Of a stretch of 64,000 nucleotides of DNA, positions 1 through 64,000 are shown piece after piece. This stretch comes from a bacterium. Lineage in GTDB: Bacteria > Patescibacteriota > Doudnabacteria > UBA920 > 2-01-FULL-46-14. The notes below the pieces were generated by a model. The model did no database searches. It was not told where the DNA came from and was given only the letters and a program-made list of their open reading frames with translations. Positions within the stretch are counted from its first letter, which is position 1. Each line of letters starts with the position of its first letter. A program made the position numbers and the translations under genes. The stretch covers positions 2,876 to 66,875 of the forward strand of contig JAUYKH010000003.1 in NCBI GenBank assembly GCA_030700065.1. The letters are read 5' to 3'.

Positions 1-597
1 CCACTTCCGTCTGCTCGCCCAGGAGATCGGATTTTTTTATGGTGAGTTTTTCCTGCTCCGCGGGTTTTGTTCCCATTTCTTTCAGAAATTGATCAACTTT
101 ATCCATACTCATCTTCAGTCCTTTTTGTTCATAGTGCATCGGAATGACAAATCGCGGCTCGATCTGATTGACTATCACCACCGCCTCTTCGGCATCGCAG
201 ACAGTTTTTCCTCCTACCGGAACAAACAAAATATTTATATCCTCAAGCTCTGAAAGCTGGGATTCAGTCAATTCTTTCTGCTTCAGGCTACCCAAAAAAC
301 CCAGGCGGATATCCTCCATGCGGATGGTATAGATGGTGGCACCCTGGCCCGGAATGCCGCGCACAAACAACCCCTTCACATCAAATTCGCCCGGACCATC
401 CACGACAAAAGTATCCTTGCCGTTCAGGGATTCGCGGTTATTGTAGGCAGGATTTTCAATATTGGAAATAATTGCGACGTCGGTTGCGACCCGAGGAGCC
501 GTGAGGCCGACATTTTTGGAAAAAGGGTCGGTTACAACCGTGAGGGTCCCGGACGATATTTTGAAGCAGGACAGTCCAAACCAAGTGATTACCATGG
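1..597 (-). CDS. MBL-fold metal-dependent hydrolase (UPF0173-like), partial, N-terminal part; continues beyond window start
   Basis: I translated the minus strand by hand. The product begins MVITWFGLSCFKISSGT and includes VPVGGKTVCDAEEAVVIVNQIEPRFVIPMHY, typical of beta-lactamase-fold UPF0173 hydrolases. The ORF runs off the window edge, so it is absent from the ORF track. Confidence 0.55.
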
Positions 598-724
598 ATT
601 AATTATACGATAAATTATCTATAATTTGAAGTGCGGGCTCCTCGTCACCCCACGGTCGTCTACTTGAAAACAACACCAAACGTACCTATACTTCTGTGGA
701 GGGTAGCTGTCGTGAGATTTTATT

Positions 725-3070
725 ATGATGAAAAATCTTTTTTACAAAAGTATTATTGCGCTTGCAGTGATCATTACCTTGGGTCAGTTTGGTGTTTGGC
801 GCCCGGTCCGTGCGGTAATTTCACCGCCATCTTTTCCTAATACGACTGCCCCAACTGTATGGGCTACGGACAGCATGGATCGTATAGGACAAACGCGGGC
901 AGCAGGCCTCGGAACCAAAGCTAGTATCTCTGCGGCCAGGGGAGAATACGAGAGTTTTCAAGTAATTGTCCGCTCGCCGAGTCAAGTAGGCCTGTCGAAC
1001 GTTAACTTGACGGTATCTTCGCTGACAGGACCGAACGGGGCTACTATTCCGTCATCTGCCTTTACTCTTTTCCGCGAGCACTATGTCAATGTGTTTCCGT
1101 CATCGCCTTTGTGGGGAACGAATCTGCCGATGGCCGCAGGAATGTACGCTGATGCGCTGATTCCGTTCGTGGACCCCGATACTGGCGCGTCGCTTTCTGG
1201 TGCTACACTCGACGCTGTGCCAACGGCAATCGCGGCCAATCACAATCAACCGTTTTGGGTTGACGTGCTAGTTCCCCGGCAAGCTGCCGCCGGGGTCTAC
1301 ACAGGAACCTATACCGTTTCAACAAATCTTGGAAATATCACCGGCCAGATTGAATTGCGCGTTTGGAACTTCACTCTGCCCTTGAAGCCATCGCTTCGCA
1401 CGTCTTTTCTAGTATGGACTTCGACAAACCTTCCGACATATAAAGAGCTGTTGCGGAATCGTATTGAGCCAAACCGCACTGACCCTTCTATGCAGCAGGA
1501 ATTGATCGATAGTTATGGTCTGGGTGACATAGGTTTACCGTTTTGGAGCGGAGCGGATAACGCTACCTGTACCATGTCTCCATCCTTCTCGGTGGCGCAA
1601 ATTAACGCTTCCAAACTTCAACAGCAAACTGACCTTAGGAAATATGTCTATTCGGCGGACGAGATCAGTTCATGTCCTGATCAGGCTACCTTGGAGGCGC
1701 GCATCAAGGAATGGGGAATCAATTTACACGCCGCCGGAGTGGAACATCTCATTGTAATGCCGCCACGAGCGTCGCTGTTAGATGATGGGACCGGTAAGCC
1801 GTACGTCGACATTTGGCCAGTGCTGCCCGTGCAGTATGACAATAACATTGCAGTAATTGACCAAGCCAAAACGAATTCACAAGTCTGGTCTTACAATACA
1901 CTCGTTCAGGATGATTACTCTCCGAAATGGCTGATTGACTTCGCTGCACCTAACTTCCGTTTGCAGCCGGGATTCATAAGCCAGGCATTGGGTCTGAAGG
2001 GTTTGCTGTATTGGCGTGTGGACCGTTGGCAGACAGATCCCTGGAACAATGTCAACAATGTCGGGGTATTCTCGGCGAGTAATTATCCAGGCGATGGTAT
2101 GCTGGTTTATCCGGGCGCACAAGTGGGTATTTCCGGGGTGGCGCCGTCGCTGCGGTTGAAGTGGCTGCGGGACGGCGTGGACGACTATGACTACGTTGAA
2201 ATTTTGAAAAGCCTAGGCGCCAACATCAAAGCGCTGCAAATCGCTCGCACGGTTGGTCAGGATTGGAACAATTGGAGCCGCGATCCGGCAGCAATCGCGT
2301 CAGCACGAACCGCCTTGGCCGCAGAGATTGAGCGATACAGTGTGTCCCCTCCCTCTCCCATCACCCCTCCCAAAGGAAGACCCTCGGGTACACCCATCAA
2401 ATATCAAGGCAACCCCACCGTCTACTTCTTAGAGAATAACCAAAAGCGAGGCATCCCATCCTACGGTATCTATCTTGCTCGATTCCGCAATCTCTCCATT
2501 GCCACCATCCCGGAGAGTGAACTCTATGACACCGCAGAAACTCTCAATTTCCCTCCCGGTTCTCTACTGAAAATTCCCCAAGACCGCACGGTCTACCTCA
2601 TCCTGGATAACAGCGATAAATACGCCTTCAAATCCATTGAAGAATTCCAAAGATTTGGCTTTAAATTCGACCTTGTCCAAGAAACCACTGATGAAGAGCT
2701 TTCCACCCACCCGACATCCCCGATAGCCAATCTTGATCACCATGCCAGGGGCAACCTCATCAAATACCCCGGAAGTTCCACTGTCTACCGCATTGAGAAC
2801 AACACCAAGCGAGCCTTTTCCTCCCCCGAAACCTTCTTCTTCTACGGGGACTTCTCCCAAGTGATCACCATTGACCCCTCCTTCCAGTACCCCGATGGAG
2901 CTGTCATGCTTATCCCTGAAGGAGCCCTCATCAGAACAGCAGAAGACCCCACTGTATACCTGCTTGAAAACAACACCAAGCGAGCCTACTCCTCTGCCGA
3001 AGAACTCTACTTTGACGGCTACTCCTTTGACCAGGTCAGGATTGGCAGGGGAGAGGAGCTGCCAACTTAA
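725..3070 (+). CDS. secreted protein, DUF4091/glycoside-hydrolase-like N-domain with four C-terminal ~70-aa tandem repeats
   Basis: The 781-aa ORF has an N-terminal hydrophobic signal or anchor. The motif LRLKWLRDGVDDYDYVEIL resembles DUF4091. The C-terminus carries repeats of the form PTVYxLENNxKRxxSSxEElYFxGYSF. A terminator hairpin lies downstream. Confidence 0.55.
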   Translation: MMKNLFYKSIIALAVIITLGQFGVWRPVRAVISPPSFPNTTAPTVWATDSMDRIGQTRAAGLGTKASISAARGEYESFQVIVRSPSQVGLSNVNLTVSSLTGPNGATIPSSAFTLFREHYVNVFPSSPLWGTNLPMAAGMYADALIPFVDPDTGASLSGATLDAVPTAIAANHNQPFWVDVLVPRQAAAGVYTGTYTVSTNLGNITGQIELRVWNFTLPLKPSLRTSFLVWTSTNLPTYKELLRNRIEPNRTDPSMQQELIDSYGLGDIGLPFWSGADNATCTMSPSFSVAQINASKLQQQTDLRKYVYSADEISSCPDQATLEARIKEWGINLHAAGVEHLIVMPPRASLLDDGTGKPYVDIWPVLPVQYDNNIAVIDQAKTNSQVWSYNTLVQDDYSPKWLIDFAAPNFRLQPGFISQALGLKGLLYWRVDRWQTDPWNNVNNVGVFSASNYPGDGMLVYPGAQVGISGVAPSLRLKWLRDGVDDYDYVEILKSLGANIKALQIARTVGQDWNNWSRDPAAIASARTALAAEIERYSVSPPSPITPPKGRPSGTPIKYQGNPTVYFLENNQKRGIPSYGIYLARFRNLSIATIPESELYDTAETLNFPPGSLLKIPQDRTVYLILDNSDKYAFKSIEEFQRFGFKFDLVQETTDEELSTHPTSPIANLDHHARGNLIKYPGSSTVYRIENNTKRAFSSPETFFFYGDFSQVITIDPSFQYPDGAVMLIPEGALIRTAEDPTVYLLENNTKRAYSSAEELYFDGYSFDQVRIGRGEELPT

Positions 3071-3205
3071 AATACGGGGTTGATTTTTTTATTTGGGCCT
3101 GGTAAGATTGCAGGGTAGTTAAAAATCAATATCTCCAAGCCTTTTTAACTTTTAACCATTCTGTTTTGTAGATCCTATCGTCCCGCCGCCGGCGCGACTC
3201 CAGGA

Positions 3206-3233
3206 TGACAGGACAGAAGTCCTGTCAATTTTT
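3206..3233 (+). terminator. intrinsic terminator-like hairpin (TGACAGGAC-AGAA-GTCCTGTCA followed by ATTTTT)
   Basis: A perfect 9-bp stem is followed by a T-run. It lies between the secreted-protein gene and rpsA. Confidence 0.45.
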
Positions 3234-3272
3234 AACCCTTGGACCAAAGATCAGCGTTTTTGGATACTAAGG

Positions 3273-4484
3273 GTGTCCATTTTTTATAATATGGCCGATT
3301 CAATCCAATCAATGAGTGAGTTGGTGCAGGACGAGAAAGCCCTGCGGATTTTGCATGAGGGCGATGTCATCCATGGCCGGATTTTAAGCGTGGGGAAAAA
3401 CGAAGTCTATGTGGATGTGGAAGGTGTCGGGGTTGGGGTCGTCCGCGGGCGTGAATTGTATGACGATGAACAAGTTCTTTCTTCGCTCAAAGTCGCCGAC
3501 GAAGTTTACGCTTCAGTGGTTGAAATTGACAATCGCGAGGGGAATATCGAGCTTTCCTTCCGCAAAGCGGGTCAGGAAAGGGTCTGGCAGAGCCTCATGG
3601 AAAAACTGGAGAGCAAAGAGACCGTCACCACCAAGATTCTCGAGGCCAACAAGGGCGGTTTGATGGTGAAAATAAACAGCGTGGTCGGATTTTTGCCCGT
3701 TTCCCAACTTTCGCCCGCCCACTATCCGCGAGTCGAGGATGGCGATAAAAACAAGATTTTGTCGGTTTTGCGCGGGTATATCGGGCAGGATTTTGATGTT
3801 CGGATCATCACTGTTGAGCAGGAGGGCGAAAAATTAATCGTTTCCGAGCGAGCGGTGACCGAGGACGAACTGATGCAGAAGATCAGCAAGCTCTCCATCG
3901 GCGATGTGGTGGAGGGGGTTGTTACCGGCGTGGTCAATTTTGGAGCGTTCGTAAAATTTGGGGATGATCTGGAAGGTCTGGTGCATATTTCTGAACTGGC
4001 CTGGCAGCGCATTGAGGACCCGAAAACTATCATCCAGGTCGGCAACAAAGTCAAAGCGCAGATCATCGCGATTGACAATGATCGCATCAGTTTATCCCTC
4101 AAGCGTCTGCAAAAAGATCCGTGGGAGGACGCGGTCAAAAAATACCGAATCGGACAAGTGGTTCAGGGCAAAGTCCTCAAATTAGCTAGTTTCGGCGCCT
4201 TTGTGGAACTGGATCAGGATATTCAGGGTTTGGCGCACATTGGCGAGCTGACCGACAAAAAAGTTCAGGATGCGTCCGAAGTTTTGAAGGAAGGCGAGAC
4301 CTGCGAGTTTAAGATTATCTCCATTGAACCGGCCGAACATCGGCTGGGGCTGTCAATCAAAGCGCTGAAAAACGCGGAGCCCCTGGCCGCCGCCCCGGAA
4401 CAGCCAAAGGAAGAAACTGCCGAGGCCAAAATCGAGCCCCCCAAAGAGGAAATAAAAGAAAAAACCGAAGAGACGAAAGTCTAA
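3273..4484 (+). CDS. rpsA: ribosomal protein S1-like protein with four S1 RNA-binding domains
   Basis: Repeated S1 motifs are present, for example GDVVEGVVTGVVNFGAFVKFGDDLEGLVHISELAW. The C-terminal tail is acidic and lysine-rich. The start is uncertain: GTG at 3273 or ATG at 3291. Confidence 0.8.
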   Translation: MSIFYNMADSIQSMSELVQDEKALRILHEGDVIHGRILSVGKNEVYVDVEGVGVGVVRGRELYDDEQVLSSLKVADEVYASVVEIDNREGNIELSFRKAGQERVWQSLMEKLESKETVTTKILEANKGGLMVKINSVVGFLPVSQLSPAHYPRVEDGDKNKILSVLRGYIGQDFDVRIITVEQEGEKLIVSERAVTEDELMQKISKLSIGDVVEGVVTGVVNFGAFVKFGDDLEGLVHISELAWQRIEDPKTIIQVGNKVKAQIIAIDNDRISLSLKRLQKDPWEDAVKKYRIGQVVQGKVLKLASFGAFVELDQDIQGLAHIGELTDKKVQDASEVLKEGETCEFKIISIEPAEHRLGLSIKALKNAEPLAAAPEQPKEETAEAKIEPPKEEIKEKTEETKV

Positions 4485-4508
4485 AATTTAGGTTATAATA
4501 CAAGCAAA

Positions 4509-4582
4509 GGCGTGAGGGCCGGGCGGCCAGGCAAAGGTCTGCAAAACCTTTTAGACGGGTTCAACTCCCGTTCACGCCTCCA
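4509..4582 (+). tRNA. tRNA-Cys (anticodon GCA)
   Basis: Hand-folded cloverleaf. Acceptor GGCGTGA pairs with TCACGCC. The anticodon arm is AAGGT-CTGCAAA-ACCTT, and the T-arm is ACGGG-TTCAACT-CCCGT. Discriminator U and an encoded CCA follow. Confidence 0.8.
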
Positions 4583-4588
4583 AGCATC

Positions 4589-4664
4589 AGGTCTGTGTCG
4601 CTACGCGACATCTGGCGAAGCCATGACAAAACCCTTATTCACGGGTTTGATTCCCGTCCTGGCC
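4589..4664 (+). ncRNA. tRNA-derived structured element X (tRNA-sized, lacks acceptor 5' strand and D-arm; degenerate T-loop)
   Basis: Element X shares AGGTCTG, CAAAACC, a T-arm-like hairpin ACGGG-7nt-CCCGT and an acceptor-3'-like heptamer with tRNA-Cys. Two extra hairpins are inserted where the anticodon loop would be. Confidence 0.4.
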
Positions 4665-4674
4665 TTAGCGAGAA

Positions 4675-4748
4675 AGGTCTGTGTCCCTGCGGGACATCTC
4701 CCGAAGGGAGACAAAACCGCGTACACGGGTGAGACTCCCGTTCAGGCC
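4675..4748 (+). ncRNA. tRNA-derived structured element Y (paralogue of X)
   Basis: Y has the same architecture as X. Its hairpin stems carry compensatory changes relative to X: GTCGC/GCGAC becomes GTCCC/GGGAC, and TGGC/GCCA becomes TCTCCC/GGGAGA. Confidence 0.4.
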
Positions 4749-4757
4749 TTTTGGAAA

Positions 4758-4843
4758 GCCCGGGTGGTGGAATGGTTTACACAGAGGACTTAAAATCCTT
4801 GACCCTAACGGGTTTGTGGGTTCGACTCCCACCCCGGGCACCA
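4758..4843 (+). tRNA. tRNA-Leu (anticodon TAA), long variable arm, encoded CCA
   Basis: Acceptor GCCCGGG pairs with CCCGGGC. The anticodon loop is CTTAAAA, the variable arm is long, and the T-arm is GTGGG-TTCGACT-CCCAC. Confidence 0.8.
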
Positions 4844-4909
4844 AATGTAACTTGTTCGGAATTGACTGCTCCGCCCACCGTCCGCTCGGCGGTTGAAGCA
4901 TATTGAATT

Positions 4910-5665
4910 TTGGGGAAAGGTTTTTTGAATATGTATAATGGAAAACGTATTTTTATTATATTTCTCGGGGTGTGGCTTTTACTTTCGACATTCGCAGTAA
5001 CTCTATTTTCGTTAGGCAATCCAATAATGCGCGCGGTTATAGGAATGGCGTGGGGAGTTATTGTTTTTTGGATTATGATTTGCGGTAGCCTTATGTATCG
5101 TTTTCGCGAACCAATTCGAAACGCTGTAATAAAAATTCGACTTCCTTGGCAGATAAAATTCGTTCTTTTTGTAACCCTCCTCGCGCTTCTCGAAGAGACA
5201 ATCACCACAACAATGACGAACCTCGCGCCGGTTTTTGGTGTAAAGATTGGGGAAGCATATATTACCGCGTCTGCAAATTTTTTTGATGTTGTATTTTTCC
5301 ACAGTGCCATCAATTTTATAGGTCCTTTTATTTTTTGGGCACTTGCGCTTCAGCGATATAATTTTAGCCCATTCGCCGCATTTCTCACCTTTGGAGTTAG
5401 CGGTGTATTCGCAGAAGTATCGTTTAGCGGCCCACAGCATTTTTCAGAATTTGGGTTCTGGATTTTTGTCTACGGACTTATGATTTTTCTCCCCGCTTAT
5501 TCGCTCCCTTCAGCAGAAGCGCGCGGCGCGCGACCGGCAAAATTTTATCACTACATTCTGATGATATTTTTGCCAGCGCTTTTTGTTCCCTTATTTGCAT
5601 GGATTCCAAAAGTAATTGACCCCGCTCACCCGCAACCAACACATTTTTTACCGCTTAAACCTTGA
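4910..5665 (+). CDS. integral membrane protein, multi-pass, unknown function
   Basis: The 251-aa ORF is AT-rich with several hydrophobic segments. A hairpin lies downstream. Confidence 0.6.
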   Translation: MGKGFLNMYNGKRIFIIFLGVWLLLSTFAVTLFSLGNPIMRAVIGMAWGVIVFWIMICGSLMYRFREPIRNAVIKIRLPWQIKFVLFVTLLALLEETITTTMTNLAPVFGVKIGEAYITASANFFDVVFFHSAINFIGPFIFWALALQRYNFSPFAAFLTFGVSGVFAEVSFSGPQHFSEFGFWIFVYGLMIFLPAYSLPSAEARGARPAKFYHYILMIFLPALFVPLFAWIPKVIDPAHPQPTHFLPLKP

Positions 5666-5688
5666 GTACTAAGAATTTGCTGCCAGAG

Positions 5689-5714
5689 CACAAAATTAGT
5701 ACACTAATTTTGTG
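5689..5714 (+). terminator. terminator-like hairpin (11-bp stem CACAAAATTAG / CTAATTTTGTG)
   Basis: A perfect inverted repeat lies directly after the stop of the membrane-protein gene. Confidence 0.4.
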
Positions 5715-5728
5715 AGCGCTACCACCCC

Positions 5729-5998
5729 ATGAAAAGAACAATTTACATTTTGGCCTTCACGTTTTTGGGTTTTTTGCTCCAGTTTTTGATTCATGCCTGG
5801 GTTGAAATTTGGTATATCGGGCTTCTGATCAGCAATTTCTCGACATATGGCCTTGGTTTATCCTGGCAGCAGTGGTTTTTGGTTCATCATGTGCTGGCGG
5901 TGATATTATTGATAGCGGGAATTGTGTTTGGGTATTTGCAAGGCCGTTATTGGTGGAAGCAGATATATGTGCTTAAGCGGTGGAGAAAGAAAATTTAA
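5729..5998 (+). CDS. small membrane protein (two predicted TM helices)
   Basis: The 89-aa ORF has a hydrophobic composition. Confidence 0.45.
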   Translation: MKRTIYILAFTFLGFLLQFLIHAWVEIWYIGLLISNFSTYGLGLSWQQWFLVHHVLAVILLIAGIVFGYLQGRYWWKQIYVLKRWRKKI

Positions 5999-6115
5999 AA
6001 TTATCTGGATCCCCGCCTCCCGCCCGCCTGAACTCCCGCCTGACTTCGAAAAGACGAAGTCATTTCGGGCAGGTCGTCCAAGCGAAGTCGGGCAGGTCGC
6101 GGGGATGACAATGAC

Positions 6116-6436
6116 ATGATTCCGCTTGAAGAATTCAAAAAATTAGATCTGCGCGTCGCGGAGGTGATAGCCGCCGAGAAAGTGGAAGGATCGGACAAAC
6201 TCCTCAAGCTTCAAATTGACATTGGCAACGAAGAACGGCAACTGGTGGCCGGCATCGCTCAATTTTACGCGCCGGAAGATATGGCAGGTCGCCGAATTGT
6301 CGTGATTGTCAATCTCGAGCCGAAAATTTTTTTGGGATTAGAGTCCCAGGGGATGCTCCTGGCAGCTGATGACGAGGGCCGGCCGGTACTCTTGGAGCCC
6401 CATTCGCCAGTTCCGCCGGGCAGCAAAATAAGATAA
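6116..6436 (+). CDS. tRNA-binding domain protein (CsaA/YgjH/Myf family)
   Basis: The sequence LDLRVAEVIAAEKVEGSDKLLKLQIDIGNEERQLVAGI with downstream IVVIVNLEPKIFLG matches the tRNA-binding domain family. Confidence 0.7.
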   Translation: MIPLEEFKKLDLRVAEVIAAEKVEGSDKLLKLQIDIGNEERQLVAGIAQFYAPEDMAGRRIVVIVNLEPKIFLGLESQGMLLAADDEGRPVLLEPHSPVPPGSKIR

Positions 6437-6464
6437 TTTAGGCTTAAATAAGCTATTTTTGAAT

Positions 6465-6494
6465 GCGCCAGTCGACTGGCGCATTGATTTTTGT
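6465..6494 (+). terminator. intrinsic terminator (GCGCCAGT-CGA-CTGGCGC followed by ATTGATTTTTGT)
   Basis: A perfect 8-bp GC-rich stem is followed by a T-run. Confidence 0.6.
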
Positions 6495-6624
6495 CTGCTT
6501 TTGTGCTAGGACGTACAATCACCAGAGTTATGGTGATATAAATCAAAAACAGCAGGGCGGGCAGCATTTAGTTCAAACACGGGGATCGAATTGGATTCAT
6601 TGACCCCCGTGTTTTTTGTTAACT

Positions 6625-6653
6625 TGACAAATTTTTCTATGGGAGTAGGATAG
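6625..6653 (+). promoter_or_regulatory. candidate sigma70-like promoter for rpoBC (TTGACA, 16-17 nt spacer, TAGGAT)
   Basis: A -35 consensus hexamer is present, with a weak -10. It lies about 80 nt upstream of rpoB. Confidence 0.3.
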
Positions 6654-6729
6654 AAGTATGGAATATGGGAGAATATGGTGAAGCCATTAATTTGGCCCTT
6701 TTTGTTTTTGCATCTAGGGATGTATTTTT

Positions 6730-9700
6730 GTGTCCCAAAAAATGACTAAACAACCAAATTCCCCGCTTTTTGATAAAGGCGGGATTGTTACCAAGATGCG
6801 CAAAGGGATGGCGGCCAAGCGCAAGCGCTTTGGCGCGACTTTGGAGGTAATGGATTTGCCGAACCTGATCGAGATTCAGACAGAATCCTACCGCCAGTTT
6901 TTTGAGCAGGGACTCAAGGAGCTATTTGAAGAAATCAGTCCGATAAAAGATTTCACCGGGAAAAATCTCGAGCTTCACTTCGGACAGTATTTCCTGGACA
7001 AGCCGAAATTCAGCGAGCTTAAGGCCAAAGAACGAAATACTACCTTTGAGGCGCCGCTTTACGTGCAGGTGAAACTCGTCAACAAAGCAAAAAATAAAAC
7101 CAAGACCCAGGATGTCTATTTGGGAGATTTTCCTTTGATGACGAACCGCGGGACATTTGTGATCAATGGCGTGGAACGGGTCGTCGTCTCGCAGTTGATA
7201 AAATCCCCGGGTGCTTTTTTCAGCGCCGAATATCAGCGCGGCCGCAATTACTACGGCGGGAAGATTATTCCAAACCGCGGGGCGTGGCTGGAGTTTGATA
7301 CCGATTTGAACGGGGTGATTGGCGTGAAGATCGACCGGAAACGCCGCATCCCGATCACGGCCCTTCTGCGGGTCTTCGGAGTATCTTCGGACGAGCAGAT
7401 TCTAGGCGCATTCGCGGACATTGATACCAACCCCGACCAAAAATATATTCAAAATACTTTGGAAAAGGATCCGTCAAAGAACGCGGACGACGGCTTTAAA
7501 GAAGTTTACAAGAGAATTCGCCCAGGCGATCTGGCGACAGTGGACAATGCCAGGTCTTTGATTGAGGCAATGTTTTTCAATTTTGATCGCTATGATCTGT
7601 CCCTGGTCGGGAGATACAAATTCAACCAACGCCTGAACATCAGCGGCCGGGAGGACCGGATTTTAACGAAAGAAGATTTGATTGCCGTGATCCGGGAGAT
7701 CATCAGGCTTAATAATTCCCAGGAGCATCCTGACGATATTGATCATTTGGCCAATCGCCGGATTCGCGCCGTTGGCGAACTCATACAGACCAAATTCCGC
7801 GTCGGACTCCAGCGGATGAGCCGAATCGCGAAAGATCGCATGAGCCTGGCGGATTTGGATACCGCCACGCCAGCCCAGCTTATCCATGTTCGGCCGATCG
7901 TCGCGGTGATGCAGGAATTTTTCTCCTCCTCTCAGCTTTCGCAGTTTATGGATCAAACCAACCCTCTGGCCGAGTTGGAACACAAGCGGCGCTTATCCGC
8001 GATGGGCCCGGGGGGACTGTCCCGCGAGCGAGCGGGTTTTGAGGTGCGCGATGTGCACCGCTCACACTATGGCCGTTTGTGCCCGATTACTACTCCGGAG
8101 GGACCGAATATCGGCTTGGTTGCCCATATGGCTTCCTATGCCCAGCTGAACGAATTTGGGTTTATCGAGACCCCTTATCGCAAAGTCGCGAGCGTGGGCG
8201 GGCGGAAAAAAGTAACGGACGAGATTGTTTATCTGGACGCATACGAAGAAGAAAAGATGATTATTGCCCAGGCCAATACGCAACTGGACGAGAATGGATT
8301 TTTTGTAGAGGAACGGGCCCAGGTCCGGGTTCATGGGGAACCGTCCATTGCCGCGACCGAAGAGATCAACTATATGGACGTCTCCCCCAAACAGATCGTA
8401 TCGGTTACGACTTCGCTTATTCCCTTCTTGGAGCATGATGACGCCAATCGCGCGCTGATGGGTTCGAACATGCAAAGACAGGCGGTGTCCTGCATCCGGC
8501 CACAGGCGCCGATTGTCGGCACCGGTGTTGAGGAAAAAGCCGCTTTTGATTCCGGACAGGTGATTGTCTGCGAAAAGGACGGGACGGTTCATTCAGTAAC
8601 TGGTGACAGGATCATCGTTTTGGAATCAGGCGGGGTGAAGCGCGAATACCCCTTGAAAAAGTTTTTGCGTTCCAACACCTCAACCAGCATCAACCAGAAG
8701 CCGATAGCGCGGCGGGGGCAAAAAGTCGTGCGCGGTCAGGTCCTGGCAGACGGCCCCGCCACCGAGCTGGGGGAACTGGCTTTGGGACAGAACGTGCTGG
8801 TCGCCTTTCTTTCCTGGCGCGGATACAATTATGAAGACGCGGTAATTATTTCATCGCGAGTTGTGGAACAAGACAGATTCAGTTCCATCCACATCGAAGA
8901 TTTTAAAGTCGATGTCCGGGACACCAAGCTGGGACCGGAAATCGTTACGCGCGATATTCCGAACGTCGGCGAGGAAAAATTGAAAGACTTGGACGAAAAC
9001 GGGGTCATACGGATCGGGGCGCAGGTCAAAGCCGGTGACATATTGGTCGGGAAAATCACGCCCAAAGGCGAAACCGATCTCACCGCCGAAGAAAAACTTT
9101 TGCGGGTTATTTTTGGCGAAAAATCCAGGGACGTCAAAGACACGTCTCTGACGCTCCCGCACGGCGAGTACGGGAAAGTCGTGAACATTCGCGAATTTTC
9201 CCGAGACCGCGGGGACAAACTGCCGACCGGTGTTGTCCGTTCAATTCAGGTATCGGTCGCGGTTTTGCGCAAAATTTCCACGGGTGATAAAATGGCCGGC
9301 CGGCACGGCAACAAAGGCGTTATCTCCAGGATTGTTCCGGTTGAAGACATGCCTTTTATGGAAGACGGAACCCCTGTTGACATCATTCTCAACCCTTTGG
9401 GAGTGGCGTCGCGTATGAATTTGGGCCAAATTTTGGAGACCCATCTCGGCTTAGCCGCTCACAAGCTGAATTATCAAGCGGCCAGTCCGGCGCTGGACGG
9501 GGTCTCCGAAGAGGCGATCAAAGAGGAATTGATCCGCGCCGGCTACTCCCCTGACGGCAAAGTCAAACTGCACGACGGCCGGACCGGCGAATCGTTTGAT
9601 GAAAAGGTTACCGTGGGGTATATCTACATGATGAAGCTTCATCATTTGGTGGACGACAAGATGCATGCCCGTTCCACTGGCCCGTATTCACTGATTACCC

Positions 9701-10074
9701 AACAGCCCTTGGGCGGGAAAGCGCAGTTTGGCGGCCAGCGGTTTGGAGAAATGGAGGTCTGGGCTCTCGAGGGATACGGCGCGGCCCATACCTTGCAGGA
9801 GATGCTGACGATAAAATCCGACGATGTGGTCGGCCGTTCCAGAACCTATGAATCAATTGTCAAGGGAGAACCGATCAAAACCCCGAACGTGCCGGAATCC
9901 TTTTTGGTGTTGGTGAAAGAACTGCAGTCTTTGTGCCTGGATGTCAATCTCATCGGGGAACATTTTGAGGAAGACGACCAGTCCGGAGAAATTGGCGAAC
10001 TTGCGACCATACCGCGGGAGGCAGAGACGCGGCAGGAAGCGACCGCGGCCAAAAAGGAAAAGGCGGAAGCCTAA
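6730..10074 (+). CDS. rpoB: DNA-directed RNA polymerase subunit beta
   Basis: The 1114-aa ORF carries canonical RpoB motifs, for example NMQRQAVSC and [20 protein letters not shown]. The alternative ATG start is at 6742. Confidence 0.97.
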
Positions 10075-10079
10075 ATTAT

Positions 10080-13000
10080 ATGACCCATAAAAGCTCCGAA
10101 TTCAAGGCTGTCCAGATCAAACTCGCTTCCCACGAGCAGATTTTGGAGTGGTCCTACGGCGAAGTGACCAAGCCGGAGACGATCAACTACCGGACCCAGC
10201 GGCCGGAAAAAGACGGGCTGTTCGACGAGAAAATTTTCGGTCCGGTCAAAGATTGGGAATGCTATTGCGGGAAATACAAACGAATCCGCTACAAGGGAAT
10301 TATTTGCGATAAATGCGGGGTGGAAGTCACCCGCGCCCAGGTTCGGCGCGAGCGAATGGGACACATTGGTTTGGCGGTTCCGGTCGCGCACATCTGGTTT
10401 TTCCGCGGCGTCCCGTCGCGTCTCGGCCTGATTTTGAATTTATCGGTTCAGGATTTGGAAAAGGTGATTTATTTTGCGTCTTACATCATCACGCACGTCA
10501 ACGATGACGCCCGAGCCGAAACCCTGGCGCAGATCGAGAGGGAGTTTAAGATAAAAAAGAAAGAGATCGAAGATCGCTACGCAAAAATTTTGCAGCGTTT
10601 GAAGTCTCCCAAAGCGAAAGAGGAGGATCAAGGCCAGGATGCCGACAAACTCCAGGACAATATGACGCATGAGATCACAAACCTGGAGCGAATTCGGGAC
10701 TTGGCCCGCTCCGAGCTTCGTTCTTTGAAGAAAATGCAGGTTATTTCCGAACTCGAATATCGCGATTTGTCTCTCAAGTACGGCCCTGTCTTCAAGGCCG
10801 GCATTGGCGCGGAAGCCATAAATCAGCTCGTGAAAGAAGTGAATTTGGAACAGCTGATGGCCGATTGCGAAGGGGAGCTCAAGGTCACCGAGGGCGCGTC
10901 GAGACGCAAAATTATCAAGCGTTTAAAACTTGCCAAGTCATTGCTTAAAGCGGGATTGCGGCCAGAATGGATGCTCATTTCCGCCCTGCCGGTGATCCCG
11001 CCGGATTTGCGGCCAATGGTCCAGCTTGACGGCGGCCGGTTTGCCGCGTCTGACCTGAATGATCTGTATCGCCGGGTAATCAACAGGAATAACCGCCTGA
11101 AACGGCTTCTGGAAATCAATGCTCCCGAAGTCATCACGAGGAACGAGAAACGGATGCTCCAGGAGGCGGTGGATGCCCTGATTGACAATTCCATGCGGCA
11201 CGGCAAGGAGGTTACGGCCTCGACCGGTCAGCGCCGGAAACTGCGGGCGCTGGCAGACATGCTCAAAGGCAAACAGGGGCGTTTCCGTCAGAATTTGCTC
11301 GGTAAAAGAGTGGACTATTCCGGCCGGTCGGTCATCGTGGTCGGGCCGGAGCTGAAACTCAATCAATGCGGCCTGCCGAAGCGCATGGCCTTGGAATTAT
11401 TTAAACCTTTTGTTATTTCCAAACTGATTTCCCGCGAATACGCGCATAATGTGCGTTCTGCCAATCGGCTGATTGAACAGGAACGGGCCGAAGTCTATGA
11501 CATTCTCGAAGAGGTGACCCAAGGGCATTATGTGCTCCTAAATCGCGCCCCGACCCTGCACCGTTTGGGTTTTCAGGCATTTCAGCCGGTTTTGATCGAA
11601 GGGAAAGCCATTCAGATTCATCCGATGGTTTGTCAGGCATTCAACGCGGATTTTGACGGCGACCAGATGGCCGTCCACGTGCCCCTCACCGCGAGCGCGC
11701 AGCATGAGGCCAAGGAACTGATGGCCTCGGCCAAAAATTTATTAAAGCCGGCCAGCGGCGAGCCGATCATGACCCCGGACAAGGATGTCGTTTTGGGCTG
11801 TTATTATATTACCCACATTCAGGAAGGGGCCCACGGCGAGAACAAATTATTCGGCAGCATCAACGAAGCCATCCTGGCGCATCAATCCAAGGTCGTCTCG
11901 CTCAAGGCGAGGGTCAAGGTACGTATCAAAGGGGAATTGATCGAGACTTGCGTCGGACGGATTCTTCTCAACAATCTATTGCCGGAAGAGATGCGGTTCA
12001 TCAATGAAGTCATGGACAAGAAGCGCCTGCGGAGCATCATACGCGAATGCTACCGGCAGTTGGGGACCGAACGCACCGCGCAACTGGTGGACGACATTAA
12101 AAAATTGGGGTTTTTGCAGCTGACACAATCGGGGTTGTCCTGGGGGATGGACGATTTGCGGGTGCCTGCGATCAAATATGAATTGCTGAAGAAGGCGGAC
12201 GAGGAAGTCCAGCAGACGTATCGGCAGTATCGCGAGGGATTGTTGACGGAAAACGAGCGTTACAATCGTGTTGTGGAGATTTGGATGGAAACCCAGGGGA
12301 AGATAACCGACCAGGTTACAAAATCACTGGATCCCGAGGGTTCGGTGTACTCGATGGTTGTTTCGGGCGCGCGGGGATCGCTTTCCCAGGTGTCCCAGAT
12401 GACCGGCATGAAAGGCCTGGTCGTAAACCCGGCCGGGGATATTATCGAATTGCCGGTCAGAGACAGTTTTAAAGAAGGGTTAAGCATTCTCGAATATTTC
12501 ATCTCGACTCATGGTTCCAGAAAAGGCATGAGTGATACGGCGCTTCGAACCGCGGATGCGGGGTACCTGACCCGCCGTCTGGTGGACGTGGCGCAGGACG
12601 TGGTCATCAATGAAGAAGATTGCGGCACGAAGACGGGCGTTGTCATCTCCCGCAAAGACACTGAAAGCATCGGCAAAACCATGGCCGAGCGGTTGTTCGG
12701 ACGAGTTCTGGCCGCCGACGTTTCAGATCCAAAGACAAAAAAAGTTTTGGCGCCAAAAGGGAAGCCGATAGACGACATCTTGGGCCAAAGTCTGGATAAG
12801 CACGAAGTCGAAGAAGTGGTTGTTCGTTCAGTGATGCATTGTGTTCTGAACCGCGGGGTTTGCGCGGCCTGCTACGGTTTCGACCTCGGATTCAATAGAA
12901 TGGTGGATTTGGGGACCGCGGTCGGGATAATCGCGGCGCAGGCCATTGGCGAGCCGGGAACGCAACTGACCATGAGAACCTTCCATACCGGCGGAGTCGC

Positions 13001-13940
13001 CGGACTCGATATTACGCAAGGCCTGCCGCGAGTCGAGGAATTGTTTGAGGCCCGGTCTCCCAAAGGCCAGGCCGTGGTTTCGGAAATTGACGGCATTGCT
13101 TACATATCCAAAGTGTCGGACAAAGAAATAATTTTACGGATAGAATCGGCCGATATTCAGAAAGACGAATATCTCCTTCCTTCGGGGAAACCCCAGATCC
13201 TGGATGGCGAAAAGGTCAAAAAAGGCGAGCCGATTTTGATTGATGAGCAAGGGGAAGTGGTGAGAGCAAAAGAGTCGGGAATTGTCAAAATTCAGCAGGA
13301 AGACGGTCAGAGGAAAATTGTGGTCATCCGGGAAGCGGAAAATTTTCGGGAATACGCCGTGCCCGCGAGCGTCAATCTGGCGATTCAGGATCGCGACCTC
13401 GTGGTAAAAGGGCAGCAGCTTTCCGAAGGAAATTTGAACCTTCACCAGATTATGCAGCTTCGCGGCATTCCCGAGTGCCAGTCCTACATCATTCGCGAGG
13501 TTCAGAACATTTATTCTTCCCAGGGGCAGAATATCGCGGAAAAACATATTGAAATCATCGTTCGTCAGATATTCTCCAAAGTCCGCGTCGCGGACGTTGG
13601 AGATTCGGAATTTTTGGTTGGAGACGTGGTTGAGCGGCTCAAGCTTGCCGAAATCAACCGAAAGCTGGCGAAAAACAAAGCGAAGCTCGTACAAATCGAG
13701 CCCCTGCTCATGGGCATCACCAAATCCTCGCTCAACACCGAATCATTCCTGGCGGCCGCTTCCTTCCAGGAAACGACCCGCGTGCTCATCGAAGCCGCCG
13801 TAACGGCCAAGACCGACCATCTGCGGGGCCTCAAGGAAAATGTGATCATCGGCAAACTCATTCCGGCCGGAACGGGGTTTAGCAAAGAACGGCTTCGGCA
13901 AATCGAGGATCAGATCGTGGTCGCAGAAGATGTCGAATAG
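10080..13940 (+). CDS. rpoC: DNA-directed RNA polymerase subunit beta'
   Basis: The 1286-aa ORF carries the zinc-finger motif CYCGKYKRIRYKGIICDKCGVEV and the catalytic NADFDGDQMAVHVP motif. Confidence 0.97.
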   Translation: MTHKSSEFKAVQIKLASHEQILEWSYGEVTKPETINYRTQRPEKDGLFDEKIFGPVKDWECYCGKYKRIRYKGIICDKCGVEVTRAQVRRERMGHIGLAVPVAHIWFFRGVPSRLGLILNLSVQDLEKVIYFASYIITHVNDDARAETLAQIEREFKIKKKEIEDRYAKILQRLKSPKAKEEDQGQDADKLQDNMTHEITNLERIRDLARSELRSLKKMQVISELEYRDLSLKYGPVFKAGIGAEAINQLVKEVNLEQLMADCEGELKVTEGASRRKIIKRLKLAKSLLKAGLRPEWMLISALPVIPPDLRPMVQLDGGRFAASDLNDLYRRVINRNNRLKRLLEINAPEVITRNEKRMLQEAVDALIDNSMRHGKEVTASTGQRRKLRALADMLKGKQGRFRQNLLGKRVDYSGRSVIVVGPELKLNQCGLPKRMALELFKPFVISKLISREYAHNVRSANRLIEQERAEVYDILEEVTQGHYVLLNRAPTLHRLGFQAFQPVLIEGKAIQIHPMVCQAFNADFDGDQMAVHVPLTASAQHEAKELMASAKNLLKPASGEPIMTPDKDVVLGCYYITHIQEGAHGENKLFGSINEAILAHQSKVVSLKARVKVRIKGELIETCVGRILLNNLLPEEMRFINEVMDKKRLRSIIRECYRQLGTERTAQLVDDIKKLGFLQLTQSGLSWGMDDLRVPAIKYELLKKADEEVQQTYRQYREGLLTENERYNRVVEIWMETQGKITDQVTKSLDPEGSVYSMVVSGARGSLSQVSQMTGMKGLVVNPAGDIIELPVRDSFKEGLSILEYFISTHGSRKGMSDTALRTADAGYLTRRLVDVAQDVVINEEDCGTKTGVVISRKDTESIGKTMAERLFGRVLAADVSDPKTKKVLAPKGKPIDDILGQSLDKHEVEEVVVRSVMHCVLNRGVCAACYGFDLGFNRMVDLGTAVGIIAAQAIGEPGTQLTMRTFHTGGVAGLDITQGLPRVEELFEARSPKGQAVVSEIDGIAYISKVSDKEIILRIESADIQKDEYLLPSGKPQILDGEKVKKGEPILIDEQGEVVRAKESGIVKIQQEDGQRKIVVIREAENFREYAVPASVNLAIQDRDLVVKGQQLSEGNLNLHQIMQLRGIPECQSYIIREVQNIYSSQGQNIAEKHIEIIVRQIFSKVRVADVGDSEFLVGDVVERLKLAEINRKLAKNKAKLVQIEPLLMGITKSSLNTESFLAAASFQETTRVLIEAAVTAKTDHLRGLKENVIIGKLIPAGTGFSKERLRQIEDQIVVAEDVE

Positions 13941-13942
13941 TT

Positions 13943-16600
13943 TTATTTCAGCGATTTGATTTTGGCCTGGAGTTTGGTTTGCCGATCTTTCGCCGTTTCA
14001 AAATCGGCTTTGATTTTTTCGACTATTTCGGGCGGGGCTTTCTTGAGAAAGTCCTTTTTGGCCAATTGGGTTTCAAGTCTCTTTACGATTTCGTCCGTTT
14101 CTTTCAGGATTTTTTCGGTCAGCACCAGCTCTTTTTTCGGGTCAAAGCCTGGAATAATGAGGTAAACCCTGGTCCCTTCCCAGAGAGAGTATGGCATTTT
14201 TTTGGTTTCATCGATGCTTTCAAAATTCAGCTTGACTCGGGCGAGCTTTTCTATGATAGATGTTTGCTCTTTTATCCAGGAAAGGCGTTTTGGCAATTCC
14301 AAATAAGAAGAGAAAATTTCTTTTGGATCTTGGCGGTATTCGGCGCGTATGTTTCTCAAATCGGTGACTAAATCCCGCAAGGTTTGCATTTTTTTCCCAA
14401 CTTCTAACTTCAAACTTCTAACCTCCAACACGGGGTATTCTTGAATCATCAGGGATTCTTTGGAAAATTGGGACCAGATGTGTTCAGAAACAAAAGGAAT
14501 AAACGGGTGCCAAAGTTTGAGAAGCACGGCCAGAACATACGGTAAAATCTCTTGACTATTTGATCTTTGATCTTTGATTTTTGATATTTCTATGTACCAG
14601 TCCGCGAGGTCATTCCAGGTAAATTTGAGAAGCTCCTCCCCGGCACCGCCAAAATCCAGTTTTTTCAATTTTTCGTCAACATCAGAGGCGACCTCAACCA
14701 TCCTGCCAAGGATCCATTCATCGGCCAGGGTCTCGGCTTTGGGGGTCTCCGATTTTTCGTTAATTTTTACGGTTCCCAGGATATACCGGGAAATGTTCCA
14801 AAATTTATTAACAAAATTTCTAAAGGATTGAATTTTGGTTTCGTCAATTTTGAGATCATTGCCGGGACTGATGCCAATGCACAAAGAGAGCCGCAATGCA
14901 TCCGCCCCGTATTTTTGGATGATTTCCAAAGGACTCATGGCATTGCCTTTGGATTTGCTCATTTTTTTGCCCTGCGCATCCCGAACCAGGCCGTGTAGAT
15001 AGACAGTTCGAAACGGAATATCATCAATTGCGTATCCGGTCATCAGCACCATTCTCGCCACCCAGAAAAACAGAATGTCATACCCGGTTTCGAGAACAGT
15101 GGTGGGATGGTAAGTTTTGAGGTCGGGAGTTTCGGCGGGCCAGCCCAGAGTTGAAAAAGTCCACAGGCTGGAAGAGAACCAGGTATCGAGAGTGTCCGGA
15201 TCCTGGGTCAAAGCGGTACTCTGACAAGACTTGCATTTCGCCAGCGCATCAACCTCGACCGTTATTTCGCCGCAGTTTCCGCAGTACCAGACCGGGATGC
15301 GGTGGCCAAACCAGATTTGGCGAGAGATGCACCAGTCTTTGAGGTTCTCCATCCATTGGAGATAAGTTTTCTCAAACTTTTTCGGGACAATTTTTATCGA
15401 TCCGGTTTTGACTGCCTGCGCGGCGATTTCTTTAAGTGAAAATTTTCTGCCGGGGATTTTCTGGTTGACGCTGACGAACCATTGTTTGGAAACCATGGGC
15501 TCCACTATATCGCCGGAGCGGTAGCAGTAGCCGACGTTGTGAGGGAGGTCTTCCGTTTTTTCCAGGTACCCCCCCTCTTTTAGTTCTTCAATGATTTTGC
15601 CGCGCGCTTCTTCGGCGGTCAGATTGGCATACTCCTCAAAGCCGTGATCGGATGATTCCTTTTCATCTACCCTCCCGTCCGGAGTGAACATATTGATGAT
15701 TGGCAGCCGATGCTTTTGCCCGATTTCGAAATCCAGAGGATCGTGGCCCGGGGTAATTTTCAAAACCCCGGTCCCGAAATCGCAGTCCACCCGTTCGTCG
15801 GCGATCACGACAAGTTCCCGATTGACCAGGGGGAGCATAATATTTTTTCCGACATATTTTTTGTAGCGGCTGTCTTTGGGATTTACTGCCACTGCGGTGT
15901 CCGCCAGCATTGTCTCCGGTCGAGTGGTGGCAATGGTCAACCCCCCTTTCTGTTTGCTGAATGGATATCGGATATAGTAGAGCTGTCCCGCGACCGGATG
16001 GTATTCCACCTCGTCATTAGCCAGGGTGGTCCCGCACCCCGAACACCAATTTACAATGCGTTCTCCTCGGTAGATGAGTTTATCATCATAAAGTTTTTTG
16101 AAGATTGTCCGAACGGCAAGGGAAAGCTCGGGTGAGAGCGTGTACTTTTCGCGGGACCAGTCGCAGGACGCGCCCATTTTGCGAACGGCGGTTTGAATAC
16201 TCCCCCGCGTTTTTTCGACGAATTCATTAATTCGTTTCAAAAGTTCCTCGCGACCAAGGTCGTGGCGATTCTTCTTTTCCGTTTCCCAGATTTTTCGCTC
16301 CACCACGTTTTGGGTGGCGATGGCCGCGTGGTCAGTGCCGGGAAGCCAGAGCGTTTTTTTGCCGGACATCCTCGACCATCTCGCGAGAATATCCTGAACA
16401 GTCAGAAACAGGGCGTGGCCCATATGCAACTCCCCGGTCGCGTTCGGGGGCGGCATTGACATGGAAAATACCCCGGCTTTCCAATATCGGTCCGAGGCGG
16501 TCTCCAGGTTATCAGGATTAAATAAACCGGAAGCTTCCCATTTCTGATAGATATCATTTTCTACCGGGCCGGGTAGGTAGGTTTTTGGAATTTCTTTCAT
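13943..16600 (-). CDS. valS: valine--tRNA ligase
   Basis: The 885-aa ORF has the class I HIGH motif PPPNATGELHMGHAL and the KMSKSKGN motif, with a coiled-coil C-terminus. Confidence 0.95.
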   Translation of the reverse strand: MKEIPKTYLPGPVENDIYQKWEASGLFNPDNLETASDRYWKAGVFSMSMPPPNATGELHMGHALFLTVQDILARWSRMSGKKTLWLPGTDHAAIATQNVVERKIWETEKKNRHDLGREELLKRINEFVEKTRGSIQTAVRKMGASCDWSREKYTLSPELSLAVRTIFKKLYDDKLIYRGERIVNWCSGCGTTLANDEVEYHPVAGQLYYIRYPFSKQKGGLTIATTRPETMLADTAVAVNPKDSRYKKYVGKNIMLPLVNRELVVIADERVDCDFGTGVLKITPGHDPLDFEIGQKHRLPIINMFTPDGRVDEKESSDHGFEEYANLTAEEARGKIIEELKEGGYLEKTEDLPHNVGYCYRSGDIVEPMVSKQWFVSVNQKIPGRKFSLKEIAAQAVKTGSIKIVPKKFEKTYLQWMENLKDWCISRQIWFGHRIPVWYCGNCGEITVEVDALAKCKSCQSTALTQDPDTLDTWFSSSLWTFSTLGWPAETPDLKTYHPTTVLETGYDILFFWVARMVLMTGYAIDDIPFRTVYLHGLVRDAQGKKMSKSKGNAMSPLEIIQKYGADALRLSLCIGISPGNDLKIDETKIQSFRNFVNKFWNISRYILGTVKINEKSETPKAETLADEWILGRMVEVASDVDEKLKKLDFGGAGEELLKFTWNDLADWYIEISKIKDQRSNSQEILPYVLAVLLKLWHPFIPFVSEHIWSQFSKESLMIQEYPVLEVRSLKLEVGKKMQTLRDLVTDLRNIRAEYRQDPKEIFSSYLELPKRLSWIKEQTSIIEKLARVKLNFESIDETKKMPYSLWEGTRVYLIIPGFDPKKELVLTEKILKETDEIVKRLETQLAKKDFLKKAPPEIVEKIKADFETAKDRQTKLQAKIKSLK

Positions 16601-16641
16601 GCGAGTATTTTAACATAATTGGCGGGATTTTTATATTGTTT

Positions 16642-17700
16642 TTAGGCCCAGCTTTTAAGTTCAAGATTCGGGTTGGCCCGAACCTTGTGAAGAGTGGCAA
16701 AATGGCCGGCGCTGGCGTGGTGATACGCGGCAAGAGCGATCATGCCGGCGTTGTCAGTAGTCAATTTAGAATGTGGAATATAGAATTTAGAATGTGGAAG
16801 GTTAAGCTTCAGTTCTCGTTTCAGGGTTTGTTGGAGTTTTTGGTTTGCGGCGACACCGCCACCGAGAAGAATAGTTTTGACTTTGAATTTTTTTGCGGCA
16901 CGAAGGGTTTTGGCGACTAGCACGTCAACAATCGCATGCTCCACAGACGCGGCAATATCGGCTTTGAGTTTATGGCTTGCGGTTTTTATTTTTCTGCGCA
17001 TAAGCATATAAAGCACGGCGGTCTTCAAACCCGAAAAAGAGAAATTGAAATTGTTTTGTTCAAGCATGGGCCTTGGGAAATCAAAAGCCTTGGCATTGCC
17101 TTTCGCGGCAAGCTTCGCGATGGCCGGCCCTCCCGGATAGGGCAGGCTTAAAATTTTCGCGATTTTGTCAAAAGCCTCGCCCGCCGCATCATCGACAGTT
17201 TGGCCCAAGATTTTGTACCGCCCGACTTTTTTCACAAGGACGAGCATTGTGTGTCCGCCCGAAACGATCAGCCCCAAGGCAGGGAAGCTTATGGCTCGTA
17301 GGTGGTAGCTTGCAGGGAGAGCGGACAAGAGATGGCCTTCCAAATGATTGATGGGGATAATTGGTACATTTAAGGCGAAGCCGAGGGCTTTGGCGGTGTC
17401 AACGCCTGTCATGAGCGAAGTGATCAGGCCCGGCCCCGCGGTTACTGCGATGCCGTTTATTTCCCGCAGAGTAATGTTGGCGTTCTTCAAGGCCAATTTT
17501 ATCGCGGGGAGAATTTTGGGAATATGGGCGCGCGCCGCCATTTCCGGGACAATGCCGCCGGTTTTTCGGTGCAGCGCGATTTGAGAGTAGATGACGTTGC
17601 TCCTCAATTCAAGTTTACCGCGAACGGCTTTGAGTACCGCCGCGCTGGTCTCGTCCGCGGAAGTTTCGATTGCCAGGACAATAATTATTTTTGTACTCAT
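16642..17700 (-). CDS. tsaD: tRNA N6-adenosine threonylcarbamoyltransferase
   Basis: The 352-aa ORF matches the Kae1/TsaD family (ILAIETSADETSAAVL, GVAANQKL). It contains a tandem in-frame 15-nt duplication near the C-terminus. Confidence 0.9.
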   Translation of the reverse strand: MSTKIIIVLAIETSADETSAAVLKAVRGKLELRSNVIYSQIALHRKTGGIVPEMAARAHIPKILPAIKLALKNANITLREINGIAVTAGPGLITSLMTGVDTAKALGFALNVPIIPINHLEGHLLSALPASYHLRAISFPALGLIVSGGHTMLVLVKKVGRYKILGQTVDDAAGEAFDKIAKILSLPYPGGPAIAKLAAKGNAKAFDFPRPMLEQNNFNFSFSGLKTAVLYMLMRRKIKTASHKLKADIAASVEHAIVDVLVAKTLRAAKKFKVKTILLGGGVAANQKLQQTLKRELKLNLPHSKFYIPHSKLTTDNAGMIALAAYHHASAGHFATLHKVRANPNLELKSWA

Positions 17701-18383
17701 TTAGTCAATTGTTTTAACCTTTTTCTGAAAAGATAAAACAAAACTCCGACCATCAAGACGGCAATTGCCGCGAGGATAAAAAAAATTTCTTTTTCGCGGT
17801 TGACAAACGCTTCGCTGGCGTAAACAATGAATATCCCGTAGGGCAGTTCCGCGAGGGTAGTCACTAAAAGATATTTCCAAAAATGATAGCGAAGAATACC
17901 AAAGATGTAGCCCGTTTCCGAAGGAGTGGCCAGACGGAAAAGCAGGACCAGGTAGAACTCCATCTGGTTCGCGATTTTGTGAATCCACGAATCCAGTTTC
18001 TCCGAAGAAATGATCCGGCTGACAATCGGAAACCCCAGGTAGCGGCCGATGCCATAGGCGGCGGCTCCGCCGAGCATCCATCCGGTCATCAGAAAGAGAA
18101 AAGTTAAGGCCGTGCCCCAGATAAGTACTGCGGCGGGCACCAGCGGTACGCTTGAAAACGGCGAGAGCATGGCCGAGAGCGCGGTTAGACCGATGAAAAC
18201 GGAAATTCCAATGGCGCGGTGACTTTGGATGTATTTTTCAACCGCCCCCACAGAATTCAAAAAAACATCCTGAAAATAAGAGGAGGACCAGAAGATGATT
18301 ATAAGAGCGATTAAAAAAATTAGGACGAAAAGCTGTTTTTTGCTCACCCTTTTAGAAATCCTTATTGTTGTAAATGTAAGCAT
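17697..18383 (-). CDS. DedA/VTT-domain family membrane protein
   Basis: The 228-aa multi-TM protein resembles DedA-like proteins. It overlaps the tsaD start by 4 nt. Confidence 0.55.
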   Translation of the reverse strand: MLTFTTIRISKRVSKKQLFVLIFLIALIIIFWSSSYFQDVFLNSVGAVEKYIQSHRAIGISVFIGLTALSAMLSPFSSVPLVPAAVLIWGTALTFLFLMTGWMLGGAAAYGIGRYLGFPIVSRIISSEKLDSWIHKIANQMEFYLVLLFRLATPSETGYIFGILRYHFWKYLLVTTLAELPYGIFIVYASEAFVNREKEIFFILAAIAVLMVGVLFYLFRKRLKQLTK

Positions 18384-18407
18384 GATTTACCCGCCTAGAA
18401 AATCAAT

Positions 18408-18445
18408 AAAAAGCCGCCTCTCAAACTTCGCTCGAGGCGGCTTTG
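18408..18445 (-). terminator. bidirectional terminator hairpin (11-bp stem AAAGCCGCCTC / GAGGCGGCTTT)
   Basis: A perfect inverted repeat lies downstream of the DUF378 gene. Confidence 0.5.
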
Positions 18446-18462
18446 AAAAGCCAAGCTTAGGT

Positions 18463-18693
18463 TTAGACTGCTGGCCGCCCCATATCAGCACCAGATTTGT
18501 TTCGTCCCATGGTTAACAGTTCATACACTGCGGACAGCCCTACCAAAATATAGATAATTTTTGAAACTGTCGCTGTCTGCCCGCCAAAAAGATCGCCAAT
18601 GTCCCAATTAAAAATGGCCAAAACAAGCCAATTGAGCCCGCCAATGGCCAACAATGCAAAAGTCACCGTGTGTAGCCCCTTCATGTGCTTCAC
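18463..18693 (-). CDS. DUF378 family small membrane protein
   Basis: The 76-aa ORF carries LLAIGGLNWLVLAIFNWDIGDLFGG and IIYILVGLSAVYEL, typical of DUF378. Confidence 0.6.
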   Translation of the reverse strand: MKHMKGLHTVTFALLAIGGLNWLVLAIFNWDIGDLFGGQTATVSKIIYILVGLSAVYELLTMGRNKSGADMGRPAV

Positions 18694-18720
18694 CCCCTCT
18701 CATGGCCACTATAGCAGATT

Positions 18721-18788
18721 TTCACCCCGTTACCAACCGAAAGTAGTAACGCGCGGGGGGTGACAATTGTCAATGGTAACGGGGTGAA
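18721..18788. promoter_or_regulatory. 15-bp perfect inverted repeat (TTCACCCCGTTACCA / TGGTAACGGGGTGAA) enclosing the palindrome TGACAATTGTCA
   Basis: Seen directly in the sequence. It lies between the yggT-like stop and the DUF378 start. Confidence 0.4.
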
Positions 18789-18801
18789 TTAATTTCACAA
18801 A

Positions 18802-19143
18802 CTAGGCGTGAATTTCGGGATGATGCGTCGATTCGTGGGTAAAATACAGCAAACGGATCAGAAAATAGCCGATCAGGGCGTAGATCAGCATGGCAAACAA
18901 AGTTGTAAACTCAATGACAAAACCTTGAATGCTTGCCGGGGAAGGAAATATCCCCCGGAAGGGCGCAAGCAAGGGCTGGCTCGTGTCATACACCCAATTT
19001 ACAAAGGGCGCTTGGGCGCTGGCCCCGAAAAGACGCAGAATGAACCGCAACCCGAGGACCACTTCAACAAGTCCGAAGACAAAGTTGATTAGAAAAGTAA
19101 AATTTTTCATAACATCACCTCCCTTTACCATGGAGTATAGCAA
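18802..19143 (-). CDS. YggT-family membrane protein (putative)
   Basis: The 113-aa two-TM protein has a weak YggT-like pattern. Confidence 0.4.
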   Translation of the reverse strand: MLYSMVKGGDVMKNFTFLINFVFGLVEVVLGLRFILRLFGASAQAPFVNWVYDTSQPLLAPFRGIFPSPASIQGFVIEFTTLFAMLIYALIGYFLIRLLYFTHESTHHPEIHA

Positions 19144-19173
19144 AGGGGACTGAAAAAATTATGAAGATCGATT

Positions 19174-19542
19174 CTAGTGAACGGCGTATCTTTGCGCCAA
19201 CATGAGGAGCGCTTTCAAATCGAAAGGTTTGGCCAAAAAATCAGCCGCGCCGACTTCCCGCGCGATTTCCGCGAGATCATTGTGCGCCGAAACGATTACG
19301 ACAGGAATATTCCTTGTTTGTTCATCTGCTTTCAAAAGCCGGGTCACTTTCGCCCCATCCATTTCCCCTGGTATCCACAAATCCAAAAAGATAAGAGCGG
19401 GGCTGATTTCTTTTGTCTTTTCCAAAACCATCTCCCCTTTATCACAAATCCAAACGGCGTATCCTTCGCTTTCCAGGATGGTTTTTATGAGCTCGACTAT
19501 GCCGGGGTCGTCCTCCACAATCAAGATTTGTTTCGTATTCAT
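19174..19542 (-). CDS. stand-alone response regulator receiver domain (CheY-like)
   Basis: The sequence ILIVEDDPGIVELI ... FLDLWIPGEMDG ... PVVIVSAHND ... FLAKPFD identifies a receiver domain. The start overlaps the kinase stop by 4 nt. Confidence 0.85.
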   Translation of the reverse strand: MNTKQILIVEDDPGIVELIKTILESEGYAVWICDKGEMVLEKTKEISPALIFLDLWIPGEMDGAKVTRLLKADEQTRNIPVVIVSAHNDLAEIAREVGAADFLAKPFDLKALLMLAQRYAVH

Positions 19543-21470
19543 TTCTTTAAGGGCAGAGTAAAATAAAAAATGCTTCCTTTTCCTTCTTCGCTTTCCACCC
19601 AGATGTTTCCTCCGTGCTGATGGATGATTTGATGAGAAATATATAAGCCCAGACCCAATCCCGAAAAGGCTTTCGATCCGGGTCCGTGCGCCTGAAAAAA
19701 TCTTTTGAAAATGTCGCTCTTTTGATCATCCGGGATGCCGATTCCAAAATCCTGAACGCTAATTTGCGCGATTTCACCGTTCCTACCCAATTTGATAATA
19801 ATTTTGTCGGAATTTGGAGAATATTTTACCGCATTATCTATGAGATTAGTCAGAACCTGGCCAACGCGATGCGGATCGCCGACGGCCATATTGTTTATTT
19901 CACCGTCGAGCATTATTTGATGCCTCGTGCCGGCCAGCCGAATGTCCTCGATAATTTCATTGGTCAACGCATTAATGTCGAACTCGGTTTGTCGAAATTT
20001 CAGCTTTCCCGCGCCGATCCGCGAAACATCCAAAAGATCGTTCACAAGATTGGTCAATCTGTCGATCTCCAGATTCATCTTGCGCAGAAATCCTTCCAAA
20101 TTTTTATCTTTTCCTCCCAAATATTTTTGCAAAAGCTGAGTGAAACCTTTGATTGTGGTTATCGGAGTTTTGAGCTCATGACTGGCAATGCTCAAAAATT
20201 CATCTTTTTGTCTGGATAGCTTAATTAATTCGCGTTCTGCATCCTTTCTCTCCGTAATATCGTGGGATATTCCAAGGACCCCTATCACATCGCCCTGGAT
20301 ATTTCGATAAACCGTTTTTGTGGAAAGATATGTTCTTTCAATTCCTCCTACGGTTATTGTTTCATCATATGTCAAGGGCAGACCCGTTTGTAATACTTGA
20401 CGGTCAGTGTCAGTAATTTGGTCGGCAATTTGGGACGAGAATAAATCATAAGCCGTTTTGCCAATTATTTGTCCCTTCGTCGCGCCGATCGATTCAGCCC
20501 CAGCCGAATTTATTATTAAATAACGGCCTCGCAAGTCTTTTACGAAGACGACGTCAGTGATGCCCTCGATGACAGCGGACAGCAGACTGTCATGAGCCTT
20601 GACAGCCTCCTCCGCGATTTTTCTACGGGTAATGTCGCGGGTAATACATCCCGCGCCGATTATCTCTCCCTTTTCATTTTTGATTGGAGAGAGCGAGTGC
20701 GAGACATAAAATAAACTTCCGTCTTTGCGTTTCCGGACGGATTCATGGTTTTTTACGCTTACCCCTTCGCCAACCCGCCGCAGCATATTCATTATTTCCT
20801 CCACCCGATTTTGGGGGACAAGCAGCGTGATCGGCTGGCCGATGATTTCATCCGCCGAATAGCCATAAAGTTTTTGTGCCCCCGCATTTCAGGTCGTGAT
20901 TGTTCCGTTGAGAGTTTGGCTCAAGACGGCATCTTCAGTTGATTCGACAATTGTCGCGAGCCTCGATTGCAAATCCTGCATGCTGTGATTCAGGCGGTAA
21001 ATGGTGATCGCTTGGGCGGCGCTGTTCCCGATGAATGTACAAAGAGCGCGATCTTCGTCGGTGAATTTGTGAGATTTTTTGTAGCACAAAATAATGTTGC
21101 CATAAACATAATTTTTGTACCAAATGGGAACAAAGACCACGCTCTGCGTGTATTGTTTGGCATCGCTTCGGAGGGATTTATCTCTTGACGCATCGCGCAC
21201 AAATATAACAGTTCTGGATTTAAAAGTTTTGGCTGTGCGACCTTTCTTTCTCGGCTGCATCGGGTAAAATGGCGTGTTGGGAGTTTTGTAGATGAGTTCA
21301 AAAACGCCTTGATTTTTGTCCCGCACCCAAGTGAAACCAAAATCAGCGCCCAGCACTTTTAGACCAGCGTGGATAAATTTCTGTAGAATTTCTTTTTCGG
21401 CAGTGGCGCGTATGCACGCCAAAACAACCTCATTTAAAAAACTGATTTTTTGAAGCATAGAACTTTGCAT
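19539..21470 (-). pseudogene. sensor histidine kinase (GAF-PAS-PAS-HisKA-HATPase_c) interrupted by an in-frame TGA at 20889..20891
   Basis: Two same-frame ORFs, 20889..21470 and 19539..20804, are separated only by a TGA. The junction reads LNGTITT*NAGAQKLYGYSADEIIGQP, a PAS core motif. The downstream part carries HELKTPITTIKGF (HisKA) and an ATPase G-box. Confidence 0.6.
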
Positions 21471-21502
21471 AGGTGCAAAAAGTAGTCGCTAGGCAGTTGT
21501 GC

Positions 21503-22318
21503 CTAGCGACGAGCGGTTGCCGTTTTTTGGAATGTAACTATGGTATCAATTTCATTCATAAAGCGACATTTTCGGACGGCCATTCGCTTTAGTCCTTTCT
21601 CTGCCAGGACATCTTCGTATTGGCTAAGCCGTCGGAATTTTCCGGACGGCGTAAATCGGAAATTATCGTCCGCAAGTGCCTCATACAATACGAGGTACCC
21701 CCCAGGCGCAATCACGCTGCCAATTTGACACAACGTCTCTTCCCAATCCTGATCATCCACAATATGCAGACCAACCCTGCCGAAGATGACAATTTGCAGA
21801 CTTTCTTCCGCAAAAGGTGGGTGTCGACCGTGGCTGTTTCCAGTTAGCTCATGAGCAAAACCATAAGTTATGCATTTTACATCTGACCGTTTCAGAACCT
21901 GCCTGACTTGCCTTCGGGCCAGGTTAACATATTTTTGGCAAAAATCGATAGCTCGATAATCTCCCCCAGCTTCATCCACGATGATCGGCAAGAGTCTTAA
22001 GAGCAGATTTCCCGGCCCACAGCCGATCTCCAGGACACGCGCCTTTTCACTTACGAGCGGCATTGTTACATCGGCCACGCAGTTGATCAGCTTTTTGTCG
22101 GCAGCACGCAGTTTTCTGTTCATTTTCTCCAATTTCTCGCGCGATCTCCCGTTGTATGGGGTTAATTTCTCGGCCGCGTCAATATAGAGCGTTGTGACTA
22201 TTGCTTCTGCCAAACCCAGCTTTTTACAGCGCTCAAATCGTTTTGACCAAAGCTCCTGCTGCTGTTGCAACAGGGTAGATAACAAGACCTTAATCATCAT
22301 ATCCTCCTTAAAAGACAA
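21503..22318 (-). CDS. class I SAM-dependent methyltransferase
   Basis: The motif ARVLEIGCGPGNLLLRL is a glycine-rich SAM-binding motif I. Confidence 0.65.
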   Translation of the reverse strand: MSFKEDMMIKVLLSTLLQQQQELWSKRFERCKKLGLAEAIVTTLYIDAAEKLTPYNGRSREKLEKMNRKLRAADKKLINCVADVTMPLVSEKARVLEIGCGPGNLLLRLLPIIVDEAGGDYRAIDFCQKYVNLARRQVRQVLKRSDVKCITYGFAHELTGNSHGRHPPFAEESLQIVIFGRVGLHIVDDQDWEETLCQIGSVIAPGGYLVLYEALADDNFRFTPSGKFRRLSQYEDVLAEKGLKRMAVRKCRFMNEIDTIVTFQKTATARR

Positions 22319-22448
22319 GACCGTTGGGCAACTTTCATAATGCCAAATCCAGAGAAATAAAGCAATAGTAATTTTTAATTTTTTTTTAATCTTTATATCC
22401 TATGATTACATTGAAGACCGTCTAATGTTCAACTAAAAGGGGGGCGAA

Positions 22449-23081
22449 ATGCAATTATCGGCGATGTGCGTGGCCACCGATTTTGGGAAAGTGCTCGTTA
22501 CATATGGCGACCGCGCAGAATTGCTTAAGGAGATTGTTCGACAGCAAGGCGGCAACGAGCGGGTAATAGAAGGAGTCTTCACCGATACGCTTAGTCTGGG
22601 GCTCGATACCGGTGTTTTTACAATGGGTGAGCTTTGGGAGATGGTTCAAGTGCAGGCGGCGTTTGGCGCATTGGGTCTAGACGATTTTTTTGCTTTTTGG
22701 AGACAGCAATATCAGCCCATAGTTCCGGTGGTGGAATATTATCTGGAGCTCCAGAAGAAAAAAATTTTGCTCATTGCTGTCTCGGATGCTGATGAGTTTG
22801 GTTTTGAGCATCAGCGCCGGATATTACGGCAAAGCGGCTTGGATTTTGGGGCCGTATTTGTTTCCTATCAACGACGCAAAAAGAAACCAAAGTTATTCGC
22901 AGATTTGGTTGTTTTCTTGAAAGAGAAGGGAATTGAACCCTCGCAATGCGTGGTGGTGGATGATCTTCACGCGCAGGCAGCCCAAAGGGAGTACGGATTT
23001 ATTCCCGTGACATTTGATGGAACCACACAGGATGTCTCCGTCCTGCGGGAAAGCCTCTCGGCGATTTTTTGCGGGCCATAG
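22449..23081 (+). CDS. HAD-superfamily hydrolase-like protein (putative)
   Basis: The C-terminal VVVDDLHAQAAQREYGFIPVTF resembles HAD motif IV. Motif I is weak. Confidence 0.35.
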   Translation: MQLSAMCVATDFGKVLVTYGDRAELLKEIVRQQGGNERVIEGVFTDTLSLGLDTGVFTMGELWEMVQVQAAFGALGLDDFFAFWRQQYQPIVPVVEYYLELQKKKILLIAVSDADEFGFEHQRRILRQSGLDFGAVFVSYQRRKKKPKLFADLVVFLKEKGIEPSQCVVVDDLHAQAAQREYGFIPVTFDGTTQDVSVLRESLSAIFCGP

Positions 23082-23190
23082 CGATAAAAGCCATAAATAG
23101 GCAGCTGTCCCAAGGGGCGGCTACCTATTTTAATGAATTTTTAATCTAAACGAGCTATAATGGCTGTGTGGATTAAAAAGCTCAAATAAT

Positions 23191-23850
23191 ATGGTTATTT
23201 TACTTGTAGAAGATGAAAAAAAGCTCGCGGATTTTGTAAAAACCGCGTTGGAACACGAGCATTATAGCGTGGAATTAGCCTTTGACGGGGACGAAGCCCT
23301 CAAGAAACTGGCAATTTACGACTATGATCTGGTCATTCTGGATGTGATGCTCCCGAAAAAAGACGGCTTTCAAGTGTGCAAAGAAATCCGCGATATGGGA
23401 CTCAAGGTTCCGGTATTAATGCTGACGGCGCGCGACCAGCCAGCTGACAAAGTCGCGGGTCTCAACGTCGGCGCGGACGATTATGTGGTCAAACCATTTG
23501 AGCTCAACGAGCTTTTCGCCAGGATTCGGGCGCTGACCAGGCGAGGCAATGACCTGAAACCGAATCGGCTGGCGGTTGGGGATTTGGTTTTGGACACAGC
23601 CAGCCACGAGGTAACCCGGGGCGGCAAACCCATTGATTTGACCAGCAAGGAATACCGGATTTTGGAGTACCTGATGCGCAACGAAGGCACTGTCTGCAGC
23701 CGCACGATGATCAACGAGCATATCTGGGGATTCAATTACGTGAAAAGCAATATTATCGACGTCTATATGAGCCGGCTGCGCTCCAAAGTGGATCAGGGGC
23801 AAACCAGTGCAGCTGATTCACACAGTCCACGGGGTCGGCTACAAGATTAA
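23191..23850 (+). CDS. OmpR-family response regulator (REC + winged-helix); apparent +1 frameshift in the G-run at 23796..23799, with the C-terminus continuing to 23905 in another frame
   Basis: The N-terminal MVILLVEDEKKLADF matches a receiver domain, and the trans_reg_C region ends IIDVYMSRLRSKVDQG. The alternative frame encodes the expected KPVQLIHTVHGVGYKIKTPNNQPEKVASPAPAAF and stops at 23905. Confidence 0.75.
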   Translation: MVILLVEDEKKLADFVKTALEHEHYSVELAFDGDEALKKLAIYDYDLVILDVMLPKKDGFQVCKEIRDMGLKVPVLMLTARDQPADKVAGLNVGADDYVVKPFELNELFARIRALTRRGNDLKPNRLAVGDLVLDTASHEVTRGGKPIDLTSKEYRILEYLMRNEGTVCSRTMINEHIWGFNYVKSNIIDVYMSRLRSKVDQGQTSAADSHSPRGRLQD

Positions 23851-24126
23851 GACGCCGAACAATCAGCCCGAAAAAGTCGCCTCTCCGGCGCCTGCCGCTT
23901 TTTAATTTTGGTTTAAGCTTTGAATAGTATTATTAAGAAGGAGGGGACGGGCAGATCCGTCCTCTTCACCATAAACATAAAAAAGATTTATCGAATGCCA
24001 AAGTACGGAGAAAAAGTCAAAAAATAGTCGAGGAGCCCCCGCGGATACACGAATATAAACGAGGCTCCCCATAATTTGGCAAAGCGATGTTTTAGAATCG
24101 ATTCTTTTTGATTTGCTCGAAAAGGG

Positions 24127-26607
24127 GTGATGGGAGGGTTTTTAGCAGGATTTAAAAATATGATGCCGAATTTGTCAAAAAGGAAGAAAATATTGTTCAT
24201 TGCCGGACTGGTAATGGTCGTGGTTTTGGCATATCCCCTCGCCTTATTTGTCTATTACCTCTCCCAAGACGAACTTTCTGCCCGCGAAGTACCCCTGTCG
24301 ACCAAGATTCTCGACCGAAACGGCCGCTTGCTTTACGAAGTTCATGGGGATATAAAAAGAACATATCTTCAGCCCGACGAGATTCCGGAAATAATACGGC
24401 AGGCAACCATCGCGGTCGAGGATAAGGATTTCTACCACCATGTCGGCTTCGATTTCACGGCCATAATCCGGGCAACGCTTAAAGATATTCAATCCCGGTC
24501 ATTGCTCCAGGGAGGCAGCACAATTTCACAGCAGTTTGTGCGAAACGCGGTCTTAAGCCGTGAAAAAACCTTTGAAAGAAAGATTAAAGAAGCCGTGCTG
24601 ACCGTATTGTTGGAGCTGCGGTATACCAAAGCGGAGATATTACACATGTATCTCAATGAAGTTCCTTACGGGTCGAATATTTACGGAATCGAAGCGGCGA
24701 GCCAGACTTTTTTCGCAAAACCGGCCAAAGATTTGACAGCGGCCGAGGCCGCTTATTTGGCGGTTCTGCCCAAGGCCCCGACCTATTATTCCCCCCACGG
24801 CGCAAACAGGGAAGATCTTGACGAGCGGACCCGCGGGGCACTTCTGTCCATGCGCGAGGAAGGATTTATTACCAACGAACAGCTGGAATTTGCACTGGCG
24901 GAAGAGGTCCAGTTTCAAAAGAACATAGCAAAAATTGCCGCTCCACATTTTGTGTTTTACGTGCAGGACCTGGTCGAGAAACAATATGGCGCAGATGTCC
25001 TGCGCCAGGGAGGCTTGCAAATTACCACCACCCTGGATCTGAACCTTCAGAACGTCGCGGAAGAGACTGTCGAGAAATATGCCGCCAGAAACGAAAAACA
25101 ATTTCGCGCGACGAATGCGTCGCTTGTGGCACTCGATCCGCGTACCGGTCAAATATTGGCCATGGTCGGCAGCCGCGATTATTTTAATCCGCAATACGGC
25201 GCCGTAAATGTCGCGCTTCGTCCGCGTCAGCCGGGTTCATCTTTTAAACCATACGTGTACGCGGCAGCTTTCAAGGAGGGGATGGCTCCGGCGACCCTGC
25301 TTTTCGACGTCAGAACAAATTTCGGAAGATACGGCGGCCGGGATTACATCCCCAAGAATTATGACGGCCGAACCCGCGGGCCGATATCCATGAGGCAGGC
25401 TCTGCAAGGCTCGCTGAATATTCCGGCCGTGAAGACGCTGATGCTCGTTGGGATAGACGACGCGATCAATACGGCGGAGAGCATGGGTCTCACCACGCTT
25501 GGGGACCGCTCGCGATACGGGCCGGCCCTGGTCCTGGGCGGCGCGGAAGTGAAACTGCTCGAGCACACCGCCGGCTTCGGAACATTCGCGGCCGGGGGCG
25601 TGAAATATGAAACGGCGGCGGTTCTCAAAATTGAGGACAGCAAAGGGAAGATTTTACAGCAGTTTTCCCCGAAGCCGAGGCTGGCGTTGGATCCGGAGAT
25701 TGCCTATCTGATAAATGACGTGCTTTCCGATAACGAGGCCCGGATGTTTATTTTTGCCAACAGAAAGAATGTTTTGACCTTGCCGGACCGCAAGGTCGCG
25801 GCCAAGACCGGAACGACGCAGGATTTCCGGGACGCCTGGACGATCGGCTACGTTCCGAGCTTGGCAACCGGCGTCTGGGTCGGCAACAATGACAATTCTC
25901 CCATGAGGTCCGGTGCGGACGGGTTGTACGCGGCCGCGCCGATTTGGAACGAGTTTATGAAGAAGGCTTTGGCGCTGACCCAAACCCCGCCGGAAAATTT
26001 CGCGAGGCCGGAAGGAATCGTGGAGATTCCCGTGGACAGTCTGTCGGGGAAATTGCCCACGCCATACAGCCCCAGCACAAAAATGGAAGTTTTTTCCAGT
26101 TTCAACGTGCCGACGCAAAAAGACGACATCCATGTCGCGGTCCCGGCTGGTAGCGGAAACTATGTTTCCACAGTCTTTCATTCAGAAAAACCTGATGATC
26201 CCGCGTGGGAAGGCCCGGTCCGGGCCTGGGCCCTGGCCCGCGGCTATGGTGACTCCAGTATCCAATTTGCCGGAACCCGCGATCCGGGTATTGCCATCAG
26301 TCTCTTCGGGGATAATGTGATCACTGCATTGCCGTGGAGTTTGCGCGTCGAAACCGCATCCGCCGAACCCGTACAAACTATCGAACTATATTTAAATAAC
26401 CGCCCGATCGGAGTATATTCGGGCGGCGCGGCGGAATTTATTAGTAGCACAGCGCCTACTGCAGGTTCGTATATTTTGGGTATCAAAGCCGTCACATCAA
26501 ACGACAATTACAATTATCAGGTTTTCAAGCTGGTTTTCTCTGACGAGCCGGCTTTGGCGAGTGTGCAAACTGATGTTGGCGGGGCCGAGACGGAACAGTC
26601 TTTTTGA
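24127..26607 (+). CDS. penicillin-binding protein 1A family (GT51 transglycosylase + transpeptidase) with a ~200-aa C-terminal extension
   Basis: The protein has an N-terminal TM segment. The GT51 motifs EDKDFYHHVGFD and GGSTISQQ are present. The transpeptidase domain carries SSFKP and KTGTT. Confidence 0.9.
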   Translation: MMGGFLAGFKNMMPNLSKRKKILFIAGLVMVVVLAYPLALFVYYLSQDELSAREVPLSTKILDRNGRLLYEVHGDIKRTYLQPDEIPEIIRQATIAVEDKDFYHHVGFDFTAIIRATLKDIQSRSLLQGGSTISQQFVRNAVLSREKTFERKIKEAVLTVLLELRYTKAEILHMYLNEVPYGSNIYGIEAASQTFFAKPAKDLTAAEAAYLAVLPKAPTYYSPHGANREDLDERTRGALLSMREEGFITNEQLEFALAEEVQFQKNIAKIAAPHFVFYVQDLVEKQYGADVLRQGGLQITTTLDLNLQNVAEETVEKYAARNEKQFRATNASLVALDPRTGQILAMVGSRDYFNPQYGAVNVALRPRQPGSSFKPYVYAAAFKEGMAPATLLFDVRTNFGRYGGRDYIPKNYDGRTRGPISMRQALQGSLNIPAVKTLMLVGIDDAINTAESMGLTTLGDRSRYGPALVLGGAEVKLLEHTAGFGTFAAGGVKYETAAVLKIEDSKGKILQQFSPKPRLALDPEIAYLINDVLSDNEARMFIFANRKNVLTLPDRKVAAKTGTTQDFRDAWTIGYVPSLATGVWVGNNDNSPMRSGADGLYAAAPIWNEFMKKALALTQTPPENFARPEGIVEIPVDSLSGKLPTPYSPSTKMEVFSSFNVPTQKDDIHVAVPAGSGNYVSTVFHSEKPDDPAWEGPVRAWALARGYGDSSIQFAGTRDPGIAISLFGDNVITALPWSLRVETASAEPVQTIELYLNNRPIGVYSGGAAEFISSTAPTAGSYILGIKAVTSNDNYNYQVFKLVFSDEPALASVQTDVGGAETEQSF

Positions 26608-26610
26608 CAG

Positions 26611-28389
26611 TTATGAAAGGACGGTTTTGCGGATGCGGATGTTTTTGGGCGTGACCTCCACCAGTTCATCATCACCAAGATATTCGAGGGCATCCTCCAG
26701 CCCCATTGTCTTGGGCGCGTTGAAGTGTTTATCCGATCCCTCCCCCTTTGATCTCATGTTGGAGAGTTGTTTGGTTTTGCAGACATTGACGGCCAGATCC
26801 TGGCTTCGGGAATTTTGACCCACGACCTGCCCTTTGTACACGGCCACGCCTGGGCCTATAAACAGCACGCCACGGTCCTGGATATTCAACAGGCCGTACA
26901 TATTGGTGACTCCGCTTTCGTAAGCCACCAAAGAGCCCTGGGAGCGCTCTTTCCAGCCGCCTGGCGGATCAGGCCGGAAATCAACGAAACTCGAATTGAA
27001 AATTCCCAATCCGTGCGCGTCGTTTAAGAATTCGGCTCGATAACCAAACAGCCCGCGCGTTGGAATAACAAATTCCAGATACCCCACCCCCTTCTCTATT
27101 TTCATATTTTGCATTTCCCCGTGACGGCTGCCGAGCCGCTGGATGACGATGCCGACATACTGTTCCGGAACCTCGATAAAAACCTGTTCGTAGGGTACGT
27201 GTGTCCGCCCGTTTTTTTCTTTGGTGATAACCTGGGGCCTTCCGACCTGCAGTTCATACCCTTCCCGCCGCATGCGCTCGATCAGGATGGCCAAATGAAG
27301 CTCTCCCCGCCCCGCGACAATAAATTTCCCTTCCGGCCCGTCTTCGACATGAAGCGCGACATCTTTTTCAAGTTCTTTGTGCAGCCGTTCCCGGATTTGC
27401 CTGCTGGTGCTGAATTTGCCTTCTTTGCCGGCAAAGGGAGAGTCATTGATTTTGAAATTCATTTTCACGGTCGGCTCCTCGATCGCGAGCAGGGGAAGCG
27501 CCAGCGGCTCCTGCGGATCGGCCACCGTCTCCCCGACCAGGATATCGCTTACACCGGCCAGGGCGATGATGTCGCCCGCTGTCGCATCCGGCGTTTCGAG
27601 CCGTTCCAGACCCTCGAATGTCATCAGAGAAATCAAGCGGTATTTCCGGATTTGACCGCCGCGATTGATATGGGCCACTTCCTGGCCGCTTTTCACAACC
27701 CCGTTATAGATTCGTCCGGTGGCGAGCCGGCCTTTGAAACTGTCGTAATCAATGTTGGTCACGAGAATTTGCAGAGGCTTCGCCGGGTCGCCGGATGGCG
27801 GGGGAATGTGTTGGATAATTGCGTCAAAGACCGGGGAAATATTTTCCATCTTTGAGAGGTCAGCTTCAATTCCAGCTTTCCCAAGCTTGGCGGAAGCAAA
27901 CAGCACCGGGAAATTGGCCGCGCTGTCACTCGCCTTAAGCTCCAGGAAAAGGTCAAGGGTTTTGTCCAAAACGTGTTTGTGCCGCTCGTCCGGTTTGTCT
28001 ATTTTGTTGATCACAACAATAATTTTGTGTCCGAGTTTCAGCGCCTGCTTCAGCACGAATTTGGTCTGCGGCATGGGCCCCTCTTTTGCGTCGACCAGCA
28101 GGAGACAGCCGTCGGCCAATTTGAGCACCCGTTCGACCTCGCCTCCGAAATCAGCGTGCCCGGGCGTGTCAATAATGTTGATTTTGACGCCGTTCCAGCG
28201 CACTGACGCGTTTTTTGAAAAGATAGTGATTCCCCGCTCTCGTTCCAGCTCGTTCGTGTCGAGGATTTGCTCGCGATCGATGACCTCTTTGCCGAGCTTG
28301 GTTTTGGACTGGCGCAGCAAAGCATCCACGAGCGTTGTTTTCCCGTGGTCGACATGAGCGATAATCGCGACATTCCTGATGTTGTTCAT
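26611..28389 (-). CDS. typA: translational GTPase TypA/BipA
   Basis: The N-terminus MNNIRNVAIIAHVDHGKTTLVDALL and G-domain motifs DTPGHADF and NKID are present, with EF-G-like domains following. Total length is 592 aa. Confidence 0.93.
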   Translation of the reverse strand: MNNIRNVAIIAHVDHGKTTLVDALLRQSKTKLGKEVIDREQILDTNELERERGITIFSKNASVRWNGVKINIIDTPGHADFGGEVERVLKLADGCLLLVDAKEGPMPQTKFVLKQALKLGHKIIVVINKIDKPDERHKHVLDKTLDLFLELKASDSAANFPVLFASAKLGKAGIEADLSKMENISPVFDAIIQHIPPPSGDPAKPLQILVTNIDYDSFKGRLATGRIYNGVVKSGQEVAHINRGGQIRKYRLISLMTFEGLERLETPDATAGDIIALAGVSDILVGETVADPQEPLALPLLAIEEPTVKMNFKINDSPFAGKEGKFSTSRQIRERLHKELEKDVALHVEDGPEGKFIVAGRGELHLAILIERMRREGYELQVGRPQVITKEKNGRTHVPYEQVFIEVPEQYVGIVIQRLGSRHGEMQNMKIEKGVGYLEFVIPTRGLFGYRAEFLNDAHGLGIFNSSFVDFRPDPPGGWKERSQGSLVAYESGVTNMYGLLNIQDRGVLFIGPGVAVYKGQVVGQNSRSQDLAVNVCKTKQLSNMRSKGEGSDKHFNAPKTMGLEDALEYLGDDELVEVTPKNIRIRKTVLS

Positions 28390-28646
28390 AAAAGTGATAA
28401 ATGAACCTCCGTGTTCTCTTATAAAATGAGTTCATTCTCCGTAGCTTGCCATCCTCCTTCGCTAAAGCTTCGGAGGATTCTCATAATATTGAATCTCCGC
28501 AGACAAGCTGCGGAGTTATAACAGCGGAGGAGAACAAAAAATCTGCGCTTTCAGGCAGAATTCTTAAGCGAACTCTTCTATCTCTGTATATCAAATTTTT
28601 TGTTGAATGTCAACCAATCGCAAGTAATCTGTGCTAAAATGATTTC

Positions 28647-29606
28647 ATGATATTGTTCAATCTGTTGATATTCGCCATTGGTGCTGTTGTTTTGTGGTTC
28701 GCGGCCGGTTTGGTAATCAGCGGGGTAAATCGATTTTCCAGAAGCGTCAGGATTTCAAAATTCGCGACTTCTTTCCTGTTGCTGGGGTTGCTGACTTCCA
28801 TAGGTGAAATATCCGTTGGGATAAATTCCATCCTGGATAAAAAGCCGGAGATATTTGTCGGCAATCTGATCGGGGGCTCGTTTGTCATCCTGCTTTTCAT
28901 TGTTCCAATTTTGGCCATCTTCGGCAGGGGAATAACCCTGGGCCAATATCTGCAGCCGAAGAAGCTCTCGTTCTTTTTAGTTTTGATCGTCGCCCCGTCC
29001 TTTCTCATTCTGGACGGATATGTTAGCCGTTACGACGGCCTGCTTTTGATCCTCCTTTATGGCTTGTTTTTCAATCTTTTTCAGAAGTCGGAAAAACTAT
29101 TGGAGAAGCCGGATCTTAAGCAGATGAATGTCCCGCAAACAGAATATAACCTGGCGAAAATAGTCATTGGCGCGATTCTCATTTTTTTGGCCAGCAAAAT
29201 ACTGGTTGACAAAACCATTTACTTTGCCAGTATTCTGGAAATTCCGCCTTTTATGATCAGTATTTTGATTTTGTCGATCGGGACAAATCTGCCGGAACTG
29301 ATAATAGCGGCCAACTCGATCAAAAATAAACAAAAATCAATTGCCTTTGGCGATTATATTGGATCGGCCGCGACAAATTCCCTGCTTTTTGGCACCCTCG
29401 TCCTCATTTACGGGCCATTCGAGGTTGCTTCCAATGGGTTTGATTTTACCCTGTTCATTTTGCTGCTGGGGTACATCTGCTTCTTTTCCTTCGCTCATTC
29501 CCGGAAACACCTGTCCTTGATGCAGGGAGTAGTTTTGATTGTTATATATCTGTTTTTCTTCCTGGTTCAAACTACCGAGATATTTCTGGCTTCTCCAAAA
29601 ATTTAA
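28647..29606 (+). CDS. Na+/Ca2+ exchanger family membrane protein (CaCA, YrbG-like)
   Basis: Two alpha-repeat regions are present. The second carries GTNLPELIIAANSI. Confidence 0.7.
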   Translation: MILFNLLIFAIGAVVLWFAAGLVISGVNRFSRSVRISKFATSFLLLGLLTSIGEISVGINSILDKKPEIFVGNLIGGSFVILLFIVPILAIFGRGITLGQYLQPKKLSFFLVLIVAPSFLILDGYVSRYDGLLLILLYGLFFNLFQKSEKLLEKPDLKQMNVPQTEYNLAKIVIGAILIFLASKILVDKTIYFASILEIPPFMISILILSIGTNLPELIIAANSIKNKQKSIAFGDYIGSAATNSLLFGTLVLIYGPFEVASNGFDFTLFILLLGYICFFSFAHSRKHLSLMQGVVLIVIYLFFFLVQTTEIFLASPKI

Positions 29607-29628
29607 GGCTCAACCGCGGTTGAGCCTT
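29605..29628 (+). terminator. terminator hairpin (11-bp stem AAGGCTCAACC-GCG-GTTGAGCCTT)
   Basis: A perfect inverted repeat overlaps and follows the stop codon of the exchanger gene. Confidence 0.5.
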
Positions 29629-29696
29629 AAAAGCCTTGTTAGGAAGCCCTTTGTTTGCTAAGCTTACCGCGTTAAACAGTCCCCATAAAAAAGGGA

Positions 29697-29790
29697 CGAG
29701 GCCCTATCGTCCCCGCCTGACGGCCGGCAGGTAGTCTGGTCTAGCCCTCCGGAGGAGGGTCCGCCTCCGGCGGAGACGCCACCTTGAAAA
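29697..29790 (+). repeat. insertion-bearing partial duplicate of the tRNA-Glu 5' half (GAGGCCCTATCGTC ... TAGTCTGGTCTAG ... GACGCCA)
   Basis: Blocks identical to tRNA-Glu positions 1-30 are interrupted by two GC-rich hairpin-forming insertions. The region lies about 330 bp upstream of the intact tRNA-Glu. Confidence 0.5.
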
Positions 29791-30029
29791 ATGTATTATT
29801 TATACATCATTCAAAGCACAATAAAAGAGTGGAGATATATCGGCAGCACGGCCGACATAACCGAAAGAGTTGCTGAACACAATGCCGGTAAGGTAAGATA
29901 AACCAAGCCTTACAGGCCACTAAAGCTGGTGCATACGGAAACCTTTAGAGATAAAACATCGGCTCGTAAGCGGGAAATATTTTTAAAAAGGACTGCGAAA
30001 GCACGGAAAGATTTGTTTAAAGAAATTGA
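29791..30029 (+). pseudogene. GIY-YIG nuclease family protein (small T5orf172/UPF0213-like) with an in-frame TAA at 29899..29901
   Basis: Hand translation gives MYYLYIIQSTIKEWRYIGSTADITERVAEHNAGKVR*TKPYRPLKLVHTETFRDKTSARKREIFLKRTAKARKDLFKEI. The frame runs into the tRNA-Glu gene. Confidence 0.5.
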
Positions 30030-30107
30030 GGCCCTATCGTCTAGTCTGGTCTAGGACGCCAGGTTTTCATCCTGGTAACCCGGGTTCGAATCCCGGTGGG
30101 GCTACCA
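30030..30107 (+). tRNA. tRNA-Glu (anticodon TTC), encoded CCA
   Basis: Hand-folded. The anticodon arm is CCAGG-TTTTCAT-CCTGG and the T-arm is CCGGG-TTCGAAT-CCCGG. The acceptor GGCCCTA/TGGGGCT has two G-U pairs. The D-arm is GTCT...GGAC. Confidence 0.75.
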
Positions 30108-31593
30108 AATCCGATTTTTGTTTCTGATAATCCTGATTTAGTTGATAGATAGGCGACAATTTGGCGGTTCCAAATTGCCGGCCATCAAATTTAACTTTCC
30201 CTTTGAAGATTCTCTGCTGAAAGCGTAACCGAGCCAAATAATCCGGTTCCAATTCCAGCCAAGTCTTGGCCGTGTTTCTCACAAATTTAAAGCAGTAGTC
30301 CAAGGTCTCTTCCATATCAAACTCCTCGTCTGCCTTTTCCCGGATAAGCAGGCGTTTTTGATTTATGCGCTCGTTTACCAAATTTTTTTGCTCCTCAAAT
30401 TCCTCATCCGTATATTTTTTCTGTTGGTGAAATTCAAAAATTTTCTGACGTTGCTGTTCCAAAATCGCTATGTCTTTCCGGATTACGGCGTTTTGCCCGT
30501 CCAGCCGCTTGTAATTGTTTTTCCAGATATCGATCATCACGGCCTTAAAAATTTTTTCATATCTGGGACTTGGGGTGATGCTGTCCAAATACTCCACAAA
30601 AAACTGCTCAAACGTTTCTTTGGGGATAAATTTGGTTTTGTCGCATCCCTGTTTTTGGTGATGGTAATAAGCGTATTTTTGGCTCCTGCCACGGCTTTGG
30701 CTGCCAGTCAGCGACTTATCGCACAAATCGCAAACAACCAACTTGCGCAGCGGAAACAACGGATTGTTTATAGAGTGTGGCCGCGGCCCGGCCGAGATTT
30801 TTCCAAATCCGGGCTGGCAACTAGCAAAAAGATTTTTGGATACAATCGGCTCAAAACTCCCTTCGTATTCCTTGCCCCAAATTTTGATGATCCCGCAATA
30901 CAATGGATTTTTTAGAATTTTTTCCATGAGTTGTTGACACGGAACGGATCCGAAACTGGTTCTGAATCCTCGACTGGTCAAAAGTTCGGCTAGACTTTTG
31001 AAAGTATGCTCGCCTTTGGCCCATTCCTCAAAAATCATTTTGACAAAATGGGCGGAATTAGGATCAGGGGCGATATTGTTACTTTTTGCTGGCCGATAGT
31101 ACCCAACCGGGCATTTCCAGACCCATACTCCTTGTTTAATTCTTTCCAACATACCCTGCACCGTGCGTTCGGTACGCATGTTGTTATCCAACTCCGCAAA
31201 TAATGAAAGCATCTGTCCAAAGGCAATACCAGACGGGCCAGTGCCATACGGTTCTGTAACTGATATTAGCTCTGTGCCGGCCTGCACAAGTAGGTCTTTG
31301 ATGTCAATATAGTCTTTAAGACGGCGGGCAAATCGATCCAGTTTGTAGACAATAAAAACACTAATTTTGTTTTTATTGTCTTTGCAGCGGTTGATTGCCT
31401 TTGTGAATTCTGTCCGGTCGGCAGTTTTTGCTGACTCCCCGCGCTCAACAAACACTTTTAAAACCTTGATGTTTTGCCGCTCCGCGTATTCCCGGCACAG
31501 TCGCTCCTGGCTTGCCAAACTGGTGCCCTCAAGCTGGTCATAGGAGCTCACCCGGCAATAAATCACCCCTGTTTTTTGAGTTGTCTGCGTCAT
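30067..31593 (-). CDS. large serine recombinase (resolvase catalytic domain + recombinase domain + zinc ribbon), integrase of element 1
   Basis: The N-terminus VIYCRVSSYDQ carries the catalytic serine. A Cys-rich segment CDLCDKSL...C is present. The last 14 codons (DLVAPPGFEPGLPG) are the reverse complement of the tRNA-Glu T-arm and acceptor. Confidence 0.85.
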   Translation of the reverse strand: MTQTTQKTGVIYCRVSSYDQLEGTSLASQERLCREYAERQNIKVLKVFVERGESAKTADRTEFTKAINRCKDNKNKISVFIVYKLDRFARRLKDYIDIKDLLVQAGTELISVTEPYGTGPSGIAFGQMLSLFAELDNNMRTERTVQGMLERIKQGVWVWKCPVGYYRPAKSNNIAPDPNSAHFVKMIFEEWAKGEHTFKSLAELLTSRGFRTSFGSVPCQQLMEKILKNPLYCGIIKIWGKEYEGSFEPIVSKNLFASCQPGFGKISAGPRPHSINNPLFPLRKLVVCDLCDKSLTGSQSRGRSQKYAYYHHQKQGCDKTKFIPKETFEQFFVEYLDSITPSPRYEKIFKAVMIDIWKNNYKRLDGQNAVIRKDIAILEQQRQKIFEFHQQKKYTDEEFEEQKNLVNERINQKRLLIREKADEEFDMEETLDYCFKFVRNTAKTWLELEPDYLARLRFQQRIFKGKVKFDGRQFGTAKLSPIYQLNQDYQKQKSDLVAPPGFEPGLPG

Positions 31594-31595
31594 AT

Positions 31596-31790
31596 TTATA
31601 TCGTATCCTTTGGTTTTAATTTAGGCAATAACCCAAACGGGATTTTGGAACCGGGCGTTTTGCTGGCCTGCCAACTTTCCAGCGCCAGGTGCCCGAGTTC
31701 ATACAATTCAGCAAGCACCTCTTGGAGCTGTGTGTCCGAGAGGTCGTTCAGGTTCGGATCTATTTGTCTGGCTTGCTTAATTGTTAGCAT
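31596..31790 (-). CDS. small hypothetical protein adjacent to the recombinase (possible directionality factor)
   Basis: The 64-aa ORF is tightly spaced to the recombinase gene. Confidence 0.3.
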   Translation of the reverse strand: MLTIKQARQIDPNLNDLSDTQLQEVLAELYELGHLALESWQASKTPGSKIPFGLLPKLKPKDTI

Positions 31791-31805
31791 GGGCGCGGTT
31801 AATGA

Positions 31806-32045
31806 TTATTTATGGGGTTTTTTACGAGTAGTTTTACTGTCTTTGTTTCGTTGATAATTTTCTTTTCGGATTTGTTTGAAAGGGTCTTCAATAATTTCCA
31901 CTGGTAAAGTCATACTGATTGGAGAATCATTGGTATATGTCACCTTGATATACATTGTTTCTGCCGCTCCCGCTTCCTGGGCCGTGGCGTCCGAATTTGT
32001 GTTTTGTTTCTGACGTACCTTTACTCTTGCTCTTTTTTTACGCAT
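31806..32045 (-). CDS. small basic hypothetical protein
   Basis: The 79-aa ORF has a lysine/arginine-rich N-terminus. Confidence 0.3.
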   Translation of the reverse strand: MRKKRARVKVRQKQNTNSDATAQEAGAAETMYIKVTYTNDSPISMTLPVEIIEDPFKQIRKENYQRNKDSKTTRKKPHK

Positions 32046-32137
32046 TTTGGTTTAATTAATATGCTGCTAATGACCGCGTCCGCCAGTATGGCAAAATTAC
32101 CCGGCCTTAGGGGGAGTAATTTTGCCATACTGTATCC

Positions 32138-33895
32138 CTATTCGTCTATTGATATCACCTCAACCTCCGGGGGATTTTCATCAAACGGTTGCAAGCTACA
32201 AAATACCTTATTTTTTTCTCCTCGCAATTCAAACAGCTCGCCTGCTTCGACCATCTCTTTAACCGCTTCCGCGAATGTTTTGTAGCCAACCTGGAGCTCT
32301 TCCCCCAGTATGGCCTCGAATAGCTCCTTCTTATAAAGCACCGGCGATTGCTCTGATAATATGGATTTAATCGCTTCCTTAATGGCCAATTTTTTACTCA
32401 CTGATTCTTCCACCTCGCCGGCGAAACTGAATTCCCAGAATTTTTTATCGCTGACTATGATGTTCAGGCGAAATGGGTTGGTTTCTTCGGCGTTTCGGAG
32501 CTTGACCTGGGTTACCAAGAGCGAATATTTTTCTTCCCGGTCAATTGCGATCAACGAATGTACGGCGGCCAGAATGTCCGAGGAGCCACGAATAGCCTGA
32601 TCCGGCCGGCCCTTTAACCGGCCGTCCTTGCGGTTGTGGTGAAGGATGAGCACGGTGATCCCTTCTTTGCAAAGTTTCCGGAACAGACCGAATGTCTGGG
32701 CGACTTCAGTGGCGCTGTTTTCTTCGCCTCTGTGGACCCGGACAAGTGAATCAAAAATTGCCAGCTTGATGCCGTTGGTTTTGGCAAATGAAATTGTTTG
32801 CTCAATGCGGTCATCAAGTTTGTAGTTGGAGTATGATAAGAGGAAGATTGGCAAAGCGGGATTGGATTGCAGCATGGCAAAACGCTCCTGCAGCAATCCT
32901 TCGCCATTTTCTTCATCAATGATCAAAACCGGGGCTTTGTGTGTGGCAAATTTGCCGAAAAGCGGATCGCCGTTTGCAACTGATTTGGCCACATCCAATG
33001 CAAACCACGTCTTCCCTGATTTTGGGTGTCCGGCAATGATTGTGATGCCTTCGGCTGGCACGAGTTTTTCGACAATCCATTTTTGTTCTGGGAATTTTTT
33101 TGCCATGAGTTCGGAGAGTTTAATGGGTTCGAATTGTGGCGCTTCGTCCGTCTGGGGTGAGCCATTTGTTCTGCGTTGCATTTCCGTACGCGCTATACTG
33201 TCAAAAGTGTCTCTCAATTCTTTGATCGGAAGAGGTGGTTTATTTCTTTCGTTCCATGCGCAAATTACGTCCCATCCGGCGCTTGCCCATAATTCTGTGG
33301 AAAGATCGTGAAGCAGTTTTCCAACGTAACTCGCCGCGGTTTGATTTCTGACACCTAGGTTCGCCCCGGCCGCAATTTGATGCCAGTCTTTTTGGCCGGC
33401 ATAATTTTGGTTTTGATTCAATACCCATTCGGGCAAATCAGCCAAATCGGTATCGCCCGGGCCAACCATCCATTCGTAACGGTTTCCCGATGCATGTAGG
33501 GACGGCGGGGCGATAACATAACCGCCATCGCCCCGAATGTCAGTCAACTCCCTAACCCGCGCCTCGGTTTTCACCAGTAATCCGGGGTGGCGATAATAGA
33601 AGTGCCAACCCCCGCCGCCGGATTTGGCCATAACTGTCGGCGGCAATCCATCCGTACTGCCGTCTTTTTCAACATCTACAGCAACGATGCCCGAAATAGT
33701 TCCAGTCACAATCCCTATATTCAAATTTGGCCATTGTTTGAACCAAGCTTTAATTTCATCCATCCCTGCTCGTCGAGTTTGAAATTCCTGCCACGCGACA
33801 AGTGGACGTTTGTCCTGATCAATGGGGATGACCGACCATCCCTTGCCCAAATAATTTACTGCCGCGTCGTACGCGTCGTAGTTCGGGTTATTCAT
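32138..33895 (-). CDS. bifunctional primase-polymerase (Prim-Pol) N-domain + AAA_25/RepA-like ATPase; mobile-element replication protein
   Basis: The N-terminal Prim-Pol-like motif NIGIVTGTISGIVAVDVE is followed by Walker A GHPKSGKT and Walker B ILIIDE. Confidence 0.75.
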   Translation of the reverse strand: MNNPNYDAYDAAVNYLGKGWSVIPIDQDKRPLVAWQEFQTRRAGMDEIKAWFKQWPNLNIGIVTGTISGIVAVDVEKDGSTDGLPPTVMAKSGGGGWHFYYRHPGLLVKTEARVRELTDIRGDGGYVIAPPSLHASGNRYEWMVGPGDTDLADLPEWVLNQNQNYAGQKDWHQIAAGANLGVRNQTAASYVGKLLHDLSTELWASAGWDVICAWNERNKPPLPIKELRDTFDSIARTEMQRRTNGSPQTDEAPQFEPIKLSELMAKKFPEQKWIVEKLVPAEGITIIAGHPKSGKTWFALDVAKSVANGDPLFGKFATHKAPVLIIDEENGEGLLQERFAMLQSNPALPIFLLSYSNYKLDDRIEQTISFAKTNGIKLAIFDSLVRVHRGEENSATEVAQTFGLFRKLCKEGITVLILHHNRKDGRLKGRPDQAIRGSSDILAAVHSLIAIDREEKYSLLVTQVKLRNAEETNPFRLNIIVSDKKFWEFSFAGEVEESVSKKLAIKEAIKSILSEQSPVLYKKELFEAILGEELQVGYKTFAEAVKEMVEAGELFELRGEKNKVFCSLQPFDENPPEVEVISIDE

Positions 33896-33997
33896 TTTTT
33901 AGTTCCTTTCTTTTTTTCGGTCTAACTATTTTTGCCATTAGAGCCGATTAATTATTAGCCTTCTACCCTTAATGGCGAAAAATCTGGTGAAATAATG

Positions 33998-34024
33998 AAA
34001 AACCCCTATAAAAAGGGGTTTTTT
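33998..34024 (-). terminator. bidirectional intrinsic terminator (AAAAACCCCT-ATAAA-AGGGGTTTTTT)
   Basis: A perfect 10-bp stem is flanked by A-runs and T-runs. Confidence 0.6.
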
Positions 34025-34058
34025 GCTAACTTATTTCCGGTGAATTCACCGGGACGGC

Positions 34059-34973
34059 TTAGCTGTCATCATCTTGATTTTCTTCGTATACTGAAGGGTT
34101 TTGCTCATCCAAAAAATCCCTTATGCCAAGCCGATCTGGATGTTCAGGGTCGTGCCCTTGTTCGGGTATCAAATTAATTTTGATTCTGTATGCCTTCACT
34201 TTACGATAATTCTCGAATGGGTCGTCGGCAATCTGGAAATAGTACTTTAGCGCTTGCGACAGTAACTGTTTTCGTTTCTTGTTTTTTCCGCCTAAATCGT
34301 TGACGGTATCCCAGTTAATTTCGCCATTGTTGGCAGCCAATTCTTGCAACAGCTTCCATTGAACATTTGGCTGTTTGTTTTTTTCATTTTCAAACCCCAT
34401 CATCGCGAACGTGGTCTGCTTCCTTTCATCCCGAGCATCTATCATCACCTCGCCCCCATTAAAAAATCTTATAGCAATTTCTTCCCAGCGTAAGCCGGCT
34501 GGCCACTCGGGCAGTTCAATATTTTTTTTGCCTTTTCTAAGAATACTTGGCTTGGCAGGTACGTTGCTTTCCAAATCAGCAAGCATGTCATCAAGCGAAG
34601 CCTTTCTTTCCCTGTAGCCGTCGCCCTGCTTTAATTTTTTATAATATTTTAATAAATCCTCCCGTCCGTATTTTAAATCAATACTTTGGCCGTTTGTAAA
34701 TGCATTGGCAAAATCAATCAGGATATCGGGGTTCTTAATTATGAATAATTCTTCCAAATCATCCGCAATCCCTTGTAGTTCGGATTTTAACAGATCAATC
34801 TTGGCGATAAAATTGCCTGCACCACTAATATGATTCAGCAACGGACGGAATTCGGAAAGAGGAGTTGAAAATGATCGCTTTTTCCCTTTGGCTTCGAGCC
34901 TTTTGCGGATCAAAAAAATTAGCAAAGGATAAAGCAATTCTTTTTCTGGATAGTTAGTGTATACGCTGGGCAT
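34059..34973 (-). CDS. hypothetical protein (element 1)
   Basis: The 304-aa ORF has no recognisable motifs. Confidence 0.5.
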   Translation of the reverse strand: MPSVYTNYPEKELLYPLLIFLIRKRLEAKGKKRSFSTPLSEFRPLLNHISGAGNFIAKIDLLKSELQGIADDLEELFIIKNPDILIDFANAFTNGQSIDLKYGREDLLKYYKKLKQGDGYRERKASLDDMLADLESNVPAKPSILRKGKKNIELPEWPAGLRWEEIAIRFFNGGEVMIDARDERKQTTFAMMGFENEKNKQPNVQWKLLQELAANNGEINWDTVNDLGGKNKKRKQLLSQALKYYFQIADDPFENYRKVKAYRIKINLIPEQGHDPEHPDRLGIRDFLDEQNPSVYEENQDDDS

Positions 34974-35539
34974 GCCCTAATTTTACCCTAAAACCACCCT
35001 CCGCCGCCATAAAAAGCATAATCCAGTTAAAAATAGGCAAATTCAGACAAAAAAATGCGAAAGTGGCCGACTTTTTCGGATTGTCTAAATTTTCTGTGAT
35101 CATTGGCCGCGGTTCTGTAAGGATAAACACGGTGCTACTTCAAATATGCCTATGGCCACTGTTTTAACCGGCGGTAGGCGGAATGTACCTAGGATACACC
35201 TAGCTCACCGGCGAGCAACTTGGCGATTTTTTGGAGATTCTTTTTTGGGGATTTTTGATTGCGGTTTTGAAATAATTTTCCAAACCACCGCCCCCCGGAA
35301 TCGGTGAAAATGAACATTTTGCGGAGACAGGGGCCTACACAGGTACTTTCCACAGTTTGTGACTGAAAAAGTCGAACCAGTCCCCCCACTCCCATTCTCG
35401 CCATCCACAATCCTTATACCTTCTCAATGGATTTTTAAGCGATTCCCTGGTCGATAGTCGCTTAAGATCCCCATAATTATGCAGCTTTACGCTGACTTGA
35501 GCGTTCGGCGGCAACGTAAACAAGCCGCCCAAAATAAGT

Positions 35540-35800
35540 ATGAAAGTCAAAACCATTAGGAAAATTAGCTATCGCTCAAGCGACGCTGCCGGTTTGCCCG
35601 TGCCTTGCTTACCTTTGCAAGGCAGGCACATGGAGCAGTACGGCTTCTATTTGGGCGAGACGGTTTTTGTCGCTTATGAACGGGGCAAAATTACCATTAT
35701 CTTGATCGAAAAATCATTAATCAAACCGATTGGGGGTGATCAATATGGAATACAAAAATTATTGCCCTGCGCAGCTCTCAATTCATATTCGCAGAAATGA
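35540..35800 (+). CDS. SymE-family toxin-like protein (AbrB/SpoVT-like fold)
   Basis: KISYRSSDAAGLPVPCLPLQGRHMEQYGFYLGETVFVAYERGKITI resembles the SymE core. Confidence 0.45.
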   Translation: MKVKTIRKISYRSSDAAGLPVPCLPLQGRHMEQYGFYLGETVFVAYERGKITIILIEKSLIKPIGGDQYGIQKLLPCAALNSYSQK

Positions 35801-36098
35801 TTTGGGTCAACTTCTTGAACGCTCGACTATGGTAAATTTGAGGGCCGCAACAGCCGAAGAATGTTACCGACTGTTCGAGGACATCAAAGCCAAGCTGGGC
35901 AAAGAACTAGGTGGCGATGCTAGCCCGGTTTCTATGGACGGGAACGCGCCAATCCATTTCCCAGACGAGAGCGTTCCCTGCGAGGAATGCGGTGGCCGCC
36001 TAGTGGCCCGAGTGGCCAAGAACGGCAAAAATGCAGGCCAAAGATTTTTTGGCTGTATCAACTTCCCGCAGTGTCACTACACACAGGCCGTGGCGTAA
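35746..36098 (+). CDS. protein with a C-terminal topoisomerase-type C4 zinc ribbon
   Basis: CEECGGRLVARVAKNGKNAGQRFFGCINFPQCHY matches zf-C4_Topoisom. A GGGGG Shine-Dalgarno-like run precedes the ATG at 35746. The track ORF begins at 35730. Confidence 0.5.
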
Positions 36099-36157
36099 GG
36101 CGAAAAGGCGGTCGGATTTCCCGGCCGCCTTTGATCTCGATTTCTTTTATTTTTTCA

Positions 36158-37705
36158 CTACCTGTACATATAGATATTGGGCACACCTGGCCGATAATCC
36201 ATCCAGACTATTGTATTTTCATATATATCGGGGCTGCTTTGGGTTGTTCCCGGAAAATTGGTCAGTAATGTAGTCTCCCCTGTAACTATGTCATACATCA
36301 CAATATCCCCGGGGTTGTCATAGTAAGTGTCAAACCACACGATTTTTGTTCCATAGATGGCCGGTCCCCCTTGAGATCCTATGTTGCTCGAAAGCTGGGT
36401 TTCCTGGCCCGTGGTAATGTCGTACATGTACACATCCGGGTTATCATTCCGAAAATCCGTCCAAACAATGATGTTTCCGTAAATATCGGGGTGATTCTGT
36501 TGCCGTAAGGCCGTGGTAACATGCGTTTCCTGGTCTGTTGAAAGGTCATACAGATAAATATCAGAATTGCCTAAGCTGTTCCCCGTTTCATCAGGATTGC
36601 GCATGTCGTCCCACACTACTCTGTCCCCCTGTATTCGCGGACATCCGGGCAGGAGGACTGATCCCGAGAGGCTTCGTTCCTCCCCGGTAGTCAGATCCAA
36701 AAGATAAATATCACTGCGATTCGAATTACCCGGTTCATCGCTGTACCGATTGTCTCGCCACACCACGCGGTTTCCGTAAATGTCCGGGCAGGCCAGCTTG
36801 GCCAGATCGCTGTTGATTCTTGCGGTTTGTCCATTATCCGTATTGTATAAATAGACTGCGTCATTCACCCCATATACGATATTGTGCTCATAAACATGCG
36901 GGAAAATCTGCCCCTGGGACTGGACATTTGATATCTGGGCGGCTTCGCCGGTTGCAAGGTTCTTGTAGTAAACCTCCCAGGCATTGGTCCGATAATCGGC
37001 CCAGGCTACAATGTTGCCATAGATTGACGGTGAAAACTGGGGCGCATTGTTCGGGCTAACGGCAGAAATGGTGGGAGCGGGTGGCGGTGGGGGCGGAGGC
37101 AAAGCGATGTTGTAAGCGATGCAGTAAATATCCGCCGGGTGTTTTTTATCAAGTGAAACGAGCTCCAAATTATCCCCGTTGCGCGCGTTGTTATAGCATC
37201 GCAAGGCGGCAAAATCGGCTTCAATATTTTGATCGGGGTTTTCGCTCACCCACAACTTTTTGGGAAAATCTTTTTTCTTGTGAGTCGTGTCGAGGGAAGA
37301 CAAGGGAATTATCACCTCGCCGGACGAATCCGTCAGGGGAGTGAAAAAGACGTCTTTTGTTTGCCGTTGATCGGTTGAGAGCTTGAAGCTCCGGCCGCTT
37401 GTTCGGGCGCAGTTCGCGGGAATCTCGGCAGGATCTACGGGTTTGGGCGAGTATTTGGCCGGGAAATGCGGTCTGGAAGCGCTGTAGTTTGTAAAGTCCA
37501 CGTAATGCCCGCCGGTTTCGTCTTTGCGATCAGCTTTGGCATTTCCCGTAATGTCCTGCCAAGAGGGGCAATTTACGCTTATGAAATGCAACGATGCATC
37601 CGCCGGCGGAGCCGGGTGGGCCTGTGCCGTGGGCAGGATCGCCGCACCTAACACCAGCGCAACACCTCCTCCAACTATCGAGAATACAGACTTGTTCATA
37701 TTCAT
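36158..37705 (-). CDS. secreted beta-propeller repeat protein (TolB/PD40-like repeats) with a poly-proline linker
   Basis: A signal peptide MNMNKSVFSIVGGGVALVLGAAILPTAQA is present. The motif IYGNxVVWxDxR...DIYxxDLxTGEE recurs, and a PPPPPPPAP run is present. Confidence 0.5.
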   Translation of the reverse strand: MNMNKSVFSIVGGGVALVLGAAILPTAQAHPAPPADASLHFISVNCPSWQDITGNAKADRKDETGGHYVDFTNYSASRPHFPAKYSPKPVDPAEIPANCARTSGRSFKLSTDQRQTKDVFFTPLTDSSGEVIIPLSSLDTTHKKKDFPKKLWVSENPDQNIEADFAALRCYNNARNGDNLELVSLDKKHPADIYCIAYNIALPPPPPPPAPTISAVSPNNAPQFSPSIYGNIVAWADYRTNAWEVYYKNLATGEAAQISNVQSQGQIFPHVYEHNIVYGVNDAVYLYNTDNGQTARINSDLAKLACPDIYGNRVVWRDNRYSDEPGNSNRSDIYLLDLTTGEERSLSGSVLLPGCPRIQGDRVVWDDMRNPDETGNSLGNSDIYLYDLSTDQETHVTTALRQQNHPDIYGNIIVWTDFRNDNPDVYMYDITTGQETQLSSNIGSQGGPAIYGTKIVWFDTYYDNPGDIVMYDIVTGETTLLTNFPGTTQSSPDIYENTIVWMDYRPGVPNIYMYR

Positions 37706-37714
37706 ATCATTTAA

Positions 37715-38380
37715 TTAATAAATAGGTTTATTATTAAAGGCAATGTTGGTATCTCCAATAAGTTTATTTGTGCCGCCAGTACTGGCCTGTTTCATGAGCG
37801 ATTCTAGACCTCCGAATTCCTTATCGCCAAAGTAGGTATCGGTTTTATTTTGCATCGCCCTAGTAAAATCTCCCAGTGCCTCATCATATCGGCCCACTTT
37901 TAAGAAACAATAGCCCCGTTCTACCAACCCCCAACATAAACCATTAATTGCATCAGGCCCGCCAACAAACTTTAATCCAGTTGTGTAGTCAATTATGGCT
38001 TTGTCATACAGACCCTGCAGTCGGTATATTTCACCTTTTCTGTAAAAAGCTTGATAGTAGTCTGGCCGGGACAAAATCGCGTAATCTAACCATTTTAGCG
38101 CGTTATTAAAATCGTTCGCATATAAAAAATTCTGAACGGCCACTTTATATGCCGCAAGGCCGACTGACCCTAAACTTGCGCAAAAAACAGCTTCTTGTTG
38201 TAGCCCTAACCTTTCGAGTTCACAAATGATTATTTTTTGAATATCTTGTTCTTGCATACTTGTATTGGTGGAAGCCGCCCGGCTAACACAAAACCCCGTG
38301 TCAGCTGGCCTTGCGGCCCATAACCCTTTCGGGCTATGACTCGTTGAAAAGTTGCTGAACGCGGGGTTCACTGTTTTCAA
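37715..38380 (-). CDS. TPR-repeat protein; probable true start at 38257 (MQEQ), with the ORF-track N-terminus running through repeat copy 1
   Basis: TPR-like helices are present (YYQAFYRKGEIYRLQGLYDKAIIDY). The first 41 codons coincide with the 88-bp repeat element. Confidence 0.5.
   Translation of the reverse strand: MKTVNPAFSNFSTSHSPKGLWAARPADTGFCVSRAASTNTSMQEQDIQKIIICELERLGLQQEAVFCASLGSVGLAAYKVAVQNFLYANDFNNALKWLDYAILSRPDYYQAFYRKGEIYRLQGLYDKAIIDYTTGLKFVGGPDAINGLCWGLVERGYCFLKVGRYDEALGDFTRAMQNKTDTYFGDKEFGGLESLMKQASTGGTNKLIGDTNIAFNNKPIY
38283..38370 (-). repeat. 88-bp self-hairpin repeat, copy 1 (about 92% identical to copy 2 at 45792..45879, inverted orientation)
   Basis: Outer stem AACCCCGCGTTCAGC/GCTGACACGGGGTT and internal GNRA-loop hairpins. 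Based on my hand alignment of the two copies. Confidence 0.6.
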
Positions 38381-38520
38381 CGAGTTTTTCCTGCCATGCC
38401 CCAGTTATGGAGTTTAGGCCGTATTCAATTGTACTCGAATTATACGCCCGCGCTTTTTACTTATCAAGTGAAAAGTGGTAAAATAATACGACTAATTATA
38501 CTAAATACTAACTATAACAG

Positions 38521-39489
38521 ATGAGCGTAATACATGTAGGCCATTCAGAGATAGTACGATTCGCTGACGAACGAGTGAATCTCAAACGTGATGACGCGAA
38601 AGTCTTCAGAGATCAAATTAATCGTTTGCGTGATCGTTTAGAACAACACTTGAGTGAACATCCAGATTTTGCTCTTAAAAAAATGTTCCTATCAGGGAGT
38701 CTTGCAAAAGGGACAGCACTGAAATTGATTAATGATGGCGACGTTGCCGTTTACGTTTCTTCTGGCGATGCACCATCGGACACGCAGCAGCTTATCCCTT
38801 GGCTTGCACAGCGACTTCGTCAGGCCTTTCCCAATATCAAACCAGGGCAAGTCGTAGAAAATCCGTCCACGCTAACAGTATCTTTTATTGAAACAGGATT
38901 AAGGGTTGATGTCGTCCCTGTTCTTTATAGCGGTGATCCTAATTGGAAAGGTTATATTGTTTCAAAGCATACAGGGGAAAAAGTACTTACCAGCATACCG
39001 ATGCATATAGATTTCACTCGTCGCAGGAAAGCAGCAAATGAAATTCATTTCGCGCAAGTAGTCCGCCTCATGAAATTCTGGGTCAGGAATCAAAGACTAG
39101 AAAATCCAGAATTCCGATTCAAGTCATTCATGATTGAGTTGCTCGTGGCGCATCTTGCAGATCGAGGACTGCTCCAGCTTGATGACTATCCTGAAGCGTT
39201 GGCACAAATTTTTGCACATATTGCAAAAGATAGTTTTAAATCAACAATTGCATTTGGCGACCACTATGATCCCAAGCTTTGTGCTGAAACATCTCATCCG
39301 ATCCGCATTTGGGATCCCATAAACCATCAAAATAATACTGCTAGTCGCTATACTGACGCACAAAGAAAAACGATTATCGAATTCGCATTAGATGCTGGCG
39401 ATGCCATTGACTCCGCTCTCCACGCTACTACAAAGGCCGACACTCTACGATACTGGCGCAAAGTTTTAGGATCAACATTTGACGCATAA
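38521..39489 (+). CDS. cGAS/DncV-like nucleotidyltransferase (CD-NTase, CdnC-like)
   Basis: Pol-beta NTase signature SGSLAKGTALKLINDGDVAVYV, with a third acidic residue in LRVDVVPV. A helical C-domain follows (HFAQVVRLMKFW, FKSFMIELL). Confidence 0.75.
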   Translation: MSVIHVGHSEIVRFADERVNLKRDDAKVFRDQINRLRDRLEQHLSEHPDFALKKMFLSGSLAKGTALKLINDGDVAVYVSSGDAPSDTQQLIPWLAQRLRQAFPNIKPGQVVENPSTLTVSFIETGLRVDVVPVLYSGDPNWKGYIVSKHTGEKVLTSIPMHIDFTRRRKAANEIHFAQVVRLMKFWVRNQRLENPEFRFKSFMIELLVAHLADRGLLQLDDYPEALAQIFAHIAKDSFKSTIAFGDHYDPKLCAETSHPIRIWDPINHQNNTASRYTDAQRKTIIEFALDAGDAIDSALHATTKADTLRYWRKVLGSTFDA

Positions 39490-40003
39490 AAATATGTCTA
39501 ATTCTTATACGTTTACTGAAACACAAACATTTACATTCACGGATGCAAAATACATCGCCGCGAAGGTCGCGACCGATCTTGCCCGATTTAGACGTTTTTA
39601 CAATAGCCCTTCACTTGAACTTATTAAGCAGTACGAAGAAGAACTAACTGCTTTATTGAAAGCTGATTACTTGGATAACATAACTTATGGTTTCAAGAGA
39701 GGTGAAAAATGGATAGAAGCCCTTCGCTACCATGCTCTATCAGGCGGATCTCTAGTCGGAGATGATGACCCTGGCAAAATACGTCCAGGCGTCGATGTTA
39801 TGGGAGCACATTTCACTTCTTTTTTGGTTCTAAATAGTCGCTGGAGTCAATTATCTACGGCTGCACAAGAGGCTTTTGAAGCAAATCTGCCATTTAGAAG
39901 AGGCGGTGGAGATGAACCTGCTCTTGAAAGTGGATATTGGTCACATGGTCACAATTATGCATCGGGTGGACGCAGTATTGGACGCAGTACAATAATTCGT
40001 TAA
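39479..40003 (+). CDS. HORMA-like protein (Cap7-like), putative
   Basis: The 174-aa ORF overlaps the nucleotidyltransferase gene by 11 nt. Size and position match HORMA in type III CBASS. There is no independent motif evidence. Confidence 0.45.
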   Translation: MTHKNMSNSYTFTETQTFTFTDAKYIAAKVATDLARFRRFYNSPSLELIKQYEEELTALLKADYLDNITYGFKRGEKWIEALRYHALSGGSLVGDDDPGKIRPGVDVMGAHFTSFLVLNSRWSQLSTAAQEAFEANLPFRRGGGDEPALESGYWSHGHNYASGGRSIGRSTIIR

Positions 40004-40008
40004 ATATT

Positions 40009-40941
40009 ATGGATGAAGAAAATATAGACAATCTTTTTGATCAACGCGTTAATTTCCCAGATCCCGAGGCCTTAAGGCGCTTCGATAACCTGGTCGGGAT
40101 CGATGAAATCAAGCTAAGACTTATTCGATCTCTTGGGATACTCGTGAATCCTGAAGGGGTTCGTCAATGGGGTAAAAAATTTCATCCAGAAAGCACAGCG
40201 CTAATTGAGCTTGTAGAACGTCGCCCTCCTCTGGTAATTCTCAGCGGTGATGTAGGCACGGGCAAAACAGAACTTGCAACCACAGCCGGTGACCCAGTTG
40301 CCCGTCAAGAAAGTATTGATATAACTCTGTTTCCTCTAAGTCTTTCAACCCGAGGATCTGGAAGGGTCGGCGAAATGACAAAATTACTAAGTGAAGCCTT
40401 TAACGAAACTTTCAAAACGGCAGAAAAATTTAAGAGCCGTGGTTCAAAGGCAAGAGGGGCTGTGATTCTTTTGGTTGATGAAGCTGACGCCATTGTTCAG
40501 AGTCGTGAAAATAATCAGATGCATCACGAAGACCGTGCTGGAGTAAATGCGTTTATCCGAGGTGTCGATCGTCTCGCAACTCAACGGTTACCAGTGGCTG
40601 TTATATTATGTACCAATCGACTATCTGCGATTGATCCCGCTGTACAGAGACGCGCAGCAGAAATATTTGTTTTTAACAGACCCAATCCAGCACAACGTCG
40701 CACCGTTCTACAAAAACCTTTAACGGAGATAGGTTTCACTAAAAAAGAAGTAGAAAAAATTGTTCAACTGACTGGTTCTGTAGATGGTCGTAAGCACGGA
40801 TTTACTTATTCTGATTTAACACAGCGATTACTCCCAGCATTAGTGCTCGACGCCTATCCAGATAATCAAATAACTTTTAAGCGTTCACTTGAAGTTTTGG
40901 CGACGATTAATCCAACAGCTCCGTTTCAAAAATCAGCTTAG
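40009..40941 (+). CDS. AAA+ ATPase, TRIP13/Pch2-like (Cap6-like)
   Basis: Walker A GDVGTGKTE, Walker B ILLVDEADAI, sensor-1 CTNR and arginine fingers PAVQRRA are present. The track ORF starts at 39937. I prefer the ATG at 40009, just after the upstream stop. Confidence 0.65.
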   Translation: MDEENIDNLFDQRVNFPDPEALRRFDNLVGIDEIKLRLIRSLGILVNPEGVRQWGKKFHPESTALIELVERRPPLVILSGDVGTGKTELATTAGDPVARQESIDITLFPLSLSTRGSGRVGEMTKLLSEAFNETFKTAEKFKSRGSKARGAVILLVDEADAIVQSRENNQMHHEDRAGVNAFIRGVDRLATQRLPVAVILCTNRLSAIDPAVQRRAAEIFVFNRPNPAQRRTVLQKPLTEIGFTKKEVEKIVQLTGSVDGRKHGFTYSDLTQRLLPALVLDAYPDNQITFKRSLEVLATINPTAPFQKSA

Positions 40942-40946
40942 AATAT

Positions 40947-41705
40947 ATGGTAAATAAAGCCAAAGATGATTCCATAAAGGATGGCAGATCCTTTCTGAAG
41001 GATAGGTTCATAGATGTAGAAAAATTTTTTGTACAGCAACTTAGGCTTAATCAGAAAAGAATCACTCATGATGGTGCATTAGGGGACGCCACAGAAGATG
41101 TGTGGATTCAGTTGCTTCAAGATTATCTTCCTACGCGTTATCGGGTAGCCAAAGCTTTTGCAGTTGATTACCTGGGTAATACAACCCAGCAACTTGATTG
41201 TCTTATTTACGACGCACATTTTACTCCCGCCCTGTTTGGTAAGGACAATCATTTATACGTGCCAGCAGAAGCTGTCTACGCGACCTTTGAGATTAAACAG
41301 ACCATTAATGTTCAACATTTAAAAAACGCGGGAGATAAAGTCGCTTCTTTGCGTGCTCTACATCGCACATCTGCTCCCCTTGAAAATGCGACTGGCGTAA
41401 GTGAACCAAAACAGCTATTTCCAATTATGGGAGGACTACTTGGTATGAAGGCTTCATGGAAAGACGGCCTTGGTAATACATTTCTTAAACAATTCAACAC
41501 CTTGTCAGGCGATAGAAAACTTGACCTTGTTTTAACCGCTAGTAATGGTTTCTGTGATCATTTGGTAACGACTTATACTCCCACTATTGTTCATGGTCCT
41601 GGTTCGTTAATACGTGGCCTTTTCCGCCTCCTCAAGGCTTTACGAGCCAAGGCAACAGTGGCAGCTGTTGATTGGGAAAAGTACGAATCAGTTTTTGATG
41701 CATGA
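40947..41705 (+). CDS. NucC-like restriction-endonuclease-fold (PD-(D/E)xK) effector nuclease
   Basis: LDCLIYD ... PAEAVYATFEIKQ forms a D...ExK motif. GDATEDVWIQLLQDYLPTRY and LRALHRTSAPL resemble NucC family proteins as I remember them. Confidence 0.55.
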   Translation: MVNKAKDDSIKDGRSFLKDRFIDVEKFFVQQLRLNQKRITHDGALGDATEDVWIQLLQDYLPTRYRVAKAFAVDYLGNTTQQLDCLIYDAHFTPALFGKDNHLYVPAEAVYATFEIKQTINVQHLKNAGDKVASLRALHRTSAPLENATGVSEPKQLFPIMGGLLGMKASWKDGLGNTFLKQFNTLSGDRKLDLVLTASNGFCDHLVTTYTPTIVHGPGSLIRGLFRLLKALRAKATVAAVDWEKYESVFDA

Positions 41706-41735
41706 TGGCTAAACGCAACAAAACCCGAAAACGAA

Positions 41736-43331
41736 TCAGCAGTGTCGATCGCCAGGCGACACCAAAGACAGCACCGACAGCATTACTGCTAATGGAATGA
41801 ATTGGCCGGCAAGCTCGTGGCAAACTCCCGCCAGGCCTTCAGATCTGCTACAATTAGGTTCCAAGTCCCTCCCACAAGGGCTACCAACAGAACTTTTATT
41901 TCTCTCTGCAACTAATTTGAACTGTTTCTTCCAATGAATCTGTAGGTTTTCCTGATCCCATTGGGTGTTTTCCAACATAGATTTCACTAAACGTCGTTTA
42001 TTCTCGTCAGAGGCCTGAACATAAGCTAAATAAGGCTGTTTGAGAAGTTTTCCAATTTCCGCGATTTTTTCCAAAGTATCCTCATCGGCCTTGTCCAAAG
42101 CACGTCTCCTATGTTGGATTTCAGCTCTTCGGTTCACGAATCCGGTTTTCATAGTTCGAAACTCCTCATCAGTTATTTCATCTTCCAAGTTTTTATTCAA
42201 AAGCATTTCCAACTTTTTCTGAAGTTTGGCCTCCTCTAGATCCAAATGCGTAAGCTCAGTAGCTTTGGTGCTTTGCAAATCTGCCCTTAGTGTGCTTACG
42301 GCCTTCAGAAATATCTCGGCTTCGGCATCAGTGAACTCTAGCTTTTTCAATTCAGTAAGGAATAGGTATTCTATCTCAGTTTCTCGAATCGAGCTCCGAA
42401 AGGAGCATTTTTTGTCCCGGCAGTTGTAGTATTTGTAAATCTTTTTGGCTGATACTGACCGCATTGGCTGATTGCAGGTTGGACAAGGGATGAGCTGTTG
42501 GAATATGTAAGTAAATGTCCTGATCTTTTTATAGCTCTTTTTGTCCATTACGGCTTGGACCTTGTCGAAAAGGGCTTTTGTAATTATTGTTTCGTGAGAA
42601 CCGTTGTAATCTTGATTCCTGTAAGTGATGATTCCATGATAAAACCTTTTTCTCAAGATTTTATACATTGCTTTCGGTTTGAGCACTTGACCTTGCTTGT
42701 TTCGCAGTCCCAGCTTTTCCATTTTCTCCGTCAGCGTCTCGATGTCATAGGTTCCGGTCGAATATAGCTCAAAAGTTTTGCGGACAAGATGAGCGTATCT
42801 AGGATCAGGTGCTTTAACTCCTCGTCCAGCATCAAGATAGCCGATAGGTGCAGCAGTTGGAGAGCGTCCATCTCGGAGCATTCCTTCGATTCCTTTGTTA
42901 ACGTGGAATTTCAGGTTCTCTGTAAAAGAGCTGGCCATTCCCCAGAGAATCATCAGCATTGATCTGGCGGCATGGTTGTTAGTGGACATTCCTTCACCGA
43001 CGAAGTGATAAGTGTACCCTTGCGTCATCAGCTCATAGAGTGTGGCTTGGTCGTACGGATTGCGAGCGCTTCTATCTACAGAGTGGAAAATCACGTTGAG
43101 GACTTCCTTTTTCCGAAGCTGTTTGATCATATCTCCGAACTGCGGCCGATCAAGTTCCGATGCGCTGTCGACCTCGACATATTCCTTTATGATTGTGAGT
43201 TTACTTCTATCAGCGTACAAATTGATCTGCCGCTGTTGCTCTTCAAGACTTTGACCAAAACTCTGAAGTCGGCTCGATACGCGAATGTATGAAAAGGCTT
43301 GTTTTTGCTCCGATTCCTGCTGTTCTGTCAT
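41736..43331 (-). CDS. large serine recombinase #2 (resolvase domain + recombinase + zinc ribbon)
   Basis: FSYIRVSSRLQ carries the catalytic serine. CPTCNQPMRS...YYNCRDKKCSF is a zinc ribbon. A coiled-coil C-terminus follows. Confidence 0.85.
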   Translation of the reverse strand: MTEQQESEQKQAFSYIRVSSRLQSFGQSLEEQQRQINLYADRSKLTIIKEYVEVDSASELDRPQFGDMIKQLRKKEVLNVIFHSVDRSARNPYDQATLYELMTQGYTYHFVGEGMSTNNHAARSMLMILWGMASSFTENLKFHVNKGIEGMLRDGRSPTAAPIGYLDAGRGVKAPDPRYAHLVRKTFELYSTGTYDIETLTEKMEKLGLRNKQGQVLKPKAMYKILRKRFYHGIITYRNQDYNGSHETIITKALFDKVQAVMDKKSYKKIRTFTYIFQQLIPCPTCNQPMRSVSAKKIYKYYNCRDKKCSFRSSIRETEIEYLFLTELKKLEFTDAEAEIFLKAVSTLRADLQSTKATELTHLDLEEAKLQKKLEMLLNKNLEDEITDEEFRTMKTGFVNRRAEIQHRRRALDKADEDTLEKIAEIGKLLKQPYLAYVQASDENKRRLVKSMLENTQWDQENLQIHWKKQFKLVAERNKSSVGSPCGRDLEPNCSRSEGLAGVCHELAGQFIPLAVMLSVLSLVSPGDRHC

Positions 43332-43393
43332 AGTCGAAGTTGAACGAAGTTAATAATAGGATATAAAGCCCAAAATTCTAAGGACAGCTATGT

Positions 43394-43825
43394 TTACTGC
43401 TGTTTTGACCTCTTTTTTCTTCTGTCCCTCTCCTCCTGCTCTCTCTGGAACTGCAGAAATTCCTCATGCTGTTCTTTCGACCTTTTTTCTTCGTACTCCA
43501 AGTCTTCCCTGCGTTTTTTGTCCTCCTCGCTCTCTTCTCGTATGGCTTTGTATTTGGGAATATTCCTGTATATCGTGTCAAGATTGTAGCTCAGTCCGCG
43601 TTCCTCAAAGTAAGATTTTAATTCCGCGATGAGACTGTACGCTTTTTCAAGGGCCCAATCGTTAATCTTCTTTGCGGCCCTGACGTGTCTCTCGAACGGC
43701 TCGTATTTTCTGTCGAGCTTTGCGATCCAGAAATAGAACTCTACGATTTTCTGAACATTGGTGAGATTTCTCTTACTCAGAGATTGGAGATGTTTATTAA
43801 AATCAGGTAAAAAATCTTGATTCAT
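43394..43825 (-). CDS. hypothetical charged protein
   Basis: The 143-aa ORF has a K/E/R-rich C-terminus. Confidence 0.4.
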   Translation of the reverse strand: MNQDFLPDFNKHLQSLSKRNLTNVQKIVEFYFWIAKLDRKYEPFERHVRAAKKINDWALEKAYSLIAELKSYFEERGLSYNLDTIYRNIPKYKAIREESEEDKKRREDLEYEEKRSKEQHEEFLQFQREQEERDRRKKRSKQQ

Positions 43826-43921
43826 AGAATTTTCTTGATATATAAACCTAAAAGGTTTAAGTTAATTACTTTTCTTAATTTAAAGTTACTTACTTCTTAA
43901 TAATCCAATCAATTTGATTGG

Positions 43922-44287
43922 CTATGGAGGTTTATCTAGCCTATATTTTTGATTGGTACGGATTAGCAGCCATTTTCGGAGCTTTTCATCAGGCAATAAT
44001 TTATACCTTGTTGCAACTCCAACCTTGTCTATCCTGAATCCGCTTTCATACTTAATCAGACCCAGTTCTCGCAGTTTTTTTCTGGCACGGTTGATTGCAG
44101 CAGGACTAAGGCCAAAGCGCTTTGTAATTTGCCGGTCAGTGTAATGAAACTTGTCGGTCGAAAACCGATGAGACAAATACCAGAGAATCAAAAGCAGTTC
44201 AAACTCGGACGGCTTGAGGATCAGCAGATATTTCTCCAACAGCCGATTAGGCAGCATCAGAAAGTTTTTCTCTGGTATGAGCTTCAT
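43922..44287 (-). CDS. winged-helix HTH DNA-binding protein
   Basis: YTDRQITKRFGLSPAAINRARKKLRELGLI is an HTH. Confidence 0.5.
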   Translation of the reverse strand: MKLIPEKNFLMLPNRLLEKYLLILKPSEFELLLILWYLSHRFSTDKFHYTDRQITKRFGLSPAAINRARKKLRELGLIKYESGFRIDKVGVATRYKLLPDEKLRKWLLIRTNQKYRLDKPP

Positions 44288-44862
44288 AGTCCCTTCGGCC
44301 AGTCTCTGTAGATTCGCAAAGCGTTTTTTACCTGAATTTCCTGGCCCTGAATATCTCTAGCTGAAATTTTTTTACCGGCCATGACTTCGCTGTACGGCAC
44401 ATATGGCAAAACCCGGTAAATCTTCCGGTCCACTATTGGTGTCTGCCTTCTGCCTTCAAAATACCGAGGATACTCCCTTATCTGAACAAGGGCGAAAAAC
44501 CTTTTACCGATGAGCTGTTCTGGATCAGTGTATTGATTGAAGGCGTTGATGTCCTGAATCGCATTTCCAAGAATCGAGTTTATGCTGATCACATAATGAC
44601 TCAGGATGTGATTCTTGAACGGCATTTGAGCATAAATCCACTCATTGTTGCAGCAAAGATCGTGGGCGTCGATCTGAAACGTGTCCACTTTTTTCGGTTC
44701 CTCCTCCTCGAAGTGGTAGGTTATAATTCCTCTTTTCACCTCTGTGACCTTCATCATGTGCACGTCAAAGGACTCGCCAGTTACATCTTTGACAATTTTA
44801 TAAACTTTCTCGGCCGCTTTGAGTCTTCTTTTGCGAAGCCTCTCTTGCTTGTTGTTTAGCAT
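44284..44862 (-). CDS. hypothetical protein
   Basis: The 192-aa ORF overlaps the downstream gene by 4 nt. Confidence 0.4.
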   Translation of the reverse strand: MLNNKQERLRKRRLKAAEKVYKIVKDVTGESFDVHMMKVTEVKRGIITYHFEEEEPKKVDTFQIDAHDLCCNNEWIYAQMPFKNHILSHYVISINSILGNAIQDINAFNQYTDPEQLIGKRFFALVQIREYPRYFEGRRQTPIVDRKIYRVLPYVPYSEVMAGKKISARDIQGQEIQVKNALRIYRDWPKGL

Positions 44863-45105
44863 TTTCTATCTCCTCAAAAATTGCCAGAATCGCCTGGAAA
44901 AACTCCAGGAGATCTGGATCGATTTCGTTATTTAATTGTTCCGAATTCTCAAACATAAAAAGCCCGCATCGATCTACAAGCGTTTAGCTTATAAACCAAT
45001 ACGGGCTTCCTACCGTTTGAGACCACTACTCGCGGTGGGTTTTATATTAAGTTTAACTAAGCATAGTTTACACTATATTAAATCGGTTGTCAAGAATCCT
45101 CACTG

Positions 45106-45543
45106 CTATTTTAATTTCAGCAAATAATCACCAGCTATTTCAACCTCTGGCCGACCTGGTTCGCTTTTAAGTACTCTCTCCCTATCTTCAATGAAAAGTG
45201 TGTCTCGTTTGGTGCCGTCTTCGTCTTGCTCCCGTGCCCAATCGTAAGTGCCGTCGAAAATTAAAGTATTGAACTTGCCGCAGTTTTCGCAGTACGCCGC
45301 CATTTCAATAAACTTCACGAAGACTTTTGTATTTTTTCCGGCTTTAATTTTTGCCCTGTTGCCGTTAATGTCAATAACTAATATTGCACTGCAATCTGAA
45401 CATACCCATGATTCACGGTTATCGGCTCGCCGCATTTTCGCATCTATGTATTTGTTCTCTTCTCTGGCTTTTTGCCATTCTTCTTCGCTACCATAAGTCC
45501 GTTTGTAAAACTCTTGTATAAATTCTCTCAAATTTTTGGCCAT
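45106..45543 (-). CDS. hypothetical zinc-ribbon protein
   Basis: CSDCS ... CENCGK pairs are present. Confidence 0.4.
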   Translation of the reverse strand: MAKNLREFIQEFYKRTYGSEEEWQKAREENKYIDAKMRRADNRESWVCSDCSAILVIDINGNRAKIKAGKNTKVFVKFIEMAAYCENCGKFNTLIFDGTYDWAREQDEDGTKRDTLFIEDRERVLKSEPGRPEVEIAGDYLLKLK

Positions 45544-45791
45544 AGTATAAAGTTAATAATTTCCCTTATTTTACAGGAAACGGCGTAAAAGAGTAATAGG
45601 CTGACGCATATGACACGCATTCCCTAACGCAATAGGGATAGACATACATGAACCAAAAAGTGCTCCAAACGGCCGTTTTTCGTCAAATAACAGCTATTTA
45701 TGAATTAAGCAGGAAGTTATATAATAAAAATGACAATTAAGCCTAAACCTTTGAAAATGAGGCATGGCACAAAAAACTCATGGAAGATACT

Positions 45792-45879
45792 GAACCCCGC
45801 GTTCAGCAACTCTTCCATGAGTCATATCCCGAAAGGGCTATGGGCCGAAAGGCTAGCTGACACGGGGTTTTGTGTTACC
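45792..45879 (+). repeat. 88-bp self-hairpin repeat, copy 2
   Basis: See copy 1. The track ORF 45730..45927 is merely a translation of this element. Confidence 0.6.
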
Positions 45880-45905
45880 TGCCAGCGGAAAGGAAATAAA
45901 AGCGT

Positions 45906-46325
45906 ATGGACAAGAAATTTCACATAAGTTGGGGCAAGAGGCATATAATTTATCTTGTCGACATTTTCATACTAAGTCTGGTATCTTATCTCCTTATCGG
46001 TGAACGAGAATCGGATATAATAACGGCTATTGGTATAATCGGAATTGTTTTATATTTTATCCTAATGCCACACTATTTCGGATTCACGTTAGGACAGAAA
46101 ATTTTCAAACTCAAGACAGTTGATGCCAAATCAGGAAATTTTCCTTCAGTGAAAATGTTGCTCCTTCGAGAGTTGAGTTCTTTTTTGGCTTTAACATTCA
46201 TTGGATTTATAGTCGCAGACTCAACATATTCTCCTAAATCTGGATTTTATTGGGACAGATGGACAAGTATAAAAATTATACCTGAAAAATTATCATTAGC
46301 AGAGTTCGATCAATATGAAAAATAG
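45906..46325 (+). CDS. RDD-family membrane protein
   Basis: GFTLGQKIFKLKTVD matches the RDD-family signature. Three TM segments are predicted. Confidence 0.5.
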   Translation: MDKKFHISWGKRHIIYLVDIFILSLVSYLLIGERESDIITAIGIIGIVLYFILMPHYFGFTLGQKIFKLKTVDAKSGNFPSVKMLLLRELSSFLALTFIGFIVADSTYSPKSGFYWDRWTSIKIIPEKLSLAEFDQYEK

Positions 46326-46596
46326 CAAATTTATTCTTATAACAGTTGCGATACTATTTGTTATTTTTTATGGATTCAGTCAATACATTGCTGTCAAAAA
46401 ACACAATATAGATGTTGTCATTAGCAAACGATTATGTTATGAAGGCAGATTATACGGTGCGGAGCGAGATGACTGTGTTAAAAAGAGTGAAGCACAATAC
46501 ATTGAGTCGGATGATATCTTGCGGTGGACAGCTGCCGCGATCATCATTGCAGGAATCGCAACTTATCTATACAAGCAAAAAGAGAAACAAATATGA
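46315..46596 (+). CDS. small membrane protein
   Basis: The 93-aa ORF has TM segments at both ends. Confidence 0.35.
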   Translation: MKNSKFILITVAILFVIFYGFSQYIAVKKHNIDVVISKRLCYEGRLYGAERDDCVKKSEAQYIESDDILRWTAAAIIIAGIATYLYKQKEKQI

Positions 46597-46599
46597 TTT

Positions 46600-46851
46600 A
46601 TGAAACAGAATAAACAAACAGACAATCAAGATGAAACTAAATTTCTAGGTAGAATTACCTATGAAGATGGCACTTCGAAATCATGCTTTCCGGTATTGCT
46701 TGAAGACGCAAGCTTTTATGAAAGATTAAAATTTCGGTTGAACCGATGGCTTGACAAGAACCTAATAGTCGTTGTTGTTATTGTTGGCTTCTTTGGTATC
46801 TTCGCTTTATTTTTCTTTATAACTTTTTTAATAATCGGACTGTTTAGGTAA
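46600..46851 (+). CDS. small protein with a C-terminal TM segment
   Basis: 83-aa ORF. Confidence 0.3.
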   Translation: MKQNKQTDNQDETKFLGRITYEDGTSKSCFPVLLEDASFYERLKFRLNRWLDKNLIVVVVIVGFFGIFALFFFITFLIIGLFR

Positions 46852-47175
46852 ATGACTTCAACACATGATAAAATTTGGGAAAAAGAATATGAATTAGGCC
46901 AAGTACCAGATTGTCCACATTGTAGCCAAGAGAATTATACACACGAATGCAGAAATTGTTATGGAGATATCACTAAGGAGCTTTGTTGGAAAAATAACGG
47001 CTACTGTGATAAGTGCTTTGATTTTATTCACAACCAAATCCCAAAAATCCAGGCCGAGAAAAAAAGACTCGGAGTGCTATGTCAATGCGAAGATTTGCAC
47101 TGTGCTAAATGCCTAGGCCTCAATTGCCAAGATAAAGATTGCCCGGTACATACCAAGGAGAGAACTTATTTATGA
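46852..47175 (+). CDS. cysteine-rich (zinc-binding) small protein
   Basis: Several CxxC pairs are present. Confidence 0.35.
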   Translation: MTSTHDKIWEKEYELGQVPDCPHCSQENYTHECRNCYGDITKELCWKNNGYCDKCFDFIHNQIPKIQAEKKRLGVLCQCEDLHCAKCLGLNCQDKDCPVHTKERTYL

Positions 47176-47447
47176 AAGAAAATTCGATCTTCTTGAATTC
47201 TGCTAGACCCTGGCTAGTTAACTCTGAAGATATTAAGTCTGCAGTAGATTCTAAGTTAGCTGGAGCTTGGTTTGATTTTACAATGCCATTCGAACAAATA
47301 ATGAGATGATAACAACAGATCATCTCGGATTGAACTTCGGTCTGTAAGTAATGTGAAGAGAGACAATATCAGATTATTTCTGAAAAATTACTGATCTAAA
47401 TTAGTCAATTTTTTTGGTTTTTTGTGCGTGAGAAAACGTGAGAAAAA

Positions 47448-47855
47448 ATGCGAAAGTTTGAGCTCGAAGCTGAAATCATCAACAACATTGTTCCGCGAGA
47501 ATCTGGAATATATTTCATCCATGCTGATTTTCAATTTCCGAGATTGAAAGGCAAAACAGACATTCTCTATATTGGCACAAGTAAAAGTAATCTCAGAAAA
47601 AGATTGGGCACATTTATAAGAGGTTTTAAGATGATAGATAAGCTACTAAAACGATACGATTGGGAGGAAGCAATAAAAAAGTTTCAAGGTTCCCGGAAAG
47701 CCACACCTCGATCATGGCGGTTATCAAGACAACTTAAACGGCAGTTATATTTTACCTATGAAATATGTGAAGATTGCAGGACCAGAGAAAATGAACTTTT
47801 GTATGAATTTGAAAAAAAACATTTTGAATTGCCCCCTCTCAATCATGCGAATTAG
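47448..47855 (+). CDS. GIY-YIG domain nuclease
   Basis: The sequence reads GIYFIH ... DILYIGTSKSNLRKRL. Confidence 0.55.
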   Translation: MRKFELEAEIINNIVPRESGIYFIHADFQFPRLKGKTDILYIGTSKSNLRKRLGTFIRGFKMIDKLLKRYDWEEAIKKFQGSRKATPRSWRLSRQLKRQLYFTYEICEDCRTRENELLYEFEKKHFELPPLNHAN

Positions 47856-48197
47856 CAGCGCAGAAAAAGTTATATCATAAATCAATAAGGTTCCAATACT
47901 TACCGGAAAACTGTAAAAGTCAGTCTTAAAATTTAGTCCGGCGAAATCTCGATTGATAAACATGGAAGATCCTGCGATGGGGGATGTGCTATTTTAACAA
48001 CAGACCCGGAAACTTCTAGAGAAGGCTATATTTTTATACAAAACGGTTTAGTATCTAATTAGACTTTCAGCTGAGCATAAACCCATGATATTTGATTGCC
48101 ATAGATAGCGGCTTTTCCAATATGCTTGCGCCAGACTTGAAATTTTGACCAAAAAATGCCAGACTTCTAGTAATAACACATCTAATCATAAAGAAAA

Positions 48198-49127
48198 ATG
48201 AGTATTGAAAAAAAGTGGCTAGCACCTGTTTATAAAAGACTTGCTAAATCTGAACTGGGAAAGGCAAGCCATACATCCGGCATCGTACCAACGAGAATCA
48301 CGACACGTTACTTCGGAATCCCGAGATTAAAAAAAACACATACCATAAATAGAATCAGTATAGAATTCTGGTATGAAAACAAAAGCACGTTTATAACTAC
48401 AAACGTAAATTATCATGAAGCCGAAACACATCAAAAACAGATTCACTTAAGTGGCAATTTGTTTCCGACCTATAAAAAATTTGGCGCAGAACAAGGAGAT
48501 ATTGTAGTGTTCTGGAGGTCGGCAGATGGTGATAAACTTTTTAAAGCAGAACTGATAAAGCAAAATTCAAGCAGGTGGAAACAAATCAAGAGCCGTCGAC
48601 ATTTCCCTGGTTCGGGGGGATTTATAATTCTTGATCCACCAGGAAAAGGAATCGCCGCTGGTTTTGTTGGTGAGAACCAAGATGAATATCAAATTCCTTC
48701 CAGTGTAGAACTTGAATTCACTGTTGCAAATTTTCCTCCAGAAAAAAGACGCGGTAAATTAGTGCAAAAACAGACTGAAGCTCCCTTAAGAAGCAAAATC
48801 AAAGGAGATTTTGTACTTAAAATGCGAAACTATAAATGCGAGGGCAACCTCTCTCATAATACTTTTATTACACCAAATGGTTTTCCGTATATGGAGAAGC
48901 ATCACTTGATCCCAATGAAGTATTATGACGAGTTCGAATATGACCTTGATGACATCAATAACCTCATTTCATTGTGCCCGGTGTGCCATCGAAAAATACA
49001 TTATGGCAAAACGGATGAAAAGGTCTCTCTAATAGAGAGCCTTTGGAATAAACACAAGACTGATCTGGAAAAATCAAATCTGAGTATTGAGATCAGTGAG
49101 TTAAAGAAAAAATATTCATCTGAATAA
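48198..49127 (+). CDS. HNH-motif restriction endonuclease (putative Type II R subunit)
   Basis: A C-terminal HNH motif CEGNLSHNTF...HHLIPMK...CPVCHRKIH is present. The gene lies next to two C5-cytosine methyltransferases. Confidence 0.55.
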   Translation: MSIEKKWLAPVYKRLAKSELGKASHTSGIVPTRITTRYFGIPRLKKTHTINRISIEFWYENKSTFITTNVNYHEAETHQKQIHLSGNLFPTYKKFGAEQGDIVVFWRSADGDKLFKAELIKQNSSRWKQIKSRRHFPGSGGFIILDPPGKGIAAGFVGENQDEYQIPSSVELEFTVANFPPEKRRGKLVQKQTEAPLRSKIKGDFVLKMRNYKCEGNLSHNTFITPNGFPYMEKHHLIPMKYYDEFEYDLDDINNLISLCPVCHRKIHYGKTDEKVSLIESLWNKHKTDLEKSNLSIEISELKKKYSSE

Positions 49128-50198
49128 ACTATTAAGCAGAGATGTTTTTCTAAAGATTGACTTCAGTACTGTTTCTGCCACGTTAACGGTAATTGCATTC
49201 CCGGATTGACGGTATAATTGTGTATCCGAAACCCCGGCACTTTTTGCTTTATAAACGAACTCATCAGGAAAACCCTGTAATCTGAAAGCTTCAACAGGGG
49301 TGATTCTTCTTATTCTGCCCGGCCCCTCAGTGCTTTCAGCCAGTGCTACTGACTGTTTAATATTGCTGAAATTTCCGAAAATAAAGCGATCAGAATAATA
49401 GTTATCCTGGTTTGCCCTATGGAGTTTATGCATTGTAGCAGTCAATGGTCTGGCAATTAACCGATTTATTTCCGATTTAGAACTATATCCACCTGTGCCA
49501 TCGGAAAGAATAGTTTTCAATATTTTTTTTGACAGATAATATTTGTCATCAACCTCCCTTTCAAGAAGGTGCCAAACTGTTTTATATCTTTGAGAAGTTT
49601 TTTCTTTCTGGAACTCCAGTTCTTTGATCTCTTCATAAACTCCTTGATTTTTTGTCCCTATAAGATATATGCGTCTTCTGGTCTGAGGTACACCAAAATT
49701 ATGGCTATTCAGAACATCAACACGCACTTTGTATTCCAACTTGACGGTTAGAATATCAAGAATACGTTGCAGAGTTTTCCCGTTATCGTGGCTCTGCAGG
49801 CCCCTAACATTTTCCAGTACAAAAAGTTGTGGTTTTTTCGTTTCTAATATTTTCGCTATATAGAAGAATAAAGTACCTCTTGCATCTGTAAATCCTTTCT
49901 TGAGTCCCATCAAGCTGAAAGGTTGACAGGGAAAGCCGGCAAAAAGAACTTCAAAATCCGGAATACTTTTTTCTATAGTTTTTTTCGATTCAAATTTTGT
50001 AATATCTCCGAGTCCTGTTTCTGAATCCACATCAAAATTTGTCCCATAAGTAAGTACTGCGTTTTTATCTATTTCACTGTACCCGACACATTTGGTATTT
50101 AAACCAATTTTTTTTCCGACCCTCTCCATTGCCAACCTAAAACCACCAATTCCGGAAAATAAATCTAAATACCGAACCTGTTCATTTCTGTTAAACAT
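49116..50198 (-). CDS. DNA (cytosine-5)-methyltransferase
   Basis: Motif I DLFSGIGG, motif IV GFPCQPFS and ENV (LENVRGL) are present. Confidence 0.9.
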   Translation of the reverse strand: MFNRNEQVRYLDLFSGIGGFRLAMERVGKKIGLNTKCVGYSEIDKNAVLTYGTNFDVDSETGLGDITKFESKKTIEKSIPDFEVLFAGFPCQPFSLMGLKKGFTDARGTLFFYIAKILETKKPQLFVLENVRGLQSHDNGKTLQRILDILTVKLEYKVRVDVLNSHNFGVPQTRRRIYLIGTKNQGVYEEIKELEFQKEKTSQRYKTVWHLLEREVDDKYYLSKKILKTILSDGTGGYSSKSEINRLIARPLTATMHKLHRANQDNYYSDRFIFGNFSNIKQSVALAESTEGPGRIRRITPVEAFRLQGFPDEFVYKAKSAGVSDTQLYRQSGNAITVNVAETVLKSIFRKTSLLNSLFR

Positions 50199-50220
50199 TT
50201 TTGTTTTTTCATTTTAATCT

Positions 50221-51372
50221 CTAAAAAGCTATTCGCTTTACGTTTTTTGCTATTATTCCTGCCAGGATCGGTGGGACAGAGTTTCCAATTTGATTATACC
50301 ATTGTGTAAAGGGACCGTAAAAAATATAGTTATCGGGAAAACTCTGGATTCTTGCTGCCTCTCTCGGAGTCAGTCCCCTCGTTTCATAGGGATGAATGTA
50401 CATATGACAGTCGAATTTCATATGTGAGGTGATGGTTTTTGAAGGTTCGTTAGGGAGAAGCTTATAAAATTTATCTTTAAAAATACCATTTCTTTTTGTG
50501 TACGGCATGATATGAGAAATAACAGGGTGGTCTGACTTTCCTCCCTGGGGCAATAGCCTGTATATCTCTATATCTCTTTTATTATTATATCTTGTTTTGT
50601 GATTGAATATAAATTCCGGAATTTTGCCACCATTGATTTTAAGGATATACTCGGGAGGTTTTTCTTTCGGGAAAAGTTCATCTTTTGTAAATCCATGGTC
50701 CCTTGATTCTATACTCGTATCATTCTTTTCTGATTTTGGTTGTAATTTTCTCAGTCCCCATAAAGCATCTTTTATAGGAACTTCTTTTGTTTCTTGATGT
50801 TTTAGAATCTGTGCAAATATGCGCTCTATTATATCATAAGGATTTTTAAATTTATCCGATCTACATCCGATGTAAAAAATTCTTTCTCTATTCTGTGGTA
50901 TTCCAAAGAATTTGGCATTTAAAACCCTATATTGTGTTTGATATCCGATTTTAAGAGAATCGTAAACAACTTGATCAGCAACTTTATTCATACCTTTAAC
51001 ATTCTCCATCAAAAACATTTTCGGCTTTATAATAGAAATGGCCTCCATAAATTTTTTATATAATTTATTTCTAGGATCATCAATAAGTCTTTGTCTGTTA
51101 GCCATACTAAAACCCTGGCAAGGGGGGCCTCCAACAACCAGATCACATTTAATACTAGCCAATTCCTTACTTTTATCCTTTATGAAATCCTCTATATCAC
51201 CGCACACAATCCTGTCCGGTGATATATGAAGGTAGTTCTTTTGGAACGTTTCAATTGAATGTTTATCTATATCATTTGCATACAGAGGTATGAATCCCTG
51301 TGATTCAAAGCCGATAGATAGCCCTCCTGCTCCGCAGAACAAATCAATAAAGGTAATTTTATTATTTTTCAT
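50221..51372 (-). CDS. DNA (cytosine-5)-methyltransferase (second copy)
   Basis: DLFCGAGG, GGPPCQGFS and ENVKGM are present. Confidence 0.9.
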   Translation of the reverse strand: MKNNKITFIDLFCGAGGLSIGFESQGFIPLYANDIDKHSIETFQKNYLHISPDRIVCGDIEDFIKDKSKELASIKCDLVVGGPPCQGFSMANRQRLIDDPRNKLYKKFMEAISIIKPKMFLMENVKGMNKVADQVVYDSLKIGYQTQYRVLNAKFFGIPQNRERIFYIGCRSDKFKNPYDIIERIFAQILKHQETKEVPIKDALWGLRKLQPKSEKNDTSIESRDHGFTKDELFPKEKPPEYILKINGGKIPEFIFNHKTRYNNKRDIEIYRLLPQGGKSDHPVISHIMPYTKRNGIFKDKFYKLLPNEPSKTITSHMKFDCHMYIHPYETRGLTPREAARIQSFPDNYIFYGPFTQWYNQIGNSVPPILAGIIAKNVKRIAF

Positions 51373-51778
51373 TCTTTTCGAGATAATCCATAACCTTTGC
51401 TATACACTTATTCGGATTAGTTTTTATTTGGTGCCCCCAAAATCTTAAGACCTTAATACCGTTTTTTCGGAGGTACATGCTTATTTTTCTATCTCTTTTT
51501 ATATTTTCTCTGATTTTTTCTTTCCAGAAGCCGGCATTACTTGCAGGAGCTATATAACATCTGGGGCATTTATGCCAGAAACAGCCATCTAAAAATACAG
51601 CTAATTTATTTTTCGGGAAAAATACATCTGGTTTTCCGTAAATTTTGGTTTTAATTCTATAATTTTTTAATCCTGCGCTGTAAAGGGATTTTCTGAAATT
51701 CAATTCCAATGTAGTATTCCGTGCTTTTATCTGCGACATGTTAAAACTGCGTTGTTTTCTGGTATGAACATCAGCCAT
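51362..51778 (-). CDS. vsr: very-short-patch repair endonuclease
   Basis: FLDGCFWHKCPRC is the Vsr signature. It overlaps the methyltransferase gene. Confidence 0.8.
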   Translation of the reverse strand: MADVHTRKQRSFNMSQIKARNTTLELNFRKSLYSAGLKNYRIKTKIYGKPDVFFPKNKLAVFLDGCFWHKCPRCYIAPASNAGFWKEKIRENIKRDRKISMYLRKNGIKVLRFWGHQIKTNPNKCIAKVMDYLEKNEK

Positions 51779-52481
51779 TGTCTGGTTTTTTTACGACTTG
51801 TATGACTTTTCCCGCACAATGATAACTTACTTCATTAGGGTGAATATAAATTGGCGGAAAATCTTGAGTTGATTCAGAAGATAAGACAACCTCTTGACGT
51901 TTCTGATCTATAAAGATTTTCTTGATATTTGCTGTATTATCTATAATTGAGACTATGTAATCTTTGTTTCCTGGAGTTTTATCCTCACTATCTACTATAA
52001 CATAGTCCCCGTCTTGTATTGATTGTCCTTTGATATTTGCTTTATTCATTGATGAGCCGACTGCTTTCAGAGCAAAGAGGCCCTTTTTTCTTTTTATAAG
52101 CTTAGAGGATAATTTTAAATACCCCTCAATATTATTTTCTGCAACAATAGAAGCAGGGCCACAATCAGCAGCTCCGACAATTGGGATACTTACAAACTGA
52201 CTATCTCGTACAGAATCGGTTATTTTTTTGATTATTTTGTTTTTCTTGTCTAACTTGACCAGTCCTTTATCAACCAACATCTGGAGGTGGTGCTTGATTT
52301 TTTGAGGATGGTCCACTCCGACAAGTTCACCAATTTCTCGGAGTTTTAAAGCTCCTATATTATTTTCTGATATCAACTTTAGAAGTTTCTCCTGGATAAT
52401 GTGCATAAATATATTATAATCTATCGACAGGATTTTGTCAACCCCAGTTGAAAACTTGACAAAGTCATTTTTCTCAGTCAT
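51771..52481 (-). CDS. LexA/CI-like repressor (HTH + S24 peptidase domain)
   Basis: An N-terminal HTH is present. The S24 serine sits in AVGSSM and the lysine in KIF. The gene overlaps vsr by 8 nt. Confidence 0.65.
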   Translation of the reverse strand: MTEKNDFVKFSTGVDKILSIDYNIFMHIIQEKLLKLISENNIGALKLREIGELVGVDHPQKIKHHLQMLVDKGLVKLDKKNKIIKKITDSVRDSQFVSIPIVGAADCGPASIVAENNIEGYLKLSSKLIKRKKGLFALKAVGSSMNKANIKGQSIQDGDYVIVDSEDKTPGNKDYIVSIIDNTANIKKIFIDQKRQEVVLSSESTQDFPPIYIHPNEVSYHCAGKVIQVVKKPDNG

Positions 52482-52770
52482 AATTGAAGTACCGGCATCA
52501 TGGCCACTACCGCAAATTTAACTTTTAAGCCATGGGAAGGATTTATATGTACCGAAGACGAAGAGGGCATGATACTTGGCATTTCTGCAGCAACTGTTCC
52601 AACTGGCCAACTTCTGATTGTGACTCCAGGCAGGACAAACCCACTTCCGGGGAATTCTGCAATGAGTGTCGCGCAAAGCGGGACAACGGAGAGTGCCGTT
52701 AAGGAGTAGTAGAAATTGACGGAGGTAGCGGTGAGTATTTAACTTTATAGTCTTATGCTTATCGTTCAGT

Positions 52771-52806
52771 AAAAGCAGGATCAATGGCTATGTTGATCCT
52801 GCTTTT
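52771..52806. terminator. bidirectional terminator hairpin (14-bp perfect stem AAAAGCAGGATCAA / TTGATCCTGCTTTT)
   Basis: Seen directly in the sequence. Confidence 0.5.
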
Positions 52807-53225
52807 ATTATTGAAGTATAGATATCCCTTACCAAAGCAAAATAAGTTTTCCAATTATCCCGAACGTCTCCAGGGAAGTACTTGAGAGCGCTGTCTTAAA
52901 GCCATTTCAAAGAGTTTTCCAAAATCCTGTTGCTTGCCCTTTGGACACGAAAAAACCAATTTGGCTCACATTAGCCAAAGTTTGAGATTCTCGTGTTGCT
53001 TGACCAATCGGCTTTGGAAAACTAAAAGCTGTTATTTAACACAAAAAAGCGTATAATTAAAACAAATGGTTAAAGTTAGGAAGTACATTTTAAGTGGCCT
53101 AATTGCAATTGCCTTATTTTCTATTTTGGCTTTTTTCTTTAACTTCTTGGGTGCAGAAGATGGTTTGGAAGCGTATTTAGGACTATGTGCAACATTTTTA
53201 GCTGTATATTTATATCGCGAGCACC

Positions 53226-53513
53226 ATGGCAAAATACAGTAAGATAATTATTTTTGTTTTGGTAATATTTCTTTTTATACTTGGCCAAAAATATAAAGCT
53301 TTGCAATCTGAGAATGAGGACTTATCTGCCGAGAACGAGGATATATCCGCGCTGGTTGATGAATACGACTATTCTTTAAGCCAAGCAAATGACAATATAG
53401 ATGAAGCGAACTCTATTATCGAAGATGCACAAGGATACGCATGGTCTAGCTATGAAGAAATGGGGGAAGCTTTAGATAACTTAACGACCGTAGATACAGT
53501 AAGTGCTCCTTAA
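53226..53513 (+). CDS. membrane-anchored acidic coiled-coil protein
   Basis: A TM segment is followed by the ENEDLSAENEDIS repeats. Confidence 0.35.
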   Translation: MAKYSKIIIFVLVIFLFILGQKYKALQSENEDLSAENEDISALVDEYDYSLSQANDNIDEANSIIEDAQGYAWSSYEEMGEALDNLTTVDTVSAP

Positions 53514-53746
53514 TTCATGTTGAAAGAAGTTTTATTTAAAATTAAGAGTCATTCATCAAAAATTTTAAAAATAATATTGATTTTAAGTATTGTTGGTGGG
53601 CTATTTTATTGGTATGAATATAGACCAGTAAGAATAAAACAATATTGTATGAAAGAGACGATCGAAAGGGTAAAGAATGCCAACAGGGCCACGGCCAGTA
53701 CAATTAGGCTACTCTATTGGAGATGCACGATAGAAAAAGGTTTATA

Positions 53747-54040
53747 ATGAAGAAAGTGGCAATACTCATAATTGCTGTAAGTTTCACTGCTAGTAGCTGT
53801 AACAATCAAGTATCTACGGGAATTAATCAATCTTCCGAAATTCAGGAACAAAAATCAGCTCCAGAAAAAACAAAATCAAGCTGTGATCCCAACTATTCAG
53901 GATGCGTTCCAATCGCCAGTGATGTGGACTGTGCCGGAGGAAGTGGAAACGGTCCAGCATATATAAGCGGGCCGCTGAAAGTCATTGGCACAGATATCTA
54001 CGGTTTGGATAGAGATCACGACGGTTTCGCTTGTGAATAA
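53747..54040 (+). CDS. lipoprotein with a C-terminal Excalibur calcium-binding domain
   Basis: A lipobox FTASSC is present, with C-terminal DRDHDGFACE. The track ORF starts at 53717. Confidence 0.6.
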   Translation: MKKVAILIIAVSFTASSCNNQVSTGINQSSEIQEQKSAPEKTKSSCDPNYSGCVPIASDVDCAGGSGNGPAYISGPLKVIGTDIYGLDRDHDGFACE

Positions 54041-54115
54041 TCCAAATTGTTGGTAAATAACTTATAGATATCCTTTAAGTTACTCGAACGAAAAAATTAA
54101 AAATCTTGTTGACTT

Positions 54116-54694
54116 ATGGAATCAAATATACATAAAGTGGAAATTGTTAAAGCGCCGCTTCCAAAAAACTGGCCTTCCATTATCGCGCTTGTAATTTCTA
54201 TAATTTCCCTTGGTTTTGTTGGATATAACTACTTTATTCTAGAACGAGCCTTAATTGGAATTTCTGATTTTAAAATAGAACGAGCCTTAATTAAAGACGA
54301 AGCATTATTGGTTTTATTTTACAATATTACTAATTATGGTAACGTACCGGCCCGTGATGTAAAATTAAAAATTTATACAATTCCAGTTGATGACGATAAT
54401 AATAAAGGTGAGCTAGCGTGGAATGACTCTGTTCCTGGCATGGTTTTTCCGAATACATCCTTGCCTTATGGTGGTATCCACTTTTTTAAAATTGGCGATG
54501 GTGAATCGCTTGGTAAAACAGTAGCACTGGTGTTTGATATAGAATACAAAGACTCTCTGGTCGGAAGTAGAACAACACAGCTATGGTTTAAGTATACAAT
54601 TGGCGATGAGGGAAAAGATGTTGTTCAATATCTACTTGGTAGCGAGAAGAGAAAGATTGATAACAAATATTTAGAGCTTAAAACTAATCCATAA
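54116..54694 (+). CDS. hypothetical membrane-anchored protein
   Basis: The 192-aa ORF has an N-terminal TM segment. Confidence 0.4.
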   Translation: MESNIHKVEIVKAPLPKNWPSIIALVISIISLGFVGYNYFILERALIGISDFKIERALIKDEALLVLFYNITNYGNVPARDVKLKIYTIPVDDDNNKGELAWNDSVPGMVFPNTSLPYGGIHFFKIGDGESLGKTVALVFDIEYKDSLVGSRTTQLWFKYTIGDEGKDVVQYLLGSEKRKIDNKYLELKTNP

Positions 54695-54933
54695 GAACGA
54701 TACGGTATAATCGCCATGATTAATGATTTCGTCTCAAAAACGATTTGCCACTTTTACCAGCGGCTCACTGCTGTTTTTTCATTATACTAGCGTCTGGGGT
54801 GTCAAAGTAAAAATCTGATAGATATCAAAAACAAGTCTCTCAAAAGTTTTCAACCTGTCTCGAAACGGTCTACCATCTGGAAAATATTCGATTGACCAAT
54901 TGACTATTTTAGGAATTGAGGTAAAATTACAGC

Positions 54934-55146
54934 ATGATTCAACAATTTACCGCAATTTATAAAAAGCACGGCAAATGGTTTTCAGGTTGGGTGGAAGAAA
55001 TTCCCGGGGTCAATACCCAAGGCAAAACTTTGAAAGAAGCAAAAGAAAATTTGAAAGAAGCCTTGTCGCTTGTGCTTGAAGTGAATCGAGCAATGACCAG
55101 AAAGGAAATTTCGGGCAAGGTTATCCGGGAACCGCTTAAGCTCTAG
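54934..55146 (+). CDS. hicB: HicB-family antitoxin
   Basis: The sequence AIYKKHGKWFSGWVEEIPGVNTQGKTLKEAKENLKEAL matches the HicB family. Confidence 0.8.
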   Translation: MIQQFTAIYKKHGKWFSGWVEEIPGVNTQGKTLKEAKENLKEALSLVLEVNRAMTRKEISGKVIREPLKL

Positions 55147-55151
55147 CTTAA

Positions 55152-55343
55152 ATGAAACGTGCTGATCTGATCCGTCATCTTTTCAGACACGGTTGCGTAT
55201 TTATCAGAGAAGGCGGCAATCACAGTGTGTTTTTCAATCCTGAATTACGAAAAGTTTCTACAATTCCGAGACATAAAGAAATCAATGATTTTTTAGCCAA
55301 GAAAATCTGCAGGGATTTGGGAATACCCAAACCGCGCCGATAA
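55152..55343 (+). CDS. hicA: HicA-family mRNA interferase toxin
   Basis: MKRADLIRHLFRHGCVFIREGGNHSVF...STIPRH matches the YcfA/HicA family. Confidence 0.8.
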   Translation: MKRADLIRHLFRHGCVFIREGGNHSVFFNPELRKVSTIPRHKEINDFLAKKICRDLGIPKPRR

Positions 55344-55491
55344 ATCGCTCCACGGCGATTTTTTAGTTTTTACCAATGCGATCTGGAAAACCTAAAGCTG
55401 TAATCTTGGGGGAGACGAAGAATATTTCCGTTCAGTTCGGTCAACAACAAAAGAAGCCTGATTCTCATCAGACTTCTAGAAAGTTGAGCCC

Positions 55492-55854
55492 TTAATCGGA
55501 CTCGGGTGGTTCTGAGCGGGTCGCTTCCAAAGCCAGGTCAATCACGGCACGTAGATTTCTCAACGTCTCGTGATCGATGACAAAACCAAAGAACTTTTTC
55601 TCCATGAGCTGGCCGTGCACGTCACGATGCGAATCGTGACAATGGCAGAAAGCAATGGCCACCGAGTCAGGGCCAGCGCAACTTTCAAAAGCAACCGCGA
55701 TCTCACCGAGCTGGACGGCCGAGTCTTCAAGCTCCTTCTTCCACCTTTCGAGATTGGCAGGAAAAAAAATTTGAGGAGCGTCCATGTCCATCTTTTCTTC
55801 CCCTTGCCTCACCGGTCCCGGAATGCCAACTTGAATACCTCCAAAACTGATCAT
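55492..55854 (-). CDS. hypothetical protein
   Basis: 120-aa ORF. Confidence 0.35.
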   Translation of the reverse strand: MISFGGIQVGIPGPVRQGEEKMDMDAPQIFFPANLERWKKELEDSAVQLGEIAVAFESCAGPDSVAIAFCHCHDSHRDVHGQLMEKKFFGFVIDHETLRNLRAVIDLALEATRSEPPESD

Positions 55855-56155
55855 GTAACCTCCTTTTTATTTAGCTTTGGCTATAAATTGCTTAACGTAG
55901 CATTATGTACTTTTAATGCTTTTTGTCAAGACCCCAACCGATTATAACGCCTATCAATTTAAACAGCGGGGTTCTAAAAAGTAGCAAAAATGGTGTATTC
56001 CTGTTATTATTTTGCTGTCAGTAAATCGGCTGTTGAAGTAGTACTGAATAAATCTGCTTAACCAACCCCTCAAAAGTTTTCAACCCGTCTCCTCCTCCGC
56101 GTGAAGCTTCGGACGGACGCGGTCGAAATGGGCTATTTGTTTTATAAAAAAACAA

Positions 56156-56253
56156 CCCCCTTTCTCTGATATGTCGTGCCATACTGGTCGGCAATTATGC
56201 CGTGAGGCGTTTCAAGCCTCGTGTGTATGGCGTAGACTGTCAGAGAAAGGGGG
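56156..56253. promoter_or_regulatory. ~98-nt nested inverted-repeat element (14-bp outer stem CCCCCTTTCTCTGA / TCAGAGAAAGGGGG with internal hairpins) upstream of the HAD gene
   Basis: Seen directly in the sequence. Confidence 0.4.
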
Positions 56254-56393
56254 ATTCCTTGTCGGGTGGTTCCTCGATAAGATACCTCCTGATTGGATTT
56301 TACATATATTATAGCAGAAAATTTGGGGTTTGTAAATAGCTTGTTGGGAAAAGGGGTTTTGAGTTTTTGAGCCCAGACCTTATAATAAAAAAT

Positions 56394-56993
56394 ATGAAAC
56401 CAAAAATCAAAGCCATTATTTTTGATCTCGGCGGGGTGATTACCCACGGCGGGTATCTGGATTTCGTGAAGCATTATTGTACGGCTTGTCTGACGCGCCA
56501 AGGCCAGAAAAAAATTTTTGAACTTGAGCACCAGGTGAATCTGGGGAAAATCACCGAGAGCCAATTTTACAAAAAAATCAGGGAAGTTTTTGGGGTGCGG
56601 CTGACCCCCAAGCAGATGCATAACCTGATCGTCAAACATATGAAAGCAGACAAGGGATTGGTTCACCTCATCCCGCACCTCAAAAAAGCCAAGATCGCGC
56701 TGTTTACCAATTCCATCGGCCATATGGCGCTCGAGGTTTTGCGCAAGCGGCACCTCTCCTCTCGGAGGATTTTTGACAAGGTTTTTGTTTCAACCAAGAT
56801 GCGTCTGGCCAAACCCGCTCGCCGGGCCTATCAATATGTGCTGAAGGAATTGAAGGTCAAACCCCGCGAAGCGATGATGGTGGATGACCGGCCGGAGAAT
56901 ATCCGGGCAGTGAAGAAAATCGGCATGCACGGAATTGTCTACAAAAATTCGCGACAGTTCAAGCGGGCAATTAAAAAATACGAATTGGTGTGA
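56394..56993 (+). CDS. HAD-superfamily hydrolase (phosphatase-like)
   Basis: Motif I IIFDLGGVIT is present, with C-terminal MVDDRPENIRAVKKIGMHGI. TATAAT sits 7 nt upstream of the ATG, which may indicate a leaderless transcript. The track ORF starts at TTG 56367. Confidence 0.75.
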   Translation: MKPKIKAIIFDLGGVITHGGYLDFVKHYCTACLTRQGQKKIFELEHQVNLGKITESQFYKKIREVFGVRLTPKQMHNLIVKHMKADKGLVHLIPHLKKAKIALFTNSIGHMALEVLRKRHLSSRRIFDKVFVSTKMRLAKPARRAYQYVLKELKVKPREAMMVDDRPENIRAVKKIGMHGIVYKNSRQFKRAIKKYELV

Positions 56994-57928
56994 AGATGGA
57001 AGCAAAAAAAGCAAAATTAATCATCATCGGTTCCGGGCCGGCGGGATTGACCGCCGCGATTTATGCCGCGCGGGCGGATTTGCAGCCCTGGCTCATTGCC
57101 GGCACCACATTTGGCGGCCAGTTGATGCTGACCACTGAAGTCGGCAATTATCCGGGATTTGTGGAAGATATCCATGGACCGGATTTGATTGGGCGCATGC
57201 TCAAGCAGGCCGAGCGGTTTGGCGCCGAAGTGGTGTTCAATGATATTATTAAGGTAGATTTTAATTCCCGCCCGTTTCGCCTCGCCGCAGATGGCGCGCA
57301 GTACGAGACCCAAGCCGTGATTATCGCGACCGGCGCTTCGGCCCAGTGGCTCAATATTCCTTCGGAAGAACGGCTGCGCGGGAAAGGGGTCTCAAGCTGC
57401 GCGACCTGCGACGGTTTTTTCTTCAAAGGCAAGAAAGTGGCCGTGGTCGGGGGTGGGGATACTGCCATGGAGGAGGCGACCTATCTTACGAAATTCGCAA
57501 CTGAAGTGACGGTCATACATCGCCGCGACGCTCTGCGCGCTTCAAAGATCATGCAAGAGCGGGCGTTGGCCAATCCAAAGATCAAATTTATTTGGGACAG
57601 CGAAGTTGTGGAGATTTTGGGCGAGAATGACGTCACTGGAGTCAAAATCCGCAATGTCAAATCCGGGGAGACGTGGGATTTGGAAGTCGAAGGAGTTTTT
57701 GTTGCCATAGGGCACGAGCCGAACACAAAATTCCTTCAGGGGTCGGGAATTGAACTTGATAAAAAGGGATATGTAGTCATTCACGATCATAGCCTGACCA
57801 ATATCGAGGGGGTGTTTGTGGCAGGGGATGTCCACGACCATGTTTACCGACAGGCCATCACTGCGGCCGGCGCGGGTTGCCGCGCGGCAATGGACGCGGA
57901 ACGGTGGCTGGCCGAGCACAGGGCATAA
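56990..57928 (+). CDS. trxB: thioredoxin-disulfide reductase
   Basis: FAD motif IIIGSGPAG, redox-active CATCDG and NADPH motif VVGGGDTAMEEA are present. Confidence 0.92.
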   Translation: MKMEAKKAKLIIIGSGPAGLTAAIYAARADLQPWLIAGTTFGGQLMLTTEVGNYPGFVEDIHGPDLIGRMLKQAERFGAEVVFNDIIKVDFNSRPFRLAADGAQYETQAVIIATGASAQWLNIPSEERLRGKGVSSCATCDGFFFKGKKVAVVGGGDTAMEEATYLTKFATEVTVIHRRDALRASKIMQERALANPKIKFIWDSEVVEILGENDVTGVKIRNVKSGETWDLEVEGVFVAIGHEPNTKFLQGSGIELDKKGYVVIHDHSLTNIEGVFVAGDVHDHVYRQAITAAGAGCRAAMDAERWLAEHRA

Positions 57929-57932
57929 AAAT

Positions 57933-59159
57933 ATGATTAATCCATTTGAAACCGCGAAAGCACAATTGGACAAAGCGGCCGCGACCGCGAATTTGGATTC
58001 GGATTTGATTGAACGCCTGAAGGTGCCGGATCGCTACGTCGAAGTTAGTATTCCCGTGGTGATGGATAATGGCGAGCAGAAAATTTTTACCGGATTCAGA
58101 AGCCAGCATAACAACGCCCGAGGGCCCTACAAAGGGGGAATTCGTTTTCATCCGGAAGTGAGTCTGGACGAGGTGCGGGCCTTGAGTTTCTGGATGACTT
58201 TCAAAAATGCCGTGGTTGGCGTTCCCTTCGGCGGGGGCAAGGGGGGAGTTGTTTTTGATCCCAAGAAAGTCAGCCCCGCGGAATTGGAAAAAATTTCCCG
58301 GGGATACATCCAAAAAATTTCCCGCCTGATTGGGCCGGAGCTGGACGTGCCCGCGCCGGATGTCAATACGAATTCGCAGATTATGGATTGGATGGTGGAC
58401 GAGTACGCGAAGCTGACCCGGAACAAAAACGCCCCGGCCTGTTTTACGGGTAAATCCCTGGGCAACGGCGGGAGCGAGGGGCGGCAGGAGGCGACAGGGT
58501 TCGGCGGGGGCATCGTTTTGCGCGAAGTTTTGGCCAAGAATTTAATTCAAGCGAGAGGAAAAACGATCGCCATCCAAGGCTTTGGCAATGTGGGCCAATT
58601 TATTGCCGAGGCAGTGGCCAATCTCGGCTGGAAGATCGTAGCCCTCTCGGACAGCAAGGGGGGAGTGTATAACGAAGCGGGTCTCAATCTGACAGAAGCC
58701 GAAGCGCACAAAAAGCAGACTGGCGCGCTCAAGGATCTTTCCGGTTCAGCCAACATTACCAACGCGGAACTTTTGGAGCTTGGCGTTGATGTGCTCATTC
58801 CGGCCGCCTTGGAGAATGTATTGACCGCGGAAAACGCGGGGCGCGTCAAAGCCCCGCTTATTTTTGAGATGGCCAACGGGCCGACAACCACAGAGGCAGA
58901 TGAAATTTTTCAAAACAGCGGCAAGATCGTGATTCCCGACATTCTGGCCAACAGCGGGGGAGTGGGCACCAGTTATTTCGAATGGTATCAGAACATGCAC
59001 GGCGAACATTGGCCGCGCGAGCAGGTTTTGGACAAATTAAAAAGCCTGATGATTCAGGCGTTTGCTGATGTTTTTACGGTCCATAAAAAATACCAAACAT
59101 CTTTTCGTTCCGCGGCCTATATTCTAGCCGCCGAGCGGCTTGCGGAAGCAGGCAGTTAA
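57933..59159 (+). CDS. Glu/Leu/Phe/Val-family glutamate dehydrogenase
   Basis: KGGIRFHP and GVPFGGGKGGV match the GDH family. The start is the ATG at 57933, just after the trxB stop; the track ORF begins at 57816. Confidence 0.88.
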   Translation: MINPFETAKAQLDKAAATANLDSDLIERLKVPDRYVEVSIPVVMDNGEQKIFTGFRSQHNNARGPYKGGIRFHPEVSLDEVRALSFWMTFKNAVVGVPFGGGKGGVVFDPKKVSPAELEKISRGYIQKISRLIGPELDVPAPDVNTNSQIMDWMVDEYAKLTRNKNAPACFTGKSLGNGGSEGRQEATGFGGGIVLREVLAKNLIQARGKTIAIQGFGNVGQFIAEAVANLGWKIVALSDSKGGVYNEAGLNLTEAEAHKKQTGALKDLSGSANITNAELLELGVDVLIPAALENVLTAENAGRVKAPLIFEMANGPTTTEADEIFQNSGKIVIPDILANSGGVGTSYFEWYQNMHGEHWPREQVLDKLKSLMIQAFADVFTVHKKYQTSFRSAAYILAAERLAEAGS

Positions 59160-59725
59160 GGGTTGGCGCGTTCCACGTATTCGCCGGTTTCGGTGTTCAC
59201 CCGCACAAGCTCGCCTTCTTTGATAAACAGGGGAACGTTTACCACCAGTTTGGTTTCCAGGATTGCCTGTTTCGTGCCGCCGGTCGCGGTGTCACCTCTG
59301 GTGCCCGGCGGGGTGCTTACGACCTTGAGGTCGACTTTGATTGGCAGGTCAATGCTGATCGGTTTATCGTCAAAATAAACCAGGTTGACATCCATGCCTT
59401 CTTTCAAGTAGCCTAATTTGTCTTCCGAGAGATCGCGGGGGATATCCACTGTTTCATAAGTTTCGTTGTTCATAAAATGCGCGCCGCTTGGGTCAGCGTA
59501 CAGAAATTGCGCTTTTTGTTTGGTAATATCCGCGCCTTCGATGCGCTCTCCTGACTTGGCCGAATATTCGACAACTTTTCCGGTGATGAGGTTGCGCATT
59601 TTCATCTGCATGACTGGTTTGCGTTGCTGCATGCGCACAAATTGCGACCACATAATTTCATGCGGTTGGTTGTTGAACACCATTACAGTCCCTTTTTTGA
59701 GGCCCGAGAAGTCCAATGTCGGCAT
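59156..59725 (-). CDS. efp: elongation factor P
   Basis: The 189-aa ORF has the EF-P fold signature, KPGKG-equivalent region and OB domains. Confidence 0.85.
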   Translation of the reverse strand: MPTLDFSGLKKGTVMVFNNQPHEIMWSQFVRMQQRKPVMQMKMRNLITGKVVEYSAKSGERIEGADITKQKAQFLYADPSGAHFMNNETYETVDIPRDLSEDKLGYLKEGMDVNLVYFDDKPISIDLPIKVDLKVVSTPPGTRGDTATGGTKQAILETKLVVNVPLFIKEGELVRVNTETGEYVERANP

Positions 59726-59731
59726 GACGAG

Positions 59732-59953
59732 CTACAATGACGGCACAAACGGCATAAGCGCCATATGCCGGGCGCGTTTCAGGGCTCGCGCCACGACTTT
59801 CTGGTGCGTTGAGCAGGTGCCCGTTCGTTTTTTTCCCAGGATTTTCGCGTGCGGGGACATGAAACGATGCATAAGCTGGATGTCCTTGTAGTCCAGATAG
59901 TTCATCTTATTCTCGCACAGGAAACAATTTTTTCTTTGGTTGATAACCGGCAT
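59732..59953 (-). CDS. rpsR: 30S ribosomal protein S18
   Basis: CFLCENKMNYLDYKDIQLMHRFMSPHAKILGKKRTG matches S18. Confidence 0.9.
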   Translation of the reverse strand: MPVINQRKNCFLCENKMNYLDYKDIQLMHRFMSPHAKILGKKRTGTCSTHQKVVARALKRARHMALMPFVPSL

Positions 59954-60423
59954 TAAAATGGTATATCTTCAACACTGATTTCTTCCGTGTTTGAACCAGG
60001 AGCCGTTTCCGGCGCGCGGCGGGACGGTTCCTCGGCGGCCACATCAATTTGTTCTTCCGCCGCTTGCGGTCTCGCACTTGCCGCGCCGGCCTGCCCTTTG
60101 CTGTCCAACATGATGAGGTTGTCCGCGACAATTTCCGTCCGGTTTCGCTTCGCTCCGTCCTGGCCCTCCCAACTGCGGGTCTGGAGGCGGCCTTCCACCA
60201 GGACGCGGCTTCCTTTGCGCAAATATTGAGCGACAATTTCTCCGAGTTTCCGCCAGGCGACGATGTTATGGTATTCCACGGCCTCTTTTTTCGCGCCCTG
60301 CGGATCCGTCCACACGAAATTTGTCGCGACGCTGAAGGATGTGACGTTCGTCCCGCTAGGCGTGGAACGGGCTTCGGGGTCGCGGGTCAGTCTGCCGACT
60401 ATGGTTGCTCGATTTAAATCCAT
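59953..60423 (-). CDS. ssb: single-stranded DNA-binding protein
   Basis: An OB fold is followed by a Gly/Gln-rich tail ending in DIPF. Confidence 0.9.
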   Translation of the reverse strand: MDLNRATIVGRLTRDPEARSTPSGTNVTSFSVATNFVWTDPQGAKKEAVEYHNIVAWRKLGEIVAQYLRKGSRVLVEGRLQTRSWEGQDGAKRNRTEIVADNLIMLDSKGQAGAASARPQAAEEQIDVAAEEPSRRAPETAPGSNTEEISVEDIPF

Positions 60424-60443
60424 ATTGTTAGGTGCTTAATTAA

Positions 60444-60899
60444 TTATTTGATATTCTCGTTTGATTCCAGGGCTTTTTCGATCTCGGCGTCGAGGTCGAT
60501 GTCAAATTTTTTCTCCCTCTTGACCTTTTCTTTTTCGGCGGGGATTTCTTCTCTCGGCCTCATCGCCTTGAGTTTGGCCTGTTCGGCGCGATCCTTTTCC
60601 ATTTGCGTCAGCGCTTCATCCATGTTCAGAATGAGATACCGAATGATGTTTTGCGTGGTCCGGATGCGGTGTTCGATTTCACTGATTTTTTCCGGCGGCG
60701 CCGAGAAATTGACGACCACATAATAACCGATGCGGGATTTTTTGATCGGATAGGCAAGTTTCTTTTTGCCCGGTTCCTCGTATTTTTCGATCATCCCGCC
60801 GGAATCGGTAATAAATTTTTTGATCTCTTCCGCGACCTTCGGGATCTCGTCATCAGAAGTCTCGCTGCCGACGATGTACATCAGTTCATATTTTGGCAA
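60444..60899 (-). CDS. rpsF: 30S ribosomal protein S6 with a charged C-terminal extension
   Basis: MPKYELMYIV matches S6, and the rpsF-ssb-rpsR order is canonical. Confidence 0.88.
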   Translation of the reverse strand: MPKYELMYIVGSETSDDEIPKVAEEIKKFITDSGGMIEKYEEPGKKKLAYPIKKSRIGYYVVVNFSAPPEKISEIEHRIRTTQNIIRYLILNMDEALTQMEKDRAEQAKLKAMRPREEIPAEKEKVKREKKFDIDLDAEIEKALESNENIK

Positions 60900-61021
60900 T
60901 GTCGTTTGTCCTTCGACATTCTCCTCACACGGAGAAGAATATGCACTTAATCTTTAGTTGTCTTCATAGTGTATATTTAAGCCGAAAAGAAGTCAAGACA
61001 TGTTGTACAAAAATTCCCGTT

Positions 61022-61053
61022 CTAATTTGAATCGCTATAGCGATTCAAATTAG
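61022..61053 (-). terminator. 32-bp perfect palindrome (CTAATTTGAATCGCTA|TAGCGATTCAAATTAG), terminator/operator candidate
   Basis: A 14-bp stem with a TATA loop is followed on the minus strand by AACGGGAATTTTTG. Confidence 0.5.
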
Positions 61054-61071
61054 CATAAACGGGAGGTGCGC

Positions 61072-61791
61072 CTAAATGATCTCAAAGTATTCATAACGAA
61101 AGATCACTTGACGGATATTTGGTGCGAAATCAGCCAATTTAAAGGGTCGTTGGAGCTGACTTTTATGGCTATTGATTGCAGCCAGCTTCTTTTTTGCATG
61201 CTTTTTGATATTGATCCTTGTGAGTTTTGCGTCGGCAGTTCCTTTCAGTTTGCCAGGTCTATAATGACTGTGATGCACTCTCCTTGCGGCGAAAAATTTA
61301 TTAAACCGTCTCATTACTGAAGATGGATTACTTACCAGCCAAATTTGCGATGGCCGGTATTTTGCTTTTTTTGCCCCGGCGACAGCGGCTTTGCCGATCG
61401 TGATATGGTCGTTATGTCCGGTCATTCCTTCTTTCCCAAACGTCGCGATAATCCCCGGCCTTATTTGGTTGATTTTTCGAATAATTACCCGGACGAGCTT
61501 TCCAAAATTTTCATTTATCATCTGTCCATCCTTGTATCCGAGAAACTCCATGGATTTAATGCCCAATATTTTGCAAGCTTTGTGTAGTTCACGCTCACGA
61601 ATCTTTGCCAATTGTTTCTCGGTTGCGGGTTTGCCAAGTTTCGAATTGCCTTTTTCCCCGCGGGTCGCGCAAATCACAGCAACATTTTTCCCGGCTTTCC
61701 GAAACTTCAGCGACGTTCCGGCGAACAAAAAAGACTCATCATCAGGATGGGCGACAATTATCAGCAGATGAGTTTTTGTATTTTTTTGCAC
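61072..61791 (-). CDS. PIG-L/LmbE-family N-acetylglucosaminyl deacetylase
   Basis: LLIIVAHPDDE and HNDHITIGKAA are present. Confidence 0.8.
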   Translation of the reverse strand: MQKNTKTHLLIIVAHPDDESFLFAGTSLKFRKAGKNVAVICATRGEKGNSKLGKPATEKQLAKIRERELHKACKILGIKSMEFLGYKDGQMINENFGKLVRVIIRKINQIRPGIIATFGKEGMTGHNDHITIGKAAVAGAKKAKYRPSQIWLVSNPSSVMRRFNKFFAARRVHHSHYRPGKLKGTADAKLTRINIKKHAKKKLAAINSHKSQLQRPFKLADFAPNIRQVIFRYEYFEII

Positions 61792-61798
61792 CGAAGAT

Positions 61799-62872
61799 TT
61801 ATTTGGAAAACCTGAAATGAACGACGTCGCCGTCTTGTATCACGTAATCCTTGCCCTCGAATCGCAAAAGACCCTTGTCCCGAGCCTGCTGGTAGCCGCC
61901 GCAGTCGATAAGTGTCTTCCAATTAATTACTTCGGCTTTGATAAAACCCTTTTCGAAATCCGTATGGATCACTCCGGCCGCCTGCGGCGCTTTTGTACCG
62001 GCCTTGCAGGTCCAGGCGCGTGTTTCCTTGGACCCGGCCGTGAAAAATGTGATGAGATTGAGAATGTCGTAGCTTTCCAGGATGAGCTTCTCAAGTCCGG
62101 TCATTTGCAAATTGAGTCCCAAAAGATATTCTCGCCTTTCTTTGTCCGGAAGTTGAGTCAGTTCGGCCTCAAGTTTGCAGTCAAGCGCGATAAATTTTTT
62201 ATCTTTGTGGATGTCCTCGCCGCTCGTCGGGGAGAAGGGCCCCGGGGAGATATTGGCCACGTACAACATCGGCTTTCTGGTCAGAAAGGGAAATTCATGC
62301 GAATATTTTTGTTCTTCATCAGTTAGCTTCACATTCAGGGCGCGTTTGCCGGCCGAGAGAGCTTCAAAGTATTTTTCCGCGATTTGAGCCCGTAGAAGGT
62401 CGTCGTGCGTCCCGGATTTGGCCGCCTTTCGCAGGGTTTCGCGTTTTTTCTCGATCATTTGCAGATCAGCCAGAATAAGTTCGGTTTCAATTGTTTCCAT
62501 GTCCTCTTTCGGGTCAACCTTGCCTGAAACATGGATAACATTTTTGTCGTCAAAAAACCTCACAACCTCGACGATTGAGTCCACTTCGCGAATATGTGAA
62601 AGAAATTGATTGCCCAAACCCTCGCCTTTGTGCGCGCCAGCCACGAGCCCGGCGATATCGTTGAATTCAATGACTGTGGGGATGATTTTTTCCGATTTTT
62701 CCAGGGCCGCCAAGCTCGCCAACCGGCGGTCGGGGACCGGCACGACCCCGACATTTGGTTCAATCGTCGCGAAAGGATAATTGGCCGCTTCGACCTCAAG
62801 ATTGGTGAGGGCGTTGAAGAGGGTTGATTTGCCGACATTCGGCAGACCGACTATTCCGATTGAGAATGACAT
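61799..62872 (-). CDS. ychF: ribosome-binding ATPase YchF
   Basis: GIVGLPNVGKSTLFNALT and a TGS domain are present. Confidence 0.92.
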   Translation of the reverse strand: MSFSIGIVGLPNVGKSTLFNALTNLEVEAANYPFATIEPNVGVVPVPDRRLASLAALEKSEKIIPTVIEFNDIAGLVAGAHKGEGLGNQFLSHIREVDSIVEVVRFFDDKNVIHVSGKVDPKEDMETIETELILADLQMIEKKRETLRKAAKSGTHDDLLRAQIAEKYFEALSAGKRALNVKLTDEEQKYSHEFPFLTRKPMLYVANISPGPFSPTSGEDIHKDKKFIALDCKLEAELTQLPDKERREYLLGLNLQMTGLEKLILESYDILNLITFFTAGSKETRAWTCKAGTKAPQAAGVIHTDFEKGFIKAEVINWKTLIDCGGYQQARDKGLLRFEGKDYVIQDGDVVHFRFSK

Positions 62873-62891
62873 AGTATATAATTATAGAACA

Positions 62892-64000
62892 ATGTTGAAT
62901 ATCAATCCAACAATTTTCCATGCCTACGATGTCCGCGGCATCTACCCAAAAGAGATTACCGAAGAAGCGGCTTATGCGATCGGCCGAGGTTTTGCGAAGT
63001 ATTTGATCAATGACCTGAAAAAAGCCCTGCCCTTTTCCGTGGTTTTGGGACAGGATATGCGCGGCTCCTCGCCGTTTTTGGCGCGGGAAGTGGTCCGCGG
63101 GATAAATGACGAAGGAGTGGATGTCACAGACATCGGCCGCGTCCCCACCCCAGCCTTTTACCACGCTGTCGCTTTCAAGGATTTTGCCGGCGGTGTGATG
63201 GTGACCGCGTCCCATAATCCCAAAGAGTATAATGGATTCAAATTTTGCGCGGAAAAGGCCGCCCCAATCGGCGAGGGGACTGGATTGGAAAGAATCAGGG
63301 AATATTCCGGAGTGGAAAGCGAGACCAAGCTTTCCAACAAAGCCCGGGGGCATCTCTCCACTCTCGGCGGAGTCGTCGCGGAATATGTGGCCAGAGATTT
63401 GTCTTTCGCGGATTTGAAAACAATCAAAAAGCTGAAAATCGCCGCTGACCCGGCCAATGCCATGGGCGCGGTGTATCTGGAGGAATTATTCGGCAAAATT
63501 GATTGCGATCCAATCAAAATAAATTGGCAATTGAATGGCAATATGCCGATTCACGAGGCAAACCCGCTCAAGATCGAGACTCTCCAGCAAATTCAGGAAG
63601 TGATCAGAAACGAGAGGGCCGATTTTGGAATCGCCACGGACGGCGATGGCGACAGGATCGTTTTTTTGGACGAGAAGGGACAGGTCATGCCGCCCTATAT
63701 CATCCTGGGGTTGGTGGCACAAGCGCTCCTCAAGAAGTATCCGGGCGCGCGGATCGGCTATGATCTGCGTTCCAGCCGGGTGGTCAAAGAAATGATCGAA
63801 GCGGCAGGCGGAGAAGCGGTCGAGACCAAGGTCGGCCATTCGAACATCAAGGTTTTGATGAAAGAGAAGGATATCCTCTTTGCCGGCGAGCTATCCTCGC
63901 ATTATTATTTCAAGGAAAATTACAATTTTGAATCGCCGGTTTTCGTTACGGCGCAGCTGCTGGCAATCCGCTACGAACTGGACCGGCCATTCTCCGAAAT
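62892..64000 (+). CDS. phosphohexomutase (phosphoglucosamine/phosphomannomutase family), partial; continues beyond window end
   Basis: Hand translation gives the N-terminus MLNINPTIFHAYDVRGIYP and the active-site TASHNPKEYNGFKF. It is absent from the ORF track because it is truncated. Confidence 0.8.
   Translation, partial: MLNINPTIFHAYDVRGIYPKEITEEAAYAIGRGFAKYLINDLKKALPFSVVLGQDMRGSSPFLAREVVRGINDEGVDVTDIGRVPTPAFYHAVAFKDFAGGVMVTASHNPKEYNGFKFCAEKAAPIGEGTGLERIREYSGVESETKLSNKARGHLSTLGGVVAEYVARDLSFADLKTIKKLKIAADPANAMGAVYLEELFGKIDCDPIKINWQLNGNMPIHEANPLKIETLQQIQEVIRNERADFGIATDGDGDRIVFLDEKGQVMPPYIILGLVAQALLKKYPGARIGYDLRSSRVVKEMIEAAGGEAVETKVGHSNIKVLMKEKDILFAGELSSHYYFKENYNFESPVFVTAQLLAIRYELDRPFSE

Follow-up and report, generated by a model that had tools for sequence, protein, structure and literature searches.

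The free-standing GIY-YIG homing endonuclease SegB, encoded in the tRNA gene cluster of phages T4 and T6, cuts inside tRNA genes and is credited with preferred inheritance of its own tRNA region and with a tandem amplification of tRNA regions that depends on recombination (PMC2330249; PMC13096335). In 'fractured genes' the gene of a free-standing homing endonuclease splits a host gene (PMC2677866), and the rRNA genes of CPR bacteria are reported to be invaded by endonuclease-encoding insertions (PMC11270868). Fragments of tRNA genes are also produced by integrative elements, and annotation tools miss or miscall them (PMC9897764).

The DNA considered here is a window of 64,000 nt whose closest genome matches are Candidatus Doudnabacteria MAGs (CPR/Patescibacteria) at 73-78% identity. 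Its spacer between tRNA-Cys and tRNA-Leu contains two dead, partial copies of tRNA-Cys, each interrupted by a palindromic double-hairpin module that in other genomes accompanies the gene of a very short GIY-YIG nuclease. As with SegB, a GIY-YIG nuclease gene is embedded among tRNA genes, and the tandem arrays of fragments found in the window, in L100, L104 and L108, and in L101 (L numbers label the contigs and loci compared) resemble the amplification products of that enzyme. Unlike the phage system, the present one resides in cellular CPR genomes, its protein of 80-87 aa is a catalytic domain alone, and its cassettes are flanked by broken target tRNAs carrying the palindromic module, an arrangement that has no described counterpart in SegB. 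The nuclease gene lies between two pieces of a broken essential gene, as in fractured genes; there the rescue is at the protein level, by split inteins, and here it is by a second intact copy of an RNA gene. The CPR rRNA insertions share with this locus both the organism group and the invasion of conserved RNA genes by endonuclease-encoding insertions. They reportedly sit inside the rRNA gene and are cut out of its RNA, and on that description they differ from the present case, in which the broken tRNA stays broken and a complete replacement tRNA travels with the nuclease. Duplications at attachment sites likewise consist of partial tRNA copies beside an intact gene, starting at the anticodon stem, but here there is no integrase, the insert lies inside the loop, both 5' and 3' fragments occur, and the fragments are associated with nuclease genes. 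No description of the arrangement of tRNA-Cys, module and GIY-YIG gene was found in the literature, and the proposed tRNA-targeting cassette is widespread and, it appears, undescribed.

Upstream of the Cys-Leu locus of the window lies the gene for a four-domain S1 protein and downstream lies rpoB, the neighbours being GH123, S1, a 251-aa ORF with no Pfam match, a tRNA-binding protein and rpoB. Neither an integrase nor an intervening element is found among these neighbour genes, and no nuclease gene of a homing-endonuclease family is found at the locus. The pairing of tRNA-Cys with tRNA-Leu is conserved across Doudnabacteria and at other CPR loci, and in the window the two genes are separated by 175 nt. 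The features of the locus are as follows.

4494..4499, + strand: TATAAT box, possibly the -10 element for the tRNA operon (from sequence), 9 nt before tRNA-Cys
4509..4582, + strand: intact tRNA-Cys(GCA) with a GGCGTGA-type acceptor and encoded CCA (ARAGORN; Rfam tRNA, 48.3 bits)
4589..4664, + strand: element 1, a 5'-truncated tRNA-Cys pseudogene (3' fragment) of 76 nt (sequence, alignment to tRNA-Cys)
4596..4626, + strand: 31-nt module of element 1, TGTCGC-TAC-GCGACA + TCTGGC-GAA-GCCA(T)GA (bulged T in brackets), between G34 and C35
4675..4748, + strand: element 2, a second 5'-truncated tRNA-Cys pseudogene, of 74 nt (sequence, alignment to tRNA-Cys)
4682..4711, + strand: 30-nt module in element 2, TGTCCC-TGC-GGGACA + TCTCCC-GAA-GGGAGA, between G34 and C35
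4758..4843, + strand: intact tRNA-Leu(TAA), starting 9 nt past element 2 (ARAGORN, Rfam)

Read side by side, the intact tRNA-Cys is that of the 'empty' alleles L090, L092 and L093 up to and including the discriminator base, the CCA being absent from those. A TATAAT or TATACT box is kept in relatives L081-L097, and a consensus scan finds no full two-hexamer promoter at tRNA-Cys; the initial annotation had rightly reported the box of the window, at 10 nt from the gene instead of the actual 9.

Element 1 consists of AGGTCTG (the 5' strand of the anticodon stem plus CTG), the module, CAAAACC, a T arm ACGGG-TTTGATT-CCCGT and the acceptor 3' strand CCTGGCC, and element 2 of AGGTCTG, the module, CAAAACC, ACGGG-TGAGACT-CCCGT and the acceptor 3' strand TCAGGCC. 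The strings quoted in the initial annotation are found at the positions it gave, with the sizes of 76 and 74 nt, and its derivation of both elements from tRNA-Cys is borne out by their 38-nt 3' parts, which align in register with the 3' part of tRNA-Cys at 71% and 79% identity, respectively. The 25-nt pattern at their 5' ends matches twice in the window vs 0 times in 100 shuffles. The elements do form a tandem, with a period of 84-86 nt, but the first does not follow the CCA of tRNA-Cys directly as had been claimed, 6 nt (AGCATC) intervening; 10 nt separate the two elements, and the second does end 9 nt short of tRNA-Leu. As had also been read correctly, both lack the acceptor 5' strand and the D arm. 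The canonical 7-nt anticodon loop is likewise missing, with 30 or 31 nt instead, and the anticodon stem, read from the sequence, is down to 3 bp in both; the T loop of each element is one substitution from that of the nearest functional allele. The check proposed in the initial annotation, with ARAGORN and Infernal/Rfam, calls nothing between tRNA-Cys and tRNA-Leu: no tRNA is reported in 4583-4757 by ARAGORN, nor by the Infernal tRNA model (RF00005), whether the gathering score is applied or E values of up to 10 are admitted, and with the same limit on E Rfam 15 yields nothing inside the elements beyond chance-level matches to mir-2300 (E = 3.2) and the serC leader (E = 6.9). Apart from the tRNA-Glu locus described below, the window holds no further copies of the elements, and no 5' half or complementary acceptor strand that could partner them is found in the 64 kb beyond loose chance matches.

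The module consists of two abutting 6-bp GC-rich triloop hairpins, placed exactly in the anticodon loop as first described, between G34 and C35. A metagenome scan with the pattern GGTCTGTGTC-N7-GACATCT-N6-20-CAAAACC returned ten contigs, and the scan contigs, the loci of GIY-YIG homologs and the window together present the module in at least 17 distinct sequence contexts from groundwater CPR metagenomes, in all 17 of which it splits a tRNA-Cys fragment between G34 and C35, with TCTG before it and CAAA after it. Two forms of fragment carry it: 5' halves (acceptor, D arm, anticodon stem, module and CAAAAC), which lie upstream of an intact tRNA-Cys, and 3' fragments 3-18 nt downstream of an intact tRNA-Cys, some of them in tandem arrays (L100, L104 and L108). 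The 5' halves, in which the same insert follows the stem, confirm that AGGTCTG is the 5' strand of the anticodon stem. Module-bearing copies number from 0 to at least 3 per locus, on either side of the tRNA. A single nearly full-length interrupted copy, in L107, has 2 mismatches in its 7 acceptor pairs; with the exception of this short contig, an intact tRNA-Cys stands beside the fragments at every locus with flanks present. Some dead copies have similar modules, in certain cases inverted, in the D loop or the T loop, and in every dead copy inspected the 34|35 region is destroyed by a module or by a deletion.

Over 13 distinct modules, all 156 of 156 cells are paired and 5 of the 12 pairs have changed on both sides (18 cells), a value reached by none of 500 shuffles and to be compared with 31-54% pairing in slid registers; the scan pattern fixed the outer part of hairpin 1, where conservation is therefore partly by construction, and left hairpin 2 free. 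One U.G pair on the sense strand is present among the modules, in L108. Selection for pairing in both hairpins, which the initial annotation had proposed from compensatory differences between the two window copies, is thereby supported; what did not stand is the notion of compensatory change in place, as the two copies represent two pre-existing subtypes. The 31-nt subtype with a bulged pyrimidine is found in element 1, in L105 and in the D loop of L111, and inverted in L004 and L101, and the module of element 2 has an identical copy in L101 and near-identical copies in L099, L100, L102, L103, L106, L107 and L108. Since several contexts share the bulged-pyrimidine subtype, the differences that separate the hairpins of the window copies are family-level variation. 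The first loop reads T-N-Y and the second R-N-A, so that the module is dyad-symmetric as duplex DNA, and the module of L127 exactly equals its own reverse complement. Each hairpin centre is C-NNN-G, the cleavage motif of I-TevI. A hammerhead or other small ribozyme was considered and rejected, since the junction strands (CUGU, none and CAAA) misfit the hammerhead core and Rfam returns nothing. An origin of the hairpins from P nucleotides or fold-back repair was also dropped, the stems not being, on inspection, inverted copies of the flanking tRNA.

REP and MITE sequences resemble the module in being short GC-rich hairpin units that are sometimes paired, occur in either orientation and, in one subtype, have a bulged base. 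Unlike them, the module is not dispersed: in 732 kb, made up of the 64 kb window and about 670 kb of related loci, GC-rich double-hairpin modules are found only within or beside tRNA-Cys/Leu loci and in the tRNA-Glu copy of the window. The window itself holds three in 64 kb, all at tRNA loci, which is not the distribution of a dispersed repeat. No RAYT or IS200/IS605 transposase was seen near the modules, and a two-ended mini-element of the IS200/IS605 type was rejected on the grounds that the unit is too small, the target sites differ and no transposase was seen.

Across Doudnabacteria the Cys-Leu spacer varies from 2 to 569 nt, and in the closest relatives, which have no elements, tRNA-Cys is separated from tRNA-Leu by 4 or 14 nt. 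Behind an S1 protein 96% identical to that of the window, L081-083 have a different tRNA-Cys followed after 4 nt by tRNA-Leu, and an 8-nt remnant of the window-type gene, GGCGTGAG, precedes that tRNA-Cys. In L090, L092 and L093 (S1 88% identical) the tRNA-Cys of the window is followed by 14 nt and then tRNA-Leu. The third state, in L084-089 and L094-095, which share one 88%-identical S1 protein with L090, L092 and L093, has a window-type tRNA-Cys broken after C35; beyond the break come the 3' end of a different tRNA-Cys, a complete AGGTCTGG-type tRNA-Cys, a further fragment whose T loop contains a double hairpin and, last, the original 3' end. Four states of the locus, that of the window included, thus stand behind S1 proteins 88-100% identical, and the Cys-Leu locus therefore turns over within species. 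Behind RbfA proteins that are 98-100% identical there are three alleles, one with a GIY-YIG gene and two with a LAGLIDADG gene in different positions; the tRNA-Cys and tRNA-Leu differ in each, and the flanks converge at the rbfA end and, in L112 and L121, also right after tRNA-Leu. Presence/absence polymorphism and mosaic flanks among close relatives, by which a homing cassette is recognised, are both found here. Conservation at the Cys/Leu locus, on which the initial annotation had staked its reading, divides: the elements as wholes are not conserved, whereas the inserted module is. The Logan contig L098 stops within element 1.

The 3' half of element 1 has its best match in the functional tRNA-Cys of L006 (33/38), and its CCTGGCCTTAG end and trailer are common to L081-83; that of element 2 best matches the AGGTCTGG-type tRNA-Cys of L084-L089 (34/37; L005, 32/37). 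The resident tRNA-Cys is a poorer match to the 3' halves than these two foreign functional alleles are, and so is each half to the other. Because they best match different functional alleles, the elements are remnants of two different tRNA-Cys alleles and not the products of local duplication. The source alleles of both 3' halves are functional in other Doudnabacteria.

Five nuclease families occur at the Cys-Leu locus, GIY-YIG, LAGLIDADG, HNH and DUF559 among them, and the LAGLIDADG, HNH and DUF559 genes come without double-hairpin modules. The GIY-YIG genes at tRNA-Cys encode 80-87 aa, comprising the catalytic domain only and no DNA-binding domain, and in L102, L103, L106 and L108 such an ORF (81-87 aa, PF01541) separates the 5' copy from the intact tRNA-Cys. 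At loci with flanks, the module is usually 8-26 nt upstream of the GIY-YIG gene, whose end abuts or overlaps the intact tRNA-Cys. A protein search for homologs gave 124 matches, in CPR lineages, and the homolog loci, retrieved by protein alone with the DNA motif ignored, form six distinct groups. In five of the six (L109/110, L111, L112-115, L116-119 and L127) the ORF is directly upstream of an intact tRNA-Cys and often overlaps the tRNA 5' end; in four of these five (L109, L111, L112 and L127) a 5' copy bearing the module stands 11-31 nt ahead of the ATG, and in L116-119 it is a downstream fragment that contains the module. The sixth group, L124-126 from a Bacteroidetes MAG, has a 47%-identical GIY-YIG homolog overlapping tRNA-Arg, and ahead of this ORF is a tRNA-Arg 5' copy split by a 20-nt palindrome. 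Neither the module nor a relative of the GIY-YIG protein was found among IMG/VR viral contigs. Because the Cys locus of the window is without a nuclease gene, the link to a nuclease is drawn from other genomes and from the tRNA-Glu locus of the window, where the following features are found.

29700..29781, + strand: tRNA-Glu 5' copy, composed of GGCCCTATCGTC, a 20-nt palindromic insert, TAGTCTGGTCTAG, a 30-nt double-hairpin module (29745-29774) and GACGCCA
29791..30027, + strand: GIY-YIG-like ORF interrupted at codon 37 by an in-frame TAA (translation; by tblastn 36-44% identical to the GIY-YIG proteins linked to tRNA-Cys)
30030..30107, + strand: intact tRNA-Glu(TTC), directly after the GIY-YIG remnant (ARAGORN, Rfam)

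In view of the in-frame TAA, the ORF is probably a decayed nuclease gene, and the whole of 29700-30107 reads as a decayed GIY-YIG cassette of the same design as at tRNA-Cys.

Taken with the turnover of the locus in relatives, these observations make it probable that elements 1 and 2 are debris of older tRNA-Cys alleles, which mobile nuclease cassettes replaced one after another. A nuclease would break the resident tRNA-Cys allele, and recombination repair from a cassette-bearing genome would import the nuclease gene with its own tRNA-Cys, so that the essential gene would never be lost; the displaced pieces of the old tRNA-Cys would remain beside the new gene. SegB, with its cuts inside tRNA genes and its effects on inheritance and amplification, is a precedent for such events. 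At the Cys locus of the window, we infer that the nuclease gene has been lost. To the cell, both elements most likely serve no function and are just carried along in the transcript of the tRNA operon, although the flawless stems of both window modules, set against the changed T loops, could point to ongoing selection and hence to some function. The role of the module is the weakest step of the proposed mechanism. It may interrupt leftover copies, which could then no longer be cut and would be too discontinuous for recombination to remove the nuclease gene, a role hinted at by the destroyed 34|35 region of every dead copy inspected; it may, given the C-NNN-G centres, be the structural site of the nuclease itself; or it may, given the constant short distance to the ATG, form a leader structure for the nuclease mRNA. 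As every cassette contains an intact tRNA-Cys, a nuclease whose target fell entirely within the tRNA would cut the donor as well, leaving it no immunity.

A broader proposal can be made tentatively, with the odds somewhat against it: that the palindrome and the GIY-YIG protein of 80-87 aa constitute a hitherto undescribed minimal mobile element, a 'self-healing' parasite of tRNA genes that breaks or displaces the gene and carries a replacement, while the old pieces stay behind to provide homology in its flanks. The module would then be a putative recognition or cleavage structure of the nuclease or an immunity device, and the element would be ancient and general, having used tRNA-Cys in CPR, tRNA-Glu here and tRNA-Arg in the Bacteroidetes MAG.

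It is unlikely that the elements are instead functional structured RNAs, either tRNA-like spacers that guide processing by RNase P/Z or decoys for tRNA-binding factors. Such a role would suit the perfect, covarying pairing of both hairpins, the U.G pair on the sense strand in L108, the position of the elements within a probable tRNA operon and the fold of the whole spacer, which is more stable than that of shuffles (z = -3.45); for the single elements, however, the margin over shuffles is slight (z = -1.7 and -2.3), the anticodon stem has 3 bp in both copies, and a 9-bp closing helix that is possible in element 2 (AAAGGUCUG/CAGGCCUUU) is inconsistent among the seven downstream fragments folded. 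This helix and the AGGTCTGG-type acceptor of L084 and L005 had prompted the idea that AGGTCTG is a new acceptor 5' strand closing a cloverleaf, which was dropped because full 5' halves precede the same insert in metagenomes and because of the same inconsistency of the helix. The elements are also missing at the locus in the closest relatives, so that natural alleles without them exist, their copy number (0 to at least 3) and the side of the tRNA on which they lie vary, and the module occurs inverted and in the D and T loops of other dead copies; nor does a functional RNA predict dyad symmetry as double-stranded DNA, which is perfect in L127. A module and a GIY-YIG gene that travel with broken tRNA-Cys copies to either side of an intact one are a better fit to the debris of a mobile element than to a cellular RNA. 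No support was found for the roles suggested in the initial annotation, namely processing or spacer modules, tRNA-mimic decoys and split-tRNA halves, and for the last of these no 5' partner exists in the 64 kb. An intron-containing or split tRNA-Cys, in which the insert is removed or the 3' halves are joined in trans to distant 5' halves, is barely credible, even though the insert is in the anticodon loop, where tRNA introns occur, and separate 5' halves with the same insert are found in other genomes. Against it are the absence of a 5' half or complementary acceptor strand from the 64 kb, the mismatched acceptor of the near full-length L107, the intact tRNA-Cys beside the fragments at all flanked loci other than the short contig L107, and the insert itself, which is far below the size of a group I intron and lies at 34|35 and not at 37|38.

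The footprint of the elements, a partial 3' copy of a tRNA from about the anticodon stem, is in both cases the one classically left by integration (PMC9897764), and serine recombinase genes adjoin the tRNA-Glu of the window and the tRNA-Cys of L111. The locus nonetheless contains neither an integrase nor an intervening element, the gaps to the fragments are 6 and 10 nt, and mirror-image 5' copies with the same insert, upstream of nuclease genes, are not made by integrase sites. Integration scars are not known to carry a conserved insert within the loop. It is thus very unlikely that the elements are attachment-site scars, that is, attR-like tandem fragments left by excision or deletion of an integrase-type element in the anticodon loop of tRNA-Cys. 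Highly improbable is a decay of local tandem duplicates of the resident tRNA-Cys, with hairpins that are chance palindromic insertions; the tandem period of 84-86 nt and the substituted T loops would accord with such an origin, but the 3' halves resemble two foreign functional alleles more closely than they do the resident gene or each other, the insert lies at the same nucleotide in unrelated CPR genomes, and the module stems covary.

If the elements are the debris of replaced alleles, an essential single-copy tRNA gene of CPR bacteria is contested by at least five nuclease families, a contest that explains the unrelated tRNA-Cys alleles and mosaic junctions among close relatives. The targeting of an indispensable gene would be made possible by an element that supplies a spare copy of the gene it displaces. 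The tRNA fragments themselves lead to inflated or muddled tRNA annotation and to broken assemblies. The 30-nt palindromic module is a new conserved motif with clean covariation, and if module and protein form a recognition unit, they might provide a compact sequence- or structure-specific tool. The partner GIY-YIG protein seems to be among the smallest nucleases known, and it shows weak resemblance to the I-TevI catalytic domain, UPF0213 and SLX1.

A second cassette, with the design seen at the tRNA-Cys loci (a broken 5' tRNA copy with a palindromic module, a small GIY-YIG nuclease gene and an intact tRNA), is found at tRNA-Glu(TTC) of the window, where the following features lie:

Within 29700-30107: 5' copy of tRNA-Glu, interrupted by two inserts, a palindrome of 20 nt and a double hairpin of 30 nt
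Within 29700-30107: GIY-YIG reading frame with an in-frame TAA, 3' of the tRNA-Glu 5' copy and 5' of the intact tRNA-Glu
30067-31593, minus strand: large serine recombinase of 508 aa, with Resolvase, Recombinase and zinc-ribbon domains

The recombinase gene and tRNA-Glu overlap at their 3' ends, suggesting an element integrated at this tRNA. The cassette arrangement also occurs in a Bacteroidetes MAG (L124-L126), where a related GIY-YIG gene of 83 aa overlaps tRNA-Arg(ACG) and is preceded by a 5' copy of that tRNA split by a palindrome; the cassette design therefore extends beyond CPR bacteria and beyond tRNA-Cys.

At three related tRNA-Cys loci (L106, L109 and L116), the GIY-YIG reading frame extends into the tRNA-Cys gene, the 5' part of which supplies the last 5-7 codons of the nuclease and its stop codon, a TAA in the D loop (GGTAA). 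At four loci (L102, L103, L105 and L116), the short gap that separates the intact tRNA-Cys from the tRNA-Cys fragment downstream of it often reads GAGGC or GGGGCG; this sequence is complementary to GCCTC, with which the preceding tRNA and the fragment itself both end.

In the window, the tRNA-Cys gene includes an encoded CCA (4580-4582), whereas the otherwise identical tRNA-Cys of the alleles without elements (L090, L092 and L093) is followed by TATCG, and from this sequence difference a replacement junction seems to lie directly 3' of the discriminator base. Only one other contig, L098 (Logan SRR13727534), carries the exact S1 protein encoded upstream of tRNA-Cys in the window; its identity to the window extends through tRNA-Cys, and the contig ends within element 1, the first truncated tRNA-Cys copy, probably an assembly break due to the repeated module.

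Two related loci (L087 and L089, ~4446-4951) carry a chimeric tRNA-Leu, composed of the resident 5' half and a foreign 3' half whose acceptor does not match, for which ARAGORN made no call. Long GC-rich hairpins flank the DUF559 nuclease gene that follows this tRNA-Leu, and similar hairpin-flanked DUF559 units are found between tRNA-Cys and tRNA-Leu in L005, L006 and L101.

Several apparently functional Doudnabacteria tRNA-Cys genes (L003, L004, L005, L020, L035 and L084) have the T loop TGCAAxT or TGCGACT, with G at the position of the expected near-universal U55.

The window also contains two full-length matches to LOOT RNA (RF03000), on opposite strands and separated by ~7 kb:

38307-38420, minus strand: LOOT RNA, 72.9 bits
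45740-45854, plus strand: LOOT RNA, 76.4 bits

Follow-up and report, generated by a model that had tools for sequence, protein, structure and literature searches.

The locus studied here lies within a 64,000-nt stretch of DNA from Candidatus Doudnabacteria, the whole of which was analysed (hereafter, the window), and the same locus sequence is present in two further assemblies (L001 and L002). It contains an intact tRNA-Glu(UUC) gene with an encoded CCA end (30030..30107, forward strand), on which ARAGORN and Rfam (60.3 bits) agree; this gene is the target of two element families, one carrying large serine recombinases (LSRs) and the other a GIY-YIG nuclease. The features listed in a first-pass annotation, which had been made from the letters alone, were all found where it had placed them, with minor corrections.

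Upstream of the tRNA, on the same strand, is a broken copy made up of three blocks that are colinear with the intact gene and contiguous within it. The first (29698..29711; GAGGCCCTATCGTC) is an exact 14-nt direct repeat of 30028..30041; it had been read as tRNA positions 1-14, and although the repeat is real, it actually comprises two flanking nucleotides plus nt 1-12 (nt -2..12), forming the left part of a displaced or duplicated tRNA 5' fragment. The second (29732..29744; TAGTCTGGTCTAG) is an exact 13-nt direct repeat of 30042..30054, corresponding to nt 13-25, and the third is a stub (29775..29781; GACGCCA) equivalent to nt 26-32, in which the tRNA sequence resumes; the recurrence of both, noticed earlier, is exact. 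The occurrence of an exact 14-mer and a colinear 13-mer inside 900 bp is far beyond chance. The blocks are separated by the two hairpin-forming insertions of the first-pass annotation: a 20-nt GC-rich single hairpin at tRNA position 12^13 (29712..29731), which by sequence and fold is of a degenerate CCTGCCTG-ccgg-CAGGCAGG type, and a 30-nt double-hairpin module inserted cleanly at position 25^26 (29745..29774), where CCCTCCggaGGAGGG is followed directly by TCCGCCtccGGCGGA to give two abutting hairpins with 6-bp stems and 3-nt loops, 16 nt 5' of the GIY-YIG start codon. The 64-kb window contains only two perfect-stem double-hairpin modules, compared with 0-1 in shuffled sequence with a relaxed scan. 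Among related loci, hairpin insertions at position 12^13 are also seen in L025, L048, L053 and L066 (those of L048 and L066 share CCTG...CAGG-type ends with the window's), and equivalent stubs follow the module in L030, L032, L036 and L055. A terminator-like palindrome (29602..29631) lies upstream of the partial copy. There is no ORF of at least 40 aa on either strand from 29607 to 29928, and hence no room for a recombinase gene beside it.

Between the broken copy and the intact tRNA lies a domain-only GIY-YIG pseudogene of UPF0213/Slx1-like type (29791..30054, forward strand; Pfam PF01541, E 1.2e-14). The in-frame TAA previously reported at 29899 is indeed present (29899..29901); it derives from TCA and removes a serine that is nearly invariant in homologs (at least 90% conserved). 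The last eight codons and the stop (25 nt) are tRNA nt 1-25. Homologs of this protein, 45-73% identical, are 79-111 aa long, with the domain occupying residues 1-71 and no DNA-binding domain joined to it. In their alignment, Y5, Y16, G18, H30, N31 and E62 are invariant and R26 is at least 90% conserved; these cover the catalytic-site Tyr, Tyr, Arg, His/Asn and Glu columns of the GIY-YIG domain, and the family belongs to the UPF0213/Slx1 clade of that superfamily. The best PDB matches are to UPF0213 entries (1zg2, 7e-13; 1ywl, 7e-12) and then to SLX1 (3e-6); I-TevI is matched only with E 0.03. The window's GIY-YIG element is dead through the TCA to TAA change, and its leftover fragment has gained the extra hairpin insertion.

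The 3' side of the tRNA is a genuine integration site, with two LSR elements in tandem. LSR1, here in its integrated form (30067..31593, reverse strand), carries the Pfam domains PF00239 (Resolvase; 4e-31), PF07508 (Recombinase; 8e-10) and PF13408 (Zn_ribbon_recom; 5e-6), and its best NCBIfam model is CcrB, below cut-off. The protein ends in ...DLVAPPGFEPGLPG, of which the C-terminal PPGFEPGLPG and the stop come from the antisense tRNA. As had been recognized for the T-arm and acceptor, the gene reads through the tRNA: the overlap of 41 nt takes in the CCA end, the acceptor 3' strand, the T-arm, the variable loop and the 3' anticodon stem, and the TGA stop is the complement of TCA in the anticodon loop.

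The element that contains LSR1, E1, extends over 30099..41887 (11.8 kb; 11,779 bp repeat to repeat; body 30109..41877). The 10-bp sequence GGGCTACCAA has only two perfect copies in the window, both on the forward strand: the attL core (30099..30108), consisting of the acceptor end, discriminator, CCA and one further nucleotide, and the attR core (41878..41887), which is also the former tRNA/E2 junction. Short identical cores bound E1 and the recombinase gene lies inside, as in LSR elements generally. The earlier proposal that the tRNA marks one end of an integrated element is borne out by the first of these repeats, and the other end, left by that proposal to be delimited, is located by the second together with the stranded 3' end of the LSR1 gene (41789..41887, reverse strand; LVALVGGTWNLIVADLKAWREFATSLPANSFH plus stop), the P' arm of attP. 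A tblastn search with the alternative tails of LSR1 homologs matches the latter segment (58% identity, E 5e-7), whose reading frame is not that of LSR2. In the excised circle, the stranded tail would follow ...KSD of LSR1, and the predicted circle junction reads ...AAATCGGATTTGGTAGCCCTTGTGGGAGGGACTTGG.... The gene content foreseen for the element (recombinase, Prim-Pol/AAA_25 and SymE-like genes) is found inside E1, along with two small ORFs, a 304-aa ORF, a Zn-ribbon protein, a TPR protein, a LOOT RNA and a CBASS operon (SMODS, HORMA, AAA and DUF6602). The ORFs adjoining LSR1 (64 and 79 aa) have no Pfam match, and a small DsiA-like partner for LSR1 is not seen among its neighbours.

E2 (~13.0 kb; 41888..~54870, body 41888..54869) follows E1 in tandem. 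Its recombinase, LSR2 (41736..43331, reverse strand), is 28% identical to LSR1 and carries the same three domains; past ...ERNKSS it crosses the core and then reads E1 DNA in a meaningless frame. The remaining genes are an HTH gene, a LOOT RNA and genes for an RDD protein, an HNH nuclease, two C5 methyltransferases, Vsr and a LexA/S24-like protein. The right end probably lies at about 54870, as judged from a weak protein match and a contig break: in tblastn, the tail of the LSR2 homolog P0197 matches 54877..54782 weakly (E 0.001) and at the predicted place, which identifies a putative stranded 3' end of the LSR2 gene (54782..54877, reverse strand; ...GRPFRDRLKTFERLVFDIYQIFTLTPQTLV plus stop), and an independent Logan contig begins exactly at 54870. 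The far core, CTACCA, occupies 54870..54875, and the native downstream flank of the tRNA resumes at ~54876. Independent contigs break at both island ends. E2 would have integrated first and E1 second, each site-specifically within the final ~10 nt of the tRNA gene (...GGGCTACCA); the attB used by E1 combined the end of the tRNA with that of E2, so that its right half-site is not the same as in the native attB.

In both LSR families, attP lies inside the 3' end of the element's own recombinase gene; integration would then replace a conserved C-terminal tail by antisense-tRNA codons, and the free element would encode a longer enzyme that retains the tail (LVxLVGxxWNxxxxxLxxWxxF in the LSR1 family). 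On integration, the gene would enter the antisense tRNA and end at a stop made by the anticodon loop, with the tail-coding piece staying at the opposite end of the element. Among the best 120 LSR1 homologs, 103 end in reverse-complemented tRNA and 11-12 have the conserved alternative tail. Three genes of the latter kind are found on contigs that resemble plasmids or ICEs and have 12-21 kb free of tRNA genes; three with tRNA-derived tails each overlap an antisense tRNA-Glu, and a stranded tail is found 4.2-9.4 kb away. The LSR2 family is likewise split between tRNA-derived and alternative tails, in another reading frame. Since attP lies within the gene, the read-through into the tRNA is family-wide and not an accident of this locus. 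The anatomy of the swap is established at the level of sequence; the swap may, in addition, act on stability or directionality, and the tail could serve as a switch, such that the full-length enzyme integrates and the tail-less form excises or is silent.

The 5' side is a ~330-bp unit comprising the 5' tRNA fragment, the 30-nt GC-rich double-hairpin module, an ~85-aa GIY-YIG gene and the intact tRNA. At least 558 related loci were found in one metagenome scan. Of 72 evaluable related loci from metagenomes, 52 have the unit 5' of a tRNA-Glu, Ser, Cys, Gln, Asp or Asn gene, with a same-strand tRNA directly past the ORF; the ORF stop falls inside the tRNA in 31. Nearly all of those loci have a loop-ending copy of the tRNA 5' part 50-100 nt upstream, 12 to ~60 nt in length. 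The insertion site is the D-arm/position-26 junction here and anticodon position 35^36 in most relatives. Many of the related loci have two abutting 6-7 bp hairpins at the same distance from the ATG, and the modules mostly lie 9-21 nt 5' of the GIY-YIG gene. In the 30 nt past the 5' fragment, 77% of cells are paired, as opposed to 31-46% when the partner is slid, and none of 1000 shuffles reaches the observed value; several stem pairs covary. Altogether, 44 double-hairpin modules were counted in the 573 kb examined. Their junctions are clean (for example CTTT^CAC, CTG^CAAAA and GGTT^CGAATCC), with no target bases lost. GIY-YIG homologs end in tRNA-Glu 5' sequence read in two frames, giving GPIV or APSSSG before the stop.

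In L041 and L042, the module and ORF are 99% identical (2 mismatches in ~290 nt), the flanks are unalignable and the tRNA-Glu variants differ; this is the same element at the same target in otherwise unrelated surroundings, as is characteristic of homing elements. In L061, an upstream GGCTCCA and a downstream TGGAGCC are acceptor-stem mates that flank a foreign complete tRNA (GGCCTTA/TAAGGCC), and a complete cassette sits within a split host tRNA. The same module is found at both ends in L020, L022, L034, L052 and L072, and tandem units occur in L034 and L050. Gene conversion limited to the fragment is seen between L075 and L076, and between L030 and L032 conservation is higher in the module than in the ORF. 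ORF-less 3' halves with a module lie downstream of tRNAs, including the tRNA-Cys of the window. Where a close GIY-YIG homolog has a named source, it is in every case a Patescibacteria lineage. The 60 nt inspected upstream of tRNA-Glu in other genomes (L003-L019) contain no tRNA fragment, and a search of 185,579 representative genomes for the interrupted pattern of the window's tRNA sequence found none. We found no description of this mini-element in the literature.

We consider it probable, at roughly 0.7, that this tRNA-Glu has been exploited by two unrelated families of selfish element, both of them specific for tRNA genes. The occurrence of the GIY-YIG unit in dozens of loci in which no recombinase overlaps the tRNA argues for a separate, self-contained family. 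The mini-element would consist of the double-hairpin module, a short tRNA stub and the ~85-codon GIY-YIG gene, sited in a tRNA loop and always followed by an intact copy of the same tRNA. The mechanism that we infer is nuclease-initiated homing with restoration of the tRNA: the nuclease would break a naive tRNA gene, and the break would be repaired from an element-bearing allele with the flanking tRNA sequence as homology arms, which would bring in the module and ORF together with a substitute tRNA or the 5' part of it. The host's own 5' fragment, now displaced, would remain upstream and, with complete cassettes, the host 3' fragment downstream; later gene conversion between copies would homogenize or erode them. 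Against homing, the presumed target site would persist in the restored tRNA, with a risk of self-cleavage, and the protein is ~85 aa long and has no DNA-binding domain, unlike characterized homing endonucleases, in which the nuclease is joined to a domain that recognizes a long target. More tentatively, and with rather less confidence than an even chance would imply, the combination of a domain-only UPF0213/Slx1-like nuclease with a double-hairpin module may represent a new class of bacterial mobile element, whose nuclease would recognize folded DNA (the hairpins, or an extruded cloverleaf of the tRNA gene) and not a long sequence; insertion in tRNA loops would be clean, and the host would be kept alive by a duplicated or imported tRNA.

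A second way to account for the 5' side is transposition with a long target duplication, the mobile DNA being the module and ORF alone. The strands would be nicked ~25-40 nt apart, at the tRNA 5' boundary and in the loop, fill-in would duplicate nt 1 to the loop, and the double hairpin would be an element end recognized by a structure-specific nuclease. In its favour are the clean insertion with all target bases kept and the membership of the protein, which has no DNA-binding domain, in a clade of structure-specific nucleases; in L055, the duplication takes in at least 11 nt of the 5' leader. Moreover, in L041 and L042 the host's version of nt 1-35 borders the 99%-identical element at either end, and these host-specific copies fit a staggered-cut duplication better than simple homing, barring gene conversion or selection. 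Gene conversion between copies is directly visible, so identical duplicates are not diagnostic; the duplication varies from 12 to ~60 nt, and the complete foreign tRNA, second module and displaced 3' half in L061, L020 and L034 cannot be given by simple target duplication. We know of no GIY-YIG transposase of such a kind, and regard this explanation as unlikely. Less probable again is that a housekeeping GIY-YIG nuclease is co-transcribed with the tRNA, the pseudo-tRNA and hairpins acting as a leader through which processing, stability or translation is controlled. Such an operon would explain why ORF and tRNA are overlapping and on the same strand in most loci, why module structure is conserved and covarying (above the ORF in L030/L032), and why hairpin 2 in many loci sequesters a GGAGGA ~9-14 nt before the ATG (in L020-L024, within its 3' arm). 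It is hard to reconcile with near-identical elements in unrelated genomes, tandem repetition of the unit, related nucleases at different tRNA species, ORF ends in two frames, nonsense or decayed copies such as the window's, the ORF-less 3' halves downstream of tRNAs (again including the window's tRNA-Cys), or the restriction of source-named close homologs to Patescibacteria and the lack of a tRNA fragment in the 60 nt inspected upstream in L003-L019.

The first-pass annotation had taken the whole arrangement for scars of repeated integration at a tRNA att site. For the 3' side this holds, the locus being a true hotspot with two tandem LSR elements; its extension to the 5' side, with the partial copy and pseudogene as integrase leftovers and the GIY-YIG gene as former cargo, is the least credible of the readings, since recombination by the LSRs, placed in the final 10 nt of the tRNA, leaves behind a 10-bp repeat without duplicating 5' sequence, the region to the left of the tRNA has neither a tyrosine integrase nor any other recombinase gene, and the fragment, module and GIY-YIG unit recurs in dozens of loci. 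A tyrosine-integrase tRNA island was also rejected: no recombinase-sized ORF lies beside the partial copy, and the upstream repeat is of the 5' part. The same annotation had offered that the interrupted copy (29698..29781) might itself be a functional tRNA-derived ncRNA, to be checked with Infernal. Its hairpins are structurally conserved, and it lies 3' of the palindrome at 29602..29631, where the old tRNA promoter could transcribe it. The Rfam comparison (29550..30200, E ≤10) matched the partial copy to no family, its folding energy is no better than that of shuffles (z -0.89), the tRNA fragments differ in extent among loci and decay, and the search of representative genomes found no instance of the pattern; we therefore hold a role of this kind to be very improbable. 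The comparison returned no intron family either and a complete, uninterrupted tRNA follows the ORF, which disposes of a group I intron.

The CPR/Patescibacteria have tiny genomes with, as a rule, single tRNA genes, so that an inserting element must avoid killing its host, and the locus displays two different solutions to this problem side by side. The LSR side turns a published oddity, a recombinase gene lying over attL, into a general and testable rule: integration would rewrite the LSR C-terminus, and the stranded tail would mark the far end. Such a rule can delimit LSR islands from sequence alone, here with CBASS and restriction-modification cargo. On the GIY-YIG side, the 558 or more related loci in a single metagenome scan suggest that the mini-element is abundant. 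If the proposed mechanism is true, it could explain fragmentary, hairpin-interrupted tRNA genes in CPR assemblies, give part of the widespread UPF0213 family a candidate function and first biological role, provide a candidate enzyme-linked counterpart for the double-hairpin elements of mitochondria, and perhaps yield compact, structure-guided nucleases.

Several known systems resemble parts of this locus. Islands and prophages inserted by tyrosine integrases keep the tRNA functional by replacing the displaced part, which is left as a partial repeat; the GIY-YIG unit likewise enters a tRNA, supplies a replacement and leaves a partial repeat, whereas it duplicates the 5' and not the 3' part, or carries a whole tRNA, and has no recombinase. 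The gene for SSV1-type archaeal integrases is split on integration, and in cluster G mycobacteriophages attP lies within the repressor gene, making immunity integration-dependent. In these, as in LSR1 and LSR2, the attachment site is inside a coding sequence of the element, and integrated and free forms therefore encode different proteins; both are tyrosine-recombinase systems, whereas the LSRs would keep their catalytic and DNA-binding domains and swap the last ~30 residues.

Closest to E1 and E2 are the ssrA islands of Dehalococcoides, which, in the excerpts of McMurdie et al. (2011; PMC3146451) considered here, carry DsiB, a CcrB-like LSR whose ORF extends over attL and on into either the target RNA gene or an adjacent island. 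In both sets, each island is delimited by a short direct repeat that comes from the 3' end of a tRNA-like gene, and islands accumulate in tandem (PMC3146451, same excerpts), the likeness to CcrB is shared by LSR1, and the arrangement over attL is seen twice here, LSR1 entering tRNA-Glu and LSR2 entering E1. The ssrA islands differ in targeting the tmRNA gene ssrA, as opposed to tRNA-Glu in a CPR host, and in having a second, small serine recombinase, DsiA, which the neighbours of LSR1 do not include. Relative to those excerpts of PMC3146451, the conserved tail of the un-integrated LSR and its stranded far-end copy are additional findings.

For the GIY-YIG unit, the nearest parallel is SegB, a free-standing GIY-YIG homing endonuclease in the tRNA gene cluster of T4-like phage that, according to the part of PMC2330249 drawn on here, is preferentially inherited with flanking tRNA sequence through break repair. 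Both are GIY-YIG genes that lie outside introns and are embedded among tRNA genes; SegB has additional domains, whereas the present family has nothing beyond an ~85-aa catalytic domain of the UPF0213/Slx1 clade and resides in bacterial chromosomes and not in phage, where the junction carries both a duplicate of part of the tRNA and a double-hairpin module. The modules, in turn, resemble the double-hairpin elements (DHEs) or GC clusters of fungal mitochondria (Paquin et al., 2000, as relayed in passages of PMC10085805 and PMC2800124): both are short and GC-rich, form a pair of neighbouring hairpins, and are dispersed and potentially mobile in RNA genes and spacers, without flanking duplication. 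The DHEs are mitochondrial and, in those passages, have no enzyme assigned to them; the many-copy modules described here share their double-hairpin form and lack of target duplication in a bacterial host, where they occupy precise tRNA-loop positions and are mostly coupled to a GIY-YIG gene.

The intact tRNA-Glu(UUC) gene occupies 30030..30107 on the forward strand and, as the first-pass annotation had claimed, is preceded by a partial copy of itself. The copy resolves into three colinear blocks, also on the forward strand, identical to nt -2..12 (29698..29711), nt 13-25 (29732..29744) and nt 26-32 (29775..29781) of the tRNA; a 20-nt hairpin and then a 30-nt pair of abutting hairpins lie between them. 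The left-hand neighbours, TypA and a Na/Ca exchanger, occur in NCBI records under Candidatus Doudnabacteria MAGs, and the locus is also present in contigs L002 (GCA_034374505.1) and L001 (Logan SRR13727534) at 99.9-100% identity; being covered by two further assemblies, its odd features, including the in-frame stop described below, are not single-assembly errors. L001 matches the window as far as nt 28 of the tRNA and then ends in eight differing bases, …GGAC|ACAAGCTT (L001 11412..11419; window 30058 onward). The terminal ACAAGCTT would fit the anticodon stem of another tRNA-Glu, and could be either a strain variant or an assembly-graph jump; an empty-site variant being indistinguishable from such a jump, this end was dropped as evidence.

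The partial copy gave no match in an Rfam search, even at E <= 10, and its fold energy is ordinary; a group I intron or a known RNA family was rejected on these grounds. When 185,579 representative genomes were scanned with the interrupted pattern GGCCCTATCGTC-N(0-30)-TAGTCTGGTCTAG, the only matches were 17 tRNA-Glu genes, all of them uninterrupted; a promoter scan found no sigma-70-type promoter upstream of the unit. The upstream flank also pairs with nt 8-12 of the tRNA fragment and the first inserted Cs (GGGACGA…TCGTCCC; 29692..29714), and on the minus strand this hairpin is followed by a T-run, such that it resembles a terminator facing the recombinase side.

The open reading frame between the copy and the tRNA (29791..30054, forward strand) encodes a GIY-YIG domain and is indeed broken by an in-frame TAA, at codon 37. 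This replaces the TCA of its homologues, a serine that is at least 90% conserved, and, as a single change at such a position, it led us to reject stop-codon reassignment; the window copy is a relic whose inactivation was recent. The final eight codons of this reading frame and its stop coincide with nt 1-25 of the tRNA. The 34 closest homologues (45-73% identity; mostly 79-90 aa) end in GPIV*/GAIV* or in (A)PSSSG*/PSSIG*/LSSSLV*, which are what the first 15-25 nt of tRNA-Glu encode in two different frames. The closest solved structures are the UPF0213 proteins BH0048 (E 7e-13) and EF2693 (7e-12), followed by SLX1 structure-specific endonucleases (3e-6), with I-TevI reaching only 0.03; no NCBIfam model matches, and phage records hold only distant relatives. 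The protein consists of the catalytic domain alone, and in this it differs from the characterised homing endonucleases.

A scan of metagenome contigs recovered at least 558 related loci, 80 of which were taken for comparison, 72 having enough downstream sequence. In 52 of the 72, a same-strand tRNA starts at the end of the reading frame (Glu 28, Ser 17, Cys 3, Gln 2, Asp 1 and Asn 1), the stop codon falling inside the tRNA in 31 of these. Nearly all of the tRNA-adjoining loci carry a second copy of the 5' part of the tRNA 50-100 nt upstream of the ATG, and this copy ends at a loop: at nt 35/36 in ~24 loci, at nt 21-23 in ~9, and at nt 12, 48 or 58, or at nearly full length, in others. The window unit belongs to the subtype with insertion at the end of the D-arm, as do L030, L032, L036 and L055, and carries a further single hairpin at nt 12^13, where L025, L048, L053 and L066 have hairpin insertions as well. 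A further ~20 of the 72 loci (L089, L090, L091 and ~17 others) have no tRNA past the reading frame, and may target other genes; in some of them the upstream region contains a long palindrome of another kind, AGTCAGGTACC-agac-GGTACCTGACT.

Directly past the upstream tRNA fragment, the 30-nt module comprises two abutting hairpins with stems of 6 bp and loops of 3 nt (as in TCCGCCggaGGCGGA TCCTCCttcGGAGGA). When the 30 nt following the tRNA match were taken with no selection for pairing, 77% of cells paired in the fixed structure versus 31-46% with the partner slid, the observed value being reached by 0 of 1000 column shuffles; moreover, the stems covary at several positions (GC/CG/TA/AT). A strict scan found 44 modules in 573 kb, and a relaxed scan of the window found two real modules versus 0-1 matches in shuffled windows. 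The insertions are clean (CTTT^CAC, CTTTT^CAAG, CTG^CAAAA, GGTTA^GGAC and GGTT^CGAATCC). As to whether pairing acts at the RNA or the DNA level, there are 3 G·U versus 4 A·C mismatches, and G·U is not enriched. Across the modules of L020-L057 and that at window 29745..29774, one hairpin often has a GNA loop when the top strand is read (GGA, GAA, GCA), and the neighbouring hairpin often has one on the bottom strand (TCC, TTC, TGC). Left and right module copies of one locus have identical stems and differing loops. Modules also occur distant from recognisable tRNA sequence (L024 5033..5062, L057 5441..5470 and L098 5752..5781), and the module may, therefore, insert elsewhere or move by itself.

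Several comparisons demonstrate that the unit spreads horizontally, accumulates in tandem and undergoes gene conversion between tRNA copies, in addition to its anatomy and its recurrence. The module, stub and reading frame of L041 and L042 have 2 differences in ~290 nt; their flanks are unalignable, and the adjoining tRNA-Glu variants differ at ~8 positions. Tandem units are found in L034 and L050. In L020, L022, L034, L052, L061 and L072, the same module recurs downstream of the intact tRNA; a spacer and a short 5' stub precede it, and after it comes a tRNA 3' half that begins exactly at nt 36. Over ~550 nt, L075 and L076 differ only by five substitutions, all of them in the 35-nt upstream fragment, a confinement that shows gene conversion between the two tRNA copies. 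In L048 (~4320..4470), downstream of an intact tRNA-Glu(CUC), there is a full-length second tRNA-Glu whose sole interruption is a nested hairpin of 40 nt following nt 12. This second gene is a mosaic, the 5' part resembling the neighbouring gene and the 3' part the L066 tRNA, and as such is evidence of recombination among copies. Within the window itself, tRNA-Cys (4509..4582) is followed directly by two tandem units devoid of a reading frame (4583..4750), each composed of the stub AGGTCTG, a double-hairpin module (4597..4626, imperfect; 4682..4711, perfect) and a tRNA-Cys 3' half from the anticodon (CAAAACC…). The acceptor strands of the two 3' halves differ from each other and from that of the intact gene, and the arrangement suggests that this element family was active in the past at another tRNA of the genome too.

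We infer that the unit moves via a nuclease break and its repair. The nuclease would break a naive tRNA gene, and an element-bearing allele would serve as the repair template, with tRNA sequence providing the homology arms; repair would then copy in the module and the reading frame together with either a whole replacement tRNA or its 5' part. This scheme requires the restored tRNA to escape re-cleavage. The main rival, transposition by way of staggered nicks that leave a long target duplication, is favoured by the host-specific duplicates in L041 and L042 and by the leader duplication in L055; nevertheless, it fails to account for cassettes of the type seen in L061. There, the upstream acceptor GGCTCCA and the downstream TGGAGCC are perfect mates, and the complete tRNA that they enclose has GGCCTTA/TAAGGCC, thus a cassette with its own tRNA sits inside a split host tRNA. 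The candidate roles of the module are as a target-site disruptor, as a recognition structure for an Slx1-like nuclease or in translational control, the last because a GGAGGA located 9-14 nt ahead of the ATG is often sequestered in hairpin 2.

On the 3' side, the large serine recombinase LSR1 (508 aa) ends inside the tRNA on the opposite strand, as had been noticed. It has >1,500 homologues, and in 103 of the best 120, whose tails were compared, the tail reads …LV(A/T)(P/L)(R/P)G(I/V/F/L)EP…, the reverse complement of the tRNA CCA end, acceptor strand and T-loop; the stop of the common …PG* ending falls on the tRNA-Glu anticodon loop. Another 11-12 of the 120 diverge exactly past 'LVA' into a mutually conserved LVGKSWNRIVxxLxxWxxF. 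These alternative tails have a single match in the window, on the minus strand at 41887..41789, which reads LVALVGGTWNLIVADLKAWREFATSLPANSFH* (58% identity to the tail of the homologue P0013; E 5e-7) and is covered by, but out of frame with, the reading frame of a second recombinase, LSR2. The DNA at the LSR1 end and at this stranded tail shares exactly GGGCTACCAA (30099..30108 and 41878..41887), which has no other perfect copy within the window. The tRNA is, hence, one end of element 1 (E1), as proposed, and the direct repeat and stranded tail together define a putative element of 11,779 bp, whose attP would lie in the LSR1 gene, no more than ~100 nt from its 3' end. Integration would swap a 29-residue LSR1 tail for ten tRNA-encoded residues. 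Searches with GGACACAAGCTT and T-loop patterns for a displaced tRNA-Glu 3' half that would mark the far boundary of E1 found none in the window, and none is expected because the crossover is at the extreme 3' end of the tRNA.

Three alternative-tail genes of the LSR1 family lie on contigs rich in plasmid and conjugation genes (Replic_Relax, TraG/TrwB-like, DUF87 and Toprim), with no tRNA within 12-21 kb; three tRNA-tail genes each overlap an antisense tRNA-Glu(UUC), with stranded tails 4.2, 6.0 and 9.4 kb away. Both assemblies have an intact LSR1, and E1 may therefore remain active. The predicted full-length LSR1 comprises 497 aa plus LVGGTW…FH, as against the …PPGFEPGLPG ending of the integrated form. 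The predicted circle junction of E1 is …CAGAAACAAAAATCGGATTTGGTAGCCCTTGTGGGAGGGACTTGGAACC… (minus strand), and the predicted E1-free and island-free sites are …CCCGGTGGGGCTACCAACAGAACTTTTATTTC… and …GGTGGGGCTACCATCTGGAAAATATTCG…, respectively.

LSR2 is 28% identical to LSR1 and crosses the E1 core in another frame (…ERNKSS|VGSP…). In many homologues of LSR2 the end reads …GSATGNRTPI…, a tRNA T-arm in the LSR2 frame, and in others the tail follows the pattern GGPxRDxPRTxxxLxxxLxxYF. When the LSR2 body is joined to the DNA on the left of 54870, the product reads …VGRPFRDRLKTFERLVFDIYQIF…, which matches the tail of the homologue P0197 at the predicted place (E 0.001), and a separate Logan contig starts exactly at 54870 (CTACCA…); together, these give a putative E2 of ~13.0 kb (41888..~54869). 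From the order tRNA–E1–E2, E2 would be the first arrival and E1 would have followed, reusing the tRNA end, with the right half of its attB being E2 DNA. A supposed second tRNA remnant under the LSR2 end (GRDLEPN…) was rejected, as it is really the E1 attP arm in the wrong frame. The earlier observation is confirmed and its interpretation partly supported: 'scars of repeated integration at a tRNA att site' holds on the 3' side, for recombinase elements with a repeat core, and not on the 5' side, where the unit recurs at other tRNA loci.

The cargo of E1 includes the Prim-Pol/AAA and SymE-like genes already reported, and a four-gene CBASS-type defence operon (38521..41705) encoding a SMODS cyclase, a bacterial HORMA protein, a TRIP13-like AAA ATPase and a DUF6602 effector. 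In E2 there are a restriction-modification cluster and a LexA-like gene; its segment 48198..52481, of low GC (0.34-0.40), encodes an HNH nuclease, two C5 cytosine methyltransferases, a Vsr mismatch endonuclease and a LexA/S24-like repressor. LOOT RNA (RF03000) is present in E1 (38307..38420, minus strand), in E2 (45740..45854, plus strand) and in two of the three other integrated recombinase elements examined (L103 6642..6762 and L106 9547..9663), and this sRNA motif therefore looks like recurrent cargo of these elements.

The recombinase side is already known in kind. McMurdie et al. (PMC3146451) described the ssrA islands of Dehalococcoides, whose CcrB-like recombinases are 'always found overlapping attL at [their] 3' end'; their stop codon lies outside the island and the islands occur in tandem. 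The best NCBIfam model for LSR1, below its cut-off, is likewise CcrB. The present analysis adds the free-form tail, which is conserved, and the stranded copy of that tail; a literature search on natural serine integrases whose own gene contains attP listed only a synthetic-circuit paper. The GIY-YIG unit is like the phage Seg endonucleases in being sited among tRNA genes (PMC2330249), and is akin to integrative islands that restore the tRNA. Its module is akin to the mitochondrial double-hairpin elements, which PMC10085805 and PMC2800124 present as potentially mobile and as inserting with no flanking duplication, and for which no enzyme is known. The combination of GIY-YIG gene, tRNA and hairpins had no description in the open-access literature searched, coverage of which was incomplete. 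Each ingredient of the unit has a relative among known systems, and the GIY-YIG/double-hairpin half is the interesting part of the locus.

Follow-up and report, generated by a model that had tools for sequence, protein, structure and literature searches.

Two copies of the structured LOOT RNA precede co-oriented genes in a serine-recombinase region of a Patescibacteria genome

Two LOOT copies and their genetic surroundings

The window, a 64-kb stretch of a Patescibacteria genome, contains two oppositely oriented copies of the LOOT RNA (LOOT1 and LOOT2), two large serine recombinase genes, a tRNA-Glu gene and a CBASS operon. The following features were distinguished:

30030-30107, plus strand: tRNA-Glu, overlapped by the 3' end of recombinase #1
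30067-31593, minus: large serine recombinase #1, whose 3' end overlaps tRNA-Glu
36158..37705, minus: gene for a secreted repeat protein of 515 aa, the second in the LOOT1 unit
37715..38257, minus: TPR protein gene, first after LOOT1 (Logan gene call, 176 aa)
38284..38432, minus: LOOT1, from the predicted start to the end of the U-tract (Rfam, extended model R1, folding z-score -4.25)
38439..38467, minus: predicted sigma-70-type promoter of LOOT1, TTGATA-17-TATAAT (11/12 consensus match)
38521..41705, plus: type III-like CBASS operon, encoding a CD-NTase (SMODS), a HORMA protein (bacHORMA_1), a TRIP13-like AAA protein and a DUF6602 effector
41736..43331, minus: large serine recombinase #2 (Pfam Resolvase, Recombinase and Zn_ribbon_recom)
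41826..41887, plus: degenerate tRNA-Glu-like remnant, from the anticodon arm to GGGCTACCAA (aligned with tRNA-Glu genes)
43394..45543, minus: four small genes between recombinase #2 and LOOT2
43922-44287, minus: one of these four, encoding an HTH/replication-initiator-like protein
45720..45725, plus: predicted -10 box of LOOT2, TATAAT (sequence and enrichment in homologues)
45733..45879, plus: LOOT2, full predicted unit (Rfam, R1, folding z-score -5.33)
45906..46325, plus: RDD-family membrane protein gene, first after LOOT2 (Pfam RDD, E = 2.7e-10)

Both copies are members of the LOOT family (Rfam RF03000; Weinberg et al., 2017, PMC5737381; ZWD alignment), matching its model with 72.9 bits (LOOT1; 38307-38420, minus) and 76.4 bits (LOOT2; 45740-45854, plus) against a threshold of 46.4, which was also passed by 16 of the 16 homologous loci tested. 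The extended model R1 covers 38282-38422 (129.8 bits) and 45738-45879 (140.4 bits), and with the predicted transcription start each unit is approximately 147 nt long. In Rfam, LOOT is filed under sRNAs and described as a metagenomic RNA (PMC7779021), whereas the copies studied here have the character of gene leaders in mobile elements of Patescibacteria.

The two LOOT copies are the only ones within the window and form its sole long inverted repeat, with 123-nt arms (38284-38406 and 45755-45877) that are 87% complementary in a repeat search. The original prediction had recognised this inverted repeat, as an 88-bp unit with ~92% identity; it had caught only the 3' two-thirds of the true unit, and the identity between 38283-38370 and 45792-45879 amounts to 79/89 (89%). 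The likeness of LOOT1 to LOOT2 is nothing special, LOOT copies of unrelated metagenome contigs being equally similar to them (86-88% identity).

A long TTG-started ORF (37715-38380) crosses LOOT1 and its TPR Pfam matches begin only at residue ~82; therefore the ATG at 38257 is the likely true start of the TPR gene, in line with the earlier view that the annotated N-terminus is a translation of the element. The RDD gene starts 27 nt beyond the end of LOOT2. As originally noted, a CBASS operon and a large serine recombinase gene (both identified by Pfam domains) lie between the copies, together with four minus-strand ORFs of at least 100 aa, in place of the five small genes first counted. The CBASS operon is divergent from LOOT1 and belongs to the context, outside the RNA element; no homologue of its proteins was found among the LOOT loci listed.

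Fold and covariation of the LOOT RNA

The fold comprises, in order, P1, an A-rich linker, P3 (hypervariable, 11 bp), P4 (GAAA loop), P5 (GNRA loop), a pseudoknot and a U-tract:

38393..38419, minus: LOOT1 P1 hairpin with the conserved internal loop CCUAAAC/GCAUGG (Rfam alignment)
38340..38384, minus: LOOT1 P3 (5' strand 38374-38384, apical loop 38354-38368, 3' strand 38340-38350)
38319-38338 and 38307-38318, minus: LOOT1 P4 (GAAA loop) and P5 (GCAA loop)
38292-38305, minus: LOOT1 pseudoknot 3' strand, GCUGACACGGGGUU, with the U-tract UUUUGUGUU at 38285-38293
45741..45768, plus: LOOT2 P1 with the internal loop CCUAAAC/GCAUGG (Rfam alignment)
45777..45821, plus: LOOT2 P3 (5' strand 45777-45787, apical loop 45793-45807, 3' strand 45811-45821)
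45823-45842 and 45843-45854, plus: LOOT2 P4 (GAAA loop) and P5 (GAAA loop)
45856-45869, plus: LOOT2 pseudoknot 3' strand, with the U-tract UUUUGUGUU at 45868-45876

The P1 internal loop, P3, the GAAA-capped P4 and the GNRA-capped P5 are shared with the Rfam model, and the capped hairpins described earlier, here P4 and P5, are confirmed. The P1 internal loop presumably resembles the 11-nt GAAA tetraloop receptor. The Rfam model ends before the 3' tail and lacks the P3-loop pseudoknot, the U-tract and a 5' ACAAYTGAAT box, and the homologue set gives little support to its upper P3 hairpin.

The pseudoknot is genuine and goes beyond the Rfam model. It pairs the P3 apical loop (its 5' strand) with the 3' tail over 13-15 bp (AACCCCGCGTTCAGC/GCTGACACGGGGTT), corresponds to the long outer stem of the original prediction, and covaries in ~100 homologues among the matches listed. 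Across the homologues listed, 93.3% of cells were paired (69.6% in shuffles) and both sides had changed in 37 of 41 pairs; for P3 these values were 97.3% and 11 of 11. The P3 helices of LOOT1 and LOOT2 differ by three compensatory double substitutions. The loop-by-tail duplex of LOOT1 has an energy of -22.9 kcal/mol, and in the homologues listed the mean for own loop and tail was -23.5 kcal/mol versus -14.6 for cross pairs, a value reached in 0 of 2000 permutations. The U-tract follows directly: at least five U were present within 8 nt past the pseudoknot in 93 of 102 sequences among the matches listed. A simple terminator scan at the window copies found no terminator, because the pseudoknot helix is long-range.

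In ~16-18% of the loci listed, the P3 5' strand recurs at the start codon of the downstream gene (match of at least 9/10 in 18 of 100 listed loci, versus ~0.7% in cross-locus controls). Pairing of the P3 3' strand with its own downstream region had a mean of -9.39 kcal/mol, versus -7.26 for cross pairs, among the homologues listed; the own-pair mean was reached in 0 of 5000 permutations, and a control strand gave no signal. Apart from this short direct copy, no repeats of LOOT sub-segments were found within +-3 kb. Both window copies lack the P3-strand copy at the start codon, and a translational arm of any model is therefore not applicable to them.

Leader position and mobile-element context

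The homologue set, retrieved with one exact pattern, comprises at least 127 LOOT copies from at least ~125 public loci, almost all of the listed ones from Patescibacteria MAGs or viral contigs (at least five of the latter from IMG/VR). LOOT is single in 124 of the 125 loci listed, each of which spans at most 8 kb and would in most cases miss a partner more than ~4-7 kb away, and in 9 of 9 further metagenome contigs. Four MAGs (CAWINB01, CAZOKE01, CAWJQC01 and DATKWK01) have two copies each.

LOOT occupies a leader position. Among the matches listed, the next ORF is co-oriented with it in 117 of 118 cases, mostly at a distance of 10-90 nt, and the gene upstream diverges from it in 86 of 120; in the window, 25-27 nt separate each copy from the co-oriented ORF that had already been noted downstream of it. 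The earlier suggestion of a structured 5' leader RNA is supported by the LOOT matches, this co-orientation and the compensatory changes in P3. Transcription is predicted to start at the A of ACAATTGAAT (~38432) for LOOT1 and at ~45733 (ACAATTAA) for LOOT2, whose -35 box is weak and whose promoter was not among the sites listed by a promoter scan. In 123 homologues among the matches listed, -10-like hexamers are enriched at -23 to -28, and the -10 box and the ACAAYTGAAT box keep a fixed distance.

The proposed link to large serine recombinases holds as an association: such a gene is found near LOOT in 60 of 126 loci, and upstream of and divergent from it in 47, among the matches listed. In the usual layout a tRNA gene is followed by the recombinase and small genes, all pointing towards it, and then by LOOT pointing away into variable cargo. 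LOOT2 fits this layout exactly, recombinase #2 being divergent and 2407 nt upstream, a spacing and orientation found in many listed loci; LOOT1 and its recombinase show the rarer relative orientation. An overlap between the 3' end of a recombinase gene and a tRNA or tmRNA gene occurs in at least 13 loci and in the window, where element 1 has its attachment end at tRNA-Glu with recombinase #1 (30030..31593) and carries the LOOT1 unit on its far arm. Recombinase #2 contains the tRNA-Glu remnant within its 3' end, and in two other loci (L115 and L120) homologous recombinases overlap intact tRNA-Glu(ttc) genes; the sequence thus suggests that the remnant, at ~41.85 kb, marks where two elements integrated in tandem meet. 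In the loci listed, the neighbours of LOOT include genes for terminase, portal and prim-pol. The cargo downstream is heterogeneous in the homologues listed (in family L002 the next real gene is portal), and since the downstream genes have no common function, they suggest no ligand or signal.

Interpretation of the paired copies

The reading we favour, with moderate confidence, is that LOOT1 and LOOT2 are two independent promoter-led genes acting in cis as leaders or attenuators in two tandem elements, and not parts of one transposon.

It is possible, if unlikely, that LOOT is instead a stand-alone sRNA with its own terminator, acting by base-pairing (e.g., as an element-specific immunity or antisense RNA, like phage P1 c4) with P3 as the specificity determinant. 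The c4 RNA of P1 has an a1/a2 repeat arrangement. Like LOOT, c4 of P1 and P7 (immI operon) and the P4 CI RNA lie in operon leaders of mobile elements; P1 c4 acts from inside the c4-icd-ant operon (PMC8198154) and blocks the ribosome-binding site of the gene that follows, and a subset of LOOT loci similarly has a segment complementary to the start of the following gene, with a direct copy of the target upstream in the same transcript (PMC8198154 for c4). The Rfam class (sRNA gene), the predicted promoter, the terminator-like 3' end, the phage or mobile-element context and a hypervariable P3 with its 3' strand antisense to the start region in 16-18% of the loci listed also suit an sRNA. However, LOOT has no sequence or structure similarity to c4 and gave no match to the Rfam c4 models; its complementary strand is locked in the 11-bp helix of the folded RNA, and not in a loop as in c4; a target copy occurs in only ~1 in 6 of the loci listed and not in the window, and in more than 80% of listed loci, both window copies included, no target was detected over 600 nt to 3 kb. 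Near-absolute co-orientation and a short distance to the ORF are, moreover, unneeded for action in trans.

A ligand-sensing riboswitch, in which the pseudoknot-terminator would be the expression platform and a general signal (e.g., a nucleotide second messenger or stress metabolite) would switch on the cargo, seems to us improbable. The ZTP, fluoride and preQ1 riboswitches are pseudoknotted leaders that pair a 3' strand with a loop further upstream, beside a terminator, and LOOT resembles them as a promoter-proximal leader with a loop-by-3'-tail pseudoknot by a U-tract and a gene 10-90 nt downstream; its compact architecture (GAAA tetraloop, receptor-like loop and pseudoknot) points the same way. 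So does a competing local, antiterminator-like hairpin in the P3 loop (-5.5 versus -2.0 kcal/mol for shuffled controls), but it is only 75.8% paired, with few double changes, in the homologues listed. Diverse membrane and defence genes are also seen downstream of second-messenger riboswitches; such genes follow LOOT and one window copy adjoins CBASS, yet CBASS genes are not recurrent near other listed LOOTs and there is neither a ligand nor a coherent regulon from which to deduce one. Nearly all conserved nucleotides belong to structural motifs, with no conserved unpaired pocket evident, and the LOOT pseudoknot helix itself abuts the U-tract, whereas the three riboswitches use a separate terminator hairpin.

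We regard as very improbable that LOOT is a DNA-level site at or near a serine-recombinase attachment or recombination site, serving as a hotspot for swaps of cargo modules. A recombinase is near about half of the listed loci (the type A gene abuts LOOT, in either orientation), homology breakpoints of related loci fall at LOOT edges, and GC content steps near both window copies; but the breakpoints are scattered (-30, +1, +22, +170), which fits homologous recombination at a conserved module, the visible attachment junctions are at tRNA/tmRNA 3' ends 2-5 kb from LOOT, and repeated half-sites were not found. The GNRA loops, the receptor-like loop and one-strand, G-U-containing covariation indicate selection on RNA.

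We give hardly any credence to the earlier idea that recombinase #2 mobilises a single 7.6-kb element with the two copies as its terminal inverted repeats. As in Tn4451-type and other transposon ends, they are inverted around a segment with a serine recombinase. Serine integrases, however, act on short att sites and not on long terminal repeats, and the recombinases of this family use tRNA/tmRNA 3' ends, LOOT being internal to the element. LOOT is single almost everywhere else; the window pair, unique against the loci listed, is no more alike than copies of unrelated genomes and differs by compensatory changes, in place of a conserved protein-binding sequence; each copy is an outward leader of a transcription unit with a predicted promoter; and the tRNA-Glu remnant sets an element boundary inside the interval. 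The REP- or MITE-like dispersed repeat also proposed can be dismissed almost entirely: there is more than one copy per genome in the window and the four MAGs, but only two in 64 kb and one per listed locus elsewhere, with strict orientation to the next gene, a predicted promoter, GNRA loops and G-U-containing covariation that point to an RNA, extensive covariation in place of near-identical copies, and no target-site duplications or flanking repeats found.

If the two copies are cis-acting leaders, as we favour, each would head an outward-facing operon from its own predicted promoter, LOOT1 the TPR gene and the gene for the 515-aa protein, LOOT2 the RDD gene and those following. As heads of separate operons they would therefore indicate a pair of adjacent transcription units rather than the termini of a single transposon, and the 7.3-kb interval does not make up one mobile unit. 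Two elements in tandem at tRNA-Glu, with LOOT-led units pointing apart, would produce the inverted arrangement. The mechanism is probably attenuation: the pseudoknot and U-tract are predicted to act as a conditional intrinsic terminator gating read-through to the downstream genes. A pseudoknot is unusual as a terminator. In ~1 in 6 of the loci listed, the P3 3' strand could alternatively pair with the exact P3 5'-strand copy adjoining the start codon, so that folding and translation would be coupled.

The lambda PR'-tR' leader (6S RNA) and the HK022 put RNAs combine a leader and a terminator to gate phage operons. LOOT is similar in its constitutive-looking promoter, short structured leader and terminator-like end before phage genes; the RNAs have no homology, the comparison is pure analogy, and we know of no antiterminator protein or RNA polymerase interaction for LOOT. 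LOOT is a catalogued structured RNA at the head of operons in serine-recombinase mobile elements of ultra-small bacteria (Patescibacteria), and its home is the integrative elements and phages of these bacteria that are moved by large serine recombinases.

LOOT RNAs at the ends of the 7.6-kb interval

Both repeat units in the window are full-length LOOT RNAs (Rfam RF03000). In a scan of the window with Rfam 15, the copy on the plus strand (LOOT2) matched at 45740-45854 with 76.4 bits and the copy on the minus strand (LOOT1) at 38307-38420 with 72.9 bits, each over model positions 1-121 of 121, the curated gathering score being 46.4 bits. No third copy was found in the 64 kb, even with E <= 1. 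The features concerned are as follows:

~38284-38432, minus strand: LOOT1, leading the TPR gene
37715-38380: TTG-started ORF annotated as the TPR gene, which crosses LOOT1
~45733-45879, plus strand: LOOT2, leading the RDD gene
45730-45927: 65-aa ORF through LOOT2
38283-45879: the interval of ~7.6 kb between the copies

The CCUAAAC...GCAUGG internal loop of helix P1, the A-rich linker, the GAAA-capped helix P4 and the GNRA-capped helix P5 are present in both copies. The original prediction had described shorter units of ~88 bp; the RF03000 match begins ~50 nt upstream of such a unit, adding P1 and the 5' strand of P3, and ends ~23 nt before its 3' end. The inverted arrangement is confirmed by the single long inverted repeat of the window (arms 38284-38406 and 45755-45877; 123 nt, 87% complementary), and the two units are indeed similar, with an identity of 79/89 (89%) that falls below the ~92% first claimed. 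The outer stem AACCCCGCGTTCAGC/GCTGACACGGGGTT is present as described, and so are the hairpins with GAAA and GNRA loops; a co-oriented ORF lies 3' of each copy (gaps of 25 and 27 nt), and the interval does carry CBASS genes and a large serine recombinase, together with four small minus-strand genes instead of the five that had been counted. The annotated N-terminus of the TPR protein, as suspected, is a read-through of the element, its TPR matches starting at about residue 82; this N-terminus and the 65-aa ORF are annotation artefacts.

Three fully compensatory double substitutions in P3 separate the window copies (A-U to G-C, G-C to U-A and G-C to A-U), which argues for selection on the fold and not on a recombinase-binding sequence. 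Compared with shuffled sequences, the two copies fold with z = -5.3 and -4.3.

LOOT has so far been an orphan Rfam family, known from metagenomes only and typed as sRNA. It originates from the Weinberg/Breaker comparative screen (PMC5737381). Elsewhere it is called a metagenomic RNA (PMC7779021), counted among the families rich in many cross-covariations (PMC7657543) and listed in an R-scape table (PMC11701678). The literature searched has passing mentions only and reports no function. The window copies are a new pair of members of this known, functionally orphan family. At 33966-34084, between the prim-pol gene and the ORF that follows it, the rimP leader model gave matches of 34.6 bits on one strand and 31.3 bits on the other, below its threshold of 47; a palindrome arising by chance is the probable cause.

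A leader RNA with a loop-to-tail pseudoknot

Homologues were collected with the pattern GCCTAAAC-N(8-25)-GCATGGC-N(45-75)-CCGAAAGG, which matched 5 IMG/VR contigs and at least 120 genome loci (L numbers denote public loci carrying LOOT). The three anchor motifs are invariant in this set by construction of the pattern, and the Rfam consensus shows them independently; all 16 loci tested passed the RF03000 threshold. Among the matches listed, almost all sources are Patescibacteria/CPR metagenome-assembled genomes (MAGs), with host groups including Levy-, Saccharibacteria, Paceibacterota, Uhr-, Moran-, Doudna-, Woese- and Roizmanbacteria. The few loci with archaeal or proteobacterial labels (Bathyarchaeia, Methanofastidiosum, Gammaproteobacteria) probably lie on contigs of Patescibacteria or phages that were binned or labelled wrongly. 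In one pair of loci (L022 and L052), 5.8 kb around LOOT are 100% identical under the MAG labels Nanoarchaeia and Uhrbacteria, respectively. LOOT was not found in the cultured-phage database.

The suggestion that the copies are structured 5' leader RNAs is supported by their position and by covariation of the helices. Among the matches listed, 117 of the 118 nearest downstream ORFs given by a simple ORF caller share the strand of LOOT, mostly starting 10-90 nt past a U-tract, and the upstream neighbor was divergent in 86 of 120. A near-consensus promoter is predicted ahead of LOOT1 (TTGATA-17-TATAAT, 38467-38439, minus strand), LOOT2 has a TATAAT at 45720-45725 (plus strand), and -10-like hexamers cluster 23-28 nt before P1 in 123 homologues. 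Between these hexamers and P1 the homologues share a conserved ACAAYTGAAT box, for which three roles are conceivable: RNA 5' end, operator or pause element. This box lies ~5-15 nt upstream of P1 in most loci and contains the palindrome CAATTG. Because of the positions of the -10 boxes and of the ACAAYTGAAT box (45733-45740 in LOOT2, 38423-38432 in LOOT1), RNA 5' ends are predicted at ~38432 for LOOT1 and ~45733 for LOOT2. This cis-leader position appears to be unreported in the literature searched.

The led genes are diverse. The 105 distinct downstream proteins gave matches to 55 Pfam families, the largest with 5 members, and have no common function; zinc ribbons, DNA methylases, bacterial PH domains, SNase, RDD, DUF6804, T5orf172, HSDR_N and UDG are represented, and many of the proteins have hydrophobic, membrane- or secretion-type N-termini. 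The 515-aa protein encoded 3' of LOOT1 (36158-37705) has a signal-peptide-like N-terminus and a beta-propeller-like organization, with internal periodic repeats of ~130-150 nt and YGN..VW motifs; it gave no Pfam family and no relative in a metagenome scan.

Reading the homologues from the P4 loop revealed, in all of them, a 3' tail past the end of the Rfam model. The tail covaries with the P3 apical loop (GAACCCCGCGUUCAGC/GCUGACACGGGGUU in the window, AAGCUCGUCGUCAG/CUGGCGGCGAGCUU in locus L007 and CCCAUCGUUUAGGG/CCCUAGCGGUGGG in L009), forming a long pseudoknot. In an alignment-free comparison, duplexes between each loop and its own tail had a mean of -23.5 kcal/mol vs. -14.6 kcal/mol with the tails of other loci, a value reached by 0/2000 permutations. 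A covariance model including the tail (R1) aligned 102 matches (A2), in which, column by column, the core pairs of the pseudoknot are 87-98% paired, with both-side changes in 11 of 13 pairs; P3 shows such changes in 11/11 pairs and has 97.3% of cells paired. The whole structure is 93.3% paired, vs. 69.6% after shuffling and 35-45% with the partners slid. The local hairpin drawn by Rfam at the P3 tip shares the pseudoknot nucleotides and is 75.8% paired with few double changes; since it is more stable than shuffled loops (-5.5 vs. -2.0 kcal/mol), it may be a competing fold.

Directly 3' of the pseudoknot 3' strand lies a U-tract (consensus UUU(G/U)UGUUU), and at least 5 U occur in the 8 nt after the pseudoknot in 93 of the 102 sequences. 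A terminator scan detected no simple hairpin terminator at LOOT, the helix there being the long-range pseudoknot. The pseudoknot and U-tract constitute a structural element that is absent from the Rfam model and appears to be unreported in the literature searched. Two other partners for the U-tract were considered: (i) the A-rich linker, paired with it in the minimum-free-energy fold of copy 2, was rejected (-3.53 vs. -3.43 kcal/mol, 1121/5000 permutations), and (ii) the 5' ACAA box pairs weakly (-3.97 vs. -3.49 kcal/mol, 6/5000 permutations), making this pairing a possibility only. The P4 loop is GAAA in every copy of the homologue set, where it is an anchor motif of the search pattern, and the P1 loop CCUAAAC/GCAUGG closely resembles the 11-nt GAAA-tetraloop receptor (CCUAAG/UAUGG).

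A subset of loci has a second potential switch. In 18/100 loci among the matches listed (a share of 16-18%), the P3 5' strand recurs at 9-10/10 identity 0-8 nt from the downstream start codon, in most cases together with the A-rich linker; the cross-locus rate is ~0.7%. Exact direct repeats of 10-19 nt of linker and P3 5' strand were seen in L038, L082, L102, L003, L049, L015, L042, L086, L091 and other loci, and the genes concerned have no visible Shine-Dalgarno sequence. Pairing of the P3 3' strand to the region downstream in the same locus averages -9.39 kcal/mol vs. -7.26 kcal/mol for others (0/5000 permutations), and that of the 5' half of the tail -10.94 vs. -9.41 kcal/mol; the P3 5' strand, used as control, gave no locus-specific signal with its own downstream region. 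Since the copies are direct and downstream, with no inverted or upstream P3-strand copies found, the start region in this subset can be alternatively sequestered by the P3 3' strand. A segment complementary to the downstream start region is thus a trait of 16-18% of the family among the matches listed and is absent from both window copies. In a search for att-like or invertible-segment sites over distances of 600 nt to 3 kb, no other copies of the P3 strand or of LOOT 16-mers exceeded chance; L085, L048 and L055 have suggestive inverted repeats, which are not a general feature of the loci. The P3 strands of the window gave one 1-mismatch match in the 64 kb, inside recombinase #1 (30920-30932), which we judged to be chance.

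Serine-recombinase elements and the window island

LOOT resides in serine-recombinase elements and phages. After clustering of neighboring proteins, large serine recombinases were the dominant family (60/126 loci among the matches listed, each locus spanning at most 8-14 kb). Upstream of LOOT they are encoded divergently in 47 cases and in the LOOT direction in 6; in 10 cases they lie downstream, again in the LOOT direction. Two types were distinguished: (i) a recombinase of ~440 aa (53-77% identical to the reference copy in L063), which abuts LOOT in either orientation, and (ii) a recombinase of 510-590 aa, encoded ~2.0-2.7 kb upstream and divergently, with small genes between, among them one for a DUF5659 protein (upstream divergent in 21/22 among the matches listed). 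The ~440-aa type has one orientation in L028, L049, L104, L048, L076 and L042 and the opposite one in L063, L055, L085, L035, L087, L067, L101, L015, L050 and L020, reflecting either inversion or separate architectures; no flanking inverted repeats were found where this gene lies directly upstream of LOOT. Other neighbors include terminase subunits, portal, tyrosine integrase, prim-pol/helicase, methylases and defence-type ATPases.

In 13 loci among the matches listed (L006, L007, L018, L039, L041, L047, L059, L061, L084, L115, L120, L131 and L132), the recombinase gene and a tRNA or tmRNA gene overlap at their 3' ends. Recombinase #1 of the window likewise overlaps the 3' end of tRNA-Glu(ttc), the complement of which encodes its C-terminal residues. 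These recurrent overlaps define a layout of a tRNA gene, then recombinase and small genes on one strand, then LOOT and cargo on the other, with LOOT 2-5 kb inside the element, and suggest a family of Patescibacteria integrative elements in which the recombinase gene spans the attachment site. This linkage to recombinases and tRNA genes, like the Patescibacteria host range, appears to be unreported in the literature searched.

Homology between related loci breaks at the edges of LOOT, at -25 to -30 (L002 phage family), +1 to +3 (L081, L103, L117), +22 (L037, L040) or +168 to +175 (L030, L036, L106), which points to LOOT as a module boundary at which upstream arms and cargo are reshuffled. Since the positions differ between pairs, homologous exchange fits better than a fixed crossover site. 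In L071, ORFs resembling an arsenic resistance operon by eye (ArsR/ArsD/ArsA/ArsC-like; 1594-4504) lie directly upstream of LOOT and a portal phage segment, and homology to related phage contigs ends ~29 nt before LOOT.

In the window, a low-GC island (30-56 kb) begins at tRNA-Glu:

30030-31593: overlap of the 3' ends of recombinase #1 and tRNA-Glu(ttc)
30067-31593, minus strand: recombinase #1
~30.07-41.85 kb: putative element 1, with recombinase #1, prim-pol/helicase, LOOT1 followed by the TPR and 515-aa genes, and the divergent CBASS operon
41736-43331, minus strand: recombinase #2
~41826-41887: degenerate tRNA-Glu-like stretch in the 3' end of recombinase #2
from ~41.85 kb: putative element 2, with recombinase #2, replication-initiator-like and small genes, and divergent LOOT2 followed by RDD and later genes

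Recombinases #1 and #2 are 57% and 47% identical to those of L115 and L120, respectively, both of which overlap intact tRNA-Glu(ttc) genes. Inspection of the 3' end of recombinase #2, followed by alignment, revealed a tRNA-Glu remnant that begins at the anticodon arm and closes with an identical GGGCTACCAA, which suggests that two elements are integrated in tandem at tRNA-Glu; the last ~40 residues of recombinase #2 look like junction read-through. LOOT2 exemplifies the common layout, at a distance of 2407 nt from recombinase #2, and LOOT1 has the rarer one with a co-oriented downstream recombinase (10 loci among the matches listed, e.g., L040). On the two-element reading, the ~7.6-kb interval straddles the element junction.

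The interval genes encode a CD-NTase (SMODS), a bacterial HORMA protein, a TRIP13-like AAA ATPase and a DUF6602 protein, and one of the four small genes is HTH/replication-initiator-like. The type III-like CBASS operon (38521-41705), with DUF6602 as putative effector, is complete and lies ~100 nt from LOOT1, divergently. No homologues of the CBASS proteins were found near other LOOT copies among the matches listed. The lowest-GC part of the island (48198-52481) is a restriction-modification-like cluster with a Pfam-checked HNH protein, an ORF at 51771-52481 and, judged from translations and BLAST neighbors in L094 and L072, two C-5 cytosine methylase-like ORFs and a Vsr-like ORF.

These data argue against the LOOT copies being terminal inverted repeats of a mobile unit. 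Among the matches listed with model R1, LOOT is single in 124 of 125 loci, although the loci span at most 8-14 kb and more distant partners would escape; the only other double locus (L075) has two copies 2.5 kb apart on the same strand. All nine metagenome contigs with the window subtype carry one LOOT each, one of them (L132) with 6.8 kb on both sides. The junctions of this recombinase family lie at tRNA/tmRNA 3' ends and not at LOOT. Unrelated copies on metagenome contigs are 80-88% identical to the window copies, and in the structural alignment the latter share 82% identity vs. 77-78% with the best foreign copies. A single 7.6-kb transposon bearing CBASS was rejected because LOOT is almost always single in the loci covered and the tRNA-Glu remnant falls inside the interval. 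No direct repeat or second tRNA copy marks the outer element ends: att-type direct repeats and a second tRNA-Glu 3' end (at most 3 mismatches) were both absent from 29.8-57 kb. The proposed comparison with empty sites yielded no such relative, exact-protein look-ups returning only short Logan contigs (one run, SRR13727534) and a metagenome search with the 515-aa protein returning none. The REP/MITE reading is contradicted by the low count of two copies in 64 kb at E <= 1, by the strict orientation to genes among the matches listed and by a search for repeats flanking LOOT, such as target-site duplications, that gave none. For the window, a false lead is thereby removed, leaving two putative serine-recombinase elements at tRNA-Glu, each with a LOOT-led operon.

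Possible modes of action

LOOT is a conserved RNA whose compact fold includes a long pseudoknot and whose 3' end is rich in U; it is preceded by promoter-like sequence and located just before a co-oriented gene. From this architecture we infer that the pseudoknot and U-tract would act as a conditional intrinsic terminator, by which LOOT would gate read-through from its own promoter into cargo or whole-element operons. Switching would be brought about by the local hairpin that competes for the P3 loop and, in some loci, by exchange between P3 and its start-region copy.

Three alternatives were considered. P1 c4 reportedly has an a1/a2 arrangement. In the manner of c4 (PMC8198154), LOOT could be a terminated RNA acting by pairing, with the U-rich 3' end as its terminus. 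It could also be a put- or qut-like antitermination leader. A third possibility is a ligand-sensing riboswitch; the 105 downstream proteins form no coherent gene set that hints at a ligand.

Extending the conditional-terminator reading, LOOT might be the master cis-switch, and not a passive sRNA, of a large, so far undescribed family of serine-recombinase elements and phages that integrate at tRNA/tmRNA genes of Patescibacteria, its pseudoknot terminator using hypervariable P3 and pseudoknot helices for element-specific control (as in phage immunity) or signal sensing to release defence and membrane cargo; we consider this extended version unlikely.

The family thus gains a host range of Patescibacteria and their phages and elements, a leader role for variable cargo or whole-element operons, the missing loop-to-tail pseudoknot with its U-tract, and a strong linkage to large serine recombinases. 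To our knowledge, almost no regulation is understood in Patescibacteria. Taken together, host range, leader role, pseudoknot and recombinase linkage make LOOT a concrete candidate for RNA-based control of mobile-element and defence genes in this lineage.
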